Shown here piece by piece: positions 1 through 64,000 of a stretch of DNA of 64,000 nucleotides. Location: NCBI GenBank assembly GCA_963737125.1, contig CAVTRL010000001.1, positions 346,699 to 410,698 of the forward strand, in the 5' to 3' direction. The translations under genes and the position numbers were made by a program. The notes under the pieces are model-generated. The model searched no databases and was not told the DNA's origin. It saw only the letters and a list, made by a program, of their open reading frames with translations. Numbering within the stretch: position 1 is the first letter of the stretch; the number at the start of each line of letters is the position of its first letter. Source of the DNA: an uncultured Chloroflexia bacterium. Its GTDB lineage: Bacteria > Chloroflexota > UBA5177.

Positions 1-1251
1 CAACGATTGGTACGTTGGGTTCCGAAAGTTTACCAGCAGATCTCCATGCGACACGGAGGAGGAAAGTGCCCCTCCGAGGCGTATCCAGGCTGATGGAGAG
101 AGCGTCGTGAGGCGACTCAGTAAGTGACCTGCCACGATGCCAATGAACTGCTTTCCCCGAAGTCTGGCCGGGATCCCCGCACCACCGTTCGGTGCCCAGT
201 GCGCGTAGTAATCAGCTAGCTGACCGACGTTCGCCCCGGATACCTCACGCCTGTACTCAGGTACATACATAGGGCCGGTGGCAGTCAGTATCCGAGAGAC
301 CGCACCGGGTGTCACGTCGACCACATTCGCAACGCTCCGATGAAAGTCCAATCTGTAAAAGAACCGTTCGAGCGCAGCGGTCGTTGGAAAATCCGGTGAC
401 CAGTTGGAGTCTCGAAAAAGCCAGCCAGGTTCGTCGTTGTAATTCTCGACCGGTTCCGGCGGAGGCACCGAGAGATTATCGTCAATGCCGGTGCTCTGAA
501 AGATCTGTTTTGGTTTCCCGTCGTGAATCGTCAATAGACTTGCGCTACCGATAAAGCCACCCGTCGCACGGAGCTCGTTCGAATCCTGGTATGCCAGCAA
601 ATAGGAAGTGGAACCGTGCTCACCCAGGAGTGAGGGCGCAAGCGACAGAGCGCGGCAGAGAATCAGGAGTTGCGGGAGTCGCGTGTCGAGGGAATGAAGA
701 GCGGAGCTCAGGGAAGCCGGCATGCTGCCTCCGGGAATGGCGTGCCGACTGCGTTCGGCATCCCGAAACTGCGTACACGCTCGATCAAACGCTGGGCCAC
801 CTGCTTCCAAGCCACGCACCAGAGTTTGAGAGTTACGCGATCGCGAGGCAGTAGTCCATTCACTCGCAAGCGGCCCGAAGCCATCCAGTAAAGAAAGTGC
901 GCCGTCGGCCGTACTTCGGGCGGCGTGGGCGATGTCTGGGGCCGCGGCCACCTCTACCCCCACCCGAGGGACCCAGCCGAGATGTTTGATTATCGGGGCC
1001 AGGAGGCCGAGCTGGTTGTCGGCGGAGCGAAAGTCTTTTCTCGCGCTGTCGATATCGTTACGCACGGGCGCAAGCGTGAGACGAAGTGACGCGTGGGAGT
1101 GTATCGATTGGAGAGAATTCTGCGCGGAGTGTAATTCGTTTACACCGTTGAGAAGGGATCGACGTGCTGAGACAAGCTCAAAGGCCACAACGGCGAACAC
1201 TACGACACAGAGCAGGGCACCTATGAAGTACAGGAAGCAACCACGATGCAT
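1..1251 (-). CDS. DUF4012 domain-containing membrane-anchored protein, 3' end truncated by the window edge
   Basis: Not in the ORF track because there is no stop in the window. Manual translation gives an open frame from ATG 1251 to base 1: N-terminal TM (CFLYFIGALLCVVVFAVVAF), then YLLAYQDSNELRATGGFIGS and WLFRDSNWSPDFPTTA, which match the motifs I recall for DUF4012. Confidence 0.8.
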   Translation of the reverse strand, partial: MHRGCFLYFIGALLCVVVFAVVAFELVSARRSLLNGVNELHSAQNSLQSIHSHASLRLTLAPVRNDIDSARKDFRSADNQLGLLAPIIKHLGWVPRVGVEVAAAPDIAHAARSTADGALSLLDGFGPLASEWTTASRSRNSQTLVRGLEAGGPAFDRACTQFRDAERSRHAIPGGSMPASLSSALHSLDTRLPQLLILCRALSLAPSLLGEHGSTSYLLAYQDSNELRATGGFIGSASLLTIHDGKPKQIFQSTGIDDNLSVPPPEPVENYNDEPGWLFRDSNWSPDFPTTAALERFFYRLDFHRSVANVVDVTPGAVSRILTATGPMYVPEYRREVSGANVGQLADYYAHWAPNGGAGIPARLRGKQFIGIVAGHLLSRLTTLSPSAWIRLGGALSSSVSHGDLLVNFRNPTYQSL

Positions 1252-1407
1252 GCTCTAGAGTAACCGTGTGCGTATGAAGACCGAAGCCCGGCGAACCAAC
1301 GTGCAGTAGAAGCCGACACCTCTATGTGTCGCCCAGGGCAACACTCTCAGTATCGGCTTGGTGGCGTAACTTTCGGTCTTCCTCGCGCCTCAGCTTTTCA
1401 GAGGTAC

Positions 1408-2226
1408 TCACCACTCGCCTTCGGAAAGGCGGTCAAGCAGCAGCGCGGCTGTGGCAGACGCCTCACCGCGCGGTCCGTGTAGAATTCGGGCTTTGTCAAC
1501 AGCCCTTTCAAGCGTAGCGAGCACGGTCTTGGGCTTACGGCGCAGCGCTGGAGCATGAGCGAGTAGTTGCAGTAGAGCCTCGCCCGCCGACAGGGATTGT
1601 GGATGCCACTGTTTTCCAGGCTCGTACTGTGTCAGAAGGATCGCACCAACCTGCAGCGGTTCATAGCCCAAAAATCCGTCAAAGGCTTCTATCGGTGTTT
1701 TTACCTGGAATATCGACTGCATTTCACGGACTTCCAGCGGTGCGGCGTGCGGATGTATTTTCCCGTGACGGTCGAATACTGCGAATTCGTCGGAATAGTA
1801 AGCAGCCCCCGCTCGAAGCAACTCGGAAACAAGTGTCGTTTTGCCGCTAAAAGTAGTGCCCGGAATGAGGATTGCCTTTTCATTCCACCCCACCACACCC
1901 GCGTGCAGGAAGACTCGATGCTTGGCGCGAATAGCGATAAACAGTTTGAGTTCTGCCTGCAGCACGTGCAGAGCAGTCGGAATATCCGGCCCTTGATAGA
2001 GAACCCGCGTGTTCGCGTATACGCCCACACTGTATTTCCCGATTTGTCGGATTGAGAACAACCGGTCGACGACACTATGCGGATTGTCACTGGACATCCA
2101 GCCATAGGGAAAGTAGTCGGGGAGTTGAGATGCGACTTCTGGGTTATCAGTTCGTATCCCGAGGCGAATGCCGTGTACCTCGCCGACGTGCGTCGTCACC
2201 CATGGAAGACACTGGAGCGATTCCAT
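1408..2226 (-). CDS. HPr kinase-related P-loop protein (putative Ser/Thr peptide kinase)
   Basis: FLHAGVV ... IPGTTFSGKTT (Walker A) ... YYSDEF pattern of HprK C-terminal-like kinases. Start moved to ATG 2226 (MESLQCLPW) so it does not overlap the upstream gene. Confidence 0.8.
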   Translation of the reverse strand: MESLQCLPWVTTHVGEVHGIRLGIRTDNPEVASQLPDYFPYGWMSSDNPHSVVDRLFSIRQIGKYSVGVYANTRVLYQGPDIPTALHVLQAELKLFIAIRAKHRVFLHAGVVGWNEKAILIPGTTFSGKTTLVSELLRAGAAYYSDEFAVFDRHGKIHPHAAPLEVREMQSIFQVKTPIEAFDGFLGYEPLQVGAILLTQYEPGKQWHPQSLSAGEALLQLLAHAPALRRKPKTVLATLERAVDKARILHGPRGEASATAALLLDRLSEGEW

Positions 2227-2272
2227 TCGAGAAGAAGGTCTGCGCAGTCGAGGATAATCGTCTGGATCGCTG

Positions 2273-3838
2273 CTAACCGTGCGGTGACCCTTCACGATTG
2301 ACTCCAGCAAGAACCACTTCGGGCGCCCCATTGAGTAACCGAATGATGTCCGTTGCTCCACCGATTTGGGAAGCGATAGTTCGTGATGCATCGATCACGA
2401 TACCCACAGGTGTAGCATTTACCCCGAAGGAGGCGGCAGTGGCAAACTCTCGATCAAATAAAACCGGTGAGTGCAGGTGCAGGCTTCGTGCTTCTTCTAA
2501 CAATCCGCTGGCGATTACAACGAGCCTGGGAGCGCCAGGTGGCGGCATAGAATCCCACCGATGAAGATCCTCTGTCATGCCACGGCAATAAACACATGTC
2601 GAGCTCCAGAAGAGTACAAGGGTCTCGCCCACCAGGAGATCCGACAGCTGAACCAGATTGCCCTCCAGGTCAGGTAGTTCCAACGCCGGAGCTGGTTGTC
2701 CAAGAAATGAATCCTTTATGATTTCGCGATGCTGCGCTTCAAACTTCAGGCCCGCGAGCTGAACGGCATTCGGCTGGTAGTCGCTTGGTTGCACCATGGT
2801 CAGCACTTCGTTCAAAAGCCAACGTACTTCCTCCGCTCCGCCGCCGACTGGACTTCCGATTGTGCCGTCAGGGCGAATAAGAACGGCTGCGGGAGTACCT
2901 GGGACCTCGAACTCCGTCTCGATACTACGGTCCTCCGCAAAGAGCACTCGTTCCAAACCATGGCTGGAACGCTTCTCTTCGGCGATTTCCAAAGTGCTGC
3001 CACTACTGATCACTACAAGTTCGACATCTCTGCCGTGATCCCGTTGCCAGTGCCCGATTTCTGGCATAAGTGCATTGCAAGGCTCACAGTTGGGTGACGT
3101 GAATAAAAGCAGTAACGGCTTTCCAATACCGTACAGGTCTTGAAGTGAAACGATATGCCCTTCTGTATCCGGGAGCGAGAAGGAGGGAGCTATCGTGCCG
3201 GGTGGGAGGCCGTACCGCGCTGCACTTATCGCTGATCCGGCGACTTCCGGTCTATCAGCACGTAGATCGGACTCAATCATCTTGATGCGCAATAAAATTT
3301 GCTTATTTTGCTGAATAAGCTCACGCAAGAAAGCAAGTGCGACCAACAGAAGACCGGAACCGGCAGCAGCCGCTAGCACGGCAATCCACTCTCCAGCGCT
3401 CAGTAGGGCCAAGCGGTGAAAGGCAGCAGGATCGTGGTTGATGTTTCCCTGTGCCAGTATGAACACCGCCGCCGCGGCAAGCACTCCATTTCGTACCAGG
3501 GTGGCTGGTCCAATCGGCTCCGAGTGTAACTGGCCGAAGCAGTGGCAGTCAGGGGCATCCCCACGCGCCAAACTTACGGTAATGCCGGCGTCAAACGCTA
3601 CGAGTAGAGCTAGCGCACCAAATGCGCCCCACCACGCGAGAGCGCCCGGGAGCAAAAGAGCGACCACCACGATTTCCAGAAGTGGAAGACAAAATGCCAC
3701 AGGCCCGACTAGCGGCCCCGGCAATCTGAAGCTTCTTACCGCCTCACGTGTCCCGGATCGATCCGTCAGCTTACCGTAAGCGGCCAGCGCAAAAACCCCG
3801 GCCAAAACCAGCCGGAGCGCTAGGACAATCAACGACAC
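2273..3838 (-). CDS. MauE/DoxX membrane domain fused to two thioredoxin-like (AhpC/TSA-TlpA) domains
   Basis: N-terminal TM helices with the MauE-type DCHCFG...TLVRN motif; two APxFxLPDxxG redoxin starts with CxxC motifs CEPC and CVYC. Confidence 0.85.
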   Translation of the reverse strand: MSLIVLALRLVLAGVFALAAYGKLTDRSGTREAVRSFRLPGPLVGPVAFCLPLLEIVVVALLLPGALAWWGAFGALALLVAFDAGITVSLARGDAPDCHCFGQLHSEPIGPATLVRNGVLAAAAVFILAQGNINHDPAAFHRLALLSAGEWIAVLAAAAGSGLLLVALAFLRELIQQNKQILLRIKMIESDLRADRPEVAGSAISAARYGLPPGTIAPSFSLPDTEGHIVSLQDLYGIGKPLLLLFTSPNCEPCNALMPEIGHWQRDHGRDVELVVISSGSTLEIAEEKRSSHGLERVLFAEDRSIETEFEVPGTPAAVLIRPDGTIGSPVGGGAEEVRWLLNEVLTMVQPSDYQPNAVQLAGLKFEAQHREIIKDSFLGQPAPALELPDLEGNLVQLSDLLVGETLVLFWSSTCVYCRGMTEDLHRWDSMPPPGAPRLVVIASGLLEEARSLHLHSPVLFDREFATAASFGVNATPVGIVIDASRTIASQIGGATDIIRLLNGAPEVVLAGVNREGSPHG

Positions 3839-4048
3839 GGTGGCCGTTCCTCTCTGTCAGGCCCCACCACGACTCACTGGCAGAACGAACCATGAGTCGG
3901 CTGCAACGACTCGACGCACCCCACACGTCTTCTCATTGTGCTGGCAATCGGCGCGCTGGACTTGTGTACCTACGTGGCACGTAGCTTCGCACCGGCCATG
4001 CTTGTACGGCAATGTCGTCAATTACATGCGCACTCGCGTAACCCGCGG

Positions 4049-4684
4049 TCAGCACATAGCGGCGCATGGCGTCCAACCCTGACCTTTAGGGCCGGGGCAG
4101 CACTTAACTCCCGTAGACATACTATTAATTTGACAGCAATGTCCTGAGCCATCGTCTTGCTGACTGCCACTACAACTCGAGCAGACGCCGCATTGGGTCT
4201 TGCCGTTCCATACAACGCAGCACCCGCAGTGTTCTTTGTTTCCCCCACACCCCAGCTGTGAAGGGGAGCAGACGGGAGGTGGTGACGACCAAGCAAACCC
4301 GGTGGTTGGCAAGCTAATAGCGGTAATCATAGGAAGAGCCACTGCTGCGGCAACACCAGTGCGACGCATCAAGTCCCGTCGAGACATTACGTCATCGACG
4401 CGATCGGCAGCATTGTCAAGCAAGCCGTCCTTGTCCAATTGCTTGATTGCGGCATTGACGGTATTTTCGTTCACTGCCGCACCATTTGAGTCACGGATCA
4501 AGTGCACCATATACGCGACAGACGTCCGGCCGTCGCTCAACTGCCAGACCTGTCCCGCAATCTCGTTTAGACAGAAGGCTTTATCCTGTTGACGGTCAAA
4601 AACCAAGATCTCTCTGTCTAACTCACGGACCACCAGGCCGGTGGATCTTGCTCGAGGTCTGAACTCTTTGGAAACTCTTCCCAT
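4049..4684 (-). CDS. PqqD/RRE-domain protein fused to a Tat-type leader and a Cys-rich C-terminal peptide (RiPP-like precursor)
   Basis: ATG 4684 preceded by GGGAG. LVVRELDREILVFD...AFCLNEIAGQVWQLSDGRTSV is a PqqD signature. It is followed by MSRRDLMRRTGVAAAVALPMITAISLPTTGFA and an 80-aa tail with 14 Cys. Confidence 0.85.
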   Translation of the reverse strand: MGRVSKEFRPRARSTGLVVRELDREILVFDRQQDKAFCLNEIAGQVWQLSDGRTSVAYMVHLIRDSNGAAVNENTVNAAIKQLDKDGLLDNAADRVDDVMSRRDLMRRTGVAAAVALPMITAISLPTTGFAWSSPPPVCSPSQLGCGGNKEHCGCCVVWNGKTQCGVCSSCSGSQQDDGSGHCCQINSMSTGVKCCPGPKGQGWTPCAAMC

Positions 4685-4771
4685 CGTTCGGTGCTCCCCC
4701 CTGACGCTCGCATGCACAGCGTTCGACGTCACCAACACGAACACTTGTACACGGTGCCGTCTTCAGAGCTT

Positions 4772-4800
4772 ACTCTACATAGTCTTGCGGTGACTGTCAA
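4772..4800 (-). promoter_or_regulatory. Sigma70-type promoter for the PqqD/MauE/HprK operon
   Basis: Minus strand TTGACA-N17-TAGAGT, about 90 bp upstream of ATG 4684. Confidence 0.6.
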
Positions 4801-4922
4801 GGGTCGGCCCCCAAGGTACAGGGCTCGTGAATTGTCGAAAATGAGGGAATAGAACGACGACCTCCCTCGGCCGCAAGATGCACCCCCAAAACCTCCGTCG
4901 CCGCGACAAAAGGAGGCAATTG

Positions 4923-5207
4923 ATGCAGTCTACCGCCTCCCTGCCCATGGGATGTGCCCAGACCGTGCTCGAGTATGGTGGTCATTACCTACTCCCGGCC
5001 CGGGTGCTCAGCAAGCGATGGAAATCCAGCGACAGGTCACCAGTGTTTGGGAGAGTCGGACCGAAACCTGATACTTCATCACCGACCTCGGACCCCGTCA
5101 AGCTGACCCTGCTCGCCTGCTCTGCGGAAAGGATCGGATTCGGACACGCACCGCTCCCCGGTTCCTGGCTGCACACGATAGTGCACGGAGCCCGTTGCAG
5201 AACGTGA
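4923..5207 (+). CDS. Possible small hypothetical protein (94 aa)
   Basis: AAGGAGG 6 nt before ATG 4923, open to TGA 5207. No recognisable domain. Confidence 0.25.
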   Translation: MQSTASLPMGCAQTVLEYGGHYLLPARVLSKRWKSSDRSPVFGRVGPKPDTSSPTSDPVKLTLLACSAERIGFGHAPLPGSWLHTIVHGARCRT

Positions 5208-5213
5208 TTTCTA

Positions 5214-5243
5214 TTGTAAACCGCCGAACGTATGGCATATACT
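5214..5243 (+). promoter_or_regulatory. Candidate sigma70-type promoter for the first Wzc-like gene
   Basis: TTGTAA-N18-TATACT in an AT-richer intergenic patch about 200 bp upstream of TTG 5442. Confidence 0.4.
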
Positions 5244-5441
5244 GCGGACTAGTGGGGGGATCTGGGAATAGCAAGTGATGTCGCGTACGGCTCAGGAAAT
5301 GGGTAACGCGTTTGCGAGCCCATAGCAGTCAAGGGTTGTCTTCATTTCGCCGCACACGGTTAATGGCCGAATGGCCTAACTTACTGTCGTGTCGGCGCGA
5401 ATGGTGGGCGCATTCACGCGCTGCCCCAAAGGTGACGCACT

Positions 5442-7070
5442 TTGAAACTTAGCCTCTACCTTTATACTGGCCGTCGCTGGGCGCTATGGTCGGTGGTGCC
5501 GGCAGTCCTCGTCGCTCTGGCTAGTTATTTCTACACAGCACACGAGCCGAAAGTGTACCAGACATCCGCGACGCTGTATGTTCAGGAGCCGGATACCGGC
5601 GGGGGCGTACCGGGCGGCACCGACATTTATACCAGCGAAGCGCTAATCCCCACGTACAGTGAGATGATCAGCCTGCCGGTTATCGCCGTTGACGTGGACA
5701 AGGCTCTAGCCAAGAAGTACCCTGGATATCGCCTGGAAAACCACAACTTGACCGCAGGCGGACTCGGTTCTCTGCCGTCGGCCAGTGCCAGTACTCAACT
5801 CATGACCGTGACGGTAACCGATACTAATCCTGTCCGGGCTGCCGCGGCAGCCAATGCCGCGTCTTCCGCCTTTATCACACAGCAGGAAGCCCTTCAGAAA
5901 TCGCGGTTCCAGGGCGGCGAAAAGGCGATCCAGCAACAACTCAACGTGGCGCAATCAAACATTCAGATCGTTTCGCAGCGACTCACCAATTACCGGGGCT
6001 CGCCCGGAGGCCTGAGCAACTTAAAGGCACAGCTCAGTGCGTATCAAAGCATTTACGCAACCCTGCTCGGATCGGCTCAAGAATTCAGCGTGGGGCGTGA
6101 TACTGCCTTGCACGCGCTCAAGATCGTCTCACCCGCTTCAATTCCCACGACCCCGATCGCACCCAACCCGTCACGCACTGCGCTGATCTATGGGTTCTTC
6201 GCTTTGGTCTTGGCAGCCGGCGGCCTCTTCGCATTTGACTATCTGGACGATACGCCGCGTACCCCGGAGGAGATTGAAGAGATCGTTGGAGCGCAAATCC
6301 TTGGAACGGTGCAGCAGTTTGACCAGAGTAAGTACGGGGCGGGGTTGGTCTCCATCAAAAAGGGCGACTTCCCAGCGGCCGAGGCTTACCGCGTCATACG
6401 CACCAACCTTCAATTTGCCAACGTCGACCATCCGCCACGTTCCTTGGTGGTCACCAGCGCGTTTCCCGGTGAGGGGAAGAGTACGACCGCGAGTAACCTG
6501 GCGACGGTATTCGCGCAGGCCGGCACACATGTTTCGTTGGTGGATGGTGACCTTCGACGACCCAACTTGCATAAGCTTTTCAAGGTGAATCGTGGTGAGG
6601 GCCTCACGAATCTGCTCATTTCAGCAGGCGCTCTGAACGGTCATGGACCCTGGCAATCGGTGTCACCGAATCTCGACCTCATCGTATCTGGCCCACTGCC
6701 ACCTCGACCAGCAGATCTTCTGAGCTCCGCACGGATGAAGGATGTAACGGCTCACCTATCGGAAGGCGCCGGGATGCTGATCATCGACTCGCCTCCCGTG
6801 CTTGCTGTCACCGACGCGGTGATCCTGTCAACCATAGTCGACGGTGTGATACTGGTAGTCGATACGAGCCGAAGTAAGAGAAGTGACCTTCGACGTGCCC
6901 GAGAAGCAATTGAAGGCGTCGGAGGCAAAATCGTGGGGATTGTCGTCAACCGGCTGAAGGAGCGCGGCGGCGGATATTACTATCACTATTATCAACGCCA
7001 TTACGGCTACGCGGAGTCGTACGACTTCAACCCGGCTACCGAAAAGTCGCTGACCGAAACGAAAGTGTAG
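5442..7070 (+). CDS. Polysaccharide co-polymerase / BY tyrosine autokinase (Wzc/CpsCD-type), copy 1
   Basis: Wzz-like N-terminus with two TMs; AEAYRVIRTNL; Walker A GEGKSTT; VDGDLRRP; LIIDSPP; Tyr-rich tail GGGYYYHYYQRHYGY. TTG start. Confidence 0.9.
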   Translation: MKLSLYLYTGRRWALWSVVPAVLVALASYFYTAHEPKVYQTSATLYVQEPDTGGGVPGGTDIYTSEALIPTYSEMISLPVIAVDVDKALAKKYPGYRLENHNLTAGGLGSLPSASASTQLMTVTVTDTNPVRAAAAANAASSAFITQQEALQKSRFQGGEKAIQQQLNVAQSNIQIVSQRLTNYRGSPGGLSNLKAQLSAYQSIYATLLGSAQEFSVGRDTALHALKIVSPASIPTTPIAPNPSRTALIYGFFALVLAAGGLFAFDYLDDTPRTPEEIEEIVGAQILGTVQQFDQSKYGAGLVSIKKGDFPAAEAYRVIRTNLQFANVDHPPRSLVVTSAFPGEGKSTTASNLATVFAQAGTHVSLVDGDLRRPNLHKLFKVNRGEGLTNLLISAGALNGHGPWQSVSPNLDLIVSGPLPPRPADLLSSARMKDVTAHLSEGAGMLIIDSPPVLAVTDAVILSTIVDGVILVVDTSRSKRSDLRRAREAIEGVGGKIVGIVVNRLKERGGGYYYHYYQRHYGYAESYDFNPATEKSLTETKV

Positions 7071-7231
7071 CGGCTCGGCAACTGTCCGGCAAGTCTAGCC
7101 GGGGCAAGGCGTCAAGATCTTTTCGGCGCCGTTTATATTCCTCGGGCTTGCAACCGGTTTCATGGGCGACTTTGGACAATGTTGCTATACGGGAGCAAAG
7201 AAACCCGACGGACGCCAGCATTTCACTCAGG

Positions 7232-7651
7232 TTACGTGGAGAGACGCCGCCGAATGCCGGCCATGAGCAGGTAGCCGCATAGTACTCCGAGGGTGTTCGT
7301 GAGCACATCGGTGGTGGATGCAGTTCTGCCGAGGGGAAAAACGTATTGCGCGGTTTCTATGGCACTTGACAGGGCCGTTCCCGCTGGAATCATTCTTCGT
7401 GGATCGTCCAGTGCCGGCACCGCCAGTGGCACGAAGAAGCCGAAGGGCACATACAGTGCCACATTCCCTCCAAGCTGGATCATGAACCATCGAGCAAGCT
7501 GATCGGCCGGAAGGGTAGTCTGCAAATCGCGGAATGGGACCAGGTTCAGTACGTGGCTCGTATGCCCAAAGGGGAACAAGCCCACGCCGAGAATCAGGAA
7601 CAAGGCGGCTGCCGCACGGGTCCGGTTCACCCGTATTACGTTACGCTCCAC
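7232..7651 (-). CDS. VanZ family membrane protein
   Basis: NLVPF...GNVALYVPFG...SSAIETAQY...GRTASTTDVLTNTLG is the typical VanZ pattern. Confidence 0.75.
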   Translation of the reverse strand: MERNVIRVNRTRAAAALFLILGVGLFPFGHTSHVLNLVPFRDLQTTLPADQLARWFMIQLGGNVALYVPFGFFVPLAVPALDDPRRMIPAGTALSSAIETAQYVFPLGRTASTTDVLTNTLGVLCGYLLMAGIRRRLST

Positions 7652-7907
7652 ACGCTGACGACACGCCCGTACGGGACATAAGGCTCGCTCGGCGGAGACG
7701 GCTCCATCGGTTGAGGATGAAGCTCAGGTGCGTCGCGCATGAATCAGCATAGTGCACGCATTGAAATTTGGTGCGTCGAGCTATTTCCTGTACGGTGCTT
7801 CTTCCCGGGTGTAGCCTGGTCGGAAGCCTCACACCCGGAATGAGTCAAAGAGGTCTTTGACTATGAGTTCAGGCCCGCTGAGCCTTCAGGAAACGAGGTA
7901 GAAACCT

Positions 7908-8132
7908 GTGGAGTCAGACCCGAGCAGTAAGGCGGCCGAGTATGAGAGTGCCAGGCTTCGGCGAGTAAGCTCCGAGACGCACGGGCGCATATGCCGTCAA
8001 TGCATGCAACCCATGCTTTCCAGGCGGCGCCTGCCATGGTATCTTCGGCCTCTGCGCCGGCTCGGATTCCCTTTGAAGTCCTACGAATGTCTCTTTTGCG
8101 GCGCTGTGACGATTCACCGAAAGGAGCGATAG
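7908..8132 (+). CDS. Small basic zinc-ribbon-like protein (74 aa)
   Basis: GAGG SD before GTG; two CxxC pairs (CRQC, CLFC) near the ends. Confidence 0.5.
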   Translation: MESDPSSKAAEYESARLRRVSSETHGRICRQCMQPMLSRRRLPWYLRPLRRLGFPLKSYECLFCGAVTIHRKER

Positions 8133-8350
8133 AACATCTTTACGGTTTGCGCGGTCGGCGGACTGAGACGGTGTGAGAGTCGCGACAACAATAACGTACT
8201 TGAAGTGTAGATAATTTGATGTAGAACCTTCTATATTTACGTGACATGAACGTCGAACACGAAAGACGTTCACCGTGCCCGGAAATTGTCCCAGTGGACT
8301 GTGGTCGGGTCGGGGAAGGTGCATACATGCAGGTGCGTCCAAGTGAGTAA

Positions 8351-10048
8351 TTGAACATCGGTTTGTACCTGTATCAAATCCGACGCTGGGTTTCCTTCGC
8401 GATATTTCCCGCCGTTGTCGTAATGGGATTGGTGTATCTCTACGAACACCATGTGCCCAGGACCTATCAAACAAGCGCTTTACTCTACGTGCAGGATCCC
8501 GGCAACTCGACTCAACCGGGTGGAACCGATGTGCAGACGAGTCAGGCGCTCATCCCGACCTACAGCCAGATATTCGTGTCACCGGCCATCACCTCCGCCG
8601 TGGATGCAACTCTGGCGAAAACGTACCGGGGATACCGGATTGAGGCGCATGATCTGAAGGTTCAGGGAGTCACGACAACGCCATCCGCGCCCCTAAACAC
8701 CCAGCTTATGTCGGTTAGCGTCACCGACACGATCCCGCAACGCGCTGCGGTTGCCGCGAATACAGCGGCCAGAGCGTTTATTCGCAAGATTACCGCGATC
8801 GAAAAACAGCGGTTCAAGGGTGGGGCACGGGCGGTCGAGCAACAGCTCGCGGTCGAGAACAATAACATTCAACTCGTGTCGCGCGAGATCACGAATTACA
8901 AGGGCAGTGGCGCCGGTCTGAATAATCTCAAAGCTGAGTTGAACGCAAATCAAACCATTTATGCGACGCTCCTCACGTCATCGCAGGACTTCAACCTGGC
9001 GAGGAGCACCGCGGCCAGCGCCGTAAAGCTCATTTCTCCGGCCCCAGTTCCCACTGCAGTAGTTGGTCCGCATCCTATCCGCATCTCGGCGCTCGCGGGA
9101 TTCATAGCCCTCATACTCGGTCTGGGTCTACTGTTCCTCTACGATTACTTCGACGATACGCCCCGCACGCCGGAGCAAATCGAAGCGCTCCTGGGGGCAC
9201 CGATTTTGGGAACGGTGCAGCAGTTCGACCGAAAGCGATATGAGACCGAGTTGATCACCGCTCGACGCGCGCGATCTCCGGTATCCGAAGCGTATCGGGT
9301 GATCCGCACGAACATCCGGTTCACCGATATCGACCACCCACCGCGCACGCTCGTGATCACCAGTGCATCACCGGCGGAAGGTAAATCCACCACGGCAGCG
9401 AATCTCGCGAACGTGTTCGCCGAGGACGACAAGCGCGTCACCTTGATTGATGCAGACTTACGACGTCCCAGCTTGCATCGGATCTTCCAGGCGGAGCGCG
9501 GTGAAGGGCTGACCAACATGCTGACGAGTACCGAGGCGCTGAACGGCCATCACGGAACAAAGCAAGGGGACCGGTCCAACCTCGAACTCATTGCTTCCGG
9601 GCCCCTACCACCCCGCCCAGCCACCCTTCTGGGCTCCGATCGTATGCGCGAACTAACGCAGCACTTTGCCAATGACGCGCAAATCCTGTTGATCGACTCC
9701 CCCCCGGTGCTAGCAGTGGCCGACGCCGCGATACTGTCCACCGTCGCGGACGGAGTCCTTATGGTCGTCGATCCGGCGAAAAGTAAGAAGCGAGACCTGC
9801 GCCGCGCCCGAGAAGCGATTGAAGCCGTGGGAGGCCGTATCATCGGCATTGTCATCAATCGATTGAACAAGCGGGGCAGCAGCTACTACTACTACTATTA
9901 CCACCACAATTACGGATATCAGTATAACTACCAGTACCTCGCGCAAAAGGACAAAGTCACAGCGCTTGAAGCCGACGAAAACAGTGGCGAGATGAGCGTC
10001 CCGGCCCTATCTGGCGATTCCAGGATCGATCCAAAGGATTCGTTGTGA
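8351..10048 (+). CDS. Polysaccharide co-polymerase / BY tyrosine autokinase (Wzc/CpsCD-type), copy 2
   Basis: Collinear with 5442-7070; SEAYRVIRTNI, AEGKSTT, IDADLRRP, LLIDSPP; tail SSYYYYYYHHNYGYQYNYQY. TTG start. Confidence 0.9.
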   Translation: MNIGLYLYQIRRWVSFAIFPAVVVMGLVYLYEHHVPRTYQTSALLYVQDPGNSTQPGGTDVQTSQALIPTYSQIFVSPAITSAVDATLAKTYRGYRIEAHDLKVQGVTTTPSAPLNTQLMSVSVTDTIPQRAAVAANTAARAFIRKITAIEKQRFKGGARAVEQQLAVENNNIQLVSREITNYKGSGAGLNNLKAELNANQTIYATLLTSSQDFNLARSTAASAVKLISPAPVPTAVVGPHPIRISALAGFIALILGLGLLFLYDYFDDTPRTPEQIEALLGAPILGTVQQFDRKRYETELITARRARSPVSEAYRVIRTNIRFTDIDHPPRTLVITSASPAEGKSTTAANLANVFAEDDKRVTLIDADLRRPSLHRIFQAERGEGLTNMLTSTEALNGHHGTKQGDRSNLELIASGPLPPRPATLLGSDRMRELTQHFANDAQILLIDSPPVLAVADAAILSTVADGVLMVVDPAKSKKRDLRRAREAIEAVGGRIIGIVINRLNKRGSSYYYYYYHHNYGYQYNYQYLAQKDKVTALEADENSGEMSVPALSGDSRIDPKDSL

Positions 10049-10121
10049 CAACGATTTGTCATCGACATGTTGTGCTGGCATCCACACCGACTAGCTCGCG
10101 AAGGAGCCTGGAAAAACTGCG

Positions 10122-10853
10122 ATGATATCGCCGTTAGCCGTTGTGGAATCGGACGAAATAGGCACCGGAGTTACAGTCGGTGAGTTCGCTATCGTTCGTC
10201 GAGGCGCGAGAATTGACGACAATGTCGTGGTACATCCGCATTCAATCATCGAGAGCGGGGTGGTTGTGGGCGAGGGTGCGGAAATTTTCCCTGGTGCGTA
10301 CATTGGTAAGGAACCGAAGACCACCGGAGCCCTGGCCCGACCTCTAACCTTTCAAAAACGGGTTTCGATCGGGCGCTGGGTCCATGTCGGACCGCATGCC
10401 GTGATCTACTACGACGTCGAGATTGGTGATCTATCGCTGATCGGTGATGGAGCATCTATCAGAGAACAGAGCAGAATTGGTTCGTCTTGCGTCATAGGTC
10501 GCAACTGTACCATCAACTACGCCGTTGTAATTGGGAATCGTGTGAAGGTAATGGACCTCACGTGGCTTGCAGGCAATATGACAATTGGAAACGACGTTTT
10601 CATTTCGGGTGGCGTTCTGACCGCGAACGATAACTCATTTGACCGTTTTGGCTACGACGGTACGTCCGTAGTCGGTCCCCAAATCAAAGATGGGGCAATG
10701 ATCGGCGTGGGTGCCACACTCCTACCCGCCGTGGTGATCCATGAAAAGGCCATAGTAGGAGCTGGCTCAGTGGTGACCAGGGATGTCGCCGCTCACACGC
10801 TTGTCAATGGTATTCCGGCTCGATTTGTGCGAATGCTGGTGACGGACTCTTGA
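10122..10853 (+). CDS. Left-handed beta-helix N-acyltransferase (nucleotide-sugar, QdtC/FdtC-like context)
   Basis: Continuous hexapeptide repeats; IVGAGSVVTRDV...NGIPAR C-terminus; adjacent to a DegT-family gene. Confidence 0.85.
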   Translation: MISPLAVVESDEIGTGVTVGEFAIVRRGARIDDNVVVHPHSIIESGVVVGEGAEIFPGAYIGKEPKTTGALARPLTFQKRVSIGRWVHVGPHAVIYYDVEIGDLSLIGDGASIREQSRIGSSCVIGRNCTINYAVVIGNRVKVMDLTWLAGNMTIGNDVFISGGVLTANDNSFDRFGYDGTSVVGPQIKDGAMIGVGATLLPAVVIHEKAIVGAGSVVTRDVAAHTLVNGIPARFVRMLVTDS

Positions 10854-10927
10854 CTGGTCAACGAGATAGGGAAAGACATCATACGCCTCGGTCAGCACGG
10901 GGAGATTAGCCGATTCCAACCGGCAGG

Positions 10928-12100
10928 GTGAGCGAACGCATGTCGACGACTCCAACCGTTCCCTTCCTCGACCTGCAAGCTCCGTATAACGAGTTGCGCT
11001 CGCAGATCGATGCGGCCATGAGTCGGGTGCTGCGCAGCGGTTGGTACTTACTTGCAAGCGAGCTTTCCGTCTTCGAAGACGCGTATGCCCGCTACACCGG
11101 GGCAAAGTACTGCGTCGGGGTCGCCAATGGCCTGGATGCGCTGACGCTTTCCCTACTCGCGATGGATATTGGCGCCGGCGACGAGGTCATCGTTCCCAGC
11201 AATACGTACATCGCAACGTGGCTGGCAGTAACCCGCGCCGGCGCAACTCCGGTACCGGTCGAACCGGACGAAGCCACCTACAACCTGGATCCACGAGCGA
11301 TAGAAGCGGCGATCACCGAGCGCACAGCCGCAATTCTGCCTGTACACCTGTACGGCCAGCCGGCGGATATCGACCCGATTATCAACCTCGCACGACGACA
11401 CGGCCTCAAAGTGCTGGACGATGCGGCGCAAGCACACGGTGCGCGCTATAAGGACCTGCCTATTGGCGCTCTGACCGATGCAACCGCGTGGAGTTTCTAT
11501 CCCGGTAAGAACCTGGGCGCAGTAGGAGATGCCGGCGCCGTTACCACGAACGACGATGCGCTGGCCGACCGCCTGCGCGTACTGCGCAACTATGGGTCAC
11601 GCGTCAAATACGTCAACGAGGTCCTGGGATACAATAGTCGGCTCGACGAGGTGCAGGCGGCCGTTCTGACAGTGAAGCTCGACTTCCTGGCTGAGTGGAA
11701 TGGCAGACGGCGCGCTATCGCCGATCGTTACCTGGAGGGCCTGCGCGACACCCCGCTTGGTCTTCCCCAGATACCGACGTGGGTGCAACCCGCCTGGCAC
11801 GTCTTCGTCATTCGCTCCCCCGGCCGCGATGAACTGCAACGGTATCTGCGCGACTGCGGAGTTCAAACGCTCATTCATTATCCGGTTCCTCCGCACCTGC
11901 AGGAAGCATATGCGCCACTCGGATTGCGCCGGGGAAGCTTTCCGATCAGTGAATTGATGCATCGAGAGGTACTCAGCTTGCCCATCGGACCGCACATGAC
12001 GTCCGAACAGGCCGATACCGTGATCGACTCGGTATGCGGCTGGTTCGCCGGCGCACCGGCACCGGCCGGCAGTGGCAACTGCCGCTCGGCGACCTCATGA
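10928..12100 (+). CDS. DegT/DnrJ/EryC1/StrS PLP aminotransferase (FdtB/QdtB-like)
   Basis: [38 protein letters not shown] (PLP Lys), [22 protein letters not shown]. Confidence 0.9.
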
Positions 12101-12741
12101 TGAACGCTGGACTCCGGTCAGAGATGCTGAGAAAGACCCGGCACGTCATCCGGCGTCCAATTCTGCTCTATGCGCCATGGCTCCGATTCGTTTCTCCACT
12201 GCGGCGTCTGCGGCTCCTTGCACAGGTCAAGATCAACGGAGCGTCGGTTTTCTGCGCTGAGGATGTAGTCTTTCAGCACCCGGTGGAATTTCAGGGAGCA
12301 GGTCGGTTGATCCTTAGCGGAGGTGCTCAGCTCGGTTACCGTGGAGCGGGCCACATACGAACGCCGATATTGTTGCAACCACGCGATGCCGGCTCCGAAA
12401 TCAGGATCGGCCGGAAGAGCGCTGTGATGAACGGCTCCGAGCTCATCGCGCGAACCTCGATATCGATCGGTCAAGACTGCTTGATTGGTCCCGGCACCGT
12501 CATCATCGATGCTGATTTTCATGGTATCGCTCCCGATGCTCGACTTGAGCCAGGCTTAACGCTCCCGGTGGTGATTGGTGACAACGTCTTTGTCGGAACT
12601 GGAGCGATGATCTTGAAGGGCGTACAAGTCGGATCGGATGCCGTGATCGCAGCGGGTTGCGTGGTGTCGAAGGATGTGCCTGCCGGTGCCAAAGTCGCGG
12701 GTAACCCCATGAAGATCATTGGATCCGTATACCCGGATTGA
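12097..12741 (+). CDS. Hexapeptide-repeat O-acyltransferase (maltose/galactoside acetyltransferase family)
   Basis: IIDADFHG...[11 protein letters not shown]...[13 protein letters not shown]...VAGNP. ATG 12097 overlaps the upstream TGA (ATGA). Confidence 0.8.
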
Positions 12742-12743
12742 AA

Positions 12744-14052
12744 TTACTGTGCCGCCGGCATACCTGTATTGCCCGAAGCCGTGGGCAGAGCCAGTGCTCC
12801 AACTGCGTCCTCAGTATTCGCAATGTTCTCCCGGAACTGTGCCACGAGAGGGGTTGCCTGCCAACGATCCTCACGTTCGCCGTGATTCAACACGTAGAGA
12901 CCGAGTTCGACTCGATACTCGTCCGCGGGACGCGTGCCGAACCGGTAACGCCACTCGAACATGGTCGTCATGGGAAACCAGGTGTAGCCGATTACCGGAA
13001 TTCCTTGCCCACGTAACTGCTTGACTGCCGCTATTGACTCCTTCAGCCACTTCGAGCGCGTCGCATGGAGGCCGTAGGCACTGGTTTCAGTGACCATGAC
13101 GGACGCCCCGTAGCGTTGATGCGCGTCGGTCAACAACTCCACGAAGCCGGCGCCATCCTTTTCAACGGCTCGTGGTCGCATCCGGCCGGAACGACTGGCA
13201 TACAGTTCGACGGTTGACCACTGTGGGTAAAAGTTCAAGCCGACAACGTCGAGCGAAATCGCCTGCCGCTGCAGCTCGGCCAGGTCATGGAGAGATGCAT
13301 TGTTTCGTACCAGCCAGGAATAGAGTGGATGGCCGGGCGTAATGCGTCCGGTGATGAGCTCGTAGCTTAAAAAATTTTGCGCCTGCGCCTCCTCGGCCAG
13401 CACGTTCAACTCTGGAACGGACGCACGGGTCAGACCTGCTGCCTCGACGTGGACCATAGTGGCACGGGAATCCACACCTTTGATGGCGTGTACCGTGCGA
13501 ACGATGCCCCTGGCAAGCTGCATCATCATCTGCACGTAGCCGCGTTCACCCCGGAGATACGGTGGCCAGAGGCCGCGTCTTCCGCACCACACCGAGTTGA
13601 TCAGTGGTTCGTTCAAGGGCGTATACCAGGAAACGAGATCGTGGTAACGCCGGGCGAACGCTTCAGCGTACGAAGCAACCGCGCTCGGATACTCCGGATT
13701 GGCGAATTCCCGATCCAGCCAGAGAGGACAGCCGTAGTGCATGAGATCGACGATCGGCATGACGTGCAGGTCGTTCACAAGATATGGCAGCACTTGATCG
13801 GTCCAGCTCCAGTCAAACTGTCCCGGTTGAGGCTCGACCCGGTACCAGGGGACGCCCCATCTCAGAGCTTGCACGCCGAGGTCTGATGCATAGTGCAAGG
13901 TCTTCACGCCAATGACGATAGTGATCGATGAGCTCGTATTCATCCAGTGGCCGATGGCCACGTTTGGTCTGCGGGATAAACGTGTCTTCGATGCCGCTCG
14001 CCCAGAGAAAATTTTTGTGTGGATCGTGGTCGAAATTCTCGCCAGATTGCAT
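12744..14052 (-). pseudogene. Glycoside hydrolase family 1 protein split by a 1-bp insertion (pseudogene or sequencing error)
   Basis: N-terminus FLWASGIEDT...HYRHWREDLAL (ORF 13813-14052) joins ASDLGVQALRWGVPW (ORF 12744-13961) if A13890 is removed. Catalytic motifs TPLNEP and VTETS are intact. Confidence 0.8.
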
Positions 14053-14526
14053 TGACTATCCCTTCAGGCCGGTAAATGAAACGCCCCGCACGACATGCTT
14101 CTGGGCAAAGAGAAACGCAACGTGGTAGCTATGCTTCCAGGAAAGTCCTTGCTGCAAGACTCGATTCTCGCACCCATAGCTCACGCCAGCACTCTCGTCA
14201 GCGTGGATGCCGCGCACGGTTGCTGCCGGCAGTTGCTGTGAACACGATGAGCAGCAAAGAACTCAGTTGCACAGTCAAGACACTCCCATCTGTCAAACAC
14301 CAAACGCTGCTCCCAGGCGAATATCGAGTGTCCCAGACTGGCGCAGTCGAGTCAACTGGTCCCCGGTCGGATGCGGTGTCGCTAGCTCAGAGGCGCCATC
14401 TGAATTATCGTGAGCCGATCCTTCTTGGAGCAATAGCTTCTTAAGACGTTGGTAGGGAATACCTTGTGGTGCCGCTGACCCGGCTGGCCCCAAAGTTGCT
14501 GTGGTACGGCCGACAGGAGGAAGCCT

Positions 14527-14688
14527 TTGAAAAAGGGGCCGGTTGCAGCCCTTATCGTCGCCGTCTTTGCTCTGGCGTTGTGGCTGTATAGCGGCACACA
14601 GAACCAGCGGGGCTTGACCGACGATCGCGCAACCGTCTCCGCTCAGATGACCTCCGTCGCCAAACCTACTCCGACACTCACGCCGTAA
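14527..14688 (+). CDS. Small single-TM protein (53 aa)
   Basis: Below the ORF-track cutoff. AGGAGG 6 nt before TTG; MKKGPVAALIVAVFALALWLYSG...PTPTLTP; ends 20 bp before the Nramp gene. Confidence 0.5.
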   Translation: MKKGPVAALIVAVFALALWLYSGTQNQRGLTDDRATVSAQMTSVAKPTPTLTP

Positions 14689-14708
14689 AGCGGGCTGGGG
14701 CGATACGA

Positions 14709-15938
14709 ATGGGTAAAGTTTCGAGTCTGGCACTCGGTATCGTGACTGCGGTTGGCGGCTTCGTGGATATGGGCGAACTGGTCACGTGTTCCCAGGCGGG
14801 AGCTCAGTACCGCTTCGGTCTGCTGTGGACAATTGTGGTTGGAACGCTGGGGATCATCGTGTTCGCCGACATGTCGGGCAGGGTGGCCATCGCTTCGGGA
14901 CGTTCCATCTTCGATGTGCTACGCGAGCGATTGGGCTTCCGGCTGGCGCTGATTCCCCTCATTGTCTCCAGCCTGGTCAATGTCCTCACGATCGTCATCG
15001 AAATCTCCGGCATGGCGCTCGCCATCGAAATCCTGACCGGACTGTCGTATCTGTGGTGGATTCCGCTTATGGGACTGCTGGTAGTTGTCATCCTCTGGTT
15101 CGCGTCGTTCTCTTTCATCGAGAATGCCGCGTCACTGCTCGGGCTGGTCATCCTGGTCTTTGTCGTCGCGGCGATTAAACTCTCGCCACCATGGGGAGAG
15201 GTAGCCAGGGGAATGGTGTTTCCTTCCATTCCCTCGGGAGTCAGCCTGACATCGTACGGTTTTGCCGCGATCGCACTGCTCGGCGCCTTCATGACGCCCT
15301 ACGAGATATACTTCTACTCCTCCGGAGCAATCGAGGAAAAGTGGACCGGTAAAGACATCATCACCAACCGTGCAACTACGTTTGTGGGGTTTACCTTTGG
15401 ATCGCTCATCGTCGTGGCGATGATGGTGGTGGCGGCACAAACCTTTTTCGTTCACGGTTTGCAACCGGCGAGCTTTGAAGGTATCCGCATTCCACTGGTG
15501 GACGCGCTCGGGGAAGTCGGACTGGCGGGGTTCCTGATCGGCGCATTTGCCGTGACCGCGGGCGCAGCGTTTGAATCGACACTGTCTACAACCTATACGC
15601 TCTGCCAGTACTTTGGTTGGGACTGGGGACAGGCTCACAACCCCAAAGACGCGCCAGCCTTCACCTTCCTCTATATCGCTGCCATTGGTGCTGCCGTATT
15701 AATAGCGTTTACCGGGATCGACCCAATCAAGCTCACGATCTATACCACCGCGCTCGCCGCGTTCTCATTGCCCTTCACGTTCGTGCCGCTCCTCGTCATT
15801 GCAAACGACGAGCAGTATATGGGAGATCAACGTAACAGCCGTCTGGCAAACATCACGAGCGGCTTCTTTGTCCTGGTGTTGTGCGTCGTCACGATTGCGA
15901 CCATTCCACTCTTCATTTTGAGCGGCGGGGGAGGGTAA
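14709..15938 (+). CDS. Nramp/MntH-like divalent cation transporter (non-canonical motifs)
   Basis: About 11 TMs; TM1 GGFVDMGE, QAGAQYRFGLLW, TM6 GAFMTPYEIYFYSS, C-terminal IANDEQYMG. Confidence 0.85.
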   Translation: MGKVSSLALGIVTAVGGFVDMGELVTCSQAGAQYRFGLLWTIVVGTLGIIVFADMSGRVAIASGRSIFDVLRERLGFRLALIPLIVSSLVNVLTIVIEISGMALAIEILTGLSYLWWIPLMGLLVVVILWFASFSFIENAASLLGLVILVFVVAAIKLSPPWGEVARGMVFPSIPSGVSLTSYGFAAIALLGAFMTPYEIYFYSSGAIEEKWTGKDIITNRATTFVGFTFGSLIVVAMMVVAAQTFFVHGLQPASFEGIRIPLVDALGEVGLAGFLIGAFAVTAGAAFESTLSTTYTLCQYFGWDWGQAHNPKDAPAFTFLYIAAIGAAVLIAFTGIDPIKLTIYTTALAAFSLPFTFVPLLVIANDEQYMGDQRNSRLANITSGFFVLVLCVVTIATIPLFILSGGGG

Positions 15939-15939
15939 C

Positions 15940-16308
15940 GTGTTCCTGGCACGTCAGGTGCTTGATCTGGGGCTCGTGGATCGCTCGGGTAGGAAAATTG
16001 GGAAAGTCGATGATATCGTCCTGCAACTGCGGGATGGCCGGCCACCCGTTGTACACGCTATCCGTGGAGGGCGCGGTGCGCTTGCCCAGTACCTCCCCGT
16101 TTCAGTTCAACGGATTGCTGCCTGGCTAAGGGCCGGCATTCTGGGTGAAGAGGGCATGCAGCCACCAGGTGAAATCGGATGGGAGCATGTCAATCAGATC
16201 GATGTGGTCGTCCATCTAGATCTGGACCGCGCGAACGTAGGCTTGCTGCGGACCGAAACCGCGATCTGGGATCGATGGATACGGCGAATACCGTGGGCCG
16301 AACGATGA
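15940..16308 (+). CDS. PRC-barrel-like protein
   Basis: VLDLGLVDRSGRKIGKVDDIVL PRC motif; 1 bp after the Nramp stop. Confidence 0.7.
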   Translation: MFLARQVLDLGLVDRSGRKIGKVDDIVLQLRDGRPPVVHAIRGGRGALAQYLPVSVQRIAAWLRAGILGEEGMQPPGEIGWEHVNQIDVVVHLDLDRANVGLLRTETAIWDRWIRRIPWAER

Positions 16309-16571
16309 ACGAGATGCAGACCATCACCGCCCAATCACTGCTGGGGCGAAAGGTCGTCGACATCAATGGAAGAAAAATCGGCCGGGTCTACGATTTGCGT
16401 GCCGAACACGTAGACGGTGAGCTGTGTATCACGCATTTACTGGTAGGGCCACGTACCTGGCTTGAACGGTTTGGTTGGGCCAGGGGCGATGATGGGAAGA
16501 AAGTTGCCTGGGATCAAATCGAGATCTTGCCTGACGAACTCCGGCTGCAAAACGAGCGAGGGAATCGATGA
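16305..16571 (+). CDS. PRC-barrel domain protein
   Basis: LLGRKVVDINGRKIGRVYDL...VAWDQI; ATGA overlap with the previous stop. Confidence 0.75.
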   Translation: MNEMQTITAQSLLGRKVVDINGRKIGRVYDLRAEHVDGELCITHLLVGPRTWLERFGWARGDDGKKVAWDQIEILPDELRLQNERGNR

Positions 16572-16759
16572 CGGCGGTAGAGTGGGTGGCCACGAGTTCA
16601 ACGCTGCTATCGCTGGTTGCGTTTGCCGGCTACGTCGTGTCGCTGATACGCTCGCCGTCCAGTGGCCGTCCGCGAACCCCCGTGTACGATCGCTTCGGTC
16701 AGGAGATGCCGCCGGATGAGAATCCCGGCTACAAGGAAACCGAACACGAGCACCACTAA
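16568..16759 (+). CDS. Small membrane protein (63 aa)
   Basis: ATGA overlap with the upstream gene; one TM; His-rich end (EHEHH). Confidence 0.45.
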   Translation: MTAVEWVATSSTLLSLVAFAGYVVSLIRSPSSGRPRTPVYDRFGQEMPPDENPGYKETEHEHH

Positions 16760-16879
16760 GGCATGTTTTCGGTGCGCCGGAAAGATTCGAGATTCACCTG
16801 AAGTAGACCGGCCAATCGTAGCTTCGGTCAAGCTGTCGGGATTAGCATGTAGCCATCCAATATTCCACGAGCAGGGGAG

Positions 16880-17794
16880 GTGAGTAGGGAGATGCGTATC
16901 GCTTCACTGCTGCCGAGCGCAACCGAGATCCTGTTTGCGATTGGTGCCGGGGATGAGGTGATCGCGGTCACCCACGAGTGTGACTTTCCGGCCGGGACAC
17001 AACGCCTTCCTCAACTTACATCCAGTGCGATCGATCACGACGGCCAAACGTGCGATGCAATCGATCGTCACATTCGTGCCGCCGTTCACAATGGATCGAG
17101 TATCTACCGGCTCGACGAGGCACTGTTGGCGCGTTTGGCGCCCGATCTCGTGCTGACGCAGGAACTGTGCGAAGTCTGCGCCGTATCGTATTCGCAGGTC
17201 GAAACAGCAGTGCAACGGTTAGCGAGTACCATCCCCGTTCTGTCGCTCGAACCGAATTCCCTCGAAGATATTTTTCGGACGATTGAGGTGGTGGGCGAGG
17301 CGGTGGGAAGGCCAACGCAGGCTGGTGACGTGGCGCGCACGCTTCGTCACCGCGTGACGGAAATCGGCGCCCTGCCCGCCCCGCAGCCTGTGCCCCGCGT
17401 GGTTTGCATCGAGTGGACCGATCCGATCATGGCGGGTGGTCACTGGGTACCGGAAATGGTCAGCCTGGCAGGAGGGAGCGATCCGCTCGGTGTTGCCGGC
17501 GCGCCTTCTTCGTACGTGTCATGGGATCGGGTAGTCGCGGCCGATCCCGATATTCTCGTACTCATGCCATGCGGTTACACGCTGGAGCAAACGCTCGCCG
17601 TGGCCGGCGATATCACCGCTCGCCCGGAGTTCGCGACGTTGTCGTGTGCCCGCACCGGACGGGTCGTCGCCGTCGACGGATCGAGCTACTTCAATCGACC
17701 TGGGCCTCGAATCGTACACGGATTGGAAATACTCGCGGCCGCCATGCGTGGCTGCGTGGGCGACTCGCTGCCCTCGGGAGCACGCTGGATATAA
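16880..17794 (+). CDS. Cobalamin/iron-siderophore-type substrate-binding protein (BtuF-like, stand-alone)
   Basis: MRIASLLPSATEIL, VTHECDFP, PDLVLTQELCEVCAV, GGHWVPEMV, YFNRPGPRI. Confidence 0.85.
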   Translation: MSREMRIASLLPSATEILFAIGAGDEVIAVTHECDFPAGTQRLPQLTSSAIDHDGQTCDAIDRHIRAAVHNGSSIYRLDEALLARLAPDLVLTQELCEVCAVSYSQVETAVQRLASTIPVLSLEPNSLEDIFRTIEVVGEAVGRPTQAGDVARTLRHRVTEIGALPAPQPVPRVVCIEWTDPIMAGGHWVPEMVSLAGGSDPLGVAGAPSSYVSWDRVVAADPDILVLMPCGYTLEQTLAVAGDITARPEFATLSCARTGRVVAVDGSSYFNRPGPRIVHGLEILAAAMRGCVGDSLPSGARWI

Positions 17795-18049
17795 GCCATC
17801 GCGCCGTTTGGCATGTCGATTTCTCTGCTTCCCGTTCGATGCATTGGTAGAACCAGTGGACGCGTTGAGTTCCACGTCCCGGCGAACCGGGCCATGCCGG
17901 ATCAATCGACGTCACTGCAAACGCCCGGATAGTGAACATCTGCGTGCCGCTGAGATGGCTTTGCAGAGGAGGAAGCAGCAATACCGTAGGCGAAGAACCG
18001 ACGCCGTACATCACACGCACCCTTCAGCATCTACATCGAGGAGATTCGC

Positions 18050-18619
18050 ATGAGAAGAGTTATTGTTTCTGAATTCCTATCGTTGGACGGCGTCATGGAG
18101 GACCCTGGTGGCGCGGAGCACTTCGAGCACGGCGGCTGGAGCAGGGGGTTCTGGGACGATGAGATCGGTAAGTTCAAGTACGGAGAGCTCTTTGCCGCCG
18201 ATGCGCTTCTCCTGGGACGGATTACTTACGAGGGTTTCGCTGCTGCCTGGCCATCCCAAACCGATGAGGCCGGCTTTGCCGATCGGATGAACACTCTGCC
18301 CAAGTATGTCGCCTCGGGGCGCACGGAACCGCTCGCGTGGAACAACTCGCACACCATTCGGGGGGACGTGGCGGACGAGGTAAGGCGACTGAAGGAGCGA
18401 TCTGGCGACGATATTGTGGTCTTCGGAAGCGGAGAGCTAGCGCGCTATCTCATTCGGCACGATCTCGTCGACGAGTACCGGCTTCTGGTCTATCCCATCG
18501 TGCTCGGCAGTGGCAAGCGACTCTTTGGTGACGGAGTGAGTGTGACGCTCCAACTGACCGACTCGAAGGCGTTCCCGTCAGGCGTGGTCGCGCTGACGTA
18601 CAAGCCGGTAGCCAGGTAG
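18050..18619 (+). CDS. Dihydrofolate reductase / RibD C-terminal family protein
   Basis: EFLSLDGVMEDP, LLLGRITYEGF, VVFGSGEL, LVDEYRLLVYPIVLGSGKRLF; GAGGAG SD. Confidence 0.9.
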   Translation: MRRVIVSEFLSLDGVMEDPGGAEHFEHGGWSRGFWDDEIGKFKYGELFAADALLLGRITYEGFAAAWPSQTDEAGFADRMNTLPKYVASGRTEPLAWNNSHTIRGDVADEVRRLKERSGDDIVVFGSGELARYLIRHDLVDEYRLLVYPIVLGSGKRLFGDGVSVTLQLTDSKAFPSGVVALTYKPVAR

Positions 18620-18823
18620 TACCCATGCTCGGCCCGAACCAGGGGCATGGAGCACCATCAAATCGGTGCGATCGATGCATCGGAGCAGGTTTGTAACGAA
18701 CCGACTGGTACAGTGGCCTCCGAGCGAGATACATGCGGGCTTCCCCATTGCGTGATGACCGCACCTGTAGCCGGTGCGCATGTCCGCGTCGACAGGGAAT
18801 CGGATTGGCAGAGACGCTCGCCC

Positions 18824-19999
18824 TCACGCCGGGGTGCGGTCAGGCTCGCTCTCGAGAGCGGCAACAACTGCGTCGTGGAAACGTCGCCGAAGACCGGTTA
18901 TCAGCGCTCTATCGCCCACGCGCGGATGGACCCGATTGGTCAGGAGAACCGCCACCAGATCCAGGTCCGGATCGATCCAGATGGACGTGCCGGTAAATCC
19001 GGTGTGCCCGAAGGCGCGTGGGCCGAGCCGGTCGCCGGCGGAGCTTGGCTCGGTTGATTCGGCCGCGCCCTCACGCAGGGCGGACCGGTTGATCTGCCAG
19101 CCGAGCCCGCGCGCTTGATCCAGGCCGGGCGTGCAATCCGCGGTGGCAGCCATAACGGACTGCTCCCGCAGCACGCGCCTACCGTCCGTACGTCCCAGAT
19201 CCAGCCACATCTGGCCGAACTGCCCGACGTCGTGCGCGGTGGCAAACAAACCCGCGTTGCCGCTAACCCCGCCCATCGCGTACCAGGCATTGCCGTCGTG
19301 CACGGTTCCCGGGATACAGTCATCGCGCCAGCCGCTAAAGCTCAGACCCGCGAGTGCAACCATCTCCTGCTCGTACAGGTTGCCACGTTCGGTCCAGGCA
19401 CATCGTTCTGCGTCGGTTTCCGGCCCGTATCCCGTGTCACTCAGGCCGAGCGGCTCAAATAATGACGCCCGAGCCAGGTCGTCGAGCGCGCGTCCAGTCA
19501 CCTGCTCGAGGAGAAGCCCGAGCAGGATATAGCCGAGACAGGTATAGATGACCTGCGATCCAGGCGTGTACTCGGAATCGAGATTCGCAATAGTATGGGC
19601 TGCATTGGTACTGGCTTTGGAACAGGCGTATATGGGACTCCAGGCCGGCAAACCACCGGTGTGCGTGAGTAACTGTCGTATGGTGACCGTTCCCGCCGCG
19701 AAATGCGCTAGCGGCGGCAGGTATCGGCATACCCGGTCGTCCAGCGAAATGACCCCATCGTCCGCGCACCGCAGAACGAGCGGCGCCGTTACCAGCGGCT
19801 TGGTCAAGGACGCGAGGTCGAAGATGGTATCGATCTGCATGGCGCGTCGCTCCGGTTCGAGCACGGCCCAGCCGTAAGCGTCGTGCAACACAGTCTGCCC
19901 GTGCCGCCGCACGAGCGCCACGGCTCCCGGGACGATCCCCGCTTGCACGGCGCGCTGCACCACGTCCCGGGCGCCATCGAGGTTCGTGTGGCTATTCAG
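18824..19999 (-). CDS. Serine hydrolase, beta-lactamase / PBP class C family
   Basis: FDLASLTK (SxxK), LLTHTGGLP, YTCLGY (YxN-equivalent), FGHTGFTGT. Start uncertain; CTG 19999 has GGAGGAG 6 nt upstream. Confidence 0.85.
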   Translation of the reverse strand: MNSHTNLDGARDVVQRAVQAGIVPGAVALVRRHGQTVLHDAYGWAVLEPERRAMQIDTIFDLASLTKPLVTAPLVLRCADDGVISLDDRVCRYLPPLAHFAAGTVTIRQLLTHTGGLPAWSPIYACSKASTNAAHTIANLDSEYTPGSQVIYTCLGYILLGLLLEQVTGRALDDLARASLFEPLGLSDTGYGPETDAERCAWTERGNLYEQEMVALAGLSFSGWRDDCIPGTVHDGNAWYAMGGVSGNAGLFATAHDVGQFGQMWLDLGRTDGRRVLREQSVMAATADCTPGLDQARGLGWQINRSALREGAAESTEPSSAGDRLGPRAFGHTGFTGTSIWIDPDLDLVAVLLTNRVHPRVGDRALITGLRRRFHDAVVAALESEPDRTPA

Positions 20000-20933
20000 G
20001 TGTCGCTCCTCCAACCTGGCCCGGATTCTCCAGCGCCTGTCGAACGATACCGCCACTGCTCGACAGCCGTGCGCGTGCCTCCCCTGGATCGATCGATGCC
20101 AGTGCGGCGACAATGGCGACCTTGAGCTCTCCGTCACAGGCGCGCAACAGCTCCCGGGCCTCCCTGTCTTCAAGCTTCGTCAGCGTGGTTACGATCCGTA
20201 CTGATCGGTCTTGTAGCTTTGCATTACTGGCACGCATGTCGACCATACAATTGCCAAAGGTCTTGCCCAGTAGTACCATCACGCCGGTACTCAGCATGTT
20301 CAGCACCATTTTTTGCGCCGTCCCGGCCTTCAGGCGAGTTGATCCGGCCAGCACCTCAGGTCCAACCACGGGGTGAATCATGATATCGACCAGCGCTTCG
20401 AGCTGCGTCTGTAGATTGCACGCCAGTCCGACGGTCAAACATTTCCGTTCCGCCGCAACGTGCATCGCACCCAGCACATACGGTGTTCGCCCGCTGGCGG
20501 TGATTCCAATCACACTGTCACGTTCGCACACATCCAGCGCTTCCAGGTCCGCGCGTCCGGCGCCGGGATCGTCCTCGGTTGCTTCGCTCGAATGCATCAG
20601 GGCGGACGAGCCACCGGCGATGATGCCCACGACCTGTCCGGGAGGTGTGTTGAAGGTGGGCGGACACTCGGCTGCATCCAGCACGCCCAACCGTCCCGAG
20701 GTTCCGGCGCCCACGTATACAAGCCGGCCGCCCCGGCGGAGACGTGTCGCGATCTCCGTTATTGCGTGGGCGATGCGCTCTGCCTCCAAAGCGACTGCCG
20801 CTGCCACCGTCGCGTCCTCGCCGTTCATGATCTGCACGATTTGAAGCGCGCTCAGGCCGCTCAAATCGGCGGTAGACGGGTTGACGCTTTCGGTTGTCAG
20901 GCTACCCAGTGACGGGTTGACATTTGGAACCAT
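19992..20933 (-). CDS. murQ: N-acetylmuramic acid 6-phosphate etherase
   Basis: TTESVNP, YVGAGTSGRLGVLDAAECPPTF, GITASGRTPYV, VGPEVLAGSTRLKAGTAQKMVLNM, GNCMVD. Confidence 0.95.
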   Translation of the reverse strand: MVPNVNPSLGSLTTESVNPSTADLSGLSALQIVQIMNGEDATVAAAVALEAERIAHAITEIATRLRRGGRLVYVGAGTSGRLGVLDAAECPPTFNTPPGQVVGIIAGGSSALMHSSEATEDDPGAGRADLEALDVCERDSVIGITASGRTPYVLGAMHVAAERKCLTVGLACNLQTQLEALVDIMIHPVVGPEVLAGSTRLKAGTAQKMVLNMLSTGVMVLLGKTFGNCMVDMRASNAKLQDRSVRIVTTLTKLEDREARELLRACDGELKVAIVAALASIDPGEARARLSSSGGIVRQALENPGQVGGATPE

Positions 20934-20953
20934 GTGGGTGGTTCTCCTTGATT

Positions 20954-20989
20954 GGCCGGCGTCGACGCCGGCCGTCTATCGCATGCGAT
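20954..20989. repeat. Two adjacent perfect palindromes between anmK and murQ
   Basis: GGCCGGCGTCGACGCCGGCC (20954-20973) and ATCGCATGCGAT (20978-20989). Confidence 0.55.
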
Positions 20990-21000
20990 CGGTCGAAGCG

Positions 21001-22296
21001 CTACGAGTGCACGCGCAGGATACGGTGGACTTCGCTTCCGAGCGTATCACTGGAAGTCGGAGAAACGGCATGCCTCTGTCCCTGACCGAACACGCGCTTC
21101 ATGAGGCTTTGGTAATTCCTGCCGGGCACGATTTTACCGAGCGTCACGGCGTGTCGCGCACCCGTGCAACTCGGTACGTTGGTAGATCGGCCGTACAACG
21201 AGTCATAACCCATCAACGCGAACGTGATCGCTTCCTTTGCTTTGCCCGGCACGCCAAACTCGTCATGCATGTGAACGGTGAGTGTGGGAAGGCGCCGGCG
21301 GAGCTGATCGACCAGATAGGAGTTCCGTGCGCCGCCTCCAGCCAATACCAGCTCCCGGAGGTCGGTCGGTCCGAACGCCCGATATGCCCGGGCGATACTT
21401 TCGGCAGTAATGGCGGTTAGCGTTGCCATGGTGTCTTCGGGTGATAGACCGAGCGTTTCCGCCTGGCCGATGACTTGCGCCGCAAAAGCATCGCCAAAGA
21501 GCTCGCGGCCGGTTGCCTTGGGCGGCGGTGCGGCGAAGTATGGATGGGCCAGCACGCCGTCCAGCAGGGCTTCATTCACCTGGCCGCGTTTTGCCATGGC
21601 CCCGTCGAGGTCAAGCTGTTGGGAGCCCCGGGAAAAGTGACGAGCGCCGTAGTCGATCAGTACGTTACCCGGCCCGGTGTCGAACGCGTAAGGGCCGTCA
21701 GAATTGCCGGCCGGTGGAACGAATGTGACATTCCCGATTCCACCGATGTTCTGCAGTGCAAGGCTGGTGGGACGCCCGCCAAAAAACAGGGTATCGAAGT
21801 ACGAGACGAGGGGCGCTCCCAACCCACCCGCCGCCATGTCGGCCACACGAAAGTCGCCGGCCACGGTGATGCCGGCGCGTTCGGCGATGACAGCGGGTTC
21901 CGCGAACTGAAGGGTAGACGGCACGCGCCTATCCTCCATGAGGTGATAGATGGTCTGACCGTGCGATGCGATCAGGTCGAGGTCCTCCGCCTGCATCCCC
22001 TGGGACTTCAGCGCATCGAGCAGAGCATCGGCAAATACCCTTCCGAGCACGAAGTTCAGTTCCGTCAAGTCGTCCAGTCGGGCGGCTTGCTCGTCCAGTA
22101 ACATCAAGACCCGCTCGCGCACGGCCGTGGGCATTGGTTGCTCCGTGAAGCTGAGGAGCGACATCGTCACGACTTCAGCTTCACCCTCCGTGGCCTGACT
22201 GAATTCACATACCGCGACGTCGATCGCATCGACCGATGTGCCCGAAATCATCCCGGCGACGCGCATCGTGGTATCTGGAGGTGCAATGTGGTTCAC
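21001..22296 (-). CDS. anmK: Anhydro-N-acetylmuramic acid kinase
   Basis: GMISGTSVDAID, IASHGQTIYH, GDFRVADMAAGGLGAPLV, QNIGGIGNVT, AFDTGPGN, KATGRELF, AGGGARN, KEAITFA. GTG 22296 overlaps the GNAT stop. Confidence 0.93.
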   Translation of the reverse strand: MNHIAPPDTTMRVAGMISGTSVDAIDVAVCEFSQATEGEAEVVTMSLLSFTEQPMPTAVRERVLMLLDEQAARLDDLTELNFVLGRVFADALLDALKSQGMQAEDLDLIASHGQTIYHLMEDRRVPSTLQFAEPAVIAERAGITVAGDFRVADMAAGGLGAPLVSYFDTLFFGGRPTSLALQNIGGIGNVTFVPPAGNSDGPYAFDTGPGNVLIDYGARHFSRGSQQLDLDGAMAKRGQVNEALLDGVLAHPYFAAPPPKATGRELFGDAFAAQVIGQAETLGLSPEDTMATLTAITAESIARAYRAFGPTDLRELVLAGGGARNSYLVDQLRRRLPTLTVHMHDEFGVPGKAKEAITFALMGYDSLYGRSTNVPSCTGARHAVTLGKIVPGRNYQSLMKRVFGQGQRHAVSPTSSDTLGSEVHRILRVHS

Positions 22297-22823
22297 TCGT
22301 ACCTGCTTTCCGGTTTGGTTTGCGTCGATTCTGCATCTCGCACCGCAAGATCGCGTTTCAGGTATATCAGCTCCTGTACGTCGTCGGCGTGCCAGTCCGG
22401 TAGCGCTCCCACCCTGACGTAGCCGTGACGTTCGTAGAATCGTTGTGCGTCGGTATTCCAATCGGTGCACAGTAGAAATATCCCTTGCACACCGCGTGAG
22501 GCGAGCAGTCGTTCGGCCTCGCGCAGAAGGTGACTGCCGGTGCCGTGCCCGACGTCCTCCCTCCGGGTGCCGATGAGGCGTATATAGCCGTGGTTGCCGA
22601 ACGTCGTATCACTCATAATTACAAAACCGGCGAGGACGCTTTCGCCGGTGGCCGGGTGCTCGGCCACCAACCCGAATTCGCCGCGATCGAGATAGCGGCA
22701 AATGGCGGCACTCTGCTGATCGGGATCGCGTTCGTGCCAGAGCGGGTGCTCGTGCATCAACCGCGCGATGCCGGGTGCATCCTCGGGCGTTAAAGGGCGA
22801 ATTACAAGTTGGTGGATGGTCAT
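22293..22823 (-). CDS. GNAT family N-acetyltransferase
   Basis: IRPLTPEDAP start; YIRLIGT...VGHGTGSHLL acetyl-CoA motif; NTDAQRFYERHGY. Confidence 0.8.
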   Translation of the reverse strand: MTIHQLVIRPLTPEDAPGIARLMHEHPLWHERDPDQQSAAICRYLDRGEFGLVAEHPATGESVLAGFVIMSDTTFGNHGYIRLIGTRREDVGHGTGSHLLREAERLLASRGVQGIFLLCTDWNTDAQRFYERHGYVRVGALPDWHADDVQELIYLKRDLAVRDAESTQTKPESRYE

Positions 22824-22879
22824 GTCGTCGCCATCACCGGAAGTATGATCGAACTGGATGAAAGGGCGATGGGTAATAC

Positions 22880-23806
22880 CTACCTGATGGCCGCTTCCTG
22901 CATCCGCCGCGCCCGCGGATCGAGTGCATCGCGTAGCCCGTCTCCCACCAGGTTGAATCCCAGTACAGCCAGCATAATCGTGAATCCCGGGAAGATGGAG
23001 AGCCAGGGATCGAGTGTGACGAGCTGACTGCCGCTGCTCAGCATGGTCCCCAGATCGGGCTGGGGAGGCTGAAGTCCAAGACCGAGAAAACTGAGCGCGG
23101 TCTCGGTGAGCAGCGCCCATGAGAGCGTCAGCGTGACCTGCACCACGATCACCGACAGCACGCTGGGCAGCACGTGACGGAGCAGAATGGATCGAGTCGG
23201 CACGCCAAGCGCCAGCGCTGCCTGGACGAACTCGCGTTCACGCAGGGTGAGCACCGGTCCTCGCACGATGCGCACGAACATGGGCATGTACACGATTGCA
23301 ATGGCCAGGATGAGCTGGTAAACCCCCGCTCCCAGCGCGGCGATAATCGCCAGCGCTAGCAATACGGGTGGAAACGCAAAGAAGATGTCGATCACGCGCA
23401 TGATGAGGTTGTCCGGCAGGCTGCCGAAGTATCCGGCTATCAGGCCCAGAGCCGTTCCTACCACCATCGCGATGATCGAGGAGGGCAAAATGATTTCGAG
23501 CGAAATTCGAATTCCGACCAGTATTCGTGTGAACTGATCCCGGCCAAACTCGTCGGTTCCCATCAGATGGCCGGTGCTTGGCGGCGCCAATTGCACACTG
23601 GTTGCAATGTGCAGCGGATCGGGCAACGACGGAAGAAAGCTTGCTATTGCCGCGAGACAGTACAGCGCCAGCAGCACGACGCCGATAGCCGTGGCGGGAC
23701 CTGACCACAAGAAACTGAGGCGGACGAGTCGCGACCGCCGCGATTGCTCGTCTTCGACGTCTGAATCGGGGTTAACTCTGGGTGATTCGAGGGTCGGCAA
23801 GGCCAT
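22880..23806 (-). CDS. Peptide/nickel ABC transporter permease (DppC/OppC-like)
   Basis: HLMGTDEFGRDQ, EREFVQAALALG (EAA loop), SFLGLGLQPPQPDLG, GDGLRDALDPR. Confidence 0.9.
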   Translation of the reverse strand: MALPTLESPRVNPDSDVEDEQSRRSRLVRLSFLWSGPATAIGVVLLALYCLAAIASFLPSLPDPLHIATSVQLAPPSTGHLMGTDEFGRDQFTRILVGIRISLEIILPSSIIAMVVGTALGLIAGYFGSLPDNLIMRVIDIFFAFPPVLLALAIIAALGAGVYQLILAIAIVYMPMFVRIVRGPVLTLREREFVQAALALGVPTRSILLRHVLPSVLSVIVVQVTLTLSWALLTETALSFLGLGLQPPQPDLGTMLSSGSQLVTLDPWLSIFPGFTIMLAVLGFNLVGDGLRDALDPRARRMQEAAIR

Positions 23807-24725
23807 AGGCTACATCCGCGATCAGATTTGACAGAACAAAGGCCAGGGCAATGACCAGTACCGAGCCCTCCACGACTGGGTAATCCCGACCCAGAATCGA
23901 GGTAAGAAGCAACCGTCCGATGCCGGGTACATTGAAAATCTGCTCGATGATCACCGCACCGGTCAAGAGGTAGCCTGCCATGACGCCGATGGTGGTGATA
24001 ATCGGTATCACCGCGTTGCGCAACACATGCTTCATTACGACCAGGTTGTATGGAAGCCCCTTGGCGCGTGCGGTGCGCACGTAGTCCTCGGTAAGAACTT
24101 CCAGCACCGCGGAACGCGTCATCCGCATGATCGATCCGGCTACCGAGGCGCCAAGGGCGAGAGCGGGAAGGACGTTCTGCTGGAGATTGAGCCCGGGATT
24201 ATCCGTAAACGGCACGTACGACTGACCGTTGGGCAACCACGAGATCTTGGTCGAGAACAGGAGTATGAGTAGCGTGCCGAGCCAGAAATTCGGCATCGAC
24301 AGCCCGATCAAGCTGAAGACACGTGCGGCTATGTCGGACACGGAATTGGGGCGGAGAGCCGAAAGCGTCCCGAGCGGTAAACCGACCAGCAGCGCGACAA
24401 ACAGCGCCCAGAATGATAACTCGGCCGTGATCGGGATGCGGGAGAGAATTAATTGCAGCACCGGCGTGCCGTTCAGGAGGGACACCCCGAAGTTGCCGCG
24501 GACCACGAGTGAGATCCAGATGAAGTACTGCTTCCACACCGGCACGTCGAGCCCGAAGTAATGCTGCAGAATCGCGACCTGCTTGGCTGAAAGACCAACC
24601 GAGGTGCCGATGCGGTAGTCGATGGCCGAGCCGGGAATCAACCTGATCAAAACAAAGGTCAGCACGGAAATGCCGAGCAGTGAGAACAGGGCGAAGAGTA
24701 GTCGACGCGCGACGAAAGTCAGCAC
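23772..24725 (-). CDS. Peptide/nickel ABC transporter permease (DppB/OppB-like)
   Basis: GLDVPVWKQY, SMPNFWLG, EDYVRTARAKGL, EQIFNVPGIG, RDYPVV, DPRI. Confidence 0.9.
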   Translation of the reverse strand: MLTFVARRLLFALFSLLGISVLTFVLIRLIPGSAIDYRIGTSVGLSAKQVAILQHYFGLDVPVWKQYFIWISLVVRGNFGVSLLNGTPVLQLILSRIPITAELSFWALFVALLVGLPLGTLSALRPNSVSDIAARVFSLIGLSMPNFWLGTLLILLFSTKISWLPNGQSYVPFTDNPGLNLQQNVLPALALGASVAGSIMRMTRSAVLEVLTEDYVRTARAKGLPYNLVVMKHVLRNAVIPIITTIGVMAGYLLTGAVIIEQIFNVPGIGRLLLTSILGRDYPVVEGSVLVIALAFVLSNLIADVAYGLADPRITQS

Positions 24726-24743
24726 GAGAGTTAGAGCGTAGGG

Positions 24744-26384
24744 CTAACTGAGCCACACGTCTCGCAGGCCGACCAACGAGTGGTTCGCCCGGGGCACAAA
24801 CCCCTGAACTTTTGATTGCATGATGGAGTACAGGAAGCCGGAATACAGCCAGATGAACGGCGAGGCGTCTACGAGAATCTGCTGCGCCTTATCGTATGCA
24901 GCCTTTCTGACGGCGAACTTACTCGACGTGCGGCCCTTCAGCAAGAGCGTATCCAGTTGTGACGACTTCCAGTGGCCGGTAACAAAGTTGAGGTTACCTC
25001 CGCTGTAAAAGTAGCGATACAGGTAGTAATCGGGATCCGGACCACCGCCATTGTTGCCCGGCATCATTTGATAGTCCGCCTTCAGCCAATCCTGTACCCA
25101 GGCCGAGAATTGCATCAGTTGCACATCGGCCGAAATGCCGACATCCGACAACTGCGATTGCACGACCTGAGCGATGGCCGGCGCGTTATCCGGATCGGAT
25201 GTCTGCGTCAACAACGTGAATTTAAATCCTTGCCCCTGGCCGGCCTGCGCCAGAAGTTGTTTGGCTTTCTTGACGTCGCGTTTATAGCCGGCCAGCTTTG
25301 AGGTGGGATACGCATATCTGGTGAGACCGGCCGCAACCGGTCCCACCGGCACGCCTTCACCAAGGTTCGCGCCGGCAATGATCGCGTGCCGATCGATGGC
25401 GTAGCTGACTGCCTGCCGGGCTGCCTTCTTGATGAAAGGATCGCGGGCCGTCTGCAAGAAAAGCAGGTAGTACGACAGGTCCGGTACTCGCATCACTTTC
25501 AGACTGTGGGCCGCCGCTGCTTCCTTGCCCACGATGGCGTCGAGCGAGTACGTGAAGTCGGTGGAGTTCTGGCGCATTGACGCCAACAACGAGGTCGCAG
25601 TCGGCTGAATCGTTACTTTTACATGGTCGACATACGGCTTACCCGATTCGTAGAAGTGGGTGTTGCGGCTCAACGTCATATAACTGTCGGGAACCCACTT
25701 GGTCACCTTGAACGGGCCTGCTCCAATCGCGTTCTCGATCTTGCTCATGTCCGCGCCCGCGTTCAAAAGCCTGGCCGGCAGAATGGCGGCATTCATACTT
25801 GTCAGATAGGCAGTAAGCGCCGCATTCGGGGAGGAGAGCTGGAACACCACGGTATGCGGATTGGGCGTGGTGATCGTCGTAATGTTCGCGAAGAAGGAAC
25901 TCGCAATCGCGACCGTCTTCGGATTGAGAATGCGCTCGAAACTGGCCTTGACATCGGCGGACGTGAGCGCCCAACCGTTCGAGAATTTCAGATTCGGATG
26001 CAGCGTAAAGACGTATCTGGTACCGCCGTTCGACACTTTGAACGATTGCGCAAGGTCACCAACCGGCTTGAGGTGCGTGTCGAGCTTTAGCAGGGTCGCG
26101 TGTATCAGGAAAAAGAATCGAATAGAGGATTCCGACGGGCTTGTGTGTGGGTCGAGAGCCGGAATTTCGTCGGTGTACGCGATGCGTAACGTGCCGCCAC
26201 GCTTGGGCGCTTGGGCCGGAGCGGCGAGGGCATCAGACCAGGTGAGACTTTCCAGGAGACCGACCGCCGCGCTCATCGATACGCCGATTGCCATCATTCG
26301 TTGAAGAAAGTCGCTCCGGCTGATGCTCCCCTCGAGCAATTCTTCGGTAAGGGCTACCATTTCACGCGTGCCGCCAGTAGTCAT
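24744..26384 (-). CDS. ABC transporter substrate-binding protein, family 5
   Basis: KRGGTLRI, LDPH, LTSADVKASFERI, IGAGPFK. Start ATG 26384 with GGTGG SD; Tat-like leader SRSDFL. Confidence 0.9.
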   Translation of the reverse strand: MTTGGTREMVALTEELLEGSISRSDFLQRMMAIGVSMSAAVGLLESLTWSDALAAPAQAPKRGGTLRIAYTDEIPALDPHTSPSESSIRFFFLIHATLLKLDTHLKPVGDLAQSFKVSNGGTRYVFTLHPNLKFSNGWALTSADVKASFERILNPKTVAIASSFFANITTITTPNPHTVVFQLSSPNAALTAYLTSMNAAILPARLLNAGADMSKIENAIGAGPFKVTKWVPDSYMTLSRNTHFYESGKPYVDHVKVTIQPTATSLLASMRQNSTDFTYSLDAIVGKEAAAAHSLKVMRVPDLSYYLLFLQTARDPFIKKAARQAVSYAIDRHAIIAGANLGEGVPVGPVAAGLTRYAYPTSKLAGYKRDVKKAKQLLAQAGQGQGFKFTLLTQTSDPDNAPAIAQVVQSQLSDVGISADVQLMQFSAWVQDWLKADYQMMPGNNGGGPDPDYYLYRYFYSGGNLNFVTGHWKSSQLDTLLLKGRTSSKFAVRKAAYDKAQQILVDASPFIWLYSGFLYSIMQSKVQGFVPRANHSLVGLRDVWLS

Positions 26385-26571
26385 TGGAAACCACCTTTCG
26401 AACGGGACATGGAGTGAATATACTATGCAACATGCGTTGCGACTGTAACAATTGCTTTGCGGAAGAGTGACGGATACAGAAAGAACAGTGGTACCAGGCC
26501 AACGTGCCGGCACACCAGGGCGACGATTCGGAGTAATTCACGGCGCCCGCTCACCGTGCGGCGCCCAATCC

Positions 26572-27743
26572 TTATTCTGCGCCGGCCACTACCGTCAGAA
26601 CTTTGGCCAGCGGTCCCACAAACTGCTCATCGTTGTCCCAGTAGTTATGTGCGGGCAGTCCCCCTCCGGCCCCGTGCTCGGCGTTCTCGACCAGCGTATC
26701 GGAGAGTGAGACAGGATCGCTGACGCCGCTGTCCTGGTTGGTCGACTCGTACAGTAGCGATTTGCCGGTTGATGGAGGGAGTGGGTCGCCGCGCCGCCAC
26801 GAACGCGGTGGTTCCAGCGGGTCAGCCACCGGATCCGTTTCATCCCAGAAATTAGACCACGGGATCGAGCTGATGCACGTGGCATCCGTTCCCCAGTAGA
26901 ACAGATCGACGTATTTACGCAGTGGGCTCCCAGCAGTGATCAGGTGCTTGATCTTCGCCGCTGCAAACGGCGGCATTTCGCGTACAACGTCAAATGCGAG
27001 GACCGTTCCCTGGCTATGCGCGCTGACAACGATGGTGTCGACGTCGGGGCGGCATGCGATTCGAAGGAGTGCATCGTGGGCAAAGCTGCGGACTCGTTCA
27101 CGCAAATCGTTTCGGCAGACATAGGTGGTGACGTCCTGATCGAGCTGCCCGATGATGGAGAGCGGCCCGGACTTGTCCGGAGCCGCTACCGCCCGGGGAT
27201 TCTCGGCCGTCACTTTTTGCCGCACTTGCAGGCTTGGCGTCGGGGCTGAAGCGGCGCTCCCTCGGTGGTGCACGATAGCCCAGGCATCCGTCAATCCCAT
27301 GTGGACCAACGACGGCAGACTGGCATAGTGGCCCATCGACATGATCGCTTTGCTGAGCGTTTCGAGCGATGCTCCGGGATGTATCTGCTGCTCCTCCAGA
27401 CCGGCGTATACCAAGGCGACATGTGCTACCGGGTGAGTGTCATCCGTCAGGGGAACGTCTGAGATGTCGATCAACCGGTGATTGGCATCACCTTTCTGCC
27501 ACCGCCCCAATCGCTTGAGTCCCTCTTCCACCTTTCCACTGCCGGGAGGCCAATCGCTGTGCACGTAGACTGCCCCGGTCCCGCAGGCCGGCCAAACTCC
27601 GCGCGAGGATCTCCCGAGAGTAGTTTAGGTATCCGTTTGTCGAGAGAATCGTGCAACCCATCGGCATAGCCTTGACTCCCGTTCTCCGGTGCATGTTGAA
27701 AGCCGATGCCATGAATAGTAACCAGACACGTGATGCCGTCCAT
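26572..27743 (-). pseudogene. Alpha/beta-hydrolase-fold protein split by a homopolymer frameshift
   Basis: N-terminus MDGITCLVTIHGIGFQ (ORF 27471-27806) joins GAVYVHSDW (ORF 26572-27564) if the C4 run at 27573-27576 were C5. Motifs AHSQG (nucleophile elbow), LITAGSPL, WSNFWDETDPV, terminal AHNYW. Confidence 0.65.
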
Positions 27744-27962
27744 GATGCATTTCCTCTCCTTATATGGGGAGCTGGAGTCAACTCGACGATGATGACTACG
27801 ATACACCAGTTTGGGCGAGCAGTCGCCGCGTCACGGTCGAGTGTGGTGGCCGGCGAAGGTGCGTGGCCGTACCCACGACGTCGAAGTGGAAAGAGCTATG
27901 CGTGCCCCGGGAGCTGTCGACCGTTTCCTACTGCGGTACGTCCCGGAAGGTGCTGCGAACTG

Positions 27963-29234
27963 TTACCACCCGGCAAATGGCGCGTTTGGAGCCAGTGCCT
28001 CCTCAATGCGCAGTAGCTGGTTGTATTTGGCAAGCCGCTCTGATTGGGTGAGTGAACCGATCTTGATCTGACCGGCGGCGGTTGCCACTGCTAGATCGGC
28101 GATGAACGGGTCCTCTGTTTCACCGGAACGCGCCGAGATAACAGTGCGATAGCCGGCGTCGCGCGCTATGCGCACGACATCAAGCGTCTCGGTAAGCGTG
28201 CCGATCTGGTTCATCTTCACCAGCACGGCATTGGCCGCACCCAGCTCAATCCCACGCCGTACGCGGCCGGCATTCGTGGCGAAGAGATCGTCTCCGATGA
28301 TCTGGACGTTCTTGCCCAGACGCTCCGTAACCACCCCCCAGCCGTCCCACTCATTCTCCGCCAACGGGTCCTCAATGGAAACGATCGGGTATGCCTGAAT
28401 CCAATCGGACAGCATAGCAATCAACGATTCGGTGCTATGCGTCTGGCCTTCGGCTTCCAGACGGTAGGATCGGCTCGATTCGTCAAAGAAGTGCGTGGCG
28501 GCGACATCAATGGCGATGGCAACCTCCTGGCCTGGCGTGTGACCGGCTCGATCGATTGCCTGGACGATCAAGTCCAGAGCCTCGTGGCTATCGCGCAGGG
28601 GTGGCCCGAATCCGCCCTCGTCCGCTCGTAGCGTGGTGAGTCCCTGGGCGTTGAGCAACGTCCGTAACGCCCTCAGGACGGACGCTCCCATGGCCAGCGC
28701 CTGACTATACGTCTCCGCTCCTATCGGTACGATAAGAAAATCTTGCAGATCGAGGTTGTGGGAAGCGTGCATGCCTCCGCTAATTGCATTGATCATCGGC
28801 ATGGGTAGTACCGGTTGCCGAGGCCCTGCGAGATGGCGCCAGACCGGCAGGTGCTGCGATTTCGCGGCGGCGCGGGCAGTGGCCAGTGAGACGGCGAGCA
28901 GTGCATTGGCGCCGAGATGAACTTTATTGGGTGTCCCGTCTACCTCGACCAGTCGAGCATCGAGTGCGGGCTGGTCGCACACGTCCATGCCGTCAATTGC
29001 GGGTCCAAGCGAAGTTATTACATTTCGCACTGCGTTCAGCACGCTTGCACCGCCATACACTCCGGGCATGTTATCGCGCAGCTCGAGTGCCTCGTGCTGT
29101 CCAACCGACGCCCCCGACGGCACGCTGGCGCGCCCCTGCGTGCCATCCGCGGTAACAACGTCAGCTTCGACAGTCGGGCGACCTCGCGAGTCAAGTATCT
29201 GACGGGCCGTCACTGATGCGATACGCGTGTTCAC
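27963..29234 (-). CDS. eno: Enolase paralog with substituted active-site residues
   Basis: Full-length enolase motifs: ILDSRGRPTVE, PSGASVG, DEGGF, SIEDP, GDDLF, VKMNQIG, RSGETED, SERLAKYNQLLRIEE. Carries QDF for QEF and SARSGE for SHRSGE. Confidence 0.9.
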   Translation of the reverse strand: MNTRIASVTARQILDSRGRPTVEADVVTADGTQGRASVPSGASVGQHEALELRDNMPGVYGGASVLNAVRNVITSLGPAIDGMDVCDQPALDARLVEVDGTPNKVHLGANALLAVSLATARAAAKSQHLPVWRHLAGPRQPVLPMPMINAISGGMHASHNLDLQDFLIVPIGAETYSQALAMGASVLRALRTLLNAQGLTTLRADEGGFGPPLRDSHEALDLIVQAIDRAGHTPGQEVAIAIDVAATHFFDESSRSYRLEAEGQTHSTESLIAMLSDWIQAYPIVSIEDPLAENEWDGWGVVTERLGKNVQIIGDDLFATNAGRVRRGIELGAANAVLVKMNQIGTLTETLDVVRIARDAGYRTVISARSGETEDPFIADLAVATAAGQIKIGSLTQSERLAKYNQLLRIEEALAPNAPFAGW

Positions 29235-30301
29235 CCTCGGTTGTCCCTGATGGAGGCAATCGATACCCCGATTTCGTCAATTACCGGATTGATCGCCGTC
29301 ACGTTTCCCACCAGGATTTCGCGCGCCAGGTTCCGGGTGAAGCTCCGCTTCGATTCGTCCGTGATGTACTCGATCTTGGATTTACCGTCGATACGTGCCA
29401 GTAGAAGACATCCCAATTCGCGTACGGTGGCGGCCTCGACGTCGTACGGCGCGGGGAAGTCGATCTGGGCACGATATTCGCGCCAGAAGCGCTTCGCGGC
29501 TGGCAGATAGAGCTCTCGCCAGCGAGGCCGGCGAATGGACTTCAGGATGAGGTGATTGAGCAGAAACGCGGTATCGAATGCCGGATCACCCACGTGTGCC
29601 ACTTCAAAGTCGATGGCCAGGACGTGGTCGGCATAGATAAAGAGATTCTTGGGACTGTAGTCTCCATGGACGAGCGCGACGTGAACCTGCAACATCCGAT
29701 CCACCTCGGCTACCACGATCTCTGCAAGGTCGGGATTGACCTGCGCCGCGGTACGGTGATAGGGGTCGACACGGCCCTGTATGAAGTTGTTCACCGCGGC
29801 AAATCGCCGGGCAACATCCGCGTGCCGCGCGGACAGGCCGTGCATGGCGGCGAGCCAGCCACCGACGCGAGCGGCTGCTTCATCGTCCACGTGCCCATCC
29901 AGTAAAGCCGCTTTCCAGAACACGCCGCCCGGCGGCGCGCAGGTCATCGCGAAGATAAAGTTGTCGGCGTCGGAAAACAATACCCGAGGTACGGATCCTT
30001 CAGGCAGATAGGTACTCAAGAGGCTCATACAGTCACGTTCTATAAAGATGCGATCCCGATCAAACGGCCAGTCGTCCGCCACGCGAAGCTTGGGCAGCGA
30101 CTGCTTGAGAACAAAGGCGTCGCCGCCGGCCTGGACCTTTAACACAACGTTAGAGATACCCCAGCCGAGCGATTCGACCTTGATCTCCTTGTCTGATGAA
30201 ATAACGCCGCGTTCTAGCAGGTAAGCTCGGACGTTCTCCGGCGTGATCTCAATTGGCTTCGGCGTGGCCGGCCTCCAATACTGGTCGATGCCGATTGACA
30301 T
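29231..30301 (-). CDS. APH-family small-molecule kinase, 5-methylthioribose kinase (MtnK)-like
   Basis: GWGISNVV, FVLKQSLPKLRVADDWP, LVHGDYSPKN, AIDFEVAHVGDPAFD. Stop overlaps the enolase GTG (GTGA). Confidence 0.85.
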   Translation of the reverse strand: MSIGIDQYWRPATPKPIEITPENVRAYLLERGVISSDKEIKVESLGWGISNVVLKVQAGGDAFVLKQSLPKLRVADDWPFDRDRIFIERDCMSLLSTYLPEGSVPRVLFSDADNFIFAMTCAPPGGVFWKAALLDGHVDDEAAARVGGWLAAMHGLSARHADVARRFAAVNNFIQGRVDPYHRTAAQVNPDLAEIVVAEVDRMLQVHVALVHGDYSPKNLFIYADHVLAIDFEVAHVGDPAFDTAFLLNHLILKSIRRPRWRELYLPAAKRFWREYRAQIDFPAPYDVEAATVRELGCLLLARIDGKSKIEYITDESKRSFTRNLAREILVGNVTAINPVIDEIGVSIASIRDNRG

Positions 30302-30311
30302 GTTCACGGTA

Positions 30312-30340
30312 CTGACGCACAACGCAAATTAGCATATGAT
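30312..30340 (+). promoter_or_regulatory. Candidate promoter of gntR and the catabolic operon
   Basis: CTGACG-N17-TATGAT in the 94-bp divergent intergenic region. Confidence 0.45.
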
Positions 30341-30395
30341 ATTTCATGTTCACAACGAAGCAGCGGAATAGCGATCCGCCGGAGGGGGACATGCT

Positions 30396-31172
30396 GTGAC
30401 CGATGAATACGTTACGTCCGTCATCGTGCCCCTCAGCTCACTGGCACGGAAAACCTACAAGCTGACCATATTCGAGGCACTGCACGAGTTGATTCAGAAC
30501 CTGCAGCTTCCCCCCGGTGAGCGGCTGGTCGAGGCTGACCTTGCAACCCGTTTTGGGGTCTCGAAAACGCCGGTCCGTGAAGCGTTGCTACTGCTTGAAA
30601 AAGAGCGACTGGTCACCACGGTACCACACGTTGGCGCCACCGTGACATGGCTGTCTGTGCGGGATTACGAACAAAAACTTTTTATTCTCGATGCACTGGA
30701 GCAGCCCACACTTCAACTGATTCACGAACGCATCACCAGAGAGGAACTGGAGTTTTGCCGGCAAATCGTGGATAACATGAGCCAGGCTTTTGCCCAGAAA
30801 GACGAGGCAGCCTATACGAATCATGTGATCCGCATGCATTCTCAGCTGTTTGCGGCGGCGCGGTATCCACAGCTCACCGAGCTGGTGAACGGCATGCAGC
30901 AGTCGCTACGTCGCTACACCAAAGCATTTGTGCGCCACTATCCCCATAACTGGTTACGGGAGCTCGAGACGGCACAGAAACGGTTTGGATATCTGTACGA
31001 AGGAAACGTGCCGGCAGCGGCGGCCGCCGTGCAGCAAGGGCATGTGGCTCTTCTGGAATTTGCACGGGCTCGCGCGGCAGCCGGGGACCGGCACGTCATC
31101 CGGTATCTCGACCCGTCAAGCCTCGACGGCCACGGAGAAGAAGGGTCGGAGCTCGGAATGGCTGCCGGCTGA
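30396..31172 (+). CDS. GntR family regulator (wHTH + FCD)
   Basis: LPPGERLVEADLATRFGVSKTPVREALLLLEKE; FCD-like helical C-terminus (MHSQLFAAA). Confidence 0.9.
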   Translation: MTDEYVTSVIVPLSSLARKTYKLTIFEALHELIQNLQLPPGERLVEADLATRFGVSKTPVREALLLLEKERLVTTVPHVGATVTWLSVRDYEQKLFILDALEQPTLQLIHERITREELEFCRQIVDNMSQAFAQKDEAAYTNHVIRMHSQLFAAARYPQLTELVNGMQQSLRRYTKAFVRHYPHNWLRELETAQKRFGYLYEGNVPAAAAAVQQGHVALLEFARARAAAGDRHVIRYLDPSSLDGHGEEGSELGMAAG

Positions 31173-31201
31173 ATTAATCGGCGATAGCGGGAGGTCCAAC
31201 C

Positions 31202-32413
31202 ATGCAAATCGAGAAGCTTGAAACGATATGGTTCGATGCTCAGCCCAATACCATGTGGTTGCGAGTCCACACTGACGAAGGATTGATTGGACTCGGCGAG
31301 ACCTACTACGCCCCCCGGGCGGTGGCCGCAATCATCCACGACGTCCTTTCCAAACTTCTTATCGGTACGTCGCCGCTCGATATCGAGAAACACTGGATCA
31401 ACATGTTCTCGACTGTGAATTTCTTCGGCTTCGCAGGCGCGGAGAGTCGAGCCATCTCGGCCGTGGACATTGCGCTCTGGGATATCCTCGGGCAGTACAC
31501 CGGGCAGCCGATTTACACTCTTCTCGGCGGGCGCGTGCGCGACTCGATCCCGATCTACAACACGTGCGTCAATTACGGCCAGTTTCAGGACTTTGACGCC
31601 TGGAATCGGGATGCCGGTGACCTGGCGGAAGACTTGCTCCGTCAAGGAGTCAAAGGAATGAAGGTGTGGCCCTGGGATCGGTTTGGGGTATCGCTCGGCG
31701 GTCCCATCGGACAGCGGGCCGGGGTCAGCGCGGTTGGTCCGGTCGGTCATTTTTTGCCTTCCGAGATATTGAAGCAAGGGCTCAAGCCGATCCAGCAAAT
31801 TCGCGAACGGGTGGGCGATCGTATGGAGATTGCAATTGAAGGGCATGCCCGGTGGGACCTGCCGATAGCGATGCGGATTGCCGAGGCGCTTGCCCCGTAC
31901 GACATCATGTGGCTGGAAGAGATTATCCCGCCCGACAATGTCGAGAGCTACGCCATACTGGCACGCGAGTCGCCGGTAAAGATCTGTGCCAGCGAGCGGC
32001 TGTTTACACGCTTCGCCTTTCGACAGCTCATAGAAGCAGGCGGCACACACATCGTGATGCCGGACATTGCCTGGACCGGGGGATTGACCGAGTCTCGTAA
32101 AATCGCGGATCTCGCCGACACTCACTACTTGCCGATGACAACGCACGACACCATCGGCCCCGTGGCCCTCTGGGCGGCCGCCCACCTGGCTCTCCATGCG
32201 CCCAATGCCATGATCGTCGAGACTGTCCGGGGCTACTATCTCGGCTGGTACAACGAAGTCATGACGTCTTCCATCCCCGTGGCCGACGGTTTACTGAGCC
32301 TTGACGAAAAGCCAGGATTGGGTACCGCCCTGCGCGAAGAGGTGCTTCGGCGGCCCGATGTACACCTGGAAACCACAACGATCGACAGCTTGAGGAACAT
32401 GTCGCATGCCTGA
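31202..32413 (+). CDS. Mandelate racemase / muconate lactonizing enzyme family (acid-sugar dehydratase-like)
   Basis: HTDEGLIGLGE, AISAVDIALWDILGQ, PIYTLLGG, MKVWPWD; metal ligands IEGH, WLEE, ASER; HDTIGP. Confidence 0.9.
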   Translation: MQIEKLETIWFDAQPNTMWLRVHTDEGLIGLGETYYAPRAVAAIIHDVLSKLLIGTSPLDIEKHWINMFSTVNFFGFAGAESRAISAVDIALWDILGQYTGQPIYTLLGGRVRDSIPIYNTCVNYGQFQDFDAWNRDAGDLAEDLLRQGVKGMKVWPWDRFGVSLGGPIGQRAGVSAVGPVGHFLPSEILKQGLKPIQQIRERVGDRMEIAIEGHARWDLPIAMRIAEALAPYDIMWLEEIIPPDNVESYAILARESPVKICASERLFTRFAFRQLIEAGGTHIVMPDIAWTGGLTESRKIADLADTHYLPMTTHDTIGPVALWAAAHLALHAPNAMIVETVRGYYLGWYNEVMTSSIPVADGLLSLDEKPGLGTALREEVLRRPDVHLETTTIDSLRNMSHA

Positions 32414-33239
32414 CACACCTACTCTGCCTGCCGTCGCTTCTCGCTTCCTGCTCACCGACCGGGTGACCGTCGTAACCGGGTGGGGATCCGGTATAGGGCG
32501 CGAGATTGCTCTGGCATTTGCCGAAGCCGGCGCCCATGTAGCGGGACTCGAAGTGGTTGAAGAGCACGGTCTCGAGACTGCGCAAGGTGTTGCCGATCGA
32601 GGAAGGAGAGCGCTTCCGCTGCACTGCGATGTGTCCGATCCGGAACGGGTAGCAGAGGCCTTTGCCGCTATTGATGCCGAGTTTGGCCGGATCGACGTAC
32701 TGGTGAATTGCGCTTTCAAGGGCAGCCACGCGCATCCTGCCGATCTCACCTTCGATGAGTGGAAGGTCGTTCTCGACGTGGGAGTGACCGCGTATTTCCT
32801 GTGCTCCCAACAGGCCGGGCGGCGAATGATCGCGGATCGACGTACCGGCGCAATCATCAACCTCGGCTCCATCGCCGGCGCTTCCGCGCTCGGTCGCGGC
32901 AACTTCGCGTATAGCGTCGGGAAGGGGGCCATCAACCAGCTCACGCGAGAGTTGGCAATCGAGTGGGCGCCGTACGGCATCCGGGTCAATGCCATACTCC
33001 CCTGTCAGGTCCGCACGCCGGCCTTGCAGCGGCTCATCGATGATCCGCAATTCGATTCCGATGCGTTGGTCAACACATTCCTTCATGGCATCCCGCTGGG
33101 TCGGCTGGCGGAGTCCTCTGACATTGCGAACGCGGCTCTTTTTCTGGCTTCAGACGCGGCCTCCATGATTACCGGCGTGTTGCTTCCGGTTGATGGCGGC
33201 AATCTGGCCATGAACGCGGGAGGCACGGTTCGCTGGTGA
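32406..33239 (+). CDS. Short-chain dehydrogenase/reductase
   Basis: VTGWGSGIG, IDVLVNCA, INLGS, YSVGK, IRVNAILP, DGG. Confidence 0.92.
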   Translation: MPDTPTLPAVASRFLLTDRVTVVTGWGSGIGREIALAFAEAGAHVAGLEVVEEHGLETAQGVADRGRRALPLHCDVSDPERVAEAFAAIDAEFGRIDVLVNCAFKGSHAHPADLTFDEWKVVLDVGVTAYFLCSQQAGRRMIADRRTGAIINLGSIAGASALGRGNFAYSVGKGAINQLTRELAIEWAPYGIRVNAILPCQVRTPALQRLIDDPQFDSDALVNTFLHGIPLGRLAESSDIANAALFLASDAASMITGVLLPVDGGNLAMNAGGTVRW

Positions 33240-34228
33240 GTGGTGAGCGTCCGGCTATCCTCCTCTACACGGATGCCGTGGAGTTCCCGCTCCCGCCGGA
33301 GCTCCTGGCGAGAGCTCAAGCGTCCGGCCTGGAGCTCCGGATGGTTGACGGGCACGACCCAGCGGAAATGCAGACTGTGGCCTCCCAATCTTCAGGCATG
33401 TTTCTGTACCGAGCTCGGGTCGATGTGGCGCTCCTCGATGCCATGCCGCGCTGTCGGGTGCTGGCGCGCGTGGGCACGGGATACGATCTCATCGACGTGC
33501 TGGAAGCGCGCCGCCGCGGCGTCATGGTGACCAATGTTCCCGATTTCTGCACGGAAGAGCTTTCCGACACCGTTATGCTGTTCGTACTGGCGTTTGCGCG
33601 CCGTCTTCCGGATCTATTGGATGGAGCACGGCGTCGGCATTGGATGACCGTAGCCGAGCTGCCGAAACCGCGCCGGCTTACCGGTCGCACTCTCGGGATC
33701 ATCGGTTTTGGGAAGAGCGGTCAGCGCACCGCGGAAAAGGCTCATGCGTTCGGCCTGGATGTGCGCGTGTGGACCCGTACGTCACGGCCCCAGGCGTTGG
33801 CACGGACGCACGCTCGGGAGGTGTCATTTGAAGACGCGCTGGGCTGCGATTATGTATCGCTGCACGTTCCGTTGACTCCGGAAACACACGGCTTGATCAA
33901 TGAACGATCGTTGCAGCACATGAAGCCGGGCGCGGTCTTGATCAATATTGCTCGAGGTGCGGTTGTCGACACGCCGGCACTCGTCGCGGCGCTTCGGCAA
34001 GGCGTGATTGCCGGAGCCGGGCTCGACGTGGTCGATCCTGCGCCCCTGCCGGAGGATCACCCACTCTGGGAGATGCCGAACGTTCTGATCACGTCGCACA
34101 CGGCCTGCATTTCTCAGGAGGCGTTGATGCAGTCTCAGACTATTGCGCTCGAAGACGCAATCGCGGTGCTATCGGGCCGAGCGCCGGCTCATCCCGTGCC
34201 CGAAATGGCACAGTCGGAGGCGTCATGA
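33236..34228 (+). CDS. D-isomer-specific 2-hydroxyacid dehydrogenase (CtBP-like)
   Basis: VTNVPDFC, GIIGFGKSG, SLHVPLTPET, INIARGAVVD, GLDV, ITSHTA. Confidence 0.9.
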   Translation: MSGERPAILLYTDAVEFPLPPELLARAQASGLELRMVDGHDPAEMQTVASQSSGMFLYRARVDVALLDAMPRCRVLARVGTGYDLIDVLEARRRGVMVTNVPDFCTEELSDTVMLFVLAFARRLPDLLDGARRRHWMTVAELPKPRRLTGRTLGIIGFGKSGQRTAEKAHAFGLDVRVWTRTSRPQALARTHAREVSFEDALGCDYVSLHVPLTPETHGLINERSLQHMKPGAVLINIARGAVVDTPALVAALRQGVIAGAGLDVVDPAPLPEDHPLWEMPNVLITSHTACISQEALMQSQTIALEDAIAVLSGRAPAHPVPEMAQSEAS

Positions 34229-34327
34229 GTAGCTGGTCCAAGAGAGTACATCGCATTGGTGGAATCGACCTTCTCCGGCGGGCTGCTAACCACCGCAAGG
34301 GTTTCATGAACAGCACCGGTTTCCCTG

Positions 34328-35149
34328 GTGCGTGAAGCAGCGATGCGACCGTCGATCAATCAGTCCTGTTTTCCGGGAATCGATACCCGGGAATTCGCGA
34401 GATGTGCCTCGGTCGCCGGCTTCGGGAGCGTTGAGCTGCGCACCCTGGGACGGGATGAACCGATCACCCTGCTGCAGACCGCGGTGCTGGAGAACGGCTT
34501 GCGGGTTGAAGCAATCAATGGGCTCATGGACTGGGCATTGCCCGACGATCCGGATCCGCTCCGCGCGCTCGAACAGGCCCTCACCATTGCTACGTCGGTG
34601 GGTGCGCCGGTGATCGTCTGCGCCGGCCCGATTCGTCCGGGGATACTGCCACCCACCGATGTCATCATGGCGTCCGCGACCGAACGCCTGGCCGCCATGG
34701 CCGAAGTTGCGCGTTCTACTGGGGTCAAACTGGCCGTCGAGCAGATCGGAAAATCGAGCACTCGTCCTGGAGCTGCCAGTGGGATACGGCGGCTGGACGA
34801 CGCCCTGGCGGTGGCAACACGCGCCGGTTCCGATGTCCTGGTGACGCTCGACAGTCATAATCTGGCCACGGCGGATGAGGGGTTTGATATGCTGTCGCGC
34901 GTGCCGGTCTCGGCAGTCGGCATCGCGCAAATCGCTGGAATCTCGGCCACGGACAGCGGACGTGCATTGCCGGGCGAAGGTTCAACCGACAACGCCTCCT
35001 TCGTCCGGGCCCTGACAGCTATGGGGTACACCGGAGCGGTCTCAATCGAGATGTTTCCGGCCCGACCCTGGGACAATCCTGGTGAATTTGCACTTGAGGC
35101 GTACACCCGCGTTCGAAATTTGATCGACACTGCACTGGGTCGCGGCTGA
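34328..35149 (+). CDS. Sugar phosphate isomerase/epimerase family TIM barrel (AP_endonuc_2), divergent
   Basis: AGFGSVEL, GVKLAVEQ, LDSHN, IAQIAG, LPGEG, GYTGAVSIEMF. Confidence 0.75.
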   Translation: MREAAMRPSINQSCFPGIDTREFARCASVAGFGSVELRTLGRDEPITLLQTAVLENGLRVEAINGLMDWALPDDPDPLRALEQALTIATSVGAPVIVCAGPIRPGILPPTDVIMASATERLAAMAEVARSTGVKLAVEQIGKSSTRPGAASGIRRLDDALAVATRAGSDVLVTLDSHNLATADEGFDMLSRVPVSAVGIAQIAGISATDSGRALPGEGSTDNASFVRALTAMGYTGAVSIEMFPARPWDNPGEFALEAYTRVRNLIDTALGRG

Positions 35150-35171
35150 CTCGGGTGCACACTTTACGGAG

Positions 35172-36149
35172 ATGGGAGAGGTGATCATGCAGCATGAATT
35201 TATTCTGGCGGCAGGGACGTGGCGAGACGCCGATGTCGAACGGGAGCACCTCGAAGGCCGGCCGGTCACGGTCCGGGTGGCTTCTCTGGAGACAGTGTCG
35301 GATATCGCCCGCGAAACTGAGGGCGCCGACGGTGTCATAGTCACCTGGAACCCTATGCCGCGCGAGTTCATCAATGCCCTCAGCAGTAGCGTTCGGATTC
35401 TCACGCGGGCCGGAATCGGACTCGACGCGATCGATCTCGAAGCCGCAAAGGAGCGCGGGATTGCCGTCTTTCACGTGCCCGACTACTGTACAGAAGAGGT
35501 GGCGACGCACGCCGTCAGCATGATTCTCGCGCTTAATCGGCGTCTGGTCCAGGCGAATCGTTTGGCGCGAGAAGATTGGCTGGGATGGAAAGCCCTTGGA
35601 GAGGTTGTGCCGCTGTCGCAGCTCACCGTCGGCGTCGTGGGGACCGGTCGGATCGGCAGAGCAGTGGTGAGCAAGCTTGTACCGTTGTGTGGCCGGATTC
35701 TTACGTACGATCCCAATGTGGCGGAGGCGCCGGACGGTGCGTCGGCAGCATCTTCACTGGACGATCTCCTGCGTTCCAGCGACGCCGTCACGCTCCACAT
35801 ACCATTGCTGGGCGAGACGCGAGGTATTATTGGCGCGCGCGAGCTCGCGCTGCTGAGGCCAGGTGCGGTGGTCGTCAATGTCTCGCGGGGCGGACTGGTG
35901 GATACGCAAGCGCTCGTCGCCGCCCTCGAGAGCGGCCAGCTTTCTGGAGCAGGTCTGGACGTCCTTGAGCACGAGCCGCCCGAACCCGACGATCCGATAC
36001 TGCGAGCGCCGAATGTGATTCTCACGCCGCACTTTGCCTGGTATTCGGTGGCCTCGGAGCGACGGGCGCGGACGATTTCGGTGGACGGGATGATTGACTA
36101 CCTCGAAGGCCGGCAGCCCTCGGCCGGACGCCTCGCGATCATCCCCTGA
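35172..36149 (+). CDS. D-isomer-specific 2-hydroxyacid dehydrogenase (CtBP-like)
   Basis: RAGIGLDAID, HVPDYCTEEVA, GVVGTGRIG, VNVSRGGLVD, GLDVLEHEP, LTPHFAWYS. Confidence 0.9.
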   Translation: MGEVIMQHEFILAAGTWRDADVEREHLEGRPVTVRVASLETVSDIARETEGADGVIVTWNPMPREFINALSSSVRILTRAGIGLDAIDLEAAKERGIAVFHVPDYCTEEVATHAVSMILALNRRLVQANRLAREDWLGWKALGEVVPLSQLTVGVVGTGRIGRAVVSKLVPLCGRILTYDPNVAEAPDGASAASSLDDLLRSSDAVTLHIPLLGETRGIIGARELALLRPGAVVVNVSRGGLVDTQALVAALESGQLSGAGLDVLEHEPPEPDDPILRAPNVILTPHFAWYSVASERRARTISVDGMIDYLEGRQPSAGRLAIIP

Positions 36150-36155
36150 GCGTGT

Positions 36156-36184
36156 TTGACGGCCCAAATTGCCCGTGCTATGCT
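36156..36184 (+). promoter_or_regulatory. Internal sigma70 promoter for sugar ABC operon 1
   Basis: TTGACG-N17-TATGCT with extended -10 (TGc). Confidence 0.7.
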
Positions 36185-36194
36185 GGCGCTATCC

Positions 36195-36228
36195 TAAGGA
36201 GGTCTCGAATATGATGTATGATGGCTGA
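36195..36228 (+). other. Perfect SD plus a 5-codon upstream ORF (MMYDG)
   Basis: TAAGGAGGT (36195-36203), 7-nt spacer, ATG ATG TAT GAT GGC TGA (36211-36228). Confidence 0.3.
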
Positions 36229-36283
36229 CTATATTTCGTCCATTCTGGCCAACACTCTACGGGTTGATTTTTGAGGAGTTCAA

Positions 36284-37369
36284 ATGCGCAAGATCGTTCG
36301 CTGTGCCCTGATTCTCGTGATCGCGCTCAGCCTTGTATCGATCAGGTCCTTCACCAGCTCGCCTAGCTCTCTCGCCGCACCGGCCGCGGCTCATCACGGA
36401 CCGCCGTACACGATTGACTTAAGTAACACGTCCGTGAATAACGGCTGGCGATTGGAAATGCAGAGTGTTGCCCGCCTCTTCGCCAGTACTCCAAAATACA
36501 GCAAGCTCGTCAAGTTTCGGGTTGTCAACGCGCCGGACGATGTCAGCTCGCAGATTCAATCTCTGAACGCTATGATCGCACAGCACGTCGACGCCATCAT
36601 CCTCGATGCAGACTCGCCCACGGCGCTGAACCCGGTCATCAATCGGGCCATCAGCCAGGGTATCGTGGTCGCCAGCTTTGATAGCCTGGCAAACGATCCC
36701 AAAGCGTACAGCATCGGCGTCGACCTCAAAAAAGCTGCCTATACCACGGCACTCTGGTTGGCGAAGAGCATGCACGGCCAGGGCAACGTCGTCATCAACA
36801 ACGGAATCATGGGCACCGGCGGTGAGGCATTGCAGAACGCAGGCGTCACACAGGCGCTGCGCCAGTACCCCAAAATCAAAATCATCGACCAATTCTCGGG
36901 GCAGTGGGCTACCGCGCCATCGGAAGCAGGCATGGCGAAGGTCATTGCGACCCATCCCAAGATAGACGGCGTGTGGGATTCCGGTGGTGAGATTGGCGTG
37001 ATCCAGGCGTTGCAGAACGCGCACCGTAAGCTCATCCCCGTGGCGGGTTTCCCCTTCAACAAATACCTCCAGCTCTGCGTGCAATTGAAGGCCAAAGGTC
37101 TGCAGTGCGCAGCGGCCAGTAATCCAACCACAATGAGCGCGATGGCCCTGCAATTGGTCGTGAACGTGCTTCAGGGAAAAACCCAGCCAAAGAACACCCT
37201 GCTCAAATACGATTTGTACACGAACAACGGTGTCACCAGCGACGTTCCGGCTACAGCCATCGTCGAGGGTAAGACGGCGTTCAAGAACCTGCCAGACGAG
37301 TTCTCGGTTCCGTTCACGTTGCCGGGCGGTAACTGGACCGCTCAAAAAGTCGCGGCCGGAATGCATTAA
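36284..37369 (+). CDS. Sugar ABC substrate-binding protein (RbsB / Peripla_BP_4-like)
   Basis: Sec-type signal; SNTSVNNGWR, QIQSLNAMIAQHVDAIILD, GIVVASFD, IDGVWDSGG. Confidence 0.9.
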   Translation: MRKIVRCALILVIALSLVSIRSFTSSPSSLAAPAAAHHGPPYTIDLSNTSVNNGWRLEMQSVARLFASTPKYSKLVKFRVVNAPDDVSSQIQSLNAMIAQHVDAIILDADSPTALNPVINRAISQGIVVASFDSLANDPKAYSIGVDLKKAAYTTALWLAKSMHGQGNVVINNGIMGTGGEALQNAGVTQALRQYPKIKIIDQFSGQWATAPSEAGMAKVIATHPKIDGVWDSGGEIGVIQALQNAHRKLIPVAGFPFNKYLQLCVQLKAKGLQCAAASNPTTMSAMALQLVVNVLQGKTQPKNTLLKYDLYTNNGVTSDVPATAIVEGKTAFKNLPDEFSVPFTLPGGNWTAQKVAAGMH

Positions 37370-37386
37370 CGCAAGGGAGCTCGCGG

Positions 37387-38910
37387 GTGACAGCACTGGT
37401 CGAAGATCTTCTCGTCGCAGATGGCGTCGTCAAGCGATACGGCCAGGTGCAGGCGCTCGTGGGCGCTGACTTCAACTGCCGGGCAGGTGAGATTCATGCC
37501 GTGTTGGGCGAGAACGGCGCCGGCAAAAGTACGCTTATTAAGGTTCTTGGTGGCACCGTGCGGCAAGACGCCGGCACGGTGCGGGTGGCCGGCGAGGAGC
37601 TTCCTCCCGGCCGCCCGCAAGCCGCGCTTTTGGCCGGAATCGTCGCGGTCTATCAAGAACTGAGCTTGATCCGCGATCTCACCGTGGCCGAAAACATTTT
37701 TCTGCTGCGTGAACCACTTCGCCCGTTGCGCTTGATCGATGGCGGAAGCGTCGTGCAGCGGACGTACGCGCTGTTTCGTGATCTCGGTATTAAAGGAATA
37801 GATCCGGATCGCCGTGCCGGGCAACTCAGTCTTGCCCAGAAGCAAGTGGTTGAGATCGCCAAGGCGGCGGCCCGCGATCCCCGGGTCCTCATTCTCGATG
37901 AACCGACATCCGCTCTGGCCGAGGCCGAGGTGGCATGGCTGCTGGATTTGATGAAACGATGGCGTGGTGAAGGCAAAGCTATCATCTTCATCTCGCACCG
38001 GTATGGGGAGGTGAAAGCAACTGCCGACCGGCTGTCCATCTACCGCAACGGCCAACGGGTTGCGGTGTACGCGGGTAATGAAGCCTCGGATACCGAAGTG
38101 ATTACTGCAATGTGCGGCCGGCCGGTTGAGACGCTGTTCCCGGATTTACCGCCGCTGCAGCCTGACGCTCCGATCACCCTCGAGGTGCGAGACGTATCGA
38201 GCCGTGAAGTGCGTGGAGTGTCGTTTGCCGCTCGCCGCGGTGAGATTCTGGGTGTTGGCGGTCTGGCGGGACAGGGGCAGTTAGACCTGTTCCTGTCACT
38301 CTTCGGCGCTTTACCTCATTCCGGACAGACTTCCTTGCACGGCCGCACTGTGCGTCTGAGACGGCCGCAGGATGCCGTGCGGGCGGGGGTTGGCATAGCG
38401 CTCGTACCGGCCGAGCGCAAAACTGAGGGGTTATTGCTGGCGCGGAGCGTTCGTGAAAATATGACTCTGCCCGCTATCGGTCTACTGTCACGGTTCGGCT
38501 TCGTGCAGCGCGGCCGCGAGCGTGAGCGCGTGCAGTCCATGATTCACACGCTGCATATCGCGGTGAGCAACGACGATGTACCCGTACGACAGCTCAGCGG
38601 GGGCAACCAGCAGAAGGTCGTGATCGGGAAGTGGCTGCTATCCGGAGCCTCGATTCTGCTGTTGTATGACGTGACGCGCGGCGTCGACGTCGCCACGAAG
38701 GCGCAGATCTATGGACTCATCATCGACGCGGTTTCCAACGGTGCAACCGTTCTCTTCTATTCCACCGATACGCAGGAAATGGTTCACCTTTGCCATCGCG
38801 TGCTAGTGATGTACGAGGGGCGGGTAGTACAAACGGTCGAGGGGAACGAGCTGAATGAACGTCAAATCGTCAGCGCGGCAATTGGACACGGCTCCGTGGG
38901 AGCCGCCTGA
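37387..38910 (+). CDS. Sugar ABC ATP-binding protein (RbsA-type, tandem NBD)
   Basis: GENGAGKST, VYQEL, ILDEPTS, IFISH; second NBD LSGGNQQK, LLYDVTRGVD. Confidence 0.93.
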   Translation: MTALVEDLLVADGVVKRYGQVQALVGADFNCRAGEIHAVLGENGAGKSTLIKVLGGTVRQDAGTVRVAGEELPPGRPQAALLAGIVAVYQELSLIRDLTVAENIFLLREPLRPLRLIDGGSVVQRTYALFRDLGIKGIDPDRRAGQLSLAQKQVVEIAKAAARDPRVLILDEPTSALAEAEVAWLLDLMKRWRGEGKAIIFISHRYGEVKATADRLSIYRNGQRVAVYAGNEASDTEVITAMCGRPVETLFPDLPPLQPDAPITLEVRDVSSREVRGVSFAARRGEILGVGGLAGQGQLDLFLSLFGALPHSGQTSLHGRTVRLRRPQDAVRAGVGIALVPAERKTEGLLLARSVRENMTLPAIGLLSRFGFVQRGRERERVQSMIHTLHIAVSNDDVPVRQLSGGNQQKVVIGKWLLSGASILLLYDVTRGVDVATKAQIYGLIIDAVSNGATVLFYSTDTQEMVHLCHRVLVMYEGRVVQTVEGNELNERQIVSAAIGHGSVGAA

Positions 38911-39904
38911 AACACCGCGCTCGGTCCGTCGGGGTCTACGCCGCCAGATCCGACTTCTGGATATATCTTTTGCGGTACCGGTTCTGATCCTGGCCGCACT
39001 GGTTGGGCTATACGTCTGGATGGAGCCGACCGTCTTTACCGGCGATACCCTGACATCCAATCTCAACGACGCGTTGCCGCTCGTGCTGGTCGCGGCCGGT
39101 CAAACACTGGTGATCATCGGCGGCGGCATCGACATCTCGGTGGGAGGAGTGGTGTCGCTGATCGATGTGCTTGCCGCCACCCACATTACGGGTAATTTGA
39201 ACGGTGCTTCGATGGCCCTCTGGACGGTGCTCTTCGTTGCCCTGGGAATCGCGATCGGTTCCATCAACGGGCTCTTGATCGGCCCGTTCGAGCTCTCGCC
39301 GGTGGTTGTTACCATCGCCACCTGGTCGATTTGCGGCGGCATCTCGCTGTTCATTCTGGCGTCCGCCGGCGGCTCCGTCACTCCGGCCTACAGCGATTTC
39401 TGGACGCTTACCTCGTGGGGAATTCCGCATGCCCTGATTGCAATCGTCGTACTGGTCGTCGCCTGGATAGCGTTCCGACGCACGCGTACCGGTATGACCG
39501 TCTACGCGGTGGGCAGTGACTCGGAGGCAGCCCGGCTCACGGGGGTGTCGGTGCGGCGGGCACGGTTTCTGACCTATGCTCTGTCCGGCGGCTGCAGTGC
39601 GCTGGCCGGACTCTTTCTGGCCGCCAATACATCCACCGGCGATCCGACGGTGGGACCTCCCTTTATCTTGAACTCCATCGCCGCTGTGGTTATCGGCGGT
39701 ACTGCTATCACTGGCGGCCGAGGCGGAATCTCGCGGAGCGTCTTTGGCGCGTTGATCTTCATCGTGATCGGCGATGTCATCTTCGCCGCCAATGCTTCCT
39801 CGTATCTCACGCCGCTCATCACCGGTCTGGTTCTCCTCGCCGTGGTGGTGGTAAACGCGCTTGCGCCGATCGCGGCAGCAGCGTTGCGCGGATCGCGCCC
39901 GTGA
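38855..39904 (+). CDS. Sugar ABC permease (RbsC-type)
   Basis: GQTLVIIGGGIDISVG, VYAVGSDSEAARLTG, LNSIAAVVIGG. Exact start uncertain. Confidence 0.9.
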   Translation: MNVKSSARQLDTAPWEPPETPRSVRRGLRRQIRLLDISFAVPVLILAALVGLYVWMEPTVFTGDTLTSNLNDALPLVLVAAGQTLVIIGGGIDISVGGVVSLIDVLAATHITGNLNGASMALWTVLFVALGIAIGSINGLLIGPFELSPVVVTIATWSICGGISLFILASAGGSVTPAYSDFWTLTSWGIPHALIAIVVLVVAWIAFRRTRTGMTVYAVGSDSEAARLTGVSVRRARFLTYALSGGCSALAGLFLAANTSTGDPTVGPPFILNSIAAVVIGGTAITGGRGGISRSVFGALIFIVIGDVIFAANASSYLTPLITGLVLLAVVVVNALAPIAAAALRGSRP

Positions 39905-40868
39905 GTTCGACAGGTCTCCTACCCGGCAGGGTGCGGGTGCTCGGGCAACGCCATTTCGCGATTCTGGCGGTGTATGTCTTTGCGCTCGCCCTCTTTCTAG
40001 CCACCGGCCTGGTGTCACCATCCTTCCTGCGGCCGGACCACTTCTCCACTTCAATCGTTCTCGCCTCGTTTTGGGCATCCTGGCAATATCCCAGACGCTG
40101 GTCATACTCCTCGGCGGGATCGACCTTTCGGTTCCATGGACCATCACGACTGCCGCAATCATGGTGGGAACCATTGGAACGTCGCGCGGACTTCCGATCG
40201 CCATTGCCGCGGCTCTCGGAGTCTGTATACTCGTCGGGCTGGCAAACGGTATCGGTATCACGGTGCTCGGACTATCGCCGATCATCATGACGCTTGCCAT
40301 GAACGGCATCGAACAGGGAGCGGTCTCTACCTGGACCGGTGGAAGCGGCTTCGTCACGGCGCCCCATTCGCTTATCGTGGCGATTAATGGATCGCTCCTA
40401 GGTATTCCCACCATGGTGTTCGTGTGGGCGGTACTGGCAGCGTTGACCGTTGCTCTGCTCACCCTGACGAGCTATGGCCGGCGCCTCTATGCAACCGGCT
40501 CCAACATTCGCGTCGCCTACCTCTCTGGCGTCAACGTTCGGCTGGTAGTGATTGCGGCTTACGTGCTCAGCGCGGTGGTGGCGGGACTGGACGGCATTTT
40601 TCTGGCGGGATACGTGACGCAGAGTTATATCGGAATGGGTGACACATACCTGTTTCCATCGATTGCCGCGGTGGTCGTGGGCGGTGTATCCATCTACGGC
40701 GGTCAGGGAGGGTACATCGGTCCGCTCGGGGGCGCACTGGTATTGACGCTACTCGACTTTTTGCTGGCGGCGTTAGGTCTTGCGACCAACACCCAGCAGA
40801 TCGTGTTTGGCGGCGTCCTGCTTGCGGCCATTGCAATTCCCCGGCTGCGCGGCGCGTCCGTGGAGTAA
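39901..40868 (+). pseudogene. Sugar ABC permease (RbsC-type) split by a homopolymer frameshift
   Basis: ORF 39901-40290 (first TM, ...IVLASF) joins LGILAISQTLVILLGGIDLS if the T4 run at 40069-40072 were T5. The rest is intact (YATGSN, SIAAVVVGG). Confidence 0.8.
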
Positions 40869-40873
40869 TCGAG

Positions 40874-41731
40874 TTGACCGTACAGGAACCGGGTACCCGA
40901 TTGGCGATGAGCCAGGTGACGACCCTCAACTGGTCGTTCCAGACCGACGTGGCAGAGTATGCCAGGCACGGCTGGAAAGGCATAGAGGTCTGGTTGCACA
41001 AGCTCATGCCGCCGGGACGCCGCTACGATGCCATGCCCGAACAACCCGTACCGGATGACACCATCGCCCAGGCGCGGGCAGCGATCGATCGGGCCGGCTT
41101 AACTGTCTCCGGCGTGGTACTTTCCGGCGGCTATACAGACCCGAACCCGGACGTTCGGAAGTGTCAAATCGAGCATACGAATTGGAGCCTGGCGACCTGC
41201 CGCACCCTGGGAACCGATTGTTTGCTGATCGTTCCCGGCGCAACGGGAGGGCTGTCTCGTTCACTGGCGAGGGAGTTCACCGTCGACTGTCTGCGCGCCG
41301 TTGCTCCGGTTGCCCATGCACAGGGTGTGCGATTGGCCATTGAGCCCCTACATCCCCGCCACTGCGACTTCATCAACACGATTGGCGAAGCGCTGGAGAT
41401 TGTGGAAGCGGTGGATGATCTGTCATGCGGAGTATTCATCGACACCTATCAGGTGTGGGAGACGCCACATCTGATGGAGGAGATCGCACGGGCGGGGCAT
41501 CGGGTGTTTGGCGTGCACCTGGCGGACGCGCTTGTCCATCCGCGCTCACTCGAAGACCGGCGAATTCCGGGTGAGGGTGAGCTGCCACTTCGGCGCATGA
41601 TCGAAGCGATCGAGGCGACCGGCTATACTGGCCCTTACGCGCTGGAGCTTATGTCTCCCGCGCTCTGGAAATCCGACTACGGTGAGCTGCTGGATCGATG
41701 CGCTGATGCGGCCGGCCTGCTCCTGGTGTGA
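40874..41731 (+). CDS. Sugar phosphate isomerase/epimerase (IolE/IolI-like TIM barrel)
   Basis: [44 protein letters not shown]. Confidence 0.85.
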
Positions 41732-42516
41732 AGCTGATGCACACATTCAATTTTGAAGGGCGGGGAATTGTCGTTCTGGGTGCGGGTTCCGGCATTGGCC
41801 AGGTAATAGCCTCCGAGTTTGCGGGAGCCGGCGCTCACCTTGCCATGAGCTATATCGCGGGTGAAACCGGCGCGCACGAAGTAGCGCGGACTGCTGAGCG
41901 CTCGGGCCGGCGGTCGGCCGTGGTACACGTCGATAGTCGGGACATCGACCAGGTTCGAGCCTTCGTCGACGAAGCATTCACGGTGCTCGGCGCTCCCGAG
42001 GTCTTCATCTACAATGCCGGAATTACTGAACCGCATTCCGTGTTGGATATGACGGAAGACGAATGGGATCGGACGCTGGATATCAACCTCAAGGCGATGT
42101 TTTTCTTCTGCCAACGTGCGGCGCAGCGCCTGCGAGAGGTCGACCGGCCGGCCGCAGTGGTTCTCATCAGCTCGGTCCACAGCCGGGGCGCCTTTCCCGG
42201 TCACGCGCACTATGCGGCCAGTAAGGCCGCTATCAACCAGATGACCAGGGTGCTCGCCCTTGAGCTGGCGCCGGCCATCAGAGTCAACGCGATCGCGCCC
42301 GGCGCTATTTACACCGAGCGTGCGCGGCGCGAAGCATTGTACGATCCGCAGGACATGGCGTCATACATTCCACTCAAGCGAGTGGGGACGCCGGCCGATA
42401 TCGCGCAGAGTGCTCTCTTTCTGGCATCTCCGCACGCCTCGTACATTACCGGCCAGACCATCTTCGTCGATGGCGGCCTGCTGCTTCCGATGCAATTGCC
42501 CGGTGGCCAGCGCTGA
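41728..42516 (+). CDS. Short-chain dehydrogenase/reductase
   Basis: [43 protein letters not shown]. Confidence 0.9.
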
Positions 42517-42526
42517 GCTACCAGCA

Positions 42527-43516
42527 CTACCGGGATCGCTCCGCGCGTCCTCGTACTGCATAGCGCACCGCCCGTTCTACATCCTCCACCTGAGGAATAA
42601 GCGCTTCCATCAACGGCGGGCTGTGAGGGATAGGAGCGTGATCGGCGCCAACCCGCAGCACGGGACCGTCCAGGAAATCGAAGACCGCTTCCTGGGCCGA
42701 TGCTGCCACTTCGGAGGCGATGCTTCCATTGCGTGGCGCTTCGCCCGCTACGATCAGCCGGTTAGTCTTTCGTACCGACGCCTCAACAGTATCCAGATCG
42801 AGGGGGAACGGCGTCCGTAAATCGATGACTTCGATCTCGATGCCCTGCTCCGCCAGGTTTTCGGCGGCCTTCAGTGCCTTGCTGACCATGATGGCGTACG
42901 CCGCCACGGTGGCGTCCTTGCCCTCGCGCACGACCGCCGCACGCCCGAAGGGAACCAGGTCGTCCGGTCCCCCAACCGGTCCTCGGGCCGCCGTCAGCAT
43001 CTTGTGCATCAAGAAAATTACCGGGTCATCGCCTCGAAGCGCCGATTTGATGAGGCCCTTGGTGTCCGCCGGTGTGGCCGGTGTGGCGACGAGCAGTCCC
43101 GGCATGTGCGAGAACCAGGCCTCCAGGCTGTTGTTGTGCTGAGCGGCTCCGAAGGCAACGCCGGCGGTTCCACGGATCACCAGGGGAGCCGGGGCTCCCC
43201 ACATATAGCGCACTTTAGCCGCCTGGTTGATAACCTCGTCCATGCCGCCGAAGACGAAGTCGATAAAATTGAGGTCGACGATGGGACGCATACCGTTCAG
43301 CGCGGCGCCTACACCGGCTGCCAGCATGGCCGCTTCCGAGATCGGGGCATCCCGGATTCGCTCCGGGCCGAACTCCGCTCCAAGGCCCTTGACCTGAGCC
43401 CAGTGACCACCTCGCTCGTACAAATCCGTGCCCATCACAAAGATCGTTGGGTCGCGCTTCATCTCTTCGCTCACGCCTTGTTGGAAGGCCTGCGAAAGGG
43501 TTGCAGGAGCGATCAT
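42527..43516 (-). CDS. TPP-dependent 2-oxoacid/acetoin dehydrogenase E1 beta subunit
   Basis: MKRDPTIFVMGTD, RIRDAPISEA, GMRPIVDLNFIDF, NQAAK, AAQHNNSLE, EVIDLR, PVLRVG. Confidence 0.93.
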   Translation of the reverse strand: MIAPATLSQAFQQGVSEEMKRDPTIFVMGTDLYERGGHWAQVKGLGAEFGPERIRDAPISEAAMLAAGVGAALNGMRPIVDLNFIDFVFGGMDEVINQAAKVRYMWGAPAPLVIRGTAGVAFGAAQHNNSLEAWFSHMPGLLVATPATPADTKGLIKSALRGDDPVIFLMHKMLTAARGPVGGPDDLVPFGRAAVVREGKDATVAAYAIMVSKALKAAENLAEQGIEIEVIDLRTPFPLDLDTVEASVRKTNRLIVAGEAPRNGSIASEVAASAQEAVFDFLDGPVLRVGADHAPIPHSPPLMEALIPQVEDVERAVRYAVRGRAERSR

Positions 43517-44976
43517 ATATTTCTCCTGACGTGGGTTTCCAATCCTGTTACGTTGTCGAGGGCCGTGGAAGGATCCGGCCAGGGAGACTTCTCGGCGAAG
43601 TCGATTGCATCCTGTACGACGGCCTGAATGCGTTGGTTCAGCTCAGTGAACTGCGTCTCGTCGAGCATATCTTTGCTCGCCAGTGTGTGCTGAAGACGAG
43701 CGATCGGGTCTTTGGTGCGACGCCACATCTCGACCTCATCCTGTTTCCGGTACGTTCCTCGGTCGCCGGTGTTATGTCCCTGATAGCGGTACGTGAGCCC
43801 CTCGATGAACGTGGGGCCTTCCCCGCGTCGGGCTCGGTCGCGTGCGTCGGAGACGGCGCGGTACACGGCTGCTACGTCCTGGCCATCCACTTGAATCGCC
43901 GGCAAACCAAATCCGGCTGCTCGGCGGGCAATACTGTCACCGGCCATGGCCCGACCCACGTACGTTTCCACGGCGTACAGATTGTTCTCGCAGAAGATGA
44001 TGAGAGGCAGTTTCCAGAGAGCTGCAAGATTGATGGATTCCCAGATGCGTCCGGTGTTCGCCCCTCCGTCGCCAAAGAATCCCAACGCGACCTGGTCGAG
44101 TCCACGCATCTTGGCGGCAAGCGAGGCGCCCATCGCGATGCCGAGACCGCCGCCGACTATGCCGTTGGAGCCAAAGAGGCCAATCGAGAAGTCGGCCAGA
44201 TGCATGTGCCCCGCGCGGCCGCCCCGGCCACCCGTGGCCTTGCCGTAGAGCTCCGCCATGATCGAGCGCGGTGTGAGCCCTTTGGCCAGGCTGTGATGGT
44301 GACTTCGATGGCTGCTCGTCACGATATCGGTGGGAGCAAGGGCGCGGATCGCTCCGACCGCGGTCGCCTCTTGCCCGGCGGCGGAGTGCATTCCCCCGGG
44401 TATCTTGCCCGCGTAGGCCAGCGGGTCTGAAGCATTTTCGAACTCTCGAATCAATACCATGGCCTCGAGCCACTCCACCAGCGTGTCCCGACCGATGCCT
44501 TCGACGTCGATCTCGAGGAGAGTATCTGTCTCCTCGTGTTTCAATAGCACCGGTTCGTAGTGTGCTGGGATACCCTGGGCTACGGGTTGTGCTCCATCGT
44601 CGCGCACCATTTCCGGGGGCAGATCGATTGGCTCGACGGACGGGAGCTTCTGGCCGTGCCCTGCATCCACGTATGCGGACTCCGGAACGAGATCGGCCAC
44701 TGCGTCCGCCGACGAGCCGTTAGTCGACCCGTCCGAGGCACCATCCTCGAGGACGCGGACCAGTACGGCGCCGGTGGGCACCATATTCCCCGGTTCGAAC
44801 AGATGCGGCCCCAAATGACCGGCGCGAGGGCTCTCAACTTCGACGTTTGACTTATCGGTCTCGATTTCGGCGACTGCTTCGCCAGCCTCGACGGGATCGC
44901 CTGAATCCTTGAGCCAGCGCAGCAGGAGGCCTTCCGTCATAGCCATTCCCAGCGCCGGCATCACAATGTCTTCCAT
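43513..44976 (-). CDS. Lipoyl domain fused to TPP-dependent dehydrogenase E1 alpha subunit
   Basis: MPALGMAMTEG...EIETDKSNVE (lipoyl Lys), acidic linker, then IREFE, HSAAGQEA, SHRSH, NGIVGGG, FFGDGG, FCENNLYA, TYRYQGH. Confidence 0.92.
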   Translation of the reverse strand: MEDIVMPALGMAMTEGLLLRWLKDSGDPVEAGEAVAEIETDKSNVEVESPRAGHLGPHLFEPGNMVPTGAVLVRVLEDGASDGSTNGSSADAVADLVPESAYVDAGHGQKLPSVEPIDLPPEMVRDDGAQPVAQGIPAHYEPVLLKHEETDTLLEIDVEGIGRDTLVEWLEAMVLIREFENASDPLAYAGKIPGGMHSAAGQEATAVGAIRALAPTDIVTSSHRSHHHSLAKGLTPRSIMAELYGKATGGRGGRAGHMHLADFSIGLFGSNGIVGGGLGIAMGASLAAKMRGLDQVALGFFGDGGANTGRIWESINLAALWKLPLIIFCENNLYAVETYVGRAMAGDSIARRAAGFGLPAIQVDGQDVAAVYRAVSDARDRARRGEGPTFIEGLTYRYQGHNTGDRGTYRKQDEVEMWRRTKDPIARLQHTLASKDMLDETQFTELNQRIQAVVQDAIDFAEKSPWPDPSTALDNVTGLETHVRRNI

Positions 44977-44983
44977 GATTTCC

Positions 44984-45952
44984 TTACCTTCTCGATAATC
45001 GCAAGCTCGCCAGGAACACCGTTGCGAGCAAAATAATCCCATACGAGATCTGGACATCGGCGCTGCCCAGTCCGAACAGCGGCAGGATGGCGGCGACCAG
45101 CGTGAGAATCAAAGCACCGGCGACCGTACCGACATAATGGCCTTCACCTCCCAGGATCGAAGCGCCGCCAACGGCGACCGCAACCGCCGCCGAGAACAGA
45201 TATTGATCCCCCATCGTGAGAAATGCCTGGCCGGTGTACCCCATGACGAGTAGCCCGGAGAGCGCGGCGCCCACCGCCGAAATGACATAGGGAACCACCA
45301 GAATGCGCTTGACCGGAACTCCCGCCAGGTAGGCGGCGCTGCGATTAGTCCCGATGGCGTAAAGCTGTCGGCCAAAGGTCGTCCAGGAGAGTAAAGCCAG
45401 TCCAATCACGATCACGACGATCCAGACGATGATGTCATTCGGTATGCCAAGCGTGCTTCCCACCACGAAATTGATCAGCGCGCTTGGCGGTGACGATGAA
45501 AAGCCTCCACCGGTGTAGACCAGCAGCAGTCCCTGCAGCGCGCCATTGGTCCCTAACGTCATGATGATGGGTGGCACTCCCGCATAGGCGATGCCGATGC
45601 CGTTGAAGAGGCCGACGCCGACTGCCAGTACCAACACCAACACAATCGCTCCGGGAAGCTTGGATGACTCTCCTCCGGCAATGATCGAAGTGAGTACCGC
45701 GGAGCCGGTGAGAGTCCATGGAACGGATAGATCTATGCCGCCGGTCAGAATACACATGGTCTGACCGAGCCCGGCGATCCCGATGAAGGAGCTGTACACG
45801 ATGATGTCGCGGATGTGGCTCTGGCTCGCGAAATCCGCTGAATGCACCGTGCCGGCGACGAAGAGCACCAGTACGACGAGGTAGCTCAACAGGATTGCGC
45901 TGTTTCGTCGGGCGTATTGGCCGAATCCACGGCTGTGCGTTGATAACTGCAT
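44984..45952 (-). CDS. Sugar ABC permease (RbsC-type)
   Basis: GQTMCILTGGIDLSV, FGRQLYAIGTN, AVAVAVGGASILGG. Confidence 0.9.
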   Translation of the reverse strand: MQLSTHSRGFGQYARRNSAILLSYLVVLVLFVAGTVHSADFASQSHIRDIIVYSSFIGIAGLGQTMCILTGGIDLSVPWTLTGSAVLTSIIAGGESSKLPGAIVLVLVLAVGVGLFNGIGIAYAGVPPIIMTLGTNGALQGLLLVYTGGGFSSSPPSALINFVVGSTLGIPNDIIVWIVVIVIGLALLSWTTFGRQLYAIGTNRSAAYLAGVPVKRILVVPYVISAVGAALSGLLVMGYTGQAFLTMGDQYLFSAAVAVAVGGASILGGEGHYVGTVAGALILTLVAAILPLFGLGSADVQISYGIILLATVFLASLRLSRR

Positions 45953-45962
45953 GGTGTGTGAC

Positions 45963-47024
45963 CTACCGCGCAGCGCGAAGCTGCAGGACAATCGAACTGA
46001 TCGTGACGGCGACAATCAGGAGAAAGCCTTGAAAGAAGACGCTCCAGAACGACGCTAAATTGAGGGCGAAGATTGCATCCGGAATCATAAGGAGGGCGAT
46101 TGCTCCAATGATGGTGCGGGCGCCGGAGCCGATACCGCCAAAAATGCTGGTCCCGCCGACGACCACCGCGGCGACGGAATTCAGGATGAACTGATCGCCG
46201 GCATTCGGAGCACCGGAGGCGGTGGTGGCCGTAACCCACACGCCGGCGGCGGCGGCCAGTGCGCCGGAAAGCAGATACACCTGGACTTTGCGCCGGATCA
46301 ACGGCAATCCGATCAAGCGCGCTCTTCCCTCATCGCTTCCGATCGCCTTGAGATCCATCACGAATCTCGTGTTGCGTAACCAGAGCCAGAGGAGGAAGAG
46401 CAGCGCGACCGCCCAAACCGACTTTGGGATGCCGAAGAAGGCGCCGGCCACGTCGGTCGACAACTGGGCGGGTGGCGTGCCTCCCTCGGTGGGTAAGACT
46501 TTGAGAGCTACGCCGTCCCATATGGACCAGGTCGCGAGCGTGACTATGAACGGCTGCAGCCGGCTCGTGGCGATCACGATTCCGTTGAGGCTTCCCAGCG
46601 CCGCACCCAGCAGAATGAGGAGAAGTATTTCCAGAATGAGCCCTGGACCGCTGTACTGTCCGTGGGTAGCGAGAATAGCAGTGGTGAGGCTGAGAACGCC
46701 TCCCACCGACAAGTCGATGCCTCGCGTGAAAATGGCAAACGTCTGTCCCAGGGCAACCAATGCCAGAGGAAGAACGGCCGACGCACGTACGTCGACCGAT
46801 CCGCTGCCGATCAACAGGCTCTTCTGCAGCGTGTAGATCACAATGCCCAACACGAGGACATAGATGAAGGGCATCACCGCCACGATATCGATCCGCGACA
46901 GGTAGGAAAGGTATGAACCGGGGAGTGCCGCTACCGGACCGTTCGCGAGTGCCGGTGGACCGCCCGAATCGATCGTGCCTTCCGGTCCGGCGGTGCCGGC
47001 GGGCTCGCGATCGATGTCGTTCAT
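45963..47024 (-). CDS. Sugar ABC permease (RbsC-type)
   Basis: GQTFAIFTRGIDLSVG, KAIGSDEGRARLIG, LNSVAAVVVGGT; ATG 47024 overlaps the ATPase stop. Confidence 0.9.
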   Translation of the reverse strand: MNDIDREPAGTAGPEGTIDSGGPPALANGPVAALPGSYLSYLSRIDIVAVMPFIYVLVLGIVIYTLQKSLLIGSGSVDVRASAVLPLALVALGQTFAIFTRGIDLSVGGVLSLTTAILATHGQYSGPGLILEILLLILLGAALGSLNGIVIATSRLQPFIVTLATWSIWDGVALKVLPTEGGTPPAQLSTDVAGAFFGIPKSVWAVALLFLLWLWLRNTRFVMDLKAIGSDEGRARLIGLPLIRRKVQVYLLSGALAAAAGVWVTATTASGAPNAGDQFILNSVAAVVVGGTSIFGGIGSGARTIIGAIALLMIPDAIFALNLASFWSVFFQGFLLIVAVTISSIVLQLRAAR

Positions 47025-48598
47025 GCGATCGCTCCCTGCCCCTGTCCACCTACCGCGGCCGCCACGATGTTTGCCTCGGTAAGCTGTGCGCCACTCAGAT
47101 GGGCACGAATAGCGCCGTCGTGCAGGACCAGTACACGCTGTGCCATGTTCGCCAGTTCCGAGGCGTCGGTCGAATAGAAGAGTATCCCGACACCCTTGTC
47201 GCATTGCTCGCGCATGAGCCGGTAAATTTCGGACTTTGTTCCCACGTCGACGCCGCGGGTTGCATCGTACATCAGCAGCAGCGAGGGGTTGCGAGCAAGC
47301 ACACGGGCCAGAAGGACTTTCTGTTGGTTGCCGCCCGAGAGGGCGGACACCTCCTGGCGCCGGTGTTGAAGCTTTATTTGGAGAAGCTTGATGGCCTCGC
47401 CGACCAGTTGCTCCTCACGTCGGGGCGCGATGAATCCATACTGCGACACCGCGTCCAGGTTGCCAAGCGAAATATTGTCGCGGATGCTCAATGAAAGGCA
47501 CAGTCCGTCGGTGGCACGATCCTCCGGCACCAGGCCGATGCCCGCGTTCACCGCGTCCGCTGGATTGCGGAGGTGGACTTCCTTACCGTTCAGATAGATG
47601 GCTCCGGTGGAGTGACGGACACCGAAGAGCGTGAGGAAGAGCTCGGACTGTCCCTGGCCCTCCAGGCCGCCGATGCCCACGATCTCGCCTCGACGAATCT
47701 CGAGGTCAATGTCGTGCAGGCGGGGGGGCGCTTGCAGTTTCTGAATCTGGCAGACCAGGGTGTCGTCTTCCTTGGTGCCATTCCGGACCACCGTGGGGTA
47801 GAAGCGATCTACCTTATGGCCGAGCATCAACTCGACCAGTTGCGCCTCCGACATCGACCCCGTGTCACCTCGCCCAACATCCTTACCACCACGAAACACG
47901 GTTACTTGATCGCAGAGCGTTTGGATCTCTGCCAGTCGATGCGAAATGAAGATGACGATGCCGCCTGCCGCCGCGAACTCCTGCACGGTTGTGAATAACC
48001 ATTGGACCTCTTCCGGCGGTAGGGCCGAGGTCGCTTCGTCCAGTACGAGAACTCTGGGCTTGCGAATCAACGTCTTCACGACCTCGATGAGCTGACGCTC
48101 GGCCAATCGAAGACTGCGAACCGATGCGCTGGGGTCGATGGACCGGAAGCCAAATTGGTCGAGAGCTTCACGCGCGGCGGCACGAACGGCGCGCATTCCA
48201 ATGCGGCCGGCGACCACGCGTGGCTCGATCCCGTACATCAAATTCGCCGCTACCGATAGATCGGGAATCAGGCTTAATTCCTGAAAGACCGTTCCGATGC
48301 CGGCCCTTCTCGCATCGGTGGGCGTGCGTAGCTGCAGCGGTTGCCCGTCCAGCGTTATTACACCCTCGTCAGCCTGAATGGCGCCGGCCAGAATCTTGAC
48401 GAGCGTACTCTTGCCCGCCCCGTTTTCGCCGACGAGGCCGTGCACCGCACCGCGCGAGCACGTCAAGCTTGCGCCCCGAAGTGCCTGGACGCCGCCGAAC
48501 GATTTGACGACACCGGCGAGGACAAGGTCCGTAGACCCTGTCCCCGCCGGTGTTGTGTTGTTCGTGTAGTTCTGGCGTTGCTGCTCAGTCCCGGTCAC
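47021..48598 (-). CDS. Sugar ABC ATP-binding protein (RbsA-type, tandem NBD)
   Basis: GENGAGKST, VFQEL, VLDEATS, IFISHRL; second NBD LSGGNQQK, LMYDATRGVD. Confidence 0.93.
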   Translation of the reverse strand: MTGTEQQRQNYTNNTTPAGTGSTDLVLAGVVKSFGGVQALRGASLTCSRGAVHGLVGENGAGKSTLVKILAGAIQADEGVITLDGQPLQLRTPTDARRAGIGTVFQELSLIPDLSVAANLMYGIEPRVVAGRIGMRAVRAAAREALDQFGFRSIDPSASVRSLRLAERQLIEVVKTLIRKPRVLVLDEATSALPPEEVQWLFTTVQEFAAAGGIVIFISHRLAEIQTLCDQVTVFRGGKDVGRGDTGSMSEAQLVELMLGHKVDRFYPTVVRNGTKEDDTLVCQIQKLQAPPRLHDIDLEIRRGEIVGIGGLEGQGQSELFLTLFGVRHSTGAIYLNGKEVHLRNPADAVNAGIGLVPEDRATDGLCLSLSIRDNISLGNLDAVSQYGFIAPRREEQLVGEAIKLLQIKLQHRRQEVSALSGGNQQKVLLARVLARNPSLLLMYDATRGVDVGTKSEIYRLMREQCDKGVGILFYSTDASELANMAQRVLVLHDGAIRAHLSGAQLTEANIVAAAVGGQGQGAIA

Positions 48599-48610
48599 GA
48601 GACGCGGTCC

Positions 48611-49720
48611 TTACCTCCCCGCAGCTTGCTGCGGCGTGATGTGGTAGCGCGCCAGCGTGAACGGTAGCGCGAGCCCCGGAGGGAGATTCGGGTAGGCATT
48701 CGTGCCCAGCCGGATCTGCACGACGGTTACGTTGTGCACCTTGGGATGGAAGGCTGCCTTGTTCGTAACGAACAGCGTCATCGGAACGGGAACGTCTGAG
48801 GTTTTACCGGGAGTGGCCCGACCCTGAACGGCTTTCAACGCCAGCTCCATTGCGATCTGCACGACGACCGGTGAGCCCGTCAGAATGGCGCACTGATGTC
48901 CCGCCTGGCCGCATGCCACCAGCTCACCGTTGTAGCCGTAGCAGGTGGTTGGTACCGCTTTCTTGCCGGCATTCTTGAAGGCAGTAAAGGAAGGCTTGCA
49001 GTAGCCCTGTGTCATCACACCCGATACCGTCGGGTGGCCCACCAACAGGCTGGAGATTCCCTGCTGCTCCGGTCCCTGAGCGTAGTTGCCGTCAAATTCG
49101 CCGACGTCCTTGATAGCCGGGCCATCCATGTGCAGACCTCTGAGGAAGCCGGCCCGAATTTGTGCTGAAATGGGAGCGCCGGGAAGGCCTCGGTCGACAA
49201 ACACGCTCCCTGTTCCGTGCAGGACTTGCGCCATCCATTCGCCAACGTCAACCTGGCCCGCTCCGTGGTTCTGTGAGACTTTCCAGGCGCACGGCGCGGT
49301 CACGGGCTGATCGAACGAGATGACTTTGATCCCGGCGGCGCAAGCGCGCTGGACGGCGGGATTGAGGGCGGTTGGCGAGCCCGCATCGATGAGAATCGCA
49401 TCGGGATGCGTGGCAATGATCGCGTTCAGCGACTGCGTTTGCGCTTGCGTGGTATTTTGCGCGTTCTGGAGTGTCAGCGATATCTTACCCGCGAAGGGGG
49501 GCAGTTTGGCGGTCAGCTGTGCCAGTCTTTCCATCTGCGGCCGAAAGTCGTTTCCCAGGAAGTTGTTGCTCAACACGAAACGGTAGACCTTCGCATGCAC
49601 CTGCGAAGACTGGGCGCCGCGCCCGTATGCCATGCCCGAAAGCACAACAGTTGCCGATGTCACGAGTGCAAGAGCAGCTGCAACCCGTATGACACCGGAG
49701 AGGTGGAATGAGGAACGCAT
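48611..49720 (-). CDS. Sugar ABC substrate-binding protein (Peripla_BP_4-like)
   Basis: GAAGGAG SD before ATG 49720; Sec signal; LSNNFLGNDFR, QTQSLNAII, PDAILID, KVISFD. Confidence 0.88.
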   Translation of the reverse strand: MRSSFHLSGVIRVAAALALVTSATVVLSGMAYGRGAQSSQVHAKVYRFVLSNNFLGNDFRPQMERLAQLTAKLPPFAGKISLTLQNAQNTTQAQTQSLNAIIATHPDAILIDAGSPTALNPAVQRACAAGIKVISFDQPVTAPCAWKVSQNHGAGQVDVGEWMAQVLHGTGSVFVDRGLPGAPISAQIRAGFLRGLHMDGPAIKDVGEFDGNYAQGPEQQGISSLLVGHPTVSGVMTQGYCKPSFTAFKNAGKKAVPTTCYGYNGELVACGQAGHQCAILTGSPVVVQIAMELALKAVQGRATPGKTSDVPVPMTLFVTNKAAFHPKVHNVTVVQIRLGTNAYPNLPPGLALPFTLARYHITPQQAAGR

Positions 49721-49747
49721 CTGTTTTCTCCTTCTATCCGGCACTTC

Positions 49748-49788
49748 CGAATATGATATACGATACAGAAGGCGGCGATGATATACAA
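49748..49788. promoter_or_regulatory. Divergent promoter region with candidate operator
   Basis: Minus strand TTGTAT(49788-49783)-N17-TATCGT(49765-49760); CGAATATGATATACGAT (49748-49764) nearly matches 36206-36222. Confidence 0.5.
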
Positions 49789-49818
49789 GTGGTAAATCGC
49801 TCGGGAGGAGGGGGTGCC

Positions 49819-50979
49819 ATGGCAACATCGGAGATGCAGCGAGCGTGCGACGAGTTGCGGTCGACCGGCGCGGATTTCGCGCTGCTGTCGTCGATCCCAA
49901 ATGTCACCTATGCCAGTGGCTGGGAGGTGCCGATTGAGGTCGGACCAGCTGCCGAGTTCACCGGTTGGCTCCCATTCGGGCTGGCTCTCCTCAGCGTCCA
50001 GGACGCTTCCGGCTGCCTGATCGTTCCCGAGATGCTTGGCAAGCCGGCCGCCGCCGGCAACCGTCTCGATCGCGTCGTCACCTTTTCAGACTTCGGACAC
50101 TTCGAGTCCGTGGATATGGAGAGCTCCTTCGTCGAGACCATCCGGCAGGTTTTGCGTGATGCGGGTCTGTCTTCCGGTGGACGGCTCGCAGTCGAAGCGC
50201 GGACACTTCCTTCATTGGTCTTGCAACTCGTGCAGCAGGAGTTTGGGGCGGTAGAGCTGCAGGATGCCGGCTCGAGTCTCGAGGCCGCGCGCTCGATTAA
50301 AACGCCGCGCGAGATCGATCTTATTCGCCAGGCGATTGCCGTGGCGGACGCCGGTCAAGATGCGTTGCTTGCCTGCAGTAAGTCGTCGGGCGCCTCCGAT
50401 CTGGACGTGTGGGATGCGATCACCGGTGGCATGGAGCGCGTCCTGGGCCGCCCATTGATAGCAACCGGCGAGCTGGTTACGGGCGAGCGGACGCGCACCG
50501 TCGCGCCCGGCGGACCGATCAGCCGGCGTGTGGAGCGGGGAGATACCGGCCTCCTCGATATCAGTCCTCGAGTGAACGGCTACTGGGCCGATTGCACCAA
50601 TACTGTGGTGTTCGACGCCGAGCCCACCGCGGATCAGCGGCGCTATTTCCACGCGGCACGCGATGCCATGGAGGCCGGCGCAGAGGCGCTCCGACCCGGC
50701 GCACGGGCGCGCGACGTCGAGGCAGCCGTGCGTGCCGCGTTCGCAAAACACAATTTCCAGGTGGCTCACTATTCGGGTCACCAGATCGGTACCAGTGTGA
50801 ACGAGCGGCCGCGGCTGGTGCAGTACGACGACACCGTTATCGAGCCGAATATGGTATTTGCCGTTGAGCCGGGAGCATACGGTGGGGACGAAGCTCCAAC
50901 CGGCGCACGGGCCGAGAAGGTCGTGCTGGTGACTGAAACGGGTCCCGAGATTCTGTCGTCGTTCCAGTGGGGTATGTAA
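49819..50979 (+). CDS. M24 (Xaa-Pro aminopeptidase / creatinase fold) family protein
   Basis: GGAGGAG SD; RSIKTPREIDLIRQA, LLDIS...GYWADCT, GHQIG, AVEPG, RAE. Confidence 0.85.
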   Translation: MATSEMQRACDELRSTGADFALLSSIPNVTYASGWEVPIEVGPAAEFTGWLPFGLALLSVQDASGCLIVPEMLGKPAAAGNRLDRVVTFSDFGHFESVDMESSFVETIRQVLRDAGLSSGGRLAVEARTLPSLVLQLVQQEFGAVELQDAGSSLEAARSIKTPREIDLIRQAIAVADAGQDALLACSKSSGASDLDVWDAITGGMERVLGRPLIATGELVTGERTRTVAPGGPISRRVERGDTGLLDISPRVNGYWADCTNTVVFDAEPTADQRRYFHAARDAMEAGAEALRPGARARDVEAAVRAAFAKHNFQVAHYSGHQIGTSVNERPRLVQYDDTVIEPNMVFAVEPGAYGGDEAPTGARAEKVVLVTETGPEILSSFQWGM

Positions 50980-51019
50980 GGCCGGGAATAGTGGCCAGGT
51001 TCGGCCGTTAGCCGCCGCC

Positions 51020-51300
51020 CGCCAGGCCGATATGCTGACCACCACTGGAGACTCCGTCTTGGTCAGCGTGGCGCCTGCTCCGGCAATCACCTTATTTCCC
51101 CAATTGCCGGCGTCGGGTTCGAGCCGGCGGTGAGGTTCCTCGTCCAGACGGTCGTCCCATTCGTGCGCGAGAGTGCCACGATCTCGCCGCTTACTGTGCT
51201 GGTGAACACCGGGTCATTGGCAAACGTTATCCGGCCCGGTGGCATCTGTGGCAGCATCGTGGCCCAAAACTGCTTGCCGGTGGTGACGATGAACTCCAGT
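51020..51300 (-). pseudogene. Degenerate C-terminal remnant of a PQQ-type beta-propeller protein
   Basis: TTGKQFWATMLP...ANDPVFTSTVSGEIVALSRTNGTTVWTR...PAIG, frameshift, NKVIAGAG...PVVV, frameshift, AYRP. No N-terminal part. Confidence 0.45.
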
Positions 51301-51356
51301 GGCATGCTTCGTGCCGCCACTATACACGCGGTGGAATCGGAAGCCTCGCAGGATCG

Positions 51357-52658
51357 GTGATGGCAGATCGGCGTCTCCCTCGGAACCGGCATAGCAAATG
51401 CCTGGCATTGGTGTGTCTGGCGTTGGTGGCATTTGCCGGGTGCGGTTCGAGTGCACAATCGGTCGTCGACGTGCGAGTTTCTCCCCGCACGTCGCTGGCC
51501 GATCGGCCGCTCATCATCCGCGTCACGGGATTGCAACCGGACGAGCGAGCCACCCTCGACCTCACATCGACCGATGCCAACAGAGCCACCTGGAGATCAT
51601 CGGCAGTCTATCGTGCCGATCGGCACGGGACCATTGATCTCGGCCAGAGTGCGGCTCTAACCGGGAGCTACTCGGGCATCAATGCCATGGGCTTGATCGA
51701 CAGCCTGGCACCCGCTAATCAAAGTGACGAGCTCTACTACTGGCACCGGTCAGTACCGCAGCGGTTCGCGATCGCCGTCCATATCAAGTCGGCGACGATT
51801 ACATCGGCCACCTTCACCCGCCAGGCAGCAGCCCGCGGCGTGACAGTTCACACCGAGTCTCTCGCGAATACGGGCTTTGTGGGTCAATTCTGGCAGCCGT
51901 CACCTGGTGCCCGCCCGCATCCTGCGGTCCTGGAGTTCGGAGGCTCGGAAGGTGGTCTGGATGAACAGCTCAAGGGGGAACTCCTCGCCTCCCACGGCTA
52001 CCCGACGCTTGATCTTGCGTACTTCAAGGAACCAGGGCTTCCATCAAGTGTGGCGCCTATTCCTCTCGAGTACTTTGCCAAAGCCCTCACCTGGCTGAGC
52101 CGGCAACCTCAGGTCAATCCTCACCGCATCTACACCGACGGCTACTCGCTTGGTAGCCAGGCAGCCCTCCTCCTGGGCGTCTACTATCCCCAGCTCGTCT
52201 ACGGCGTAATTGCCAGTTCACCGAGCAACGTTGCCCAGTGCTCGTATCCAGCCTGCTTCGGCCCGGCCTGGACGTTCCACGGCCAGCCAATTCCCTACAC
52301 TGCTGCCCGCGACCAGCCCTACCCGACGGACAATCCAGCGGCGGTCATTCCCGTGGAGCGCATCCATGGCCCCATCTTCCTGGCCTGTGGTGGCGCCGAT
52401 CAGGTCTGGACCTCCTGCGCCTTTGCCCGAGCGATCGTGGCCCGTCTCAACGCTCACCACGACAGCTATCTGCATCTCATGTATGCCTACCCGTCGGCCG
52501 GCCACGCCATCGGCTCGTTGGTTCCCTACTCACCCGTGTCGCCCGCTTACCAGTCGCAGAACAGCACCCTCAACGGGACGACGCCCCTGGCCAATGACAC
52601 GGCACGAGCACTGGTATGGCCCCGCCTGCTCGCCTTCCTTGCTCGGCCCGCACGCTAG
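51357..52658 (+). CDS. Acyl-CoA thioesterase / BAAT-family alpha/beta hydrolase, predicted lipoprotein
   Basis: Lipobox-like FAG|C; WRSSAVYRADRHGTIDL; FGGSEGG, LAYF, PLEYFAKA, GYSLG, GGADQVW, YPSAGH. Confidence 0.85.
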   Translation: MMADRRLPRNRHSKCLALVCLALVAFAGCGSSAQSVVDVRVSPRTSLADRPLIIRVTGLQPDERATLDLTSTDANRATWRSSAVYRADRHGTIDLGQSAALTGSYSGINAMGLIDSLAPANQSDELYYWHRSVPQRFAIAVHIKSATITSATFTRQAAARGVTVHTESLANTGFVGQFWQPSPGARPHPAVLEFGGSEGGLDEQLKGELLASHGYPTLDLAYFKEPGLPSSVAPIPLEYFAKALTWLSRQPQVNPHRIYTDGYSLGSQAALLLGVYYPQLVYGVIASSPSNVAQCSYPACFGPAWTFHGQPIPYTAARDQPYPTDNPAAVIPVERIHGPIFLACGGADQVWTSCAFARAIVARLNAHHDSYLHLMYAYPSAGHAIGSLVPYSPVSPAYQSQNSTLNGTTPLANDTARALVWPRLLAFLARPAR

Positions 52659-52683
52659 AACTGTGGGGCCGCCGCCCTGCTTA

Positions 52684-53952
52684 TCAGCCTCGTCCGTTCT
52701 CCACCCGCACCACGCCTGTGCTCAGGCGTGTGACGGCATCCCAGTCCAGGTCGATGCCGTTCCCCGGTCGGTCGTCCAGAATCAACTGGCCGCCTTCGAT
52801 CCGTGGCTCGCTGCGCGTCAAACGATCGATCGGGTCCGCGCCTACCCCGGCGGGGATGAACTCGGCGTACGGCACGTTGGGAAACGCGCCGGTGAGCTGT
52901 CCGTGAAGAGAGGTGAAGACGTGTGGAATGGCGCTCCGTCCCAGGGCAGCGGCCATCTGGATGGCTGTTATGACGTCCGTCAAGCCACCGCTCGCGGTCG
53001 CATCGACCCGGAGGATGGAGACGGCATCGAGCGCGTCGCGATATCCCTCGACGCCCGTGACGTCTTCCCCCATGGCCAGCGGCGTTCGAAGGTGGCTCTG
53101 TAGCTCCGCGGTCAGCCTCCAGCTCTGCGGGGAAAACGGATCCTCGATAAACGTCAGTCCCAGATCATCAAGATGCCGGCAGGCAGCAACGGCTTCATCC
53201 AGCGTGGTCCACGATGAGTGCGCGTCGATTGCCAGATCGACCCGTGGATCGAGTGCCTCGCGAAGACGCATGAGATATACCCGCTCGTCTCGCGCGTCAC
53301 CAGCGGGCAGAACGAGCTTGATGGCACGGAATCCTTCACGGGCGAGCTGAGCAATTTCTTCCTGCACGTCCTCCACGGACCGCCGGTCCTTGAAGTACCC
53401 GGCGACAGCCAGCACCGGCACAGTGCTTCGATATCCTCCGAGCACGCGGTAGAGCGGAAGCCTGGCGACCTTGCACAGAATATCCCAGAGCGCGATATCG
53501 ATCAGGCTGAGGGCGCGAATGAAGGCGCCCGCGCCTGGGATATAGGAACGTTTGAGATCCGTGGCGATAGCACGCACCAGCAGCGCATCGCGGTGCAGGA
53601 TCTCGCGCCCCAGGGTTTGCAGCGCGGCCAGGATCGGAGTCCCACGTGTATACCCGATCGCCGCTCCCTCGACGTCCGCGTCGGTCCGGATGCGCACGGT
53701 TACGAAATCGCGGGTGGGATAGAGGACACGACCTAGCCGCACTGGATACGGCATGTCGATTGGACAGACCGCGATTTCGAGGCCGGTAATCCGAATTGGT
53801 CCTGGAAGTGACGGCTCAGATATGAGAGGTTCTCCTGCATTCGGAACTGATGATAGTTGCGCCCGACGGTACGCGGAGGTCACTTCTGAGAGAAGAGGTA
53901 CATCGAGGGCAGTACCCTTACCCTTGGACACGGGGCGCTGAAGATTGTCCAA
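52684..53952 (-). CDS. Mandelate racemase / muconate lactonizing enzyme family, second copy
   Basis: VRIRTDADVEG, SLIDIALWDILCK, PLYRVLGG, AIDAH, FIEDP, MGED. Start uncertain. Confidence 0.88.
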   Translation of the reverse strand: MDNLQRPVSKGKGTALDVPLLSEVTSAYRRAQLSSVPNAGEPLISEPSLPGPIRITGLEIAVCPIDMPYPVRLGRVLYPTRDFVTVRIRTDADVEGAAIGYTRGTPILAALQTLGREILHRDALLVRAIATDLKRSYIPGAGAFIRALSLIDIALWDILCKVARLPLYRVLGGYRSTVPVLAVAGYFKDRRSVEDVQEEIAQLAREGFRAIKLVLPAGDARDERVYLMRLREALDPRVDLAIDAHSSWTTLDEAVAACRHLDDLGLTFIEDPFSPQSWRLTAELQSHLRTPLAMGEDVTGVEGYRDALDAVSILRVDATASGGLTDVITAIQMAAALGRSAIPHVFTSLHGQLTGAFPNVPYAEFIPAGVGADPIDRLTRSEPRIEGGQLILDDRPGNGIDLDWDAVTRLSTGVVRVENGRG

Positions 53953-54146
53953 GAGCGCGACAGGTATACAATGGCCACTCTACTTGATGTCGTCGGCGTG
54001 ACGCATCTGGATGCCACGTCTACTTTTCGCTCCTCCTTCGAAACCTCACGTCTGTATTGAGGTTACTCGGGGAGTGTGGAGTCCGCAGGCATCCGATTCC
54101 GACTTCCGCCGATACCGTGGCGAGTGAGGGCTCAGGAGGAAATGAG

Positions 54147-54914
54147 ATGAATGCCGGCAGCAACGCTCCGATCGCTTTAATCACAGGCGGTGCCCGAGGA
54201 ATCGGGTTTGCGTGTGCACAACGGCTCATCCGGGAGGGATGGGTGGTGGCAATCGTCGATATCGACGAAGTCGCAGCAAAGGGGGCAGCGGCTACGTTAT
54301 CAGGTGAGAGCGGCCGCGCGATCGCGATCACGGCCGACGTCCGCATCCGAGCCGAAGTAGAGAACGCGGTGGCGGCGACGGTGAGGGAATTCGGTGGTCT
54401 GACAGCACTGGTGAACAATGCAGGCATCATCCAGCCGGAGCCGTCGATTGACATATCCGAAGAGCACTGGGACCAACTTCTCGGGGTTCATCTAAAAGGA
54501 GCATTGCTCTTTTGCCAGGCCGCGTATCCGCACCTGCGCTCGGCGGCGGGCGCATCGGTGGTCAATATGGCCTCGGTTACCGGCTTTGTTGGCGTTCCGC
54601 AGCGCCTTACTTACTGCATCTCAAAGGCAGGACTGTCGGCGATGGCTCGCGTGTTGGCGGTTGAGTGGGCGCCCGATGGCATACGCGTGAATGCTGTGGC
54701 GCCGGGGTGGACGGAAACCACCATGGTGCGGCAGGCGATCGATCTGGGCGTGATCGATGTTGAGAAACTGACCGGGCGAGTACCCCTGGGGCGATTGGCG
54801 CGCGAGGAAGAGATGGCCGGTGCAGTCCACTTTCTCATCTCCAACGATGCGAGCTTTATCACCGGGCAGACGTTGATCGTCGACGGTGGCTTCTCGATCG
54901 ACGGACGAGTGTGA
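54147..54914 (+). CDS. Short-chain dehydrogenase/reductase
   Basis: AGGAGG SD; ITGGARGIG, LVNNAG, VVNMAS, YCISK, IRVNAVAPG, ITGQTLIVDGG. Confidence 0.92.
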   Translation: MNAGSNAPIALITGGARGIGFACAQRLIREGWVVAIVDIDEVAAKGAAATLSGESGRAIAITADVRIRAEVENAVAATVREFGGLTALVNNAGIIQPEPSIDISEEHWDQLLGVHLKGALLFCQAAYPHLRSAAGASVVNMASVTGFVGVPQRLTYCISKAGLSAMARVLAVEWAPDGIRVNAVAPGWTETTMVRQAIDLGVIDVEKLTGRVPLGRLAREEEMAGAVHFLISNDASFITGQTLIVDGGFSIDGRV

Positions 54915-55098
54915 CGTCCGCCGCCTAGCTGCCGATGGGTTGGGCAGAAATGTCCGACCGATGGTTGATGCACGGCGGCCATACCGCCTGGCCGTACTTC
55001 GCACGGGTTCGTAGGGTCGCGGCCCCGCAGCCGGCCGGCTGAGCATCAGGCGCCAATTGACAAGGTCAGGTGGGCATGGTAATCTTCGATCACCGTAC

Positions 55099-55884
55099 AT
55101 GTCCGTACATGTTGAAAGAGGCGCAACATTGTCAGTGGAAGTTGTCGAGTTCCCGCAACTTGTGCGAGAGGATGTTGTCTCGCTGGTTGAGCAAATTCAT
55201 GCCTACATTCACGACCTCATCCGCACCAAGAAGTTGGCGCCTAACGCATGTATTCCCTCTGAGAACGCCCTGGCCAAGCAGTTGCTGGTTAGCCGGTACA
55301 CGGTTCGTCAGGCGATCGATCGGTTGGTCGCGGACGGTTACCTGCACCGCAGACCAGGTAAGGGTACGTTTGTCCGGGTTCCAACGATCGTCCAGCCACT
55401 CTTAACGGTCACGAGTTTCACAAAAGCAATGACCGATGAAGGTCATCACCCGAGCACCGCCCTGCTGGAGCTGAGTGCATCGCGGGGAACGCCGGTGGAA
55501 CGCGAGGTACTTGAAATATCCGACACGGATTCCGTTGTCAACATTGTGCGGCTGAGATACGTCGACGACGTGCCTATAAGTGTTATGCGATCCGTTCTTC
55601 CCGCATCGATCGCACATGCCATATCACGCGACGACATTGAGCGTCGGTCGTTATACGCGCTCCTTAAAGAGAGATGCGGCGTGGAGCTGGGCAAATCTCA
55701 CGTTACTCTCGAGGCCGTGGTAGCCCACCACCAAGAGGCTGAAGCACTTGGAGTTCGCCCGGGGCACCCCCTCTTTCTGATGATCGGGGTTGTCCGGAGC
55801 GTGGACGGGGTTGTCGTGGAGTATGTGCACTCGTACTACCGGGGCGACTGTGTTCGGTTTTCAGTTGAAGGCGAAGCGCATTGA
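55099..55884 (+). CDS. GntR family regulator (HutC/UTRA)
   Basis: IPSENALAKQLLVSRYTVRQAIDRL...RRPGKGTFV; UTRA motifs RLRYVDDVP, SLYALL, YYRGD. Start uncertain. Confidence 0.9.
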   Translation: MSVHVERGATLSVEVVEFPQLVREDVVSLVEQIHAYIHDLIRTKKLAPNACIPSENALAKQLLVSRYTVRQAIDRLVADGYLHRRPGKGTFVRVPTIVQPLLTVTSFTKAMTDEGHHPSTALLELSASRGTPVEREVLEISDTDSVVNIVRLRYVDDVPISVMRSVLPASIAHAISRDDIERRSLYALLKERCGVELGKSHVTLEAVVAHHQEAEALGVRPGHPLFLMIGVVRSVDGVVVEYVHSYYRGDCVRFSVEGEAH

Positions 55885-55902
55885 CGATGAAAGGATGGAT
55901 GG

Positions 55903-56895
55903 GTGCCGGCTCGGTACGTCGTCGCGGGTAATTTCTGCGTAGACACGGTGGTAAGTCCCTCGGGCGAGCGAATGGACGAGCAGCTTGGTGGAACCGCGGT
56001 CTACGGCGTGGCTGGTGCACGCGTATGGTCGGATTCCGTCGCGATCTGCACCGTGGTTGGTGAAGATTATGCCGAGCGCCTGCGTACCGAGCTTGCCGAC
56101 AGCGGAGTCGACGTGCAGGGTATTCGAAGCGTTCCCCAGCCCCACGGACTTGTTTGGTTCACCGGGTATTTGAATGGGGATGAGCGGGTCGACGATGTGC
56201 AACTTTTTGCTTCCCCGAGACGCCCGCCCCAGGACCGTCGCTATGTGATGAGTGGATCGGCTCGCCACAGGAGACTCTGGCCTATCTTTTCGCCGGCACC
56301 CTCTGACGTACCGGGTGAATACCTGTCCGCTGATAGAGTTCATCTCGCGCCCATGCCTCTGAGTCGACTCACGAAGAATGCCGAACTGTTTAGAGAGCAT
56401 GGTGTGGGCGTCAGCATCGATTGGCCGTTTTGGCGCGCCGGTACCCACCCGACCCTGGCGCGAAGTCTCCTTCAACACGTTGACTCGGTATTACCCAGCA
56501 CGGCGGAACTGCAGCAATTTCGACCGGGAACGTTAGAGACGGCGGCAATAGAGATTTCCGCTGCGGGGCCAAGGATTGTGATCGTTAAGCGGGGATCGGC
56601 GGGTGTCAGAGTCTTTGACTTCGACGCCAATGTCGTTGCGGATGTGCCTGCCTACTCCACAGAGGTTCGCGACCCAACCGGAGCCGGCGATGCATTTTGT
56701 GGAGGCTATACCGTGGGCCTGCATGAAACGGGCGATCCGGTTGAAGCTGCCGTCTATGGTGTTGTCTCGGCCTCCTTCGTCATCGAAGACTTCGGTGCGC
56801 TCCATGCCCTTCACATTCAACGTCGGCAAGCAGAAGCCAGGCGTTCGGCGATTCGAAATCACATTATCTGCAGGCGATCTCGCGAGACCGCCTGA
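55903..56895 (+). CDS. PfkB/ribokinase family carbohydrate kinase
   Basis: LGGTAVY, IVIVKRGSAG, DPTGAGDAFCGG. Confidence 0.9.
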   Translation: MPARYVVAGNFCVDTVVSPSGERMDEQLGGTAVYGVAGARVWSDSVAICTVVGEDYAERLRTELADSGVDVQGIRSVPQPHGLVWFTGYLNGDERVDDVQLFASPRRPPQDRRYVMSGSARHRRLWPIFSPAPSDVPGEYLSADRVHLAPMPLSRLTKNAELFREHGVGVSIDWPFWRAGTHPTLARSLLQHVDSVLPSTAELQQFRPGTLETAAIEISAAGPRIVIVKRGSAGVRVFDFDANVVADVPAYSTEVRDPTGAGDAFCGGYTVGLHETGDPVEAAVYGVVSASFVIEDFGALHALHIQRRQAEARRSAIRNHIICRRSRETA

Positions 56896-56914
56896 CTACC
56901 AGTTGGAAGGACAA

Positions 56915-58141
56915 GTGCCTGTGACTACTGAACTCGACATAGACCATTCCACTCCCTGGACTGACCCTTTCCGTCTTACGGTGGATGATCTACTTGACGA
57001 GGTGCGAAACCAGCCACGCGTAATACAAGGCGTGCTTGAGGCATCGCGAGAACGTCTGCGTGATGCCCTCGACCCCGACAAAATCCGATCGGTTCGTCGG
57101 TTATATATCACGGGTTGTGGGGATTCGTACTATGCGGGTCTAGCCGCTCGCTTCGCCATGGAACGTTGGACCGGAATGGCCGTCGAGCCAATCGAAGCCA
57201 TGGAATTCTCGCGATACCACGCTGCCACCGCCTGCACCGATTCGGCGCTGATTTCGATTTCTAACTCGGGAAAAGCCATGCGTACGGTAGAGGCCGCCGC
57301 GGCTGCCACGCAACACGGGCTGATGTCTATCGCCGTGACGGGCAACGACCAGAGCCCGTTGGCGGATGCGTCTCGAGTGATTCTCAACCAGCAGGTCAAA
57401 CGGAACGGCGTCTCGCTGACGATGCCGGCCAACCTCGAAGGAAAGCAAGTCCGGGGCTTTTTCGGAATGGCCAATTACGTGGCAACGCTGACCATGCTCT
57501 TCTCATTCGCCGCCTACGTTGGTGAAATACGTGGGCACCTTTCGGCGCGGGAGGCCGAGAGTCTTCGGGATCGTATTAACCAGACGGCCGAGACAGTCGC
57601 GGCTGCTGTTGAAATCATGGCGGGGCCGGCACGGCAGCTGGCGAGCGAGACGTCTGACCGCGAACCCATCTTCATCGGATCTGGACCCAGTTATGCGTCG
57701 GCCCTGTTCTTTGCAGCCAAGATGTACGAGCTCCCCCGAGTGAAAGCATCCACTCAGTTACTCGAGGAATGGGCGCACGAACAGTTCTTCATTACCAACG
57801 CCAAATCGTTGGCCTTCTTTATTACACCCCCTGGACGAAGCGAAGGGCGCGCTTTGGAGCTGATGCCGATTGCGAAGGCCTGTGGGGCAACCACGGTGGT
57901 AATCACCGAAGTAGGAAGCCGAACTGCCACGGAGGCCGATCTCTCCTTGCTCGTACCGGGGGAGACGGCAGAAGAGCTAACACCATTTGTTTACTGCGTT
58001 CCGGCGCAGCTCTACGCGGCGTATTTTGCGCAGGAGCGCGGGCGGCCAGCATTTGCGTTTGACAACTGGCAGCAAAAAAGGATGAACGAACAAAGTATCC
58101 AAGGCAGTGTTCTTTGGAAAGAGGAGGAGACCGTGGTCTGA
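56915..58141 (+). CDS. Double-SIS-domain protein (FrlB deglycase / GlmS isomerase-domain-like)
   Basis: GGAAGG SD before GTG; EVRNQP, YITGCGDSY, ISISNSG, FIGSGPSYA, KMYE, EEWAHEQF, FVYCVPAQL. Confidence 0.88.
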   Translation: MPVTTELDIDHSTPWTDPFRLTVDDLLDEVRNQPRVIQGVLEASRERLRDALDPDKIRSVRRLYITGCGDSYYAGLAARFAMERWTGMAVEPIEAMEFSRYHAATACTDSALISISNSGKAMRTVEAAAAATQHGLMSIAVTGNDQSPLADASRVILNQQVKRNGVSLTMPANLEGKQVRGFFGMANYVATLTMLFSFAAYVGEIRGHLSAREAESLRDRINQTAETVAAAVEIMAGPARQLASETSDREPIFIGSGPSYASALFFAAKMYELPRVKASTQLLEEWAHEQFFITNAKSLAFFITPPGRSEGRALELMPIAKACGATTVVITEVGSRTATEADLSLLVPGETAEELTPFVYCVPAQLYAAYFAQERGRPAFAFDNWQQKRMNEQSIQGSVLWKEEETVV

Positions 58142-58244
58142 AGGTAACCCTGGGAGACTACCACTTCTTCCGACGGGACACATGGTTGAAGAGACGAAAA
58201 GTAGGCCGACGCGCGCATGACTCGTGGCATGCAGGAGAGACAGG

Positions 58245-59894
58245 ATGGACGAGGAACTCGAGAACAGCCTGGTAGACCAACATGACGGGAAGTTAAGTCG
58301 ACAGGACTTCATTGCACGGGCGGCGGCTGCGGGAGTCTCGCTCTCGATTGCAGGCTCATTTCTTGCCAACCCGGGAGTTGCCGCGGCTGCGCCGAAACGT
58401 GGCGGCACAATGGAGTTCTTTACCTCTGCGGATCCGCTTTCGCTTGATCCCGCGGTTATCGCTTCGTGGGATCAGGATGTAGTTATCGGCAACATCTACG
58501 AAGGACTGTTCCGGTTGAGCCCCTCGGGCAATAAAGTTCTTCCTGGACTGGCCAAAGGGCTCCATGTCTCCACGGATGGAAAGACCTGGACCTTCTCGCT
58601 TCGCAATGCTTTCTTTCACAACGGGAGAGCTGTCACTGCTAGCGACGTGAAGTACACGTTGGAACGCGTGCTTGATCCAGCTACCAAGAGCCCGAAGTCA
58701 TGGCTCCTTACCGACATCGCAGGAGCAAGTGCCTACGTTGCAGGTCACGCTAAACATGTGACCGGCATCAAAGTCATCAATGCGTCCACTCTCCAGATCC
58801 AACTCTCGCACCCGCTCGCCCCGTTCAAAAGTATGCTGGCTGTCGTGAACCTCGGTGTAGTCCCGCATGAGGAGGTAAGTCGTTACGGGCAGGACTTCGG
58901 GCAGCACGCTATGTCGGCCGGGCCGTTCAAGCTCGGCTCGTGGAAGCAGAATCAGAACCTCACCGTGGATGCGTTTCCGAAGTATTGGGGCGGACGCCCA
59001 TATCTGGACCACACGCGGTGGACGTTTATTGGTGACGAGAGTACTCGTGTCGTCGAGTTCCAGGCCCACAAGCTCGACGACGCATGGGTGCCTCCCGCGT
59101 ACTGGAATCAGTACTACGGCAACAAGACCTGGCGTAAGCACCTCAACTGGGCCCATACGCTGCATACGGAATTCTGGGCTGTCAACCCCGATAAAGGGCC
59201 ATTTGGGACGAACCGAGCCCTAAGAGAAGCTCTCGCCTACGGAATCAACATGCACGACGTGATTCTGGAGCTTCAGGGAAGGGCAACGATCGCGAACGGA
59301 ATCTTGCCGCCAGGCGTGCTTGGCTTTAAAGAGACCAGTAAGGCGACCTATGGGCATAACCTGGCCAAAGCGAAGGCGCTCATGGCGCAAGCCGGCTTTG
59401 CAAACGGTCTGCCGGACCCGGTCGAAGTGATTCTGCCCAACTGGGACAACGAGGTCACAATTCACCAGATATATGCATCCCAACTTCAAGCAATCGGCAT
59501 ACAACTTTCCCTCAAGCCGATGGAGTTCAGCTCTTACCTCGACGCGCTCAACAACGGCAATTTTACGCTTGGGTGGGGCTACAGGGTCGCCGATTACGTT
59601 GACCCAGATAGTTTCATGTATCCCATGCTCGCTTCAGTCAACGTCGGCCAAAGCGGGAATTGGGCACGCTACCGCAACAGCAAAGTGGATGCCTGGATCA
59701 ACCAGGCACGCACAACCATGAATAAGACAACGCGCGTCGACCTGTATACCGAAGTCCACAAGCAGGTGATGCACGACCTTCCGTACATCCCTCTATTCCA
59801 CAACATTTGGGTGGACGTGAGTCAGCCCAGCGTTCACGGGTACGTCGCGTCGGCAATGGACACACACATGTTCCAGCATGTGTGGATTAGTTAA
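58245..59894 (+). CDS. ABC transporter substrate-binding protein, family 5
   Basis: KRGGTM, SLDPA, IYEGLFR, FHNGRAVTASDVKYTLER, SAGPFKL; Tat-like leader SRQDFI. Confidence 0.9.
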   Translation: MDEELENSLVDQHDGKLSRQDFIARAAAAGVSLSIAGSFLANPGVAAAAPKRGGTMEFFTSADPLSLDPAVIASWDQDVVIGNIYEGLFRLSPSGNKVLPGLAKGLHVSTDGKTWTFSLRNAFFHNGRAVTASDVKYTLERVLDPATKSPKSWLLTDIAGASAYVAGHAKHVTGIKVINASTLQIQLSHPLAPFKSMLAVVNLGVVPHEEVSRYGQDFGQHAMSAGPFKLGSWKQNQNLTVDAFPKYWGGRPYLDHTRWTFIGDESTRVVEFQAHKLDDAWVPPAYWNQYYGNKTWRKHLNWAHTLHTEFWAVNPDKGPFGTNRALREALAYGINMHDVILELQGRATIANGILPPGVLGFKETSKATYGHNLAKAKALMAQAGFANGLPDPVEVILPNWDNEVTIHQIYASQLQAIGIQLSLKPMEFSSYLDALNNGNFTLGWGYRVADYVDPDSFMYPMLASVNVGQSGNWARYRNSKVDAWINQARTTMNKTTRVDLYTEVHKQVMHDLPYIPLFHNIWVDVSQPSVHGYVASAMDTHMFQHVWIS

Positions 59895-59912
59895 TACGAC
59901 GTCCACAACGGG

Positions 59913-59947
59913 TGGCGAGGCTGCACCCCGAGGGGTGCGCCTCGCCA
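59913..59947 (+). terminator. Strong intercistronic hairpin after the SBP gene (mRNA stabiliser or attenuator)
   Basis: TGGCGAGGC-T-GCACCC-CGAG-GGGTGC-GCCTCGCCA; no poly-U tail. Confidence 0.55.
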
Positions 59948-59969
59948 GAAAATTCCGGATGGGTCTCGA

Positions 59970-60896
59970 ATGGTCCAGTTTTTGATTCGCCGTCTCCTGC
60001 TGCTTGCTCTGGTGGTCTGGGGATTGGTTACGGTGGTCTTCCTGCTGGTAACGGTGCTGCCCGGTAACCCCGCCCAGTTAATCGCCGGCGCCGGTGCTCC
60101 TGCTGCAACTGTGGAGTCCATCCGGCACCAGTTGGGACTCGATCAACCTCTCCCAGTGCAATATCTCCAGTATTTGAACCACGTGGTGCACGGTGACCTT
60201 GGGCGCTCATATCAGTCCCACCGCCCGGTGTGGAATGAGCTTATGAACGTCTTTCCAAGGACTATACAGCTGGCGCTAGCTGCCGAAATTATTGCGTCGT
60301 TGTTTGGCGTGGGCCTTGGAGTGCTCGCGGCTTCCAACGACGGCAAGGTGGCTGACCGGATAGCGACGCTAATTTCCGCTTTCAGCCTCTCTATGCCTCA
60401 ATTCTGGCTGGCGCTCATGCTTCAAATGCTGTTTGCGGTGAGATGGCCCCTATTCCCACCCTCGGGCTACGGGAACGGGTTCGATTTGTACATTGTTCTC
60501 CCGGCGGTTACGTTGGCACTCCCCACGATCGGTTTCGTTGGACGTATCAGTCGCTCCGCCATGGTGCAGGAAATCCATGCCGATTACATACGCACAGGTC
60601 GTGCTAAGGGCCTGTCCTATTCCATTGTCATGATCCGCCACTTGTTGCCAAACAGTCTCATCCCGATTGTGACTACCATCGGGAGCGACTTCGTGCGCCT
60701 GATGGGTGGAGTTGTCATAGTAGAAGCCATCTTCGCCTGGCCGGGAATCGGTAGCTATGCTTTCCACGCACTGACGTATCGTGATCTACCCGCCCTTGGT
60801 GGCTCCATTATTGTGTTCGGAGTCACAGTGTCGCTTATCAACATGTTATTGGACATCATTTATGTCGTTATCGACCCACGGATTCGCACCTCGTAA
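59970..60896 (+). CDS. Peptide/nickel ABC transporter permease (DppB-like)
   Basis: LGLDQPLPVQY, GDLGRSY, SMPQFWLA, DYIRTGRAKGL, EAIFAWPGIG, IDPRI. Confidence 0.92.
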   Translation: MVQFLIRRLLLLALVVWGLVTVVFLLVTVLPGNPAQLIAGAGAPAATVESIRHQLGLDQPLPVQYLQYLNHVVHGDLGRSYQSHRPVWNELMNVFPRTIQLALAAEIIASLFGVGLGVLAASNDGKVADRIATLISAFSLSMPQFWLALMLQMLFAVRWPLFPPSGYGNGFDLYIVLPAVTLALPTIGFVGRISRSAMVQEIHADYIRTGRAKGLSYSIVMIRHLLPNSLIPIVTTIGSDFVRLMGGVVIVEAIFAWPGIGSYAFHALTYRDLPALGGSIIVFGVTVSLINMLLDIIYVVIDPRIRTS

Positions 60897-61812
60897 TAGT
60901 GTTGACGGGAACGTAGGTGCCGGGGAACCTGAGGAACTTTTTCGAGCCGAAAGCTCCCTAAGGCAGCGCGTCGCCAGGGCGTTCACGCGTGATCGTACCG
61001 CTCTTACAGGGCTGGTTGTCATCGTTATCCTCGTTGCGTTTGCCGTGGTGGGACCGTATTTCGCGGCGTCGCCCACCCAAATTCAAATGGAGCGCATGGT
61101 CGGGGGATCGATGAGCTTCGCGCCGTTCTCACCCGGTTTTCGCAATTTGTTTGGAACCGACCAACTGGGGCGCGACATCTTTAGCCGGGTGTTGTATGGC
61201 TTACGCACGTCCTTGGAGATCGGCATTCTGGTGCGCGGCGTCACCATTGTGCTGGGCGCATTCCTCGGTCTCGTAGCCGGATATGCGCGCGGAATCGCCG
61301 ATACCGTAACCATGCGGATCGTCGACATTCTGTACGCGTTTCCAGTAATCTTGCTCGCGATGGCCATCACCGTTGTCATGGGACCCGGTTTCAAAACCAT
61401 TGTCATCGCTCTTGTGCTTGTGAGCTGGCCGGATGTCGCACGACTCACCCGCAGCCAGACTCTCTCCTTGCGCCAGGCCCCGTACGTCGATGCGGCACGC
61501 GCGATCGGCGCATCGACGCCACGAATAATTTCTCGGCACATCATTCCTAACATGCTGGACACGCTCGTGGTCACATTCTCTATCGGGGTTCCTGGCGCAA
61601 TCATGTACGAGGCGGGCTTGAGCTTCTTCGGCTTCGGCATACAGCCGCCGAATCCGAGTTTGGGCTCGATCATCGCCGACGGCCGGGGCTATATCACATC
61701 CGCCTGGTGGTATCCGCTCTTTCCTGGACTCGTCCTGGTCCTGATTACCATTTCGTTCAACTTGCTGGGGGATGGGCTTGCTCGTGCCCTTGATCCTCGC
61801 CGGCGAACATAG
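60862..61812 (+). CDS. Peptide/nickel ABC transporter permease (DppC-like)
   Basis: FGTDQLGRDI, YVDAARAIGAS, SFFGFGIQPPNPSLG, GDGLARALDPR. Start uncertain. Confidence 0.9.
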   Translation: MSLSTHGFAPRNSVDGNVGAGEPEELFRAESSLRQRVARAFTRDRTALTGLVVIVILVAFAVVGPYFAASPTQIQMERMVGGSMSFAPFSPGFRNLFGTDQLGRDIFSRVLYGLRTSLEIGILVRGVTIVLGAFLGLVAGYARGIADTVTMRIVDILYAFPVILLAMAITVVMGPGFKTIVIALVLVSWPDVARLTRSQTLSLRQAPYVDAARAIGASTPRIISRHIIPNMLDTLVVTFSIGVPGAIMYEAGLSFFGFGIQPPNPSLGSIIADGRGYITSAWWYPLFPGLVLVLITISFNLLGDGLARALDPRRRT

Positions 61813-61843
61813 CCCAACACCCAATAGTCCCGGAGGATGCGCC

Positions 61844-63019
61844 ATGACAACCGATTTCGACGTTCAGGTCACACGAGTGGAAGCTGCAATCGATCCTTTA
61901 CAGGACGAAGACATTGATGCTTACGAGGAACAGCTGCGAGGCTACACCATTGTCGATGTAGACGTGCATATGGACGATACTTTGACAAATATGGTGCCGT
62001 ATATTGAGGGCTACCACCAGAAGCGCCTGGAATCGTTGCTCCAGAACGACTTCAAGGGCGAACCGGGAAATTCGCTGCGCAATATGATCGCGCACGTGTT
62101 TCATTTAGGTTCCAATTACGACAAGGCGCCGCACGCCAAGCTTGCTTCCAAAGAAGACCTTCTAGCACGAATGAGTCGAGGGATCATCGACTGCAGCATC
62201 CTGTTCCCCAGTGAATTGCTTCCTATCGGGTACTTGCCCGATGAAAAATGGGCGGCCGCGCTGGCAGAAACCTACAACCGATACATGGTTGACAATTACA
62301 GCGATCTTCCGGGCATCAAGATCGGGTTACTGGTCGCTCCGCAGATGCCGGAGCATGCCGCCCGTGAGATACGCGCCTATGCCGACCGCAAGGACGTGGT
62401 TGCCGTCTGTGTGCCCGATATTGGCGTGAACCCACCGATCGGCAACCACAAATATTTGCCTATTTTCGAGGCTGCCGCTGAATGCAATCTCCCCATCGCG
62501 TTCCACGGAATCGAATCGTTACTGCATGGCAACTATCCGTTGCGGGTCTCAAACTTCTCCACGTTGCTCGAGCTATACACGATTGGGTTTCCCTTTACCG
62601 CAATGCTCCAAATTATCTCGGTGGTTGGGGAAGGTATTCCGGCGCGCTTTCCACATTTGAAGTTTTGCGTTCTGGAGGCCGGCATCTCGTGGATGCCCTT
62701 CGTTATGTACCGTCTCGATGCCTCGTACCGCCGTCATAGAACGGAAACGCCTGAGTTGACGAAACGCCCAAGCGACTACATTCGCGAATGGGGAGTGGGA
62801 ACTCACGAACTTGAGGAACTGGCACATCCCGCTGACCTGGCGCGTACGATTGCCCTCTACAGAGGAGAGGATACAACAATGTGGGCGTCTGACTGGCCGC
62901 ACCAGGAGCGTGATCTCCTGGGCGGAATTATGCGCTACGAGTTGAACGACACGCTGCGGAGGAAGATCCTGGGACAGAACGCCGTGCGGTTCTTCGACCT
63001 CGATGGTCGCAAGGCATAA
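61844..63019 (+). CDS. Amidohydrolase_2 family metal-dependent hydrolase/decarboxylase
   Basis: GGAGG SD; VDVDVH, YNRYM, PIFEAAAECNLPIAFHG, LEAGISW, WASDWPH, ILGQNAVRFF. Confidence 0.9.
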   Translation: MTTDFDVQVTRVEAAIDPLQDEDIDAYEEQLRGYTIVDVDVHMDDTLTNMVPYIEGYHQKRLESLLQNDFKGEPGNSLRNMIAHVFHLGSNYDKAPHAKLASKEDLLARMSRGIIDCSILFPSELLPIGYLPDEKWAAALAETYNRYMVDNYSDLPGIKIGLLVAPQMPEHAAREIRAYADRKDVVAVCVPDIGVNPPIGNHKYLPIFEAAAECNLPIAFHGIESLLHGNYPLRVSNFSTLLELYTIGFPFTAMLQIISVVGEGIPARFPHLKFCVLEAGISWMPFVMYRLDASYRRHRTETPELTKRPSDYIREWGVGTHELEELAHPADLARTIALYRGEDTTMWASDWPHQERDLLGGIMRYELNDTLRRKILGQNAVRFFDLDGRKA

Positions 63020-63035
63020 GGAGTCGGAGACAATC

Positions 63036-63398
63036 GTGACGGACAAACAAACATACGAAATATGTCAAATACAGTCGTTTCCATCTGGAACGCGACTGCG
63101 GGTTCAGATTGGACGTAAGGTCATTGCCGTCTTCAACATAGATGGTGAGTTATATGCGATTCATGACCGATGTCCTCACCAGTTTGCACCGCTCAGTCGA
63201 GGCAAGCTTCAGGGCACGCTGGTCTGTAGCGCGGAGACCAACTGGGAACCGGAATGGACCTGTGAGGGTGAGATTGTGGTGTGCCCGGGGCACGGCATGG
63301 AATACCACGTAAAGACTGGCCAGGCAATCGGTTACGACTTTAGGCTGAGAACCTATTCTGTATTCGTCGAGGACGGGGTCGTAAAACTGTTGGCGTAG
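63036..63398 (+). CDS. Rieske (2Fe-2S) ferredoxin
   Basis: IAVFNIDGELYAIHDRCPHQ...VVCPGHG...Y...TG (CxH / CxxH ligands). Confidence 0.88.
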   Translation: MTDKQTYEICQIQSFPSGTRLRVQIGRKVIAVFNIDGELYAIHDRCPHQFAPLSRGKLQGTLVCSAETNWEPEWTCEGEIVVCPGHGMEYHVKTGQAIGYDFRLRTYSVFVEDGVVKLLA

Positions 63399-63414
63399 CA
63401 CGTGACGGGATAGG

Positions 63415-63999
63415 TTACGCCTTCTTGCGGCGATTGGCCAGCAGCTTACTCGCCACGGATTCCCCGTCTGCATCTTCTTCGTCCGCCACTGATGTGGAGC
63501 TTCCCGCTGGTGGTCGACGCCCGCTGAGCGGAGTGATCGTGCGGGGCAATCTGCCGGTCCAGGCGTCATCGATTGCCGAGTGAGTGGAAACTCCGTCGCG
63601 TCGAGCGCGCCGTTCGCGCAGCACGCCCATCAGCGGGATGGCAGGCTCGTTCGCGGTTGGCGCGGTCCGGACAAATGGAAGTGAGGCCGCAATGGTGGCC
63701 AGCTCTCGCCGGCTGACGATGAGGCGGCGGACTCCAACATCGATTGGCAGCAGAAGCAGGGCCAGGAGTAAGAGCCAGAGCGTGGGATCGTACCCGGCGA
63801 GTACGGATTGCAAATTGTCTTTCCAGGCATCCTGCGGACGGGTGATGACACTTCCGCCTCCAGCCGCCGCCAGCGTCCGGAGGAACTGCGTATTGGCACC
63901 GGTCGTGCGGTATTCGGGCGAGTACGGGACATCGACTCCGACCTGTCCGGCATCGCCATGGCCGGCGCCGTGCGCTTCTACCGTGACGAAATACGCACC
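63415..63999 (-). CDS. C-terminal part of a membrane-anchored protein of the VWA / glutamine-amidotransferase-like type, 5' end truncated
   Basis: The frame stays open from the window edge: GAYFVTV...YSPEYRTTGANTQFLRTLAAAGGG...LWLLLLALLLLPIDVGVRR. I associate this C-terminus with VWA-domain proteins, but the VWA domain itself lies outside the window. Confidence 0.6.
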   Translation of the reverse strand, partial: GAYFVTVEAHGAGHGDAGQVGVDVPYSPEYRTTGANTQFLRTLAAAGGGSVITRPQDAWKDNLQSVLAGYDPTLWLLLLALLLLPIDVGVRRLIVSRRELATIAASLPFVRTAPTANEPAIPLMGVLRERRARRDGVSTHSAIDDAWTGRLPRTITPLSGRRPPAGSSTSVADEEDADGESVASKLLANRRKKA

Positions 64000-64000
64000 C

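Follow-up and report, generated by a model that had tools for sequence, protein, structure and literature searches.

A precursor-like Cys-rich protein, a MauE-thioredoxin protein and an HprK-related kinase: a candidate RiPP-like cassette beside exopolysaccharide genes in a Chloroflexia bacterium

What do three adjoining minus-strand genes of an uncultured Chloroflexia bacterium make, and do they make it together? They lie in a window of 64,000 nucleotides (GenBank contig CAVTRL010000001.1, positions 346,699 to 410,698), where an earlier note had called three ORFs, all of which are present where it put them, and read them as a new RiPP-like system. Our best reading is that they form a RiPP-like maturation and export cassette, linked to exopolysaccharide genes and probably involving phosphorylation in the cytoplasm. 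To the more specific claim, that the three genes work as one unit to produce a small disulfide-knotted peptide, mature it and send it out of the cell, we give about an even chance. Below, gene A encodes the precursor-like protein (P), gene B the MauE-Trx-Trx protein and gene C the kinase (K), while N stands for an NTP_transf_5 gene. The region of gene A contains the following features.

4049-4684, minus strand: gene A (P), 211 aa, with an RRE/PqqD domain, a twin-arginine signal and a Cys-rich core
4772-4800, minus strand: promoter-like site upstream of gene A, TTGACA-17 nt-TAGAGT, 10/12 consensus matches
4409-4657, minus strand: RRE/PqqD domain, residues 10-92, three strands then three helices
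4292-4384, minus strand: internal twin-arginine signal, residues 101-131, with SRRDLMRRTG, a hydrophobic stretch and G-F-A at the predicted cleavage site
4286-4288, minus strand: codon of Ser133, two residues after the predicted signal-peptidase site, a candidate phosphate acceptor
4052-4291, minus strand: Cys-rich core of 80 aa (residues 132-211), containing 14 Cys, 11 Ser, 3 Thr and 3 Trp

The ORF of gene A spans 4049-4744 and is open up to GTG 4744; translation probably starts at ATG 4684, 9 nt downstream of a strong ribosome-binding site, GGGGGGAG, and at the equivalent of the Met with which the homologues begin. The near-consensus promoter claimed upstream of it exists and is suitably placed for a transcript start ahead of ATG 4684, but is weak evidence alone, since such sites are only about twice as common here as in shuffled sequence (4 found in 5.6 kb, 2.3 expected). 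The PqqD/RRE domain proposed for the N-terminus is matched by PF05402 (24.4 bits, cut-off 23.4), and an RRE fold is supported by an AF2 model (pLDDT 89-95 over residues 11-90) whose top Foldseek match is the lasso RRE TbiB1 (5v1u; E 9e-5, TM 0.72-0.74, rmsd 2.6 Å), followed by TruD, LynD, ThcOx, PqqD and CteB. The match to TAT_signal TIGR01409 (16.2 bits) falls under the cut-off of 16.7. The tail composition had been counted exactly; the core, which ends in Cys, has no relative in Pfam or the PDB, and AF2 gave it low confidence and no confident structure.

Gene A belongs to a very large family, with 2,272 clusters at E<=1e-30, whose leaders and tails are conserved very differently. Among 218 aligned members, R102 (100%) and R103 (98%) of the twin-arginine motif, and P118 (100%) and P126 (99%), the invariant prolines of the hydrophobic stretch, are kept, as are the small residues before the predicted cleavage site, A129 at -3 (62%) and A131 at -1 (93%); the twin-arginine leader with its AxA-type site is a family trait. 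At profile position 133 all 218 have Ser (79%) or Thr (21%), and the RRE domain of the same members has no invariant Ser or Thr. The tails are hypervariable, as had been predicted: they share only 31% identity where the leaders share 63%, they range from 22 to 200 aa in length, and they contain 14.5% Cys compared with 1.5% in the leaders. The number of Cys is even in 94% of them. A knottin-like C-C-CC-C-C spacing is found in 96 of 216 tails (28 after shuffling), and a C-terminal Ser in only 12 of the 216.

Gene B comprises a membrane domain and two thioredoxin-fold domains, each with a CxxC motif, as the earlier note had it.

2273-3838, minus strand: gene B, 521-aa membrane thiol-disulfide oxidoreductase, MauE then two thioredoxin-fold domains
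3452-3838, minus strand: MauE domain, residues 1-129, PF07291 at 95.9 bits (3e-27)
2858-3199, minus strand: thioredoxin-fold domain 1, residues 214-327, C251-E-P-C254, ResA/MauD-like
2369-2701, minus strand: thioredoxin-fold domain 2, residues 380-490, C415-V-Y-C418

Its start, GTG 3838, is preceded by the ribosome-binding site GAGAGGAA. MauE has been described as a general DsbB-like oxidase that can replace DsbB by way of a periplasmic CXC loop, the CXC motif being its reported active site (bioRxiv 10.64898/2026.03.05.709764); gene B has such a motif, C98-H-C100 (nt 3539-3547), located between membrane helices three and four. Residues 152-170 or so make up a fifth helix. The thioredoxin-fold domains match AhpC-TSA/Redoxin, MauD-like (1e-14) and ResA-like models, and domain 1 also matches ResA structures (E 1e-10). 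A simple positive-inside count places these domains in the cytoplasm, contrary to the published MauE topology. The closest relatives of gene B are stand-alone genes, and relatives have three or four thioredoxin domains; a family that mostly stands alone looks like a general-purpose enzyme, which counts against a role dedicated to the peptide. On the other side, tails at loci with B are longer and richer in Cys than those at loci without it (median 69 versus 30 aa, p = 4e-4; 10 versus 6 Cys, p = 4e-3; Mann-Whitney tests that ignore phylogenetic relatedness), and the gene A tail continues this trend.

The third gene encodes the kinase.

1408-2226, minus strand: gene C (K), 272-aa HprK-related P-loop kinase

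Its ORF spans 1408-2391, with 2331 as the start in the source annotation; alignment with 19 homologues puts the start at ATG 2226, which has no clear ribosome-binding site upstream. Nucleotides 1834-1863 encode the P-loop, PGTTFSGKTT. The best NCBIfam match, HprK_rel_A TIGR04352 (4.9e-14), agrees with an HprK-related kinase but reaches only 52 bits against a cut-off of 200, and the protein has no sequence relative in the PDB. The AF2 model (pLDDT 89.5) has PEPCK and the C-terminal domain of HprK/P as its Foldseek matches; gene C is a P-loop kinase of predicted HprK/PEPCK fold. Of the profile matches that the earlier note had proposed to seek, those to PF05402, PF07291 and TIGR04352 were obtained; gene A gave no match to TIGR04353 at E<=0.1.

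Gene linkage was analysed at 80 kinase loci, which represent different species and at least four phyla; 60 of these loci have at least 3 kb on both sides of the kinase and were used for counting. P is found at 38 of the 60, within 500 nt of K in 32, and N at 56; the commonest order, seen in four phyla, is K-P-N, with P exactly between the other two. B occurs at 8 of the 60 (the full set at 9 of the 80), always adjoining K and always together with P and N. Locus L095 adds a further case, the ninth or tenth, of a B-kinase pair, and a relative of the window's organism carries B-K-N. The combination of genes recurs in other species, which speaks against a chance arrangement. The kinase-peptide link is not obligate, however: P is absent within 10 kb at 22 of the 60 loci, mostly K-N pairs in Pyrinomonadaceae, and of seven contexts retrieved by starting from P-family genes, none contains a kinase within 6-8 kb, so that many A-type genes lack a nearby kinase and many kinase loci lack A. 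The earlier interpretation is therefore partly supported. Its RRE fold, Tat signal, variable Cys tail and co-occurrence stand; it did not anticipate the NTP_transf_5 gene, which is the fourth member of the usual cassette and is absent from the window, and the tie between kinase and peptide is looser than it supposed. Domain scans of the flanking ORFs agree with its statement that no lasso cyclase, B2 peptidase, radical SAM, YcaO or LanM gene is adjacent.

The unit lies inside an exopolysaccharide locus, between a DUF4012 gene and Wzz/BY-kinase genes, and the L095 cassette abuts an orthologous Wzz gene (78% identical). This setting was not considered in the earlier note.

From these features we infer the following route. 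Translation of gene A would give a precursor whose leader, at about 131 aa, is unusually long and contains an RRE in cis followed by the twin-arginine signal. The RRE may recruit or position the HprK-related kinase in the cytoplasm, where the kinase would phosphorylate the precursor, most plausibly at the family-invariant Ser/Thr of the leader-core junction (Ser133). In lasso systems, homologues of HPr kinase phosphorylate the linear precursor, and hexoses are then attached to this phosphate by a nucleotidyltransferase; the characterised lasso kinases act on a C-terminal Ser (PMC8498205), which the gene A core does not offer because it ends in Cys. In most relatives the NTP_transf_5 enzyme might extend the phosphate as in the phosphoglycosylated lasso peptides, a step that the window version would forgo. 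The twin-arginine signal would then move the 80-aa core through the membrane and leave the RRE behind on the cytoplasmic side, signal peptidase I would cleave after the AxA-type site, and gene B, as a DsbB-like quinone-linked oxidase with two DsbA/ResA-like domains, could form and shuffle up to seven disulfides. A Tat signal behind a folded domain of 100 aa is atypical and counts against this scheme, as do the low TIGR04352 score of the kinase, its lack of sequence relatives in the PDB and the want of a clear ribosome-binding site before its gene. The product probably acts outside the cell. That its genes are repeatedly linked to those for exopolysaccharide suggests a matrix or cell-surface role.

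The same linkage, together with the shared fold of the kinase and PEPCK, which acts on a small molecule, fits a different account, which we find rather improbable: gene A would encode a Cys-rich protein, secreted or at the surface, that is oxidised by B and has an odd N-terminal chaperone domain in the cytoplasm, while the kinase and, where present, NTP_transf_5 serve the exopolysaccharide pathway, for example by phosphorylating and nucleotidylating a sugar, a lipid carrier or another protein, with no RiPP-type modification. The K-N pairs without P, set in conserved loci with Wzy_C O-antigen-ligase-like, TPR and FecR-like genes, and the frequent lack of a kinase near P genes agree with it. It does not account well for the position of P exactly between K and N in four phyla, for the RRE, a peptide-binding module that with K and N makes up the set tailoring lasso peptides, or for an invariant Ser/Thr133 that export or cleavage could dispense with.

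Gene A could instead remain uncleaved as a single-pass signalling protein, its PqqD-like winged-helix domain being substrate or partner of the kinase, like HPr for HprK, and its outside Cys-knot a sensor or ligand, with the A-kinase pair regulating exopolysaccharide production. A cytoplasmic domain, one hydrophobic helix and a variable outside domain do recall anti-sigma and sensor proteins, conserved neighbours in Acidobacteriota include FecR-like genes, the cassette is linked to exopolysaccharide loci, and the gene A 'signal' is internal rather than N-terminal. This is nevertheless unlikely: the near-invariant RR in a Tat-like S-R-R-x-hydrophobic-hydrophobic-K/R context and the small -3/-1 residues point to export and cleavage, the short hypervariable tails with even Cys numbers resemble secreted products, the RRE lacks an invariant Ser or Thr, and the window unit includes no sigma factor or DNA-binding partner. 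Quite improbable is a tail whose cysteines are ligands of a metal or iron-sulfur cluster, bound in the cytoplasm before export in folded form. Proteins carried by Tat are typically loaded with cofactors, and the core segment CGVCSSC has a weak resemblance to a CXXC zinc finger (E 0.12), but no ligand motif is conserved across the family, and the even Cys numbers, the knottin-like spacing and the link to a disulfide-forming enzyme argue for disulfides. Although lasso clusters do contain PqqD and an HprK-like kinase, and mau clusters MauE and MauD (PMC8498205; PMC7794033), a decayed lasso cluster or methylamine dehydrogenase maturation remnant is barely credible, given three intact genes, an arrangement conserved in many species, a tail unlike any solved protein including the MADH light chain, and no cyclase, B2 peptidase, mauA-, mauB- or mauG-like gene among the scanned flanking ORFs.

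Taken as a candidate RiPP-like cassette, the locus can be set beside several known systems, and a literature search found no description of the gene A family or of the cassette. In the HPr-rel-A system, also noted beside exopolysaccharide loci, a TIGR04352 kinase is paired with a PqqD family protein (TIGR04353), as here, whereas gene C stays far below the TIGR04352 cut-off and gene A is unmatched by TIGR04353; to our knowledge, that PqqD protein has not been described with a Tat signal and Cys-rich tail. Knottins, or inhibitor cystine-knot peptides, have six Cys in the spacing seen in many family tails, a simple pattern that the 14-Cys tail of gene A does not fit, and we know of none of bacterial origin or with an A-type leader. 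VKOR-thioredoxin and DsbB/DsbA-type oxidases fuse a membrane quinone-linked thiol oxidase to thioredoxin-fold domains, and gene B likewise has such domains after its fifth membrane helix; it differs from them in its MauE/DoxX-like membrane family and in the number of its thioredoxin domains. MauE and MauD, needed to mature the Tat-exported, disulfide-rich small subunit of methylamine dehydrogenase, resemble B acting on gene A, since B has a full MauE domain with CXC plus MauD/ResA-like domains and its presumed client is small, Cys-rich and bears a Tat signal; the cassette lacks other mau genes, joins MauE to two thioredoxin domains in a single protein, and has a presumed client unlike MauA. 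Among the uncharacterised decRiPPter candidates of Streptomyces, mauE (once mauD) adjoins small precursors with at least 8 Cys that were proposed to be RiPP-like, as a MauE-type gene does here; those precursors have 46-66 aa, short plain leaders and no PqqD domain or twin-arginine motif (S2 Table), and no kinase was reported (PMC7794033). The lasso tailoring module of paeninodin, pseudomycoidin and bsf has a cyclase, a B2 peptidase, an ABC exporter and a discrete RRE (B1), whereas the cassette lacks the first three, fuses its RRE to the precursor, relies on a predicted twin-arginine signal for export, and has a Cys-rich core of 22-200 aa with no conserved C-terminal Ser and, in the window, no N. 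What the two share is an RRE/PqqD domain, an HprK-related kinase and, at most kinase loci, an NTP_transf_5-type enzyme, the K, N and RRE combination that occurs together in the bsf lasso cluster (PMC10368454).

All three minus-strand open reading frames that the earlier note had reported, with the domains assigned to them, are present in the window. Gene A encodes the precursor-like protein (P in homologous loci), with a PqqD/RRE domain, a twin-arginine signal and a Cys-rich tail or core; gene B encodes a MauE domain with two thioredoxin domains, and gene C an HprK-related kinase (K in homologous loci, where its partner N is an NTP_transf_5 nucleotidyltransferase gene). These genes and their neighbours are located as follows.

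1-1251, minus strand, running off the window start: DUF4012 gene flanking the cassette
2273-3838, minus strand: gene B, 521 aa, MauE (PF07291) and two ResA/MauD-type thioredoxin-fold domains
1408-2391, minus strand: gene C open reading frame, with the start at ATG 2226 by alignment with 19 homologues, 272 aa
4049-4744, minus strand: gene A open reading frame
4800-4772, minus strand: promoter-like site TTGACA-17-TAGAGT ahead of gene A
5442-7070, plus strand: Wzz/BY-kinase gene flanking the cassette
7232-7651, minus strand: member of the neighbouring polysaccharide locus
8351-10048 and 10122-12741, plus strand: members of the neighbouring polysaccharide locus

The likely start of gene A is the ATG at 4684, since GGGGGGAG lies 9 nt upstream of it and the homologues begin at the equivalent Met; the product from this codon is 211 aa long. 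Its last 80 residues contain 14 Cys, 11 Ser, 3 Thr and 3 Trp, the very composition claimed for the tail. Promoter-like matches of the kind seen ahead of the gene outnumber those in shuffled sequence only about twofold. Another such site (TTGCCG-16-TATGAT, 4326-4353, minus strand, 9/12 matches) falls within gene A itself, ahead of the codons for the core, and is probably fortuitous. The region between A and B shows no attenuator-type hairpin, its folding being no better than that of shuffled sequence (z = -0.65). A terminator scan stayed at chance level, an Rfam search of the window returned nothing, and PADLOC gave no defence-system match.

The PqqD model PF05402 matches A with 24.4 bits (gathering score 23.4) over residues 46-109 of its 231-aa form; the ScmD, lasso PqqD and PqqD models also match, more weakly, and TIGR04353, the partner PqqD protein type, had no match in gene A at E<=0.1. 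In an AlphaFold2 (AF2) model built with 16 family members, residues 11-90 form three strands followed by three helices with a pLDDT of 89-95. Foldseek against the PDB placed the lasso RRE TbiB1 first (E 9e-5, TM 0.72-0.74, r.m.s.d. 2.6 A), followed by the RREs of TruD, LynD, ThcOx, PqqD, lasso B1 (6jx3) and CteB. As modelled, the N terminus of A is a winged-helix RRE fold superposable on solved RREs. The RRE claimed for this end of the protein is thereby borne out by the model and its structural matches, and because of these matches the possibility that the N terminus has no RRE fold fails. The model does not dock residues 94-134 onto the RRE domain with confidence, and its confidence is low for both the signal region and the Cys-rich tail. 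The twin-arginine segment consists of SRRDLMRR, 20 hydrophobic residues and then G-F-A, and scores 16.2 bits with the Tat-signal model TIGR01409 (cut-off 16.7). Its motif begins at residue 101, behind the folded domain, and is thus internal rather than N-terminal.

In gene B, the MauE domain PF07291 is matched at 3e-27 (95.9 bits, cut-off 27). Three Cys motifs are present, C98-H-C100, C251-EP-C and C415-VY-C, the first of which lies between helices 3 and 4 and is kept in 9/9 cassette homologues. The positive side of a membrane protein is normally cytoplasmic, and by a Lys/Arg count at the five predicted helices of B this is where the CXC loop and the two thioredoxin domains would lie; this count is a simple estimate, is opposed to the published periplasmic position of the CXC loop, and is not relied on. 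According to a 2026 preprint, MauE replaces DsbB in E. coli, carries its CXC motif in the periplasmic loop between helices 3 and 4, probably uses quinone, and is seen by the authors as serving disulfide formation in general, with no special tie to methylamine (bioRxiv 10.64898/2026.03.05.709764). The published dsbB complementation, together with the five helices in B, points to a CXC loop outside the membrane, with the thioredoxin domains also outside. The B family is broad (>772 matches at E<=1e-10), its named members coming mostly from Chloroflexota-type MAGs, Rubrobacter and Myxococcales, and five contexts of B homologues without the cassette indicate that B is usually a stand-alone gene. 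The window's B is 35-40% identical to acidobacterial cassette copies and 42-45% to stand-alone copies; as it is no closer to the former than to the latter, B may have been recruited into the cassette more than once.

The HprK_rel_A model TIGR04352 matches gene C at E 4.9e-14 with 52.1 bits, against a cut-off of 200, and only over residues 79-223 of the open reading frame; judged by this score, gene C belongs to a family related to TIGR04352 and is not a member of it. The motifs PGxxFSGKT and YYSDE are invariant in 20 kinase homologues. ATP-dependent PEP carboxykinases and the C-terminal domain of HPr kinase/phosphorylase have one P-loop fold in common, and both were retrieved by Foldseek with the AF2 model of the kinase (pLDDT 89.5), PEPCK at E 5e-5 and the HprK/P C-terminal domain with a TM of 0.50-0.59. 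The model indicates that gene C is a P-loop protein with an HprK/PEPCK-type nucleotide-binding fold; run against the sequences of the PDB, the kinase profile found no relative. The family has >440 members in the protein collection and >516 confirmed matches among species-representative genomes. A few of the kinase homologues (P0019, P0033, P0080, P0106, P0115 and P0131) carry a precomputed match to PF27840.

We fetched 80 kinase loci, mostly from Acidobacteriota (Blastocatellia, Pyrinomonadaceae) but also from Gemmatimonadota, Methylomirabilis and one Actinomycetes MAG, and annotated them with HMMs built for this analysis; 60 have 3 kb or more of sequence on each side of the kinase. Among these well-flanked loci, N (PF14907) is present in 56/60 and P in 38/60, lying no more than 500 nt from the kinase in 32, and the commonest gene order is K-P-N. 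In one kinase homologue, P0049, the gene call reads through into the P gene. Full-length B (MauE-Trx-Trx) occurs in 8/60 loci, always beside the kinase and always with P and N, in the order N-B-K-P or P-N-B-K. The P tails of loci with B are longer and richer in Cys than those without (medians of 69 aa and 10 Cys versus 30 aa and 6 Cys; Mann-Whitney p = 4e-4 for length and 4e-3 for Cys, uncorrected for phylogeny), and the window tail, with 80 aa and 14 Cys, fits the former. The window cassette has the order P-B-K, and NTP_transf_5 is absent from all six frames of the 64-kb window (HMM of 71 homologues; protein of the locus L095 in phmmer and tblastn). The window copy is unusual within its large family, being without N and having one of the largest cores. 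A metagenome scan with the three closest A proteins found 3 distant loci only and no close relative of the window cassette.

The proposed co-occurrence of the three genes across genomes is supported, though the link of kinase and peptide is not obligate: P accompanies the kinase in 38 loci and B in 8, but 22/60 kinase loci have no P, and none of seven P-side contexts has a kinase within 6-8 kb, several of them being tandem arrays of P paralogues. In L001:6448-8675, L090:4249-6654 and L091:4-5904, two or three tandem PqqD-Tat-Cys-rich paralogues with differing tails occur, the kinase being absent within 6-8 kb. In most kinase loci that lack P, a K-N pair forms part of a block conserved in Pyrinomonadaceae, which comprises FecR-like, Wzy_C, TPR, FecR-like, TPR, K and N genes. 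Carriers of this block include L012, L013, L016, L018, L021, L025, L027 and L034 (kinase at ~10001); some species have a PqqD-Tat gene between K and N, and others have none and a K-N gap of 3-300 nt.

The window cassette is embedded in an exopolysaccharide locus, between the DUF4012 gene and two paralogous Wzz/GNVR/BY-kinase genes that have a VanZ gene between them, with hexapeptide transferases and a DegT aminotransferase further out. The locus L095 (L095:375-5358, JGI Ga0683577_0049675), whose contig is from a relative of the window's organism, has B-K-N immediately ahead of a Wzz/BY-kinase gene. Identity to the window is only 45% for B and 41% for K, but 78% for the Wzz/BY-kinase, whose window counterpart lies at 5442-7070; compared with the window, the L095 cassette has the other orientation with respect to Wzz, and it includes N. 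With the Wzz genes orthologous but the cassettes far more diverged, differently oriented and differing in N, the cassette seems to be a variable part, fast-changing or replaced, next to a polysaccharide gene that is conserved. In Acidobacteriota, it adjoins Wzy_C and PrsT-like TPR genes, so that the exopolysaccharide linkage recurs in three settings. A 2-oxoacid dehydrogenase E1-component gene elsewhere in the window (43513-45057, minus strand) has a lipoyl/biotinyl-attachment domain at its N terminus, an unusual order for E1 subunits. Given the polysaccharide genes around the cassette and the K-N pairs that lack P, K (with N where present) might act on a polysaccharide pathway and A might be an unmodified secreted protein; with P placed between K and N in the commonest arrangement, we consider this unlikely, though it is the most probable alternative to a peptide-maturation cassette.

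Evidence bearing on that preferred reading also comes from the A family itself. A word-indexed search found 17 relatives of A, all with a PqqD domain and a conserved 'SRRDL.RR.G...P.......AP.AA.A' segment, whose tails are mutually unrelated and mostly rich in Cys. Against 1.84 billion cluster representatives, the A profile matched 10,885 clusters at E<=1e-3, 6,097 at E<=1e-10 and 2,272 at E<=1e-30, counted at 50% identity. The same architecture was seen in all 43 top matches read individually; the top 150 matches all entered the family statistics, and 218 members the column frequencies. The source names, where given, are hypothetical or PqqD, and the family is very large and unnamed. The conserved columns (n=218) are S/T101 (88%), R102 (100%), R103 (98%), K/R107 (91%), G110 (90%), P118 (100%), P126 (99%) and A131 (93%), the last being the -1 position of an AxA-type site. 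Profile position 133, two residues past the predicted cut by signal peptidase, carries a hydroxyl residue in 218/218 members, Ser in 79% and Thr in 21% (Ser133 in the window, codon 4286-4288). As the near-invariant RR pair and the small residues of the AxA-type site point to export and cleavage, it is quite improbable that A stays in the membrane uncleaved and serves in signalling, with its cytoplasmic domain as the partner of the kinase.

The 216 tails that could be delimited from these members have a median length of 51 aa, a Cys content of 14.5% (leaders 1.5%) and an even number of Cys in 94% of cases, with modes at 6, 8, 10, 12 and 14. A knottin-like C-C-CC-C-C spacing is found in 96/216 tails (shuffled mean 28, maximum 38); the window's 14-Cys tail, whose model is of low confidence, does not fit this simple pattern, and a PDB sequence search with it gave just one weak Cys-driven match and no relative. 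Beside these features, the suggestion that the tail binds a metal or cluster and is exported folded is very improbable. Tail identity is 31% at 63% leader identity and 54% at 85%; tails diverge much faster than leaders, and the hypervariability expected of the Cys tail is confirmed. A conserved leader with a hypervariable core is the pattern of a ribosomal peptide precursor, here with an unusually long leader. Some family members (P0012, P0014, P0292 and L002:6703-11124) have the PqqD and twin-arginine leader fused to a putative Hint-like (intein/hedgehog-type) domain, assigned from reading the sequences only, which replaces the Cys-rich tail or comes after it; L002 has four such paralogues of ~315 aa each in tandem beside an ABC exporter.

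Altogether, we read the unit as a RiPP-like make-mature-export cassette, each step of which we infer. A would be synthesised with a ~131-aa leader, and its RRE would recruit the kinase in cis, which would then phosphorylate the precursor. Ser/Thr133 is the best candidate phosphosite, as it is the only invariant hydroxyl in the family and is not required for export or signal peptidase. In most relatives N would extend the phosphate, and the window version would stop at phosphorylation. The twin-arginine signal would export the core while the RRE stays inside, signal peptidase I would cut past the AxA-type site, and B would form and rearrange the disulfides. This reading as a whole has, in our estimate, an even chance of being right. 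We are more confident that the product of the unit is a disulfide-rich peptide that is secreted, and only tentatively propose that the kinase modifies this peptide. Doubtful, in our view, is the further step to a new ribosomal peptide class with a cis-RRE and twin-arginine leader, a kinase (with N) decorating the junction Ser/Thr, and knotting by MauE-Trx. Here the cis-RRE would hold the Tat signal back until cytoplasmic Ser/Thr decoration is done, and the modified core would be exported and then knotted by the dedicated MauE-Trx oxidase.

If the cassette works in this way, it would embody a peptide-maturation logic absent from all named RiPP classes, in which the precursor carries its own recognition domain, uses the folded-protein (Tat) export route, and is paired with lasso-type kinase/nucleotidyltransferase tailoring and a DsbB-like oxidase. 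The MauE disulfide pathway, proposed only recently, would gain a concrete client, and the even-Cys, often knottin-like tails would give access to a new supply of stable, disulfide-rich peptides from Acidobacteriota and other soil bacteria. The recurrent place beside exopolysaccharide genes would provide a testable link to biofilm or cell-surface biology. Should the new class be real, thousands of hypervariable cores would form a large untapped pool of secreted cystine knots in soil phyla, tied to exopolysaccharide and matrix biology.

Among known systems, lasso tailoring has the K, N and RRE parts in common with the cassette family. Linear lasso precursors receive a phosphate on their C-terminal Ser from HPr-kinase homologues, and for pseudomycoidin a nucleotidyltransferase attaches hexoses to this phosphate (PMC8498205); K, N and a discrete RRE are found together in the bsf lasso cluster (PMC10368454). 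As the earlier note had claimed, neither a lasso cyclase (asparagine-synthetase-like) nor a transglutaminase-like B/B2 peptidase was found in the three genes or the flanking ORFs (1-17.8 kb). The window core ends in Cys, and Ser stands at the C-terminal end in only 12/216 family tails. Lacking cyclase, B2 peptidase and C-terminal Ser, the window unit does not belong to the lasso peptides. No mauA, mauB or mauG was found among the flanking genes scanned, and a decayed lasso or mau cluster, hardly credible with the defining genes of both missing, was rejected. A literature search found no description of the cassette. A parallel for B comes from decRiPPter, where three Streptomyces candidate RiPP families have mauE beside precursors with at least 8 Cys; these precursors are 46-66 aa long and have no PqqD domain (PMC7794033). 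Knottins are approached by the spacing enriched in the family tails, with the window's own tail outside it. With the lasso hallmarks missing and no named class matched, the statement that the unit fits no RiPP class that could be named is upheld, and we class the cassette as RiPP-like leader-guided maturation outside any named class.

Follow-up and report, generated by a model that had tools for sequence, protein, structure and literature searches.

An open reading frame that probably encodes a self-contained RiPP-like precursor of an exported disulfide-rich peptide was identified in the 64-kb stretch of DNA analysed here (the window). The leader of this precursor would combine an RRE in cis with a Tat-type signal, and Tat is the probable route of export. 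The layout recurs in thousands of uncharacterised genes, often next to a gene resembling a peptide kinase, and seems to represent a hitherto undescribed route to exported peptides rich in disulfides.

The precursor open reading frame (4049..4684, minus strand), which was read directly and from the open reading frame listing, comprises 211 codons and a stop codon (4049..4051, minus strand) and encodes an RRE, a Tat-like signal and a Cys-rich core. The ATG at 4684 is the best start of the minus-strand frame ending at 4049, and the N-terminal sequence MGRV is common to the gene-caller product (P0001) and a 59%-identical homolog (P0002). A Shine-Dalgarno-like (SD-like) sequence, GGGGGGAG (4694..4701, minus strand), was read directly 9 nt before this ATG. 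A promoter-like element, TTGACA-17-TAGAGT (4772..4800, minus strand), is present upstream of the gene and is defined only by a match to 10 of 12 consensus positions.

The N-terminal domain (aa 10-92; 4409..4657, minus strand) is predicted to be a true RRE fold of the PqqD type. The Pfam model PF05402 (PqqD) matches aa 26-89 with 24.6 bits, which is above the gathering score of 23.4. The AF2 model of this domain contains strands at 17-21, 26-30 and 35-39 and helices at 41-49, 56-67 and 73-85, with pLDDT values of 93-97. The top match in a Foldseek search against the PDB was TbiB1 (5v1u), a lasso B1 protein with its leader, which aligned over 84 columns with a TM(target) of 0.72-0.74 and an rmsd of 2.6 A. 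The next matches were cyanobactin heterocyclase RREs, ThcOx, PqqD, TfuB1, CteB and SkfB. Within the RRE, conservation is highest in the third strand, beta3 (AFCLN).

A twin-arginine motif, S101-R-R-D-L-M-R107 (4364..4384, minus strand), follows the RRE and matches the TatP regular expression RR.[FGAVML][LITMVF]. Residues 100-131 read M-SRRDLMRR-TGVAAAVALPMITAISLP-TTGFA. Hydropathy and alignment define the h-region as G110-P126 (GVAAAVALPMITAISLP; 4307..4357, minus strand), in which P118 and P126 are near-invariant. The c-region, T127-A131 (4292..4306, minus strand), was recognized by conservation and carries a signal-peptidase-type G-F-A at -3/-1; A131 ends at position 4292. The helix breaker P126 at -6 and the small residue at -3 relative to A131 correspond to the classical signal-peptidase geometry. 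A moderately hydrophobic h-region, a helix breaker and an AxA-type c-region, as expected of a Tat signal, are all found in this segment. The h-region is rich in Ala, Val, Leu, Pro, Ile and Ser, and its maximal 19-residue Kyte-Doolittle mean (1.55) is below those of the neighbouring MauE transmembrane helices (1.65-2.44).

Conservation of the signal is high. In an alignment of 148 sequences, R102 is present in all 148, R103, P118 and P126 in 147 each, A131 in 143 and G110 in 136, and position 129 (-3) is A, V, S, L, G or I. Among 268 sampled members, 261 have an RR ahead of an uncharged stretch and 234 match the TatP expression, 207 of the latter with S or T at position -1 of the RR. Across the family, the median start of this stretch is aa 107. 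The earlier note had placed a twin-arginine motif about 100 residues from the N-terminus, behind an RRE, and the PF05402, AF2 and Foldseek results bear this out. It had also proposed, in advance, that lack of RR conservation in homologs would refute the idea, and the pair is retained in 147/148 aligned and 261/268 sampled sequences. The signal-peptidase-like G-F-A site that it reported is likewise present and conserved at A131.

Some properties of the signal are less typical. Tat signals are usually located at the N-terminus, whereas this motif lies at aa 101-107. The TIGR01409 (TAT_signal) model scores 16.2 bits on aa 101-118 against a cutoff of 16.7, and only 14 of the 148 members match it at E<=0.1, which counts against the main explanation. 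Internal Tat signals are nevertheless known to work in Rieske-type proteins (PMC3471235, PMC5449189).

The precursor belongs to a very large family. A first search returned 16 relatives with the same layout, and a profile built from these was scanned against 1.84 billion representatives. This profile gave 10,885 matches at E<=1e-3 and 6,097 at E<=1e-10, and 2,272 protein clusters at E<=1e-30. All 150 matches listed are 157-340 aa long and carry the motif at about aa 90-110. The matches listed share the pattern [ST]-R-R-[ED]-[VLM]-[ILVM]-[RK]-[KR]-x-G near residue 100, an h-region of about 17 residues and an AP-x-A-x-A sequence, and the RRE-signal-cargo layout was found in every sampled member. 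The arrangement is not due to chance, because the whole layout is conserved in so large a family. A sequencing or fusion artefact was also considered and was ruled out, since the fusion is the conserved state of the family. Information content in the 148-sequence alignment is 2.88 bits/column in the signal n-region, 2.75 in the h/c-region, 2.53 in the RRE and 0.94 in the hypervariable cargo. Most occurrences of the family are in Acidobacteriota from soil, with others in Gemmatimonadota, in Methylomirabilis and in the organism of the window. A DegT aminotransferase used to place the window taxonomically was uninformative, as its best matches were 60-69% identical and were distributed over Chloroflexota, Proteobacteria and other groups. 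Members named at NCBI are annotated as "PqqD family protein" or "hypothetical protein" and come from Acidobacteriota MAGs. No NCBIfam model reached its cutoff on the 148 members, and a single-protein query against GTDB genomes retrieved no relative.

The core (W132-C211; 4052..4291, minus strand) is about 78 aa long and contains 14 Cys, with CC doublets at 155/156, 183/184 and 195/196. The earlier note had described a 14-Cys core with three CC doublets and an even Cys count, which was confirmed. Position 133 of the core, a serine in the window, is S or T in 142 of 148 sequences (96%). The cargo Cys count is even in 94% of the 182 members with a detectable AxA site, and the median cargo length of these members is about 48 aa. 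Many relatives have a 6-Cys framework, C-x6-C-x5-CC-x3-4-C-x7-C, and one of the members, P0221, matches the spider ICK family PF07740 with 18.5 bits (threshold, 21). The inhibitor-cystine-knot (knottin) framework has six Cys in the order C-C-CC-C-C; the window core has 14 Cys and a low-confidence AF2 model. The cargo of other members contains 8-28 Cys, and some members have a Hint/intein-like domain. Tandem paralog arrays are common in the family. A few members (P0224, P0226 and P0251) have almost no cargo, which counts against the main explanation.

The window contains the precursor, MauE-Trx and kinase genes in this order and on the same strand, the kinase gene being two genes downstream of the precursor. 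The MauE-Trx gene (2273..3838, minus strand) encodes a MauE part, a fifth TM segment and two thioredoxin folds (CEPC and CVYC), and its product is presumed to be an extracytoplasmic disulfide catalyst. The MauE part matches Pfam MauE (3e-27), and the thioredoxin folds match AhpC-TSA/Redoxin. MauE proteins replace DsbB in E. coli and have a CXC active site (bioRxiv 10.64898/2026.03.05.709764). The window protein has five hydrophobic segments and C98-H-C100 followed by F-G, which corresponds to the CXC-FG active-site signature. If the topology published for MauE applies, the CEPC and CVYC domains should be brought outside the membrane by the fifth hydrophobic segment (152-170).

The third gene (1408..2226, minus strand; likely start at Met56 of the open reading frame 2391..1408) encodes an HprK-related kinase-like protein with a Walker A motif (GTTFSGKT). 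This protein is presumably cytoplasmic, because it contains no hydrophobic segment. Its best NCBIfam match is TIGR04352 (E 4.9e-14), with a score of 52.1 bits that is far below the cutoff of 200. It is 37% identical (E 9e-63) to the kinase adjoining the family member P0166 from a Pyrinomonadaceae MAG, where the gene order is kinase, precursor and NTP_transf_5. Both kinases score far below the NCBIfam cutoffs, which counts against the main explanation. No NTP_transf_5 gene or remnant was found in the 64-kb window, which counts against the main explanation, and the window also contains no Rfam family or tRNA. A leader plus core peptide, an RRE and co-located tailoring enzyme genes, all features of RiPP clusters, are present.

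The linkage of kinase and precursor was investigated in GTDB species genomes, in which the two kinases as probes detected at least 586 relatives. The best 80 of these loci were analysed by an HMM run of our own over six-frame open reading frames. They derive mostly from Blastocatellia/Pyrinomonadaceae, with some from Gemmatimonadota, Methylomirabilis, Thermoanaerobaculaceae and Bryobacterales. A precursor family member is located on the same strand in 46 of the best 80 kinase loci, usually directly 3' of the kinase gene, and an NTP_transf_5 homolog is present in 68 of them. The order kinase, precursor and nucleotidyltransferase recurs in GTDB loci. These nucleotidyltransferases are presumably cytoplasmic as well, because they use nucleotides. 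In about 28 of the loci with kinase and nucleotidyltransferase, a family member is lacking within 6 kb, and several family members lie in loci without kinase, nucleotidyltransferase or MauE; both observations count against the main explanation. Among the best 80 of the at least 586 loci, neither a dedicated protease nor an ABC exporter is conserved, which fits the use of a general signal peptidase and a general export route.

A MauE-Trx fusion was found in nine of the best 80 loci. The order in these nine is precursor, nucleotidyltransferase, MauE-Trx and kinase, followed in some by a second precursor. Their cargo has medians of 68 aa and 10 Cys, compared with 36 aa and 6-8 Cys otherwise (Mann-Whitney p 3e-4). 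The window, with its 78-aa, 14-Cys core and the order precursor, MauE-Trx and kinase, belongs to this MauE-Trx subtype and lacks the nucleotidyltransferase.

From these features we infer the following mechanism, including its topology, export route, cleavage site, kinase substrate and the binding partner of the RRE. The folded RRE would stay in the cytoplasm and there, most likely, offer the precursor to tailoring enzymes of this compartment. These would be the HprK-like kinase in the window and, in most relatives, also the NTP_transf_5 nucleotidyltransferase. The next step would be insertion of the SRRDLMR motif, together with the proline-kinked h-region of weak hydrophobicity, with the N-terminus inside and the C-terminus outside, probably via the Tat translocase. 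Signal peptidase I would cut after G-F-A131, or after S133, and free the 78-aa, 14-Cys core outside the membrane. The adjacent MauE(CXC)-Trx-Trx fusion would finally make about seven disulfides in the released core. Removal of the RRE, which the earlier note had thought might be needed before export, is not required, because Tat and Sec signals alike insert N-terminus in and the part N-terminal to the signal stays in the cytoplasm. There is a precedent for the proposed tailoring, as HPr-kinase homologs phosphorylate lasso precursors and a nucleotidyltransferase then glycosylates the phosphate (PMC8498205).

The choice between Tat and Sec rests on the signal itself. The same architecture and fate could be reached by export via Sec/SRP, with the segment acting as an internal cleavable signal or a type II signal anchor; this route is conceivable and judged rather unlikely, as is the associated view that the RR is merely part of the positive-inside charge. 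A disulfide-rich cargo that is oxidised outside can travel unfolded and has no obvious need for Tat, and a basic "Sec-avoidance" residue is present in the c-region of only 17 of 148 members; both points speak for Sec and count against the main explanation. Tat and Sec signals also overlap functionally (PMC7317946), and bufferins, which are RiPPs with a general signal peptide, use Sec (PMC11626156). However, the RR is near-invariant and not K/R-interchangeable, and the S/T at -1, the hydrophobic residues at +2/+3 and the K/R at +4/+5 reproduce the S-R-R-x-F-L-K consensus. The Ala/Val/Ser/Pro-rich h-region is also low in hydrophobicity, and bulky cytoplasmic modifications have been argued to make poor Sec substrates (PMC11626156). 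Tat is favoured over Sec by the near-invariant RR in an S-R-R-x-h-h-K context, by the low hydrophobicity and by the argument that Sec would handle bulky modifications poorly (PMC11626156, PMC7317946).

An uncleaved bitopic membrane protein, in which a cytoplasmic winged-helix/RRE domain is joined to an extracytoplasmic Cys-rich sensor as in an anti-sigma factor or a ToxR-type regulator, would also fit an N-terminal cytoplasmic domain, one hydrophobic segment and an external domain. ECF sigma factors and kinases are found near some members, and some have almost no cargo, which also speaks for such a protein. It is considered improbable, since a canonical signal-peptidase site is formed by A131 at -1, a small -3 residue and the helix breaker P126 at -6, and the hydrophobic segment contains two near-invariant prolines and is below TM hydrophobicity. 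The cargo, moreover, is hypervariable, knottin-like and often encoded in tandem paralog arrays, and the gene is linked to RiPP-type tailoring genes. The least probable alternative, and a very remote one, is a separate Tat prepeptide that is translated independently of the RRE from an internal in-frame ATG (Met100; 4385..4387, minus strand), after which SRRDLMRRTGVAAAVALPMITAISLPTTGFA comes next. The earlier note gave the position of this codon (4387) and of the core (4291..4052, followed by the stop) exactly and suggested a second, Met-initiated isoform. The ATG is located exactly one residue ahead of S-R-R, and a weak promoter-like match occurs at 4353..4326, though downstream of the ATG. Met occurs at this position in only 33 of the 234 members that match the TatP expression (14%), and the fusion is kept as one open reading frame in all sampled members. 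The bases before 4387 (gatgacgta, read directly) contain no SD-like sequence, in agreement with the earlier note, which had seen no strong SD there. A second isoform is unlikely because Met100 is not conserved, an SD is lacking and the fused frame is the conserved unit; as a conserved feature, the alternative start appears effectively excluded.

The preferred reading, a single fused precursor exported probably via Tat, can be extended by a role of the RRE in masking the signal. The cis-RRE might bind its own signal (~VALP118-MITAIS-LP126) as an extra beta-strand on beta3 and thereby hide the Tat signal, which is thought unlikely. A cytoplasmic event would then release the signal, for instance if the HprK-like kinase phosphorylated S101 or S133, and the RRE would correspond, in cis, to a Tat proofreading chaperone. 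The signal is more conserved than the RRE, and the near-invariance of P118 and P126 is unusual for a generic signal peptide. However, such conservation might also stem from recognition by TatC, by signal peptidase or by the tailoring enzymes. Conservation within the RRE peaks in the groove strand beta3, and the closest solved fold, TbiB1, is bound to its leader. The V-A-L-P-x-[IV] pattern in the signal resembles the lasso leader motif YxxPxL. The AF2 prediction suggested by the earlier note, of a leader docking into the RRE as a strand, gave a divided result: a strand at aa 120-124 (pLDDT 62-68) was predicted with 120 sequences, and no such strand was predicted with 16 sequences, where aa 94-134 had pLDDT below 50.

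Covariation was calculated as APC-corrected mutual information (MI; Neff ~290) and was restricted to aa 1-134, the full-length calculation being dominated by cargo gap patterns. Several of the top 25 pairs join the groove and the signal, linking residues 34 (start of beta3), 74 and 78 (alpha3) with signal positions 108-123. Groove positions are not significantly enriched among the covarying pairs (p 0.10), and subfamily structure can inflate MI values. The full sequence of events, in which the cis-RRE holds VALP...AP, the kinase (with the nucleotidyltransferase in relatives having one) modifies S101 or S133 and the Tat signal is then released, is regarded as more doubtful still.

Several known systems share parts of this arrangement. 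The lasso tailoring set (B1 RRE, PadeK and pseudomycoidin nucleotidyltransferase) comprises the same three protein types that are found in the family loci, whereas the window itself has two of them, the RRE and the kinase. In the lasso pathway, the substrate of the kinase is the linear precursor (PMC8498205), and the lasso B1 protein TbiB1 has the solved fold closest to the window RRE. In contrast to the lasso systems, the window RRE is fused to its substrate, the precursor bears a signal peptide and the core ends in Cys, whereas PadeK targets a C-terminal Ser. A lasso cyclase (Asn-synthetase-like) or B2 protease was not found among the window neighbours and is not conserved in the best 80 of the at least 586 loci. 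On these features, the locus is not a lasso peptide cluster.

The HPr-rel-A system, which is defined only in silico by a kinase A (TIGR04352) and a PqqD chaperone (TIGR04353), likewise pairs a kinase with a PqqD-family protein. Weak TIGR04353 matches occur in 38 of 148 members and none was obtained for the window protein. The kinases score 52-57 bits against the TIGR04352 cutoff of 200, and the family's PqqD protein differs in carrying a Tat-like signal and a Cys-rich cargo. With a kinase score of 52.1 of 200 bits, no TIGR04353 match and no NTP_transf_5 in the window, the locus does not belong to HPr-rel-A. No paper on this system was found in the literature.

Bufferins (BufA/DUF2282) are encoded with the MNIO enzyme BufB, the RRE-containing BufC and DoxX. 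They are likewise Cys-containing RiPPs with a general signal peptide that is cut by signal peptidase, and their operon also encodes an RRE protein and a DoxX/MauE-superfamily membrane protein (PMC11626156). They differ in their trans-acting RRE, in having an MNIO as the enzyme instead of a kinase and in a Sec signal located at the true N-terminus. Methylamine dehydrogenase's small subunit (MauA) is another small, multi-disulfide exported protein, which has a long twin-arginine-type signal and needs MauE and the thioredoxin-fold protein MauD. The window differs from this system in having no other mau genes or TTQ cofactor context, in the fusion of MauE with two Trx domains and in a substrate that carries an RRE.

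Functional twin-arginine signals away from the N-terminus have been described in dual Sec/Tat proteins such as the actinobacterial Rieske protein Sco2149 (PMC3471235, PMC5449189). In these proteins, Sec-inserted TM helices precede the signal and the Tat helix is an uncleaved anchor, whereas in the present family a soluble folded domain precedes a predicted cleavable signal. TorD, DmsD and NapD are cytoplasmic proofreading modules that bind a Tat signal before export and are conceptual analogues of the putative self-masking. Unlike an RRE that would mask its own signal, they work in trans; their folds are unrelated to it, and their clients are cofactor enzymes.

The individual parts of the layout, namely the RRE, the Tat-type signal, the kinase/nucleotidyltransferase pair, RiPPs with signal peptides and MauE/MauD oxidation, are known. 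The apparent novelty is the combination, in thousands of genes, of an RRE in cis with its own substrate ahead of a putative cleavable twin-arginine signal. A description of the RRE-in-cis/Tat/cargo combination was not found in the literature, in NCBIfam or in the 2025 RRE survey, which reported that 21% of PF05402 proteins are over-long without a second domain (PMC12710340).

It is commonly assumed for RiPPs that the recognition element belongs either to an enzyme or to a separate chaperone, and that the leader is cleaved by a dedicated protease and the product exported by an ABC pump, whereas here the RRE is within the substrate. If the proposed reading is correct, leader removal would fall to the housekeeping signal peptidase, export would follow a general, probably Tat, pathway and thousands of "PqqD family proteins" would in fact give rise to secreted knottin-like peptides, a large pool that has so far been hidden. 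If the RRE also holds the signal, the family would represent a new exported RiPP-like class in which the recognition element built into the substrate also gates export, with a phospho-controlled, self-chaperoned Tat signal. For research on Tat, the family would provide a natural and widespread example in which a folded cytoplasmic domain precedes a cleavable twin-arginine signal, and with which N-terminal tolerance and signal proofreading become directly testable. Both the HprK-related kinase with its NTP_transf_5 partner, a pair that is uncharacterised, and the MauE-thioredoxin fusions would also gain a candidate substrate.

Two Ser/Thr positions flank the signal segment of the window precursor, one on either side, and both are highly conserved in the family of proteins with the RRE-signal-cargo layout. 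S101 (window 4382-4384, minus strand) is Ser or Thr in ~90% of family members and S133 (4286-4288, minus strand) in 142 of the 148 aligned members. Each is a candidate target of the co-encoded kinase or of glycosylation. The cytoplasmic RRE contains conserved cysteines, which is atypical for RREs. In the alignment of 148 members, Cys38 (beta3, AFCLN) is kept in 139 and is invariant in smaller alignments, and position 50 is Cys in 134 and Ser in the window protein (aa 38 and 50, window 4535-4573, minus strand).

The core of the window protein contains two His-Cys motifs on the minus strand, HCGCC (window 4210-4230) and GHCC (4126-4140). The window core shares the His-Cys-Gly-Cys-Cys motif with P0002 and P0003, its two nearest homologs, whereas among these three the second His-adjacent Cys doublet is present only in the window core. 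Together, these motifs hint at metal binding by the core, instead of or besides disulfides.

The cargo varies within the family. A Hint/intein-like domain serves as cargo in P0012, P0201, P0260, P0261, P0014, P0267 and P0165, and its first residue is a Cys located just 2-6 residues past the signal-peptidase-type AxA site. The first four are tandem paralogs from one genome (L002:6703-11124). In P0165, a 6-Cys knottin is followed by GG|C and then by the Hint domain, an arrangement that resembles the Hedgehog layout and suggests autoprocessing of the exported part. P0224, P0226 and P0251 consist of RRE and signal practically without cargo, ending 2-9 residues past the AxA site, which is unaccounted for by the precursor model.

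The long ORF call of the HprK-related kinase-like gene (2391..1408, minus strand) has a 119-nt overlap with the 3' end of the MauE-Trx gene. Since the ortholog alignment begins at Met56 (MESLQ) of the long ORF, translation probably starts at 2226 instead. The stretch of ~1.4 kb downstream of the kinase (window 1-1408; GC 0.58, close to the surroundings) contains no ORF >110 aa, no tRNA, no Rfam match and no remnant of the expected nucleotidyltransferase (NTP_transf_5) gene.

Kinase and NTP_transf_5 genes lie side by side in loci L014, L015, L020, L021, L024, L026 and ~20 others, and no RRE-signal-cargo gene was found within 6 kb of the pair in those loci. Tandem precursor arrays without enzyme genes are present in L001, L002 and L004. 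The precursor-less pairs may act on substrates whose genes lie at other sites, such arrays being one example.

A polysaccharide locus (window 5442-12100, plus strand), divergent from the window precursor cluster, contains two Wzz/GNVR/BY-kinase genes, a hexapeptide acyltransferase and a DegT aminotransferase. Frequent neighbours of the kinase-precursor-nucleotidyltransferase clusters in Acidobacteriota are a TPR+CBM_4_9 protein, in 38/80 loci, and, in 24/80, a Wzy_C O-antigen-ligase-like protein; examples are L010:4620-5930 and L019:1907-3475. Given these neighbours, there may be a link between the system and genes for surface glycans or protein O-glycosylation.

Follow-up and report, generated by a model that had tools for sequence, protein, structure and literature searches.

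An enolase paralog and a small-molecule kinase, encoded side by side in an uncultured Chloroflexia bacterium, probably act as one translationally coupled catabolic module, and we propose with moderate confidence that this module would convert a 2,3-dihydroxy acid of the glycerate type into an enol phosphate. Both genes lie on the minus strand of the 64,000-nucleotide stretch of DNA that we analyzed (the window), the enolase paralog at 27963..29234 and the kinase, whose predicted fold is that of methylthioribose kinase (MtnK), at 29231..30301. Current annotations uniformly call genes of this pair glycolytic enolase and aminoglycoside phosphotransferase. To our knowledge, the enolase branch is treated as isofunctional, annotation pipelines calling every member phosphopyruvate hydratase.

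The enolase and its altered active site

The enolase gene is complete, starts with GTG and is predicted to encode 423 aa. Its product matches the curated enolase profile TIGR01060 with 569.7 bits (cut-off 300) and contains both enolase domains (PF03952, 168.7 bits; PF00113, 348.2 bits). The protein is 46–54% identical to canonical enolases; 4mks and 4rop are its top sequence matches in the PDB, which holds no solved structure closer to it than the canonical enzymes. Residue-by-residue alignment with these two proteins (yeast enolase numbering) agrees with the original prediction, made from the sequence alone, that the catalytic residues other than E168 and H373 are kept. These comprise the Mg ligands S39, D246, E295 and D320, the base K345, the acid E211, and H159, R374, S375 and K396, which bind the phosphate or carboxylate. 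The window enolase is devoid of Glu168 and His373 of the C3-hydroxyl site, which belongs to the elimination half of the mechanism. Its translation reads LDLQDFLIV and ISARSGETED at positions where 4mks and 4rop read QEF and SHRSGETED, and the codons GAT (28740..28742, minus strand) and GCG (28131..28133, minus strand) confirm the predicted replacements of Glu168 by Asp165 and of His373 by Ala368.

These replacements recur in enolases that are linked to a kinase. We aligned 62 kinase-linked enolases, full-length or fused, and compared them with 90 canonical enolases. Position 168 is Asp in 62/62 of the former vs Glu in 90/90 of the latter, and position 373 is Ala in 60/62 vs His in 90/90; D168 and A373 occur together in 60 of the 62. 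Three further positions, likewise encoded on the minus strand, distinguish the two sets. Ala204 of the window protein (codon GCG, 28623..28625), which corresponds to yeast Gly209 and precedes the acid Glu211 by two residues, is Ala in 61/62 vs Gly in 87/90. Ser152 (AGC, 28779..28781) replaces the canonical Asn of the NGG-H-A loop and is Ser or Gly in 61/62, vs Asn in 86/90. Ile392 (ATC, 28059..28061), beside Lys391 (yeast K396), is Val or Ile in 60/62, the canonical residue being Thr, Ala or Ser. All five markers are on the E211 side of the pocket, each kept in 60–62 of the 62 proteins, and the catalytic core is 100% conserved in 62/62. Among the minor changes listed in the original prediction, NGG to SGG and KTG to KIG are indeed subfamily-wide, but STG to SVG, GNP to GRP and SRS to TQS are lineage-local; G209A is an additional marker that it had not mentioned. 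We define the subfamily here by D168, A373, A209, S/G155 and V/I397 together with an adjoining or fused MtnK-fold kinase. The window protein carries all five markers, and its kinase gene overlaps it at GTGA.

Beyond this alignment, D168 with Ala or Gly at 373 was found in 119 of the 120 best database relatives of the window enolase, and full-length representatives at 50% identity comprised 89 with the E/H pair and 21 with the D/A pair. Judged from these sequences, the D168/A373 pattern exceeds chance. Identity to the nearest neighbor was tried as a group separator and discarded, the nearest canonical and D/A representatives being about equally close (53.5% and 54.6%, respectively), which does not split the groups. 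A BLOSUM62 neighbor-joining (NJ) tree contained a clade of 86 leaves, none of them canonical. Kimura-NJ bootstraps separated kinase-linked from canonical enolases in 39/100 replicates, and in 13/100 when the marker columns were left out. Bootstrap support for monophyly from distance trees was thus weak, and HMM cross-validation was used instead, with the five marker columns removed and kinase-linked groups held out in turn. Under these conditions, 62/62 held-out kinase-linked enolases favored the other kinase-linked groups, by +43 bits on average, and 87/90 canonical enolases scored higher on the canonical model. The remodeled pocket noted in the original prediction marks a distinct and widespread set of enolases in which the C3, or leaving-group, side is rebuilt.

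That all consistent changes fall on the leaving-group side, with the proton-abstraction and enolate-stabilizing machinery intact, would also suit an enzyme with unchanged binding and an altered second half-reaction. Such an enzyme might expel a group other than hydroxide, for example, by turning a 3-substituted 2-phospholactate into phosphoenolpyruvate (PEP) with loss of sulfite (from 2-phospho-3-sulfolactate), amine or phosphate, or it might exchange only the C2 proton and so racemize or epimerize a 2-phospho acid. The two halves of the reaction are separable, since the yeast variants E168Q and E211Q still exchange the C2 proton and fail in elimination, and the module is self-contained in most genomes, which would suit a product that itself belongs to central metabolism. 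We nevertheless regard this explanation as improbable. Glu211, present in 62/62 kinase-linked enolases, argues that hydroxide still leaves; sulfite exporters or oxidases, aminotransferases and phosphatases show no recurrent linkage to the pair across loci; and searches of the literature on phosphosulfolactate with enolase or kinase gave nothing relevant.

The kinase and its coupling to the enolase

The kinase is predicted to have 356 aa from an ATG at 30301; the longest reading frame extends to a TTG at 30322. Its catalytic loop, HGDYSPKN (residues 212–219; 29645..29668, minus strand), and its DFE metal-binding motif (residues 231–233; 29603..29611, minus strand) are conserved in homologues, with G213, D214, P217, K218 and N219 invariant across 38 of them. 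The protein thus shows both features of the APH fold (PF01636), an HxDxxxxN loop and a DxE/DFG-type metal motif. Its only Pfam matches are APH (PF01636) and EcKL, which places it in none of the three known classes of glycerate kinase. The top NCBIfam match is methylthioribose kinase, TIGR01767, at 67.3 bits against a cut-off of 275 bits and over the N-terminal lobe only. An AlphaFold model (pLDDT 92.6) was compared with known structures by Foldseek, and the best matches were the methylthioribose kinases 2pyw, 2pun and 2olc (TM 0.75–0.80, 16–19% identity). Neither the window nor any locus with genes listed contains methionine-salvage genes (MtnA etc.).

As originally noted, the enolase start overlaps the kinase stop. 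The overlap, GTGA (29231..29234, minus strand), is preceded by GAGGG just upstream, an arrangement that suggests translational coupling. The linkage to the kinase, also part of the original prediction, holds from both directions. Starting from the kinase, we found a same-strand enolase in 70/74 informative loci (95%; GTDB genomes, >10 phyla), in the order kinase then enolase in 69 loci and with a median gap of 97 bp. Starting from the enolase, the kinase was present in 8/8 loci (the window and seven more), in one of them as a C-terminal remnant only. Two proteins, P0123 (745 aa) and P0138 (770 aa), are apparent kinase-enolase fusions. Searches of the literature on enolase paralogs, APH-type glycerate kinases and related phospho acids found no paper on the pair; CpgD of Caulobacter, which came up in the literature on 2-phospho-L-glycerate, is unrelated to it.

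The kinase shares the fold of antibiotic phosphotransferases, and a duplicated target combined with a modifying enzyme is a known resistance layout. The pair could accordingly be read as a protection cassette, in which the variant enolase is insensitive to an enolase inhibitor (a natural phosphonate or the side product tartronate-semialdehyde phosphate) and the kinase inactivates or makes that inhibitor; such inhibitors exploit the C3 oxygen, with which the altered enolase residues make contact. This reading appears very improbable to us, as methylthioribose kinases rather than antibiotic kinases have the closest folds and, in the loci read, the pair belongs to regulated sugar-acid operons (GntR, LacI, LysR, TetR) and is never next to biosynthetic clusters.

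Gene neighborhoods and distribution of the pair

In the window, the kinase is separated by a divergent intergenic region (30302..30395) from a GntR/FCD regulator (30396..31172, plus strand) that heads an operon, as had been described, of acid-sugar genes. The intergenic region contains one weak sigma-70-like match on the plus strand, a count no higher than in shuffles and no evidence by itself; an Rfam scan across the window gave no match. Downstream of the regulator, on the plus strand, lie an MR/MLE dehydratase (31202–32413), an SDR (32406–33239), a first 2-hydroxyacid dehydrogenase (33236–34228), a xylose-isomerase-like TIM barrel (34328–35149) and a second 2-hydroxyacid dehydrogenase (35172–36149). 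A sugar ABC transporter (binding protein, ATPase and two permeases) follows within 36284..42516 (plus strand), together with a second TIM-barrel isomerase/epimerase (40874–41731) and another SDR (41728–42516). Proteins of the window match the 2-oxo-tetronate and hydroxypyruvate isomerase models weakly, at 27–42 bits. Orthologues of the first SDR (55% identical), the first TIM barrel (44%) and the second dehydrogenase (59%) adjoin the pair in one other locus, L095.

The genes for a TPP-dependent E1 beta subunit (42527–43516, minus strand) and an E1 alpha subunit with an N-terminal lipoyl domain (43513–45057, minus strand) are possible members of the island only. The original prediction had the product of the pair feed this E1, a proposal that recurrence hardly supports: the E1 genes adjoin the module in L095 alone (orthologues 67% and 57% identical, respectively) and in 0/82 other loci (80 from GTDB genomes plus L003 and L005). 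A link to the downstream peptidoglycan-recycling genes (AnmK, MurQ, a PBP4B-like protein and an Opp-type transporter), in which the kinase would be an AmgK-like MurNAc kinase, was rejected, because these genes are set apart from the pair by a 156-bp gap and a broken alpha/beta-hydrolase gene and no peptidoglycan-recycling genes recur beside it in other loci.

Metabolic neighbors of the pair, where present, are oxidative sugar-acid genes, in keeping with the acid-sugar context originally proposed; such catabolic genes adjoin the pair here and at many other loci. A set of lactonase, dehydratase, SDR and FAH genes flanks it in Burkholderia, Roseibium, L095 and haloarchaeal plasmids. The order on a B. 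pseudomallei plasmid is SDR, UxuA, GntR, UxuA, SDR, lactonase, FAH, kinase, enolase, sugar ABC transporter, and the FAH protein matches 2,4-didehydro-3-deoxy-L-rhamnonate hydrolase with 426 bits. The Roseibium genes run LacI, kinase, enolase, FAH, SDR, sugar ABC transporter, and those of L092 lactonase, IlvD/Edd, RraA, kinase, enolase. The operon of Rhizobium CIAT894 includes a PEP carboxylase gene (ppc), which suggests that the product is PEP. Most loci, notably those of Acidobacteriota, are without any metabolic neighbors, and so the substrate must be a common metabolite. No DUF1537 gene was found in any locus. Several loci of Chloroflexota and Actinomycetota type, and plasmids, have a D-2-hydroxyacid dehydrogenase gene directly adjoining the pair. 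We considered it as an obligatory third member and rejected it, as it occurs in only 8/82 loci and in at least two orthologous groups, and is thus facultative. Where present, these dehydrogenases are of the D-isomer-specific 2-hydroxyacid family, which fits D-configured acids including plain D-glycerate. In L017 (Bacillota), a histidine-phosphatase-family gene that follows a second kinase copy was considered as a phosphoglycerate mutase and discarded; its best matches are CobC- and PspA-like phosphatases, below the cut-off.

The pair spans >10 phyla, including haloarchaea, and many copies are on plasmids or chromids (Rhizobium, Rhodococcus, Burkholderia, haloarchaea). Azospirillum brasilense Sp7, a complete genome, encodes a canonical SHRSGETED/QEF enolase on p3 and a kinase-linked SARSGE enolase on p1. 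The kinase-linked enzyme is therefore a paralog in this organism, at least, and not the sole enolase of the genome; the Sphingobium copy is labeled eno_2. Cultured, genetically tractable carriers include A. brasilense, Rhodococcus opacus PD630, Rhizobium, Methylobacterium nodulans and haloarchaea.

The neighborhoods are where glycerate, hydroxypyruvate or tartronate semialdehyde arise, and they bear on a plainer account, in which the kinase is a fourth type of D-glycerate 2-kinase and the enolase a catabolic isozyme that converts 2-phospho-D-glycerate to PEP, with E168D and H373A tuning kinetics or regulation rather than specificity. Such an ordinary glycerate branch would fit neighbors like the 2,4-diketo-3-deoxy-aldonate-type FAH hydrolases, the HpcH and RraA aldolases, the dehydrogenases nearest to glyoxylate/hydroxypyruvate reductases and the hydroxypyruvate-isomerase-like TIM barrels, as well as the Rhizobium ppc gene, and the absence of a canonical glycerate kinase domain from every neighborhood read is also in its favor. 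Moreover, every step-1 catalytic residue of the enolase is intact, yeast H373N retains part of its activity, and normal 2-phosphoglycerate (2-PG) activity of the window enolase is plausible because its TIGR01060 score is far above the cut-off and its identity to canonical enolases is ~50–54%. A redundant isozyme, however, should often disappear from the module or drift at positions 168 and 373, yet 95% of the informative kinase loci also have an enolase, one set of five substitutions has become fixed in hosts ranging from haloarchaea to Verrucomicrobiota, and hosts such as Azospirillum already own a canonical enolase. The E168Q substitution makes yeast enolase about 10^5-fold less active, chiefly at the stage of elimination. 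We consider the ordinary glycerate branch possible but rather unlikely.

Proposed reaction and comparison with known systems

For a module with its own intermediate, we infer the reaction order, the phosphorylated position and the identity of substrate and product as follows. The substrate of the MtnK-fold kinase would be a small 2,3-dihydroxy-carboxylate, which it would phosphorylate at the 2-hydroxyl; such a C3 or C4 acid, of the glycerate type, would remain after oxidative, non-phosphorylative degradation of sugars or sugar acids. The enolase would bind the 2-phospho acid as enolase binds 2-phosphoglycerate, with two Mg2+, the phosphate clamp and the base Lys340 (yeast K345), and the C3 hydroxyl would be eliminated with Glu206 (yeast E211) to form an enol phosphate (PEP from a C3 acid, a PEP homologue from a C4 acid), which would then enter central metabolism. 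The neighborhoods predict glycerate without indicating the enantiomer, and C3 glycerate would fit at least as well as the C4–C5 aldonate that had been suggested. We think that the intermediate is probably other than ordinary 2-phospho-D-glycerate, because the pocket is rebuilt alike across members and the pair is kept despite a normal enolase. Candidates are 2-phospho-L-glycerate, from L-configured hexonates, and 2-phospho-tetronate or 4-deoxytetronate.

We suggest, somewhat more tentatively than the module itself, that the D168/A373 enolases are the first enolases proper with a substrate other than 2-phospho-D-glycerate and that, with their private kinase, they constitute an unrecognized ATP-neutral route of phosphorylation and subsequent dehydration that closes oxidative sugar and sugar-acid pathways. 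If true, a textbook enzyme family would gain a reaction, along with a kinase specificity, that is new to it, the missing last step of non-phosphorylative sugar-acid catabolism would be filled, and the route would serve soil and aquatic bacteria of >10 phyla plus haloarchaea. Where metabolic reconstructions of uncultured Acidobacteriota, Verrucomicrobiota, Planctomycetota and Chloroflexota treat this gene as the glycolytic enolase, they may be in error.

The window enolase has the two-domain architecture and the length of canonical enolase (EC 4.2.1.11; TIGR01060, PF03952 + PF00113), from which the kinase-linked set differs by E168D, H373A, G209A, N155S/G, T397V/I and a kinase partner or fusion. 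The closest relative of the kinase in sequence and fold is MtnK (TIGR01767; 2olc, 2pyw), with which it has in common an HGD catalytic loop and, in the N-lobe, the motif KQ-LP-(x)R-(x)WP. The two differ in that identity over the fold is 16–19%, the score is 67 vs 275 bits and methionine-salvage genes are absent nearby; furthermore, the enolase partner of the window kinase needs a 2-phospho-carboxylate and not a sugar 1-phosphate.

In 2016, Zhang and colleagues reportedly described tetronate catabolism via DUF1537 kinases, with OtnK acting alongside the OtnI isomerase and the OtnC decarboxylase. In this route, too, a kinase is needed to degrade C4 acid sugars, and the TIM-barrel isomerase belongs to a family also present in the window, but the kinase has another fold, another position is phosphorylated and no enolase takes part.

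Three classes of glycerate kinase are known (PMC2063504), which we compared as class I (GarK/GlxK), class II (MOFRL) and class III (plant type); E. coli GarK/GlxK produce 2-PG (PMC4378991). Routes that combine a glycerate 2-kinase with enolase, at the ends of the non-phosphorylative Entner-Doudoroff, glycerate and serine-cycle pathways, have the same logic as the proposed module, namely, phosphorylation of the 2-hydroxyl, dehydration and recovery of the phosphate as ATP, and a similar upstream pathway, in which a sugar acid is cleaved to pyruvate and a C3 piece. These routes use the housekeeping enolase, whereas the kinase-linked enolase is dedicated and altered. The FAH-type hydrolase route yields pyruvate and a 2-hydroxy acid (PMC6336799). 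In route III of oxidative pentose and 6-deoxyhexose degradation, a dehydratase, a 4-dehydrogenase and an FAH-type hydrolase lead to pyruvate and glycolate or L-lactate (PMC6336799). Ending in glycolate or lactate, route III pathways need no kinase or enolase; by analogy, a hexonate version would end in glycerate, where the kinase-enolase pair would act.

Finally, the class V lanthipeptide enzymes LxmK/LxmY (PDB 9dk1-3) also combine a kinase and an eliminating enzyme, and LxmK ranks among the nearer folds to the window kinase (TM about 0.63). The substrate of LxmK/LxmY is a peptide and phosphate is the leaving group; in the kinase-linked enolase, by contrast, the phosphate site is intact and the phosphate would be expected to stay on the product.

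Kinase and enolase genes of the window

On the minus strand of the window, a kinase gene (29231–30301, 356 aa; the longest ORF starts from a TTG at 30322) precedes an enolase paralog (27963–29234, 423 aa), and the two ORFs share four bases. The enolase GTG lies within the junction sequence CGA GGG TGA; the resulting GTGA overlap, with GAGGG directly 5′ of it, is the usual mark of translational coupling. Both enolase domains are present in the enolase, whose score on the curated enolase model is 569.7 bits (cut-off 300). Domain matches of the kinase are confined to the APH fold family, and its best named relative is methylthioribose kinase (MtnK), with a model score of 67 bits (cut-off 275). 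A PDB sequence search with the kinase returned MtnK structures only (E about 1e-9 to 1e-7), and these are also the nearest structures to its AlphaFold model (pLDDT 92.6; TM 0.75–0.80, 16–19% identity). The GTGA junction and the APH-fold match thus bear out the original observation of an enolase gene overlapping the stop of an APH/MtnK-like kinase.

Between the enolase and the next operon, 26572–27806 (−) holds two ORFs overlapping in different frames, 27471–27806 with an HG motif (...VTIHGIGFQH...) and 26572–27564 with ...SAHSQG.... Neither has a Pfam or NCBIfam match, and together they look like a single alpha/beta-hydrolase-like gene split by a frameshift. A peptidoglycan-recycling cluster at 18824–26513 (−) encodes a binding protein of the Opp/Dpp type and two permeases, though the row lacks an ATPase gene, together with a GNAT acetyltransferase, AnmK (anhydro-MurNAc kinase), MurQ (MurNAc-6-P etherase) and a PBP4B-like serine hydrolase.

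Linkage of the two families

Scanning a single genome from each GTDB species with a kinase alignment yielded 80 loci, spread over Acidobacteriota, Verrucomicrobiota, Planctomycetota, Chloroflexota, Armatimonadota, Actinomycetota, Alphaproteobacteria, Bacillota, Rhodothermales and others. Six loci in which the contig stops directly after the kinase were set aside. A same-strand enolase was present in 70 of the 74 informative loci, in kinase-to-enolase order in all but one of the 70 (69 loci), with a median gap of 97 bp. Approached from the enolase, the kinase lies directly upstream in the window and in seven further loci, one of them only partial. The anticipated linkage of SARSGE enolases to such kinases therefore held from both sides (70/74 and 8/8 loci, one a remnant). 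No third gene was universal across the kinase-enolase loci compared.

Several loci depart from the simple pair. The enolase most similar to that of the window (76% identity) adjoins an FAH-family gene and has, 5′ of it, only about the last 75 kinase residues, inside a 163-aa ORF (L001, 2082–2573); here the kinase has decayed and the enolase has been kept. Kinase and enolase apparently form single polypeptides in the database proteins P0123 (745 aa) and P0138 (770 aa), and likewise in P0153 (595 aa); the enolase part of each has Asp168 with Ala or Gly at 373, and all three may be true fusions or frameshift artefacts. A Bacillota MAG (L017, 3422–9749) carries two kinase copies with 66% mutual identity, of which one precedes an Asp168/Ala373 enolase that retains Gly209 and Asn155; after the second copy comes a histidine-phosphatase-family protein, with CobC-/PspA-like best matches that fall below cut-off. 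In L013, L026, L029, L031, L032, L034 and other Acidobacteriota loci, 500–750 bp separate kinase and enolase, and this gap carries a small ORF of ~136–140 aa (cluster c17). In L019, L053, L063 and L070 no enolase gene lies within 8 kb of the kinase homologue, and the gene that follows encodes a carboxyltransferase, a thioredoxin-reductase-like flavoprotein or an ABC exporter; members of the kinase family may work with partners other than enolase. Between the window and locus L095 the enolases are 61% identical and the adjacent kinases only 38%; of the two proteins, the kinase is evolving much faster.

Members of the kinase family are also encoded on plasmids or chromids in 34 records, with hosts including Rhizobium, Rhodococcus opacus PD630, Burkholderia pseudomallei, Azospirillum brasilense, Cupriavidus, Sphingobium, Methylobacterium nodulans and three haloarchaeal genera. 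Every such record examined had an Asp168/Ala373 enolase beside the kinase, in Rhizobium CIAT894 ~4 kb off. In A. brasilense Sp7 the pair lies on plasmid p1, and p3 carries a canonical SHRSGETED/QEF enolase adjoining pflB, pta and ack; in Sphingobium the kinase-linked copy is annotated eno_2. The kinase-linked enolase is thus an extra enolase, at least in A. brasilense Sp7.

Active site and coherence of the enolase set

In yeast numbering, the window enolase has Asp at position 168 (codon 28740–28742) in place of Glu and Ala at 373 (codon 28131–28133) in place of His, both as originally read, and it keeps the metal ligands, the phosphate clamp, the base Lys345, the acid Glu211 and Lys396. When 62 enolases adjoining or fused to the kinase were aligned with 90 canonical ones, five positions split the two groups: E168D (62/62 kinase-linked enolases), H373A (60/62), G209A (61/62), N155S/G (61/62) and T397V/I (60/62). 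All 62 retain S39, H159, E211, D246, E295, D320, K345, R374, S375 and K396. Among the minor changes noted earlier, those at 155 and 397 therefore separate the groups, whereas STG to SVG, GNP to GRP and SRS to TQS are lineage noise. In a collection of 5.8 billion proteins, 119 of the best 120 matches have Ala or Gly at 373, and full-length 50%-identity representatives of all enolase homologues include 89 with Glu168/His373 and 21 with Asp168/Ala373. The Asp168/Ala373 enolase is a family and more than one case.

A BLOSUM62 neighbour-joining tree placed 62/62 kinase-linked enolases in an 86-leaf clade devoid of canonical sequences. Kimura-distance neighbour-joining bootstraps kept the two groups apart in 39/100 replicates, and in 13/100 without the five marker columns; the closest canonical and the closest Asp168/Ala373 representatives are on average equally distant. 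HMMs were then cross-validated by leaving out entire sequence groups after deletion of the five marker columns. All 62 held-out kinase-linked enolases scored higher on an HMM of the remaining kinase-linked groups than on the canonical one, by 43 bits on average and by at least 14, and 87 of the 90 held-out canonical enolases scored the opposite way. The kinase-linked enolases therefore make up a coherent subfamily, and their single origin is likely.

Gene neighbourhoods, candidate substrates and known systems

Metabolic neighbours, where present, are predicted to serve oxidative sugar and sugar-acid catabolism. The B. pseudomallei plasmid has SDR, UxuA, GntR, UxuA, SDR, SMP-30 lactonase, FAH, kinase, enolase, sugar ABC and RraA genes, and its FAH protein scores 426 bits on the 2,4-didehydro-3-deoxy-L-rhamnonate hydrolase model. 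In Roseibium, LacI leads kinase, enolase, FAH, SDR and a sugar ABC transporter, and locus L092 reads SDR, lactonase, amidohydrolase, IlvD/Edd, RraA, kinase, enolase. Haloarchaeal plasmids surround the pair with MR/MLE dehydratases, SDRs, an HpcH-type aldolase, cupins and an IlvC paralog. Actinomycetota-type loci run from TetR through kinase, enolase, 2-hydroxyacid dehydrogenase and flavin monooxygenase to FAH; Rhodococcus has FAH, dehydrogenase, enolase, kinase and FAH, and Rhizobium CIAT894 has LysR, ppc, dehydrogenase and kinase. Verrucomicrobiota loci contain SDR, RraA, a BNR protein, an SGNH hydrolase, an HpcH aldolase, a metallo-beta-lactamase-fold protein, kinase, enolase and an aldo-keto reductase. 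The pair stands alone in M. nodulans and most Acidobacteriota. That it is a protection cassette seems highly improbable.

In L095 the pair is adjoined by orthologues of the window SDR (55%), TIM barrel (44%), second dehydrogenase (59%) and TPP E1 beta (67%) and alpha (57%), so the island of the window's divergent operon (from 30396, +) is probably one functional unit in its lineage. The TPP E1 (42527–45057, −), a possible member of this island, recurs beside the pair in L095 and in none of the other 82 loci compared. The E1 alpha (43513–45057, −), of a 2-oxoacid or acetoin-type dehydrogenase, has its own N-terminal lipoyl domain (PF00364, residues 30–101) and no adjacent E2 or E3 gene, an unusual layout. 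Elsewhere in the window, a second sugar-derivative island (52684–63019), with an MR/MLE enzyme, SDR, GntR/UTRA regulator, PfkB kinase, double-SIS protein, Opp-type transporter and Amidohydro_2 protein, resembles fructosamine or glucosaminate-type clusters. A putative exopolysaccharide locus, 2273–3838 (−) and 5442–10048 (+), encodes a MauE/DoxX membrane domain fused to two thioredoxin-like (AhpC/redoxin) domains, and two tandem Wzz/GNVR-ParA-type tyrosine-kinase-like proteins adjoining sugar aminotransferase and acetyltransferase genes.

Enolase chemistry needs a carboxylate, a C2 phosphate ester, a C2 proton and a C3 leaving group, and the enolase residues for substrate binding and proton removal are all intact. 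In the simplest reading, the kinase would form the 2-phospho ester of a 2,3-dihydroxy acid, which the enolase would then dehydrate to an enol phosphate. All five marker positions map to the pocket face that carries Glu211, which in the yeast enzyme deals with C3 and its hydroxyl; a different second half-reaction in the enolase is an unlikely alternative to dehydration. The surrounding pathways, as predicted from neighbour genes, lead to 2-keto-3-deoxy acids that are cleaved to pyruvate and a small fragment, through aldolases or through the dehydrogenase/FAH-hydrolase route known for pentoses and 6-deoxyhexoses (PMC6336799). For hexonates the fragment would be glycerate, and the ppc gene in the Rhizobium CIAT894 locus points to PEP as the product.

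We give an even chance to a substrate outside the reach of the housekeeping enzymes, because both enzymes are kept together, identical substitutions are fixed at five positions around C3, and a normal enolase is also present. One candidate is L-glycerate, expected from L-configured hexonates; its proton at C2 would point towards the remodelled Glu211 side. Acids with four carbons (such as threonate, erythronate and their 4-deoxy forms) are further candidates, whose additional carbon would need the space opened by H373A and E168D. Against such substrates, the attached dehydrogenases belong to a D-specific family and the upstream pathway is absent at most loci; both observations are consistent with a plain D-glycerate branch, which we consider possible but doubtful.

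No PDB structure is nearer to the window enolase than canonical enolases are, source annotations of the pair name only phosphopyruvate hydratase and 5-methylthioribose kinase or phosphotransferase, and full-text literature searches found no published study of the pair. Compared with canonical enolase, the window protein lacks two defining features, E168 and H373; compared with MtnK, the kinase scores below the cut-off of the MtnK model, and the MtnK gene context is absent. On these grounds, we class the pair as an enolase subfamily with a private kinase.
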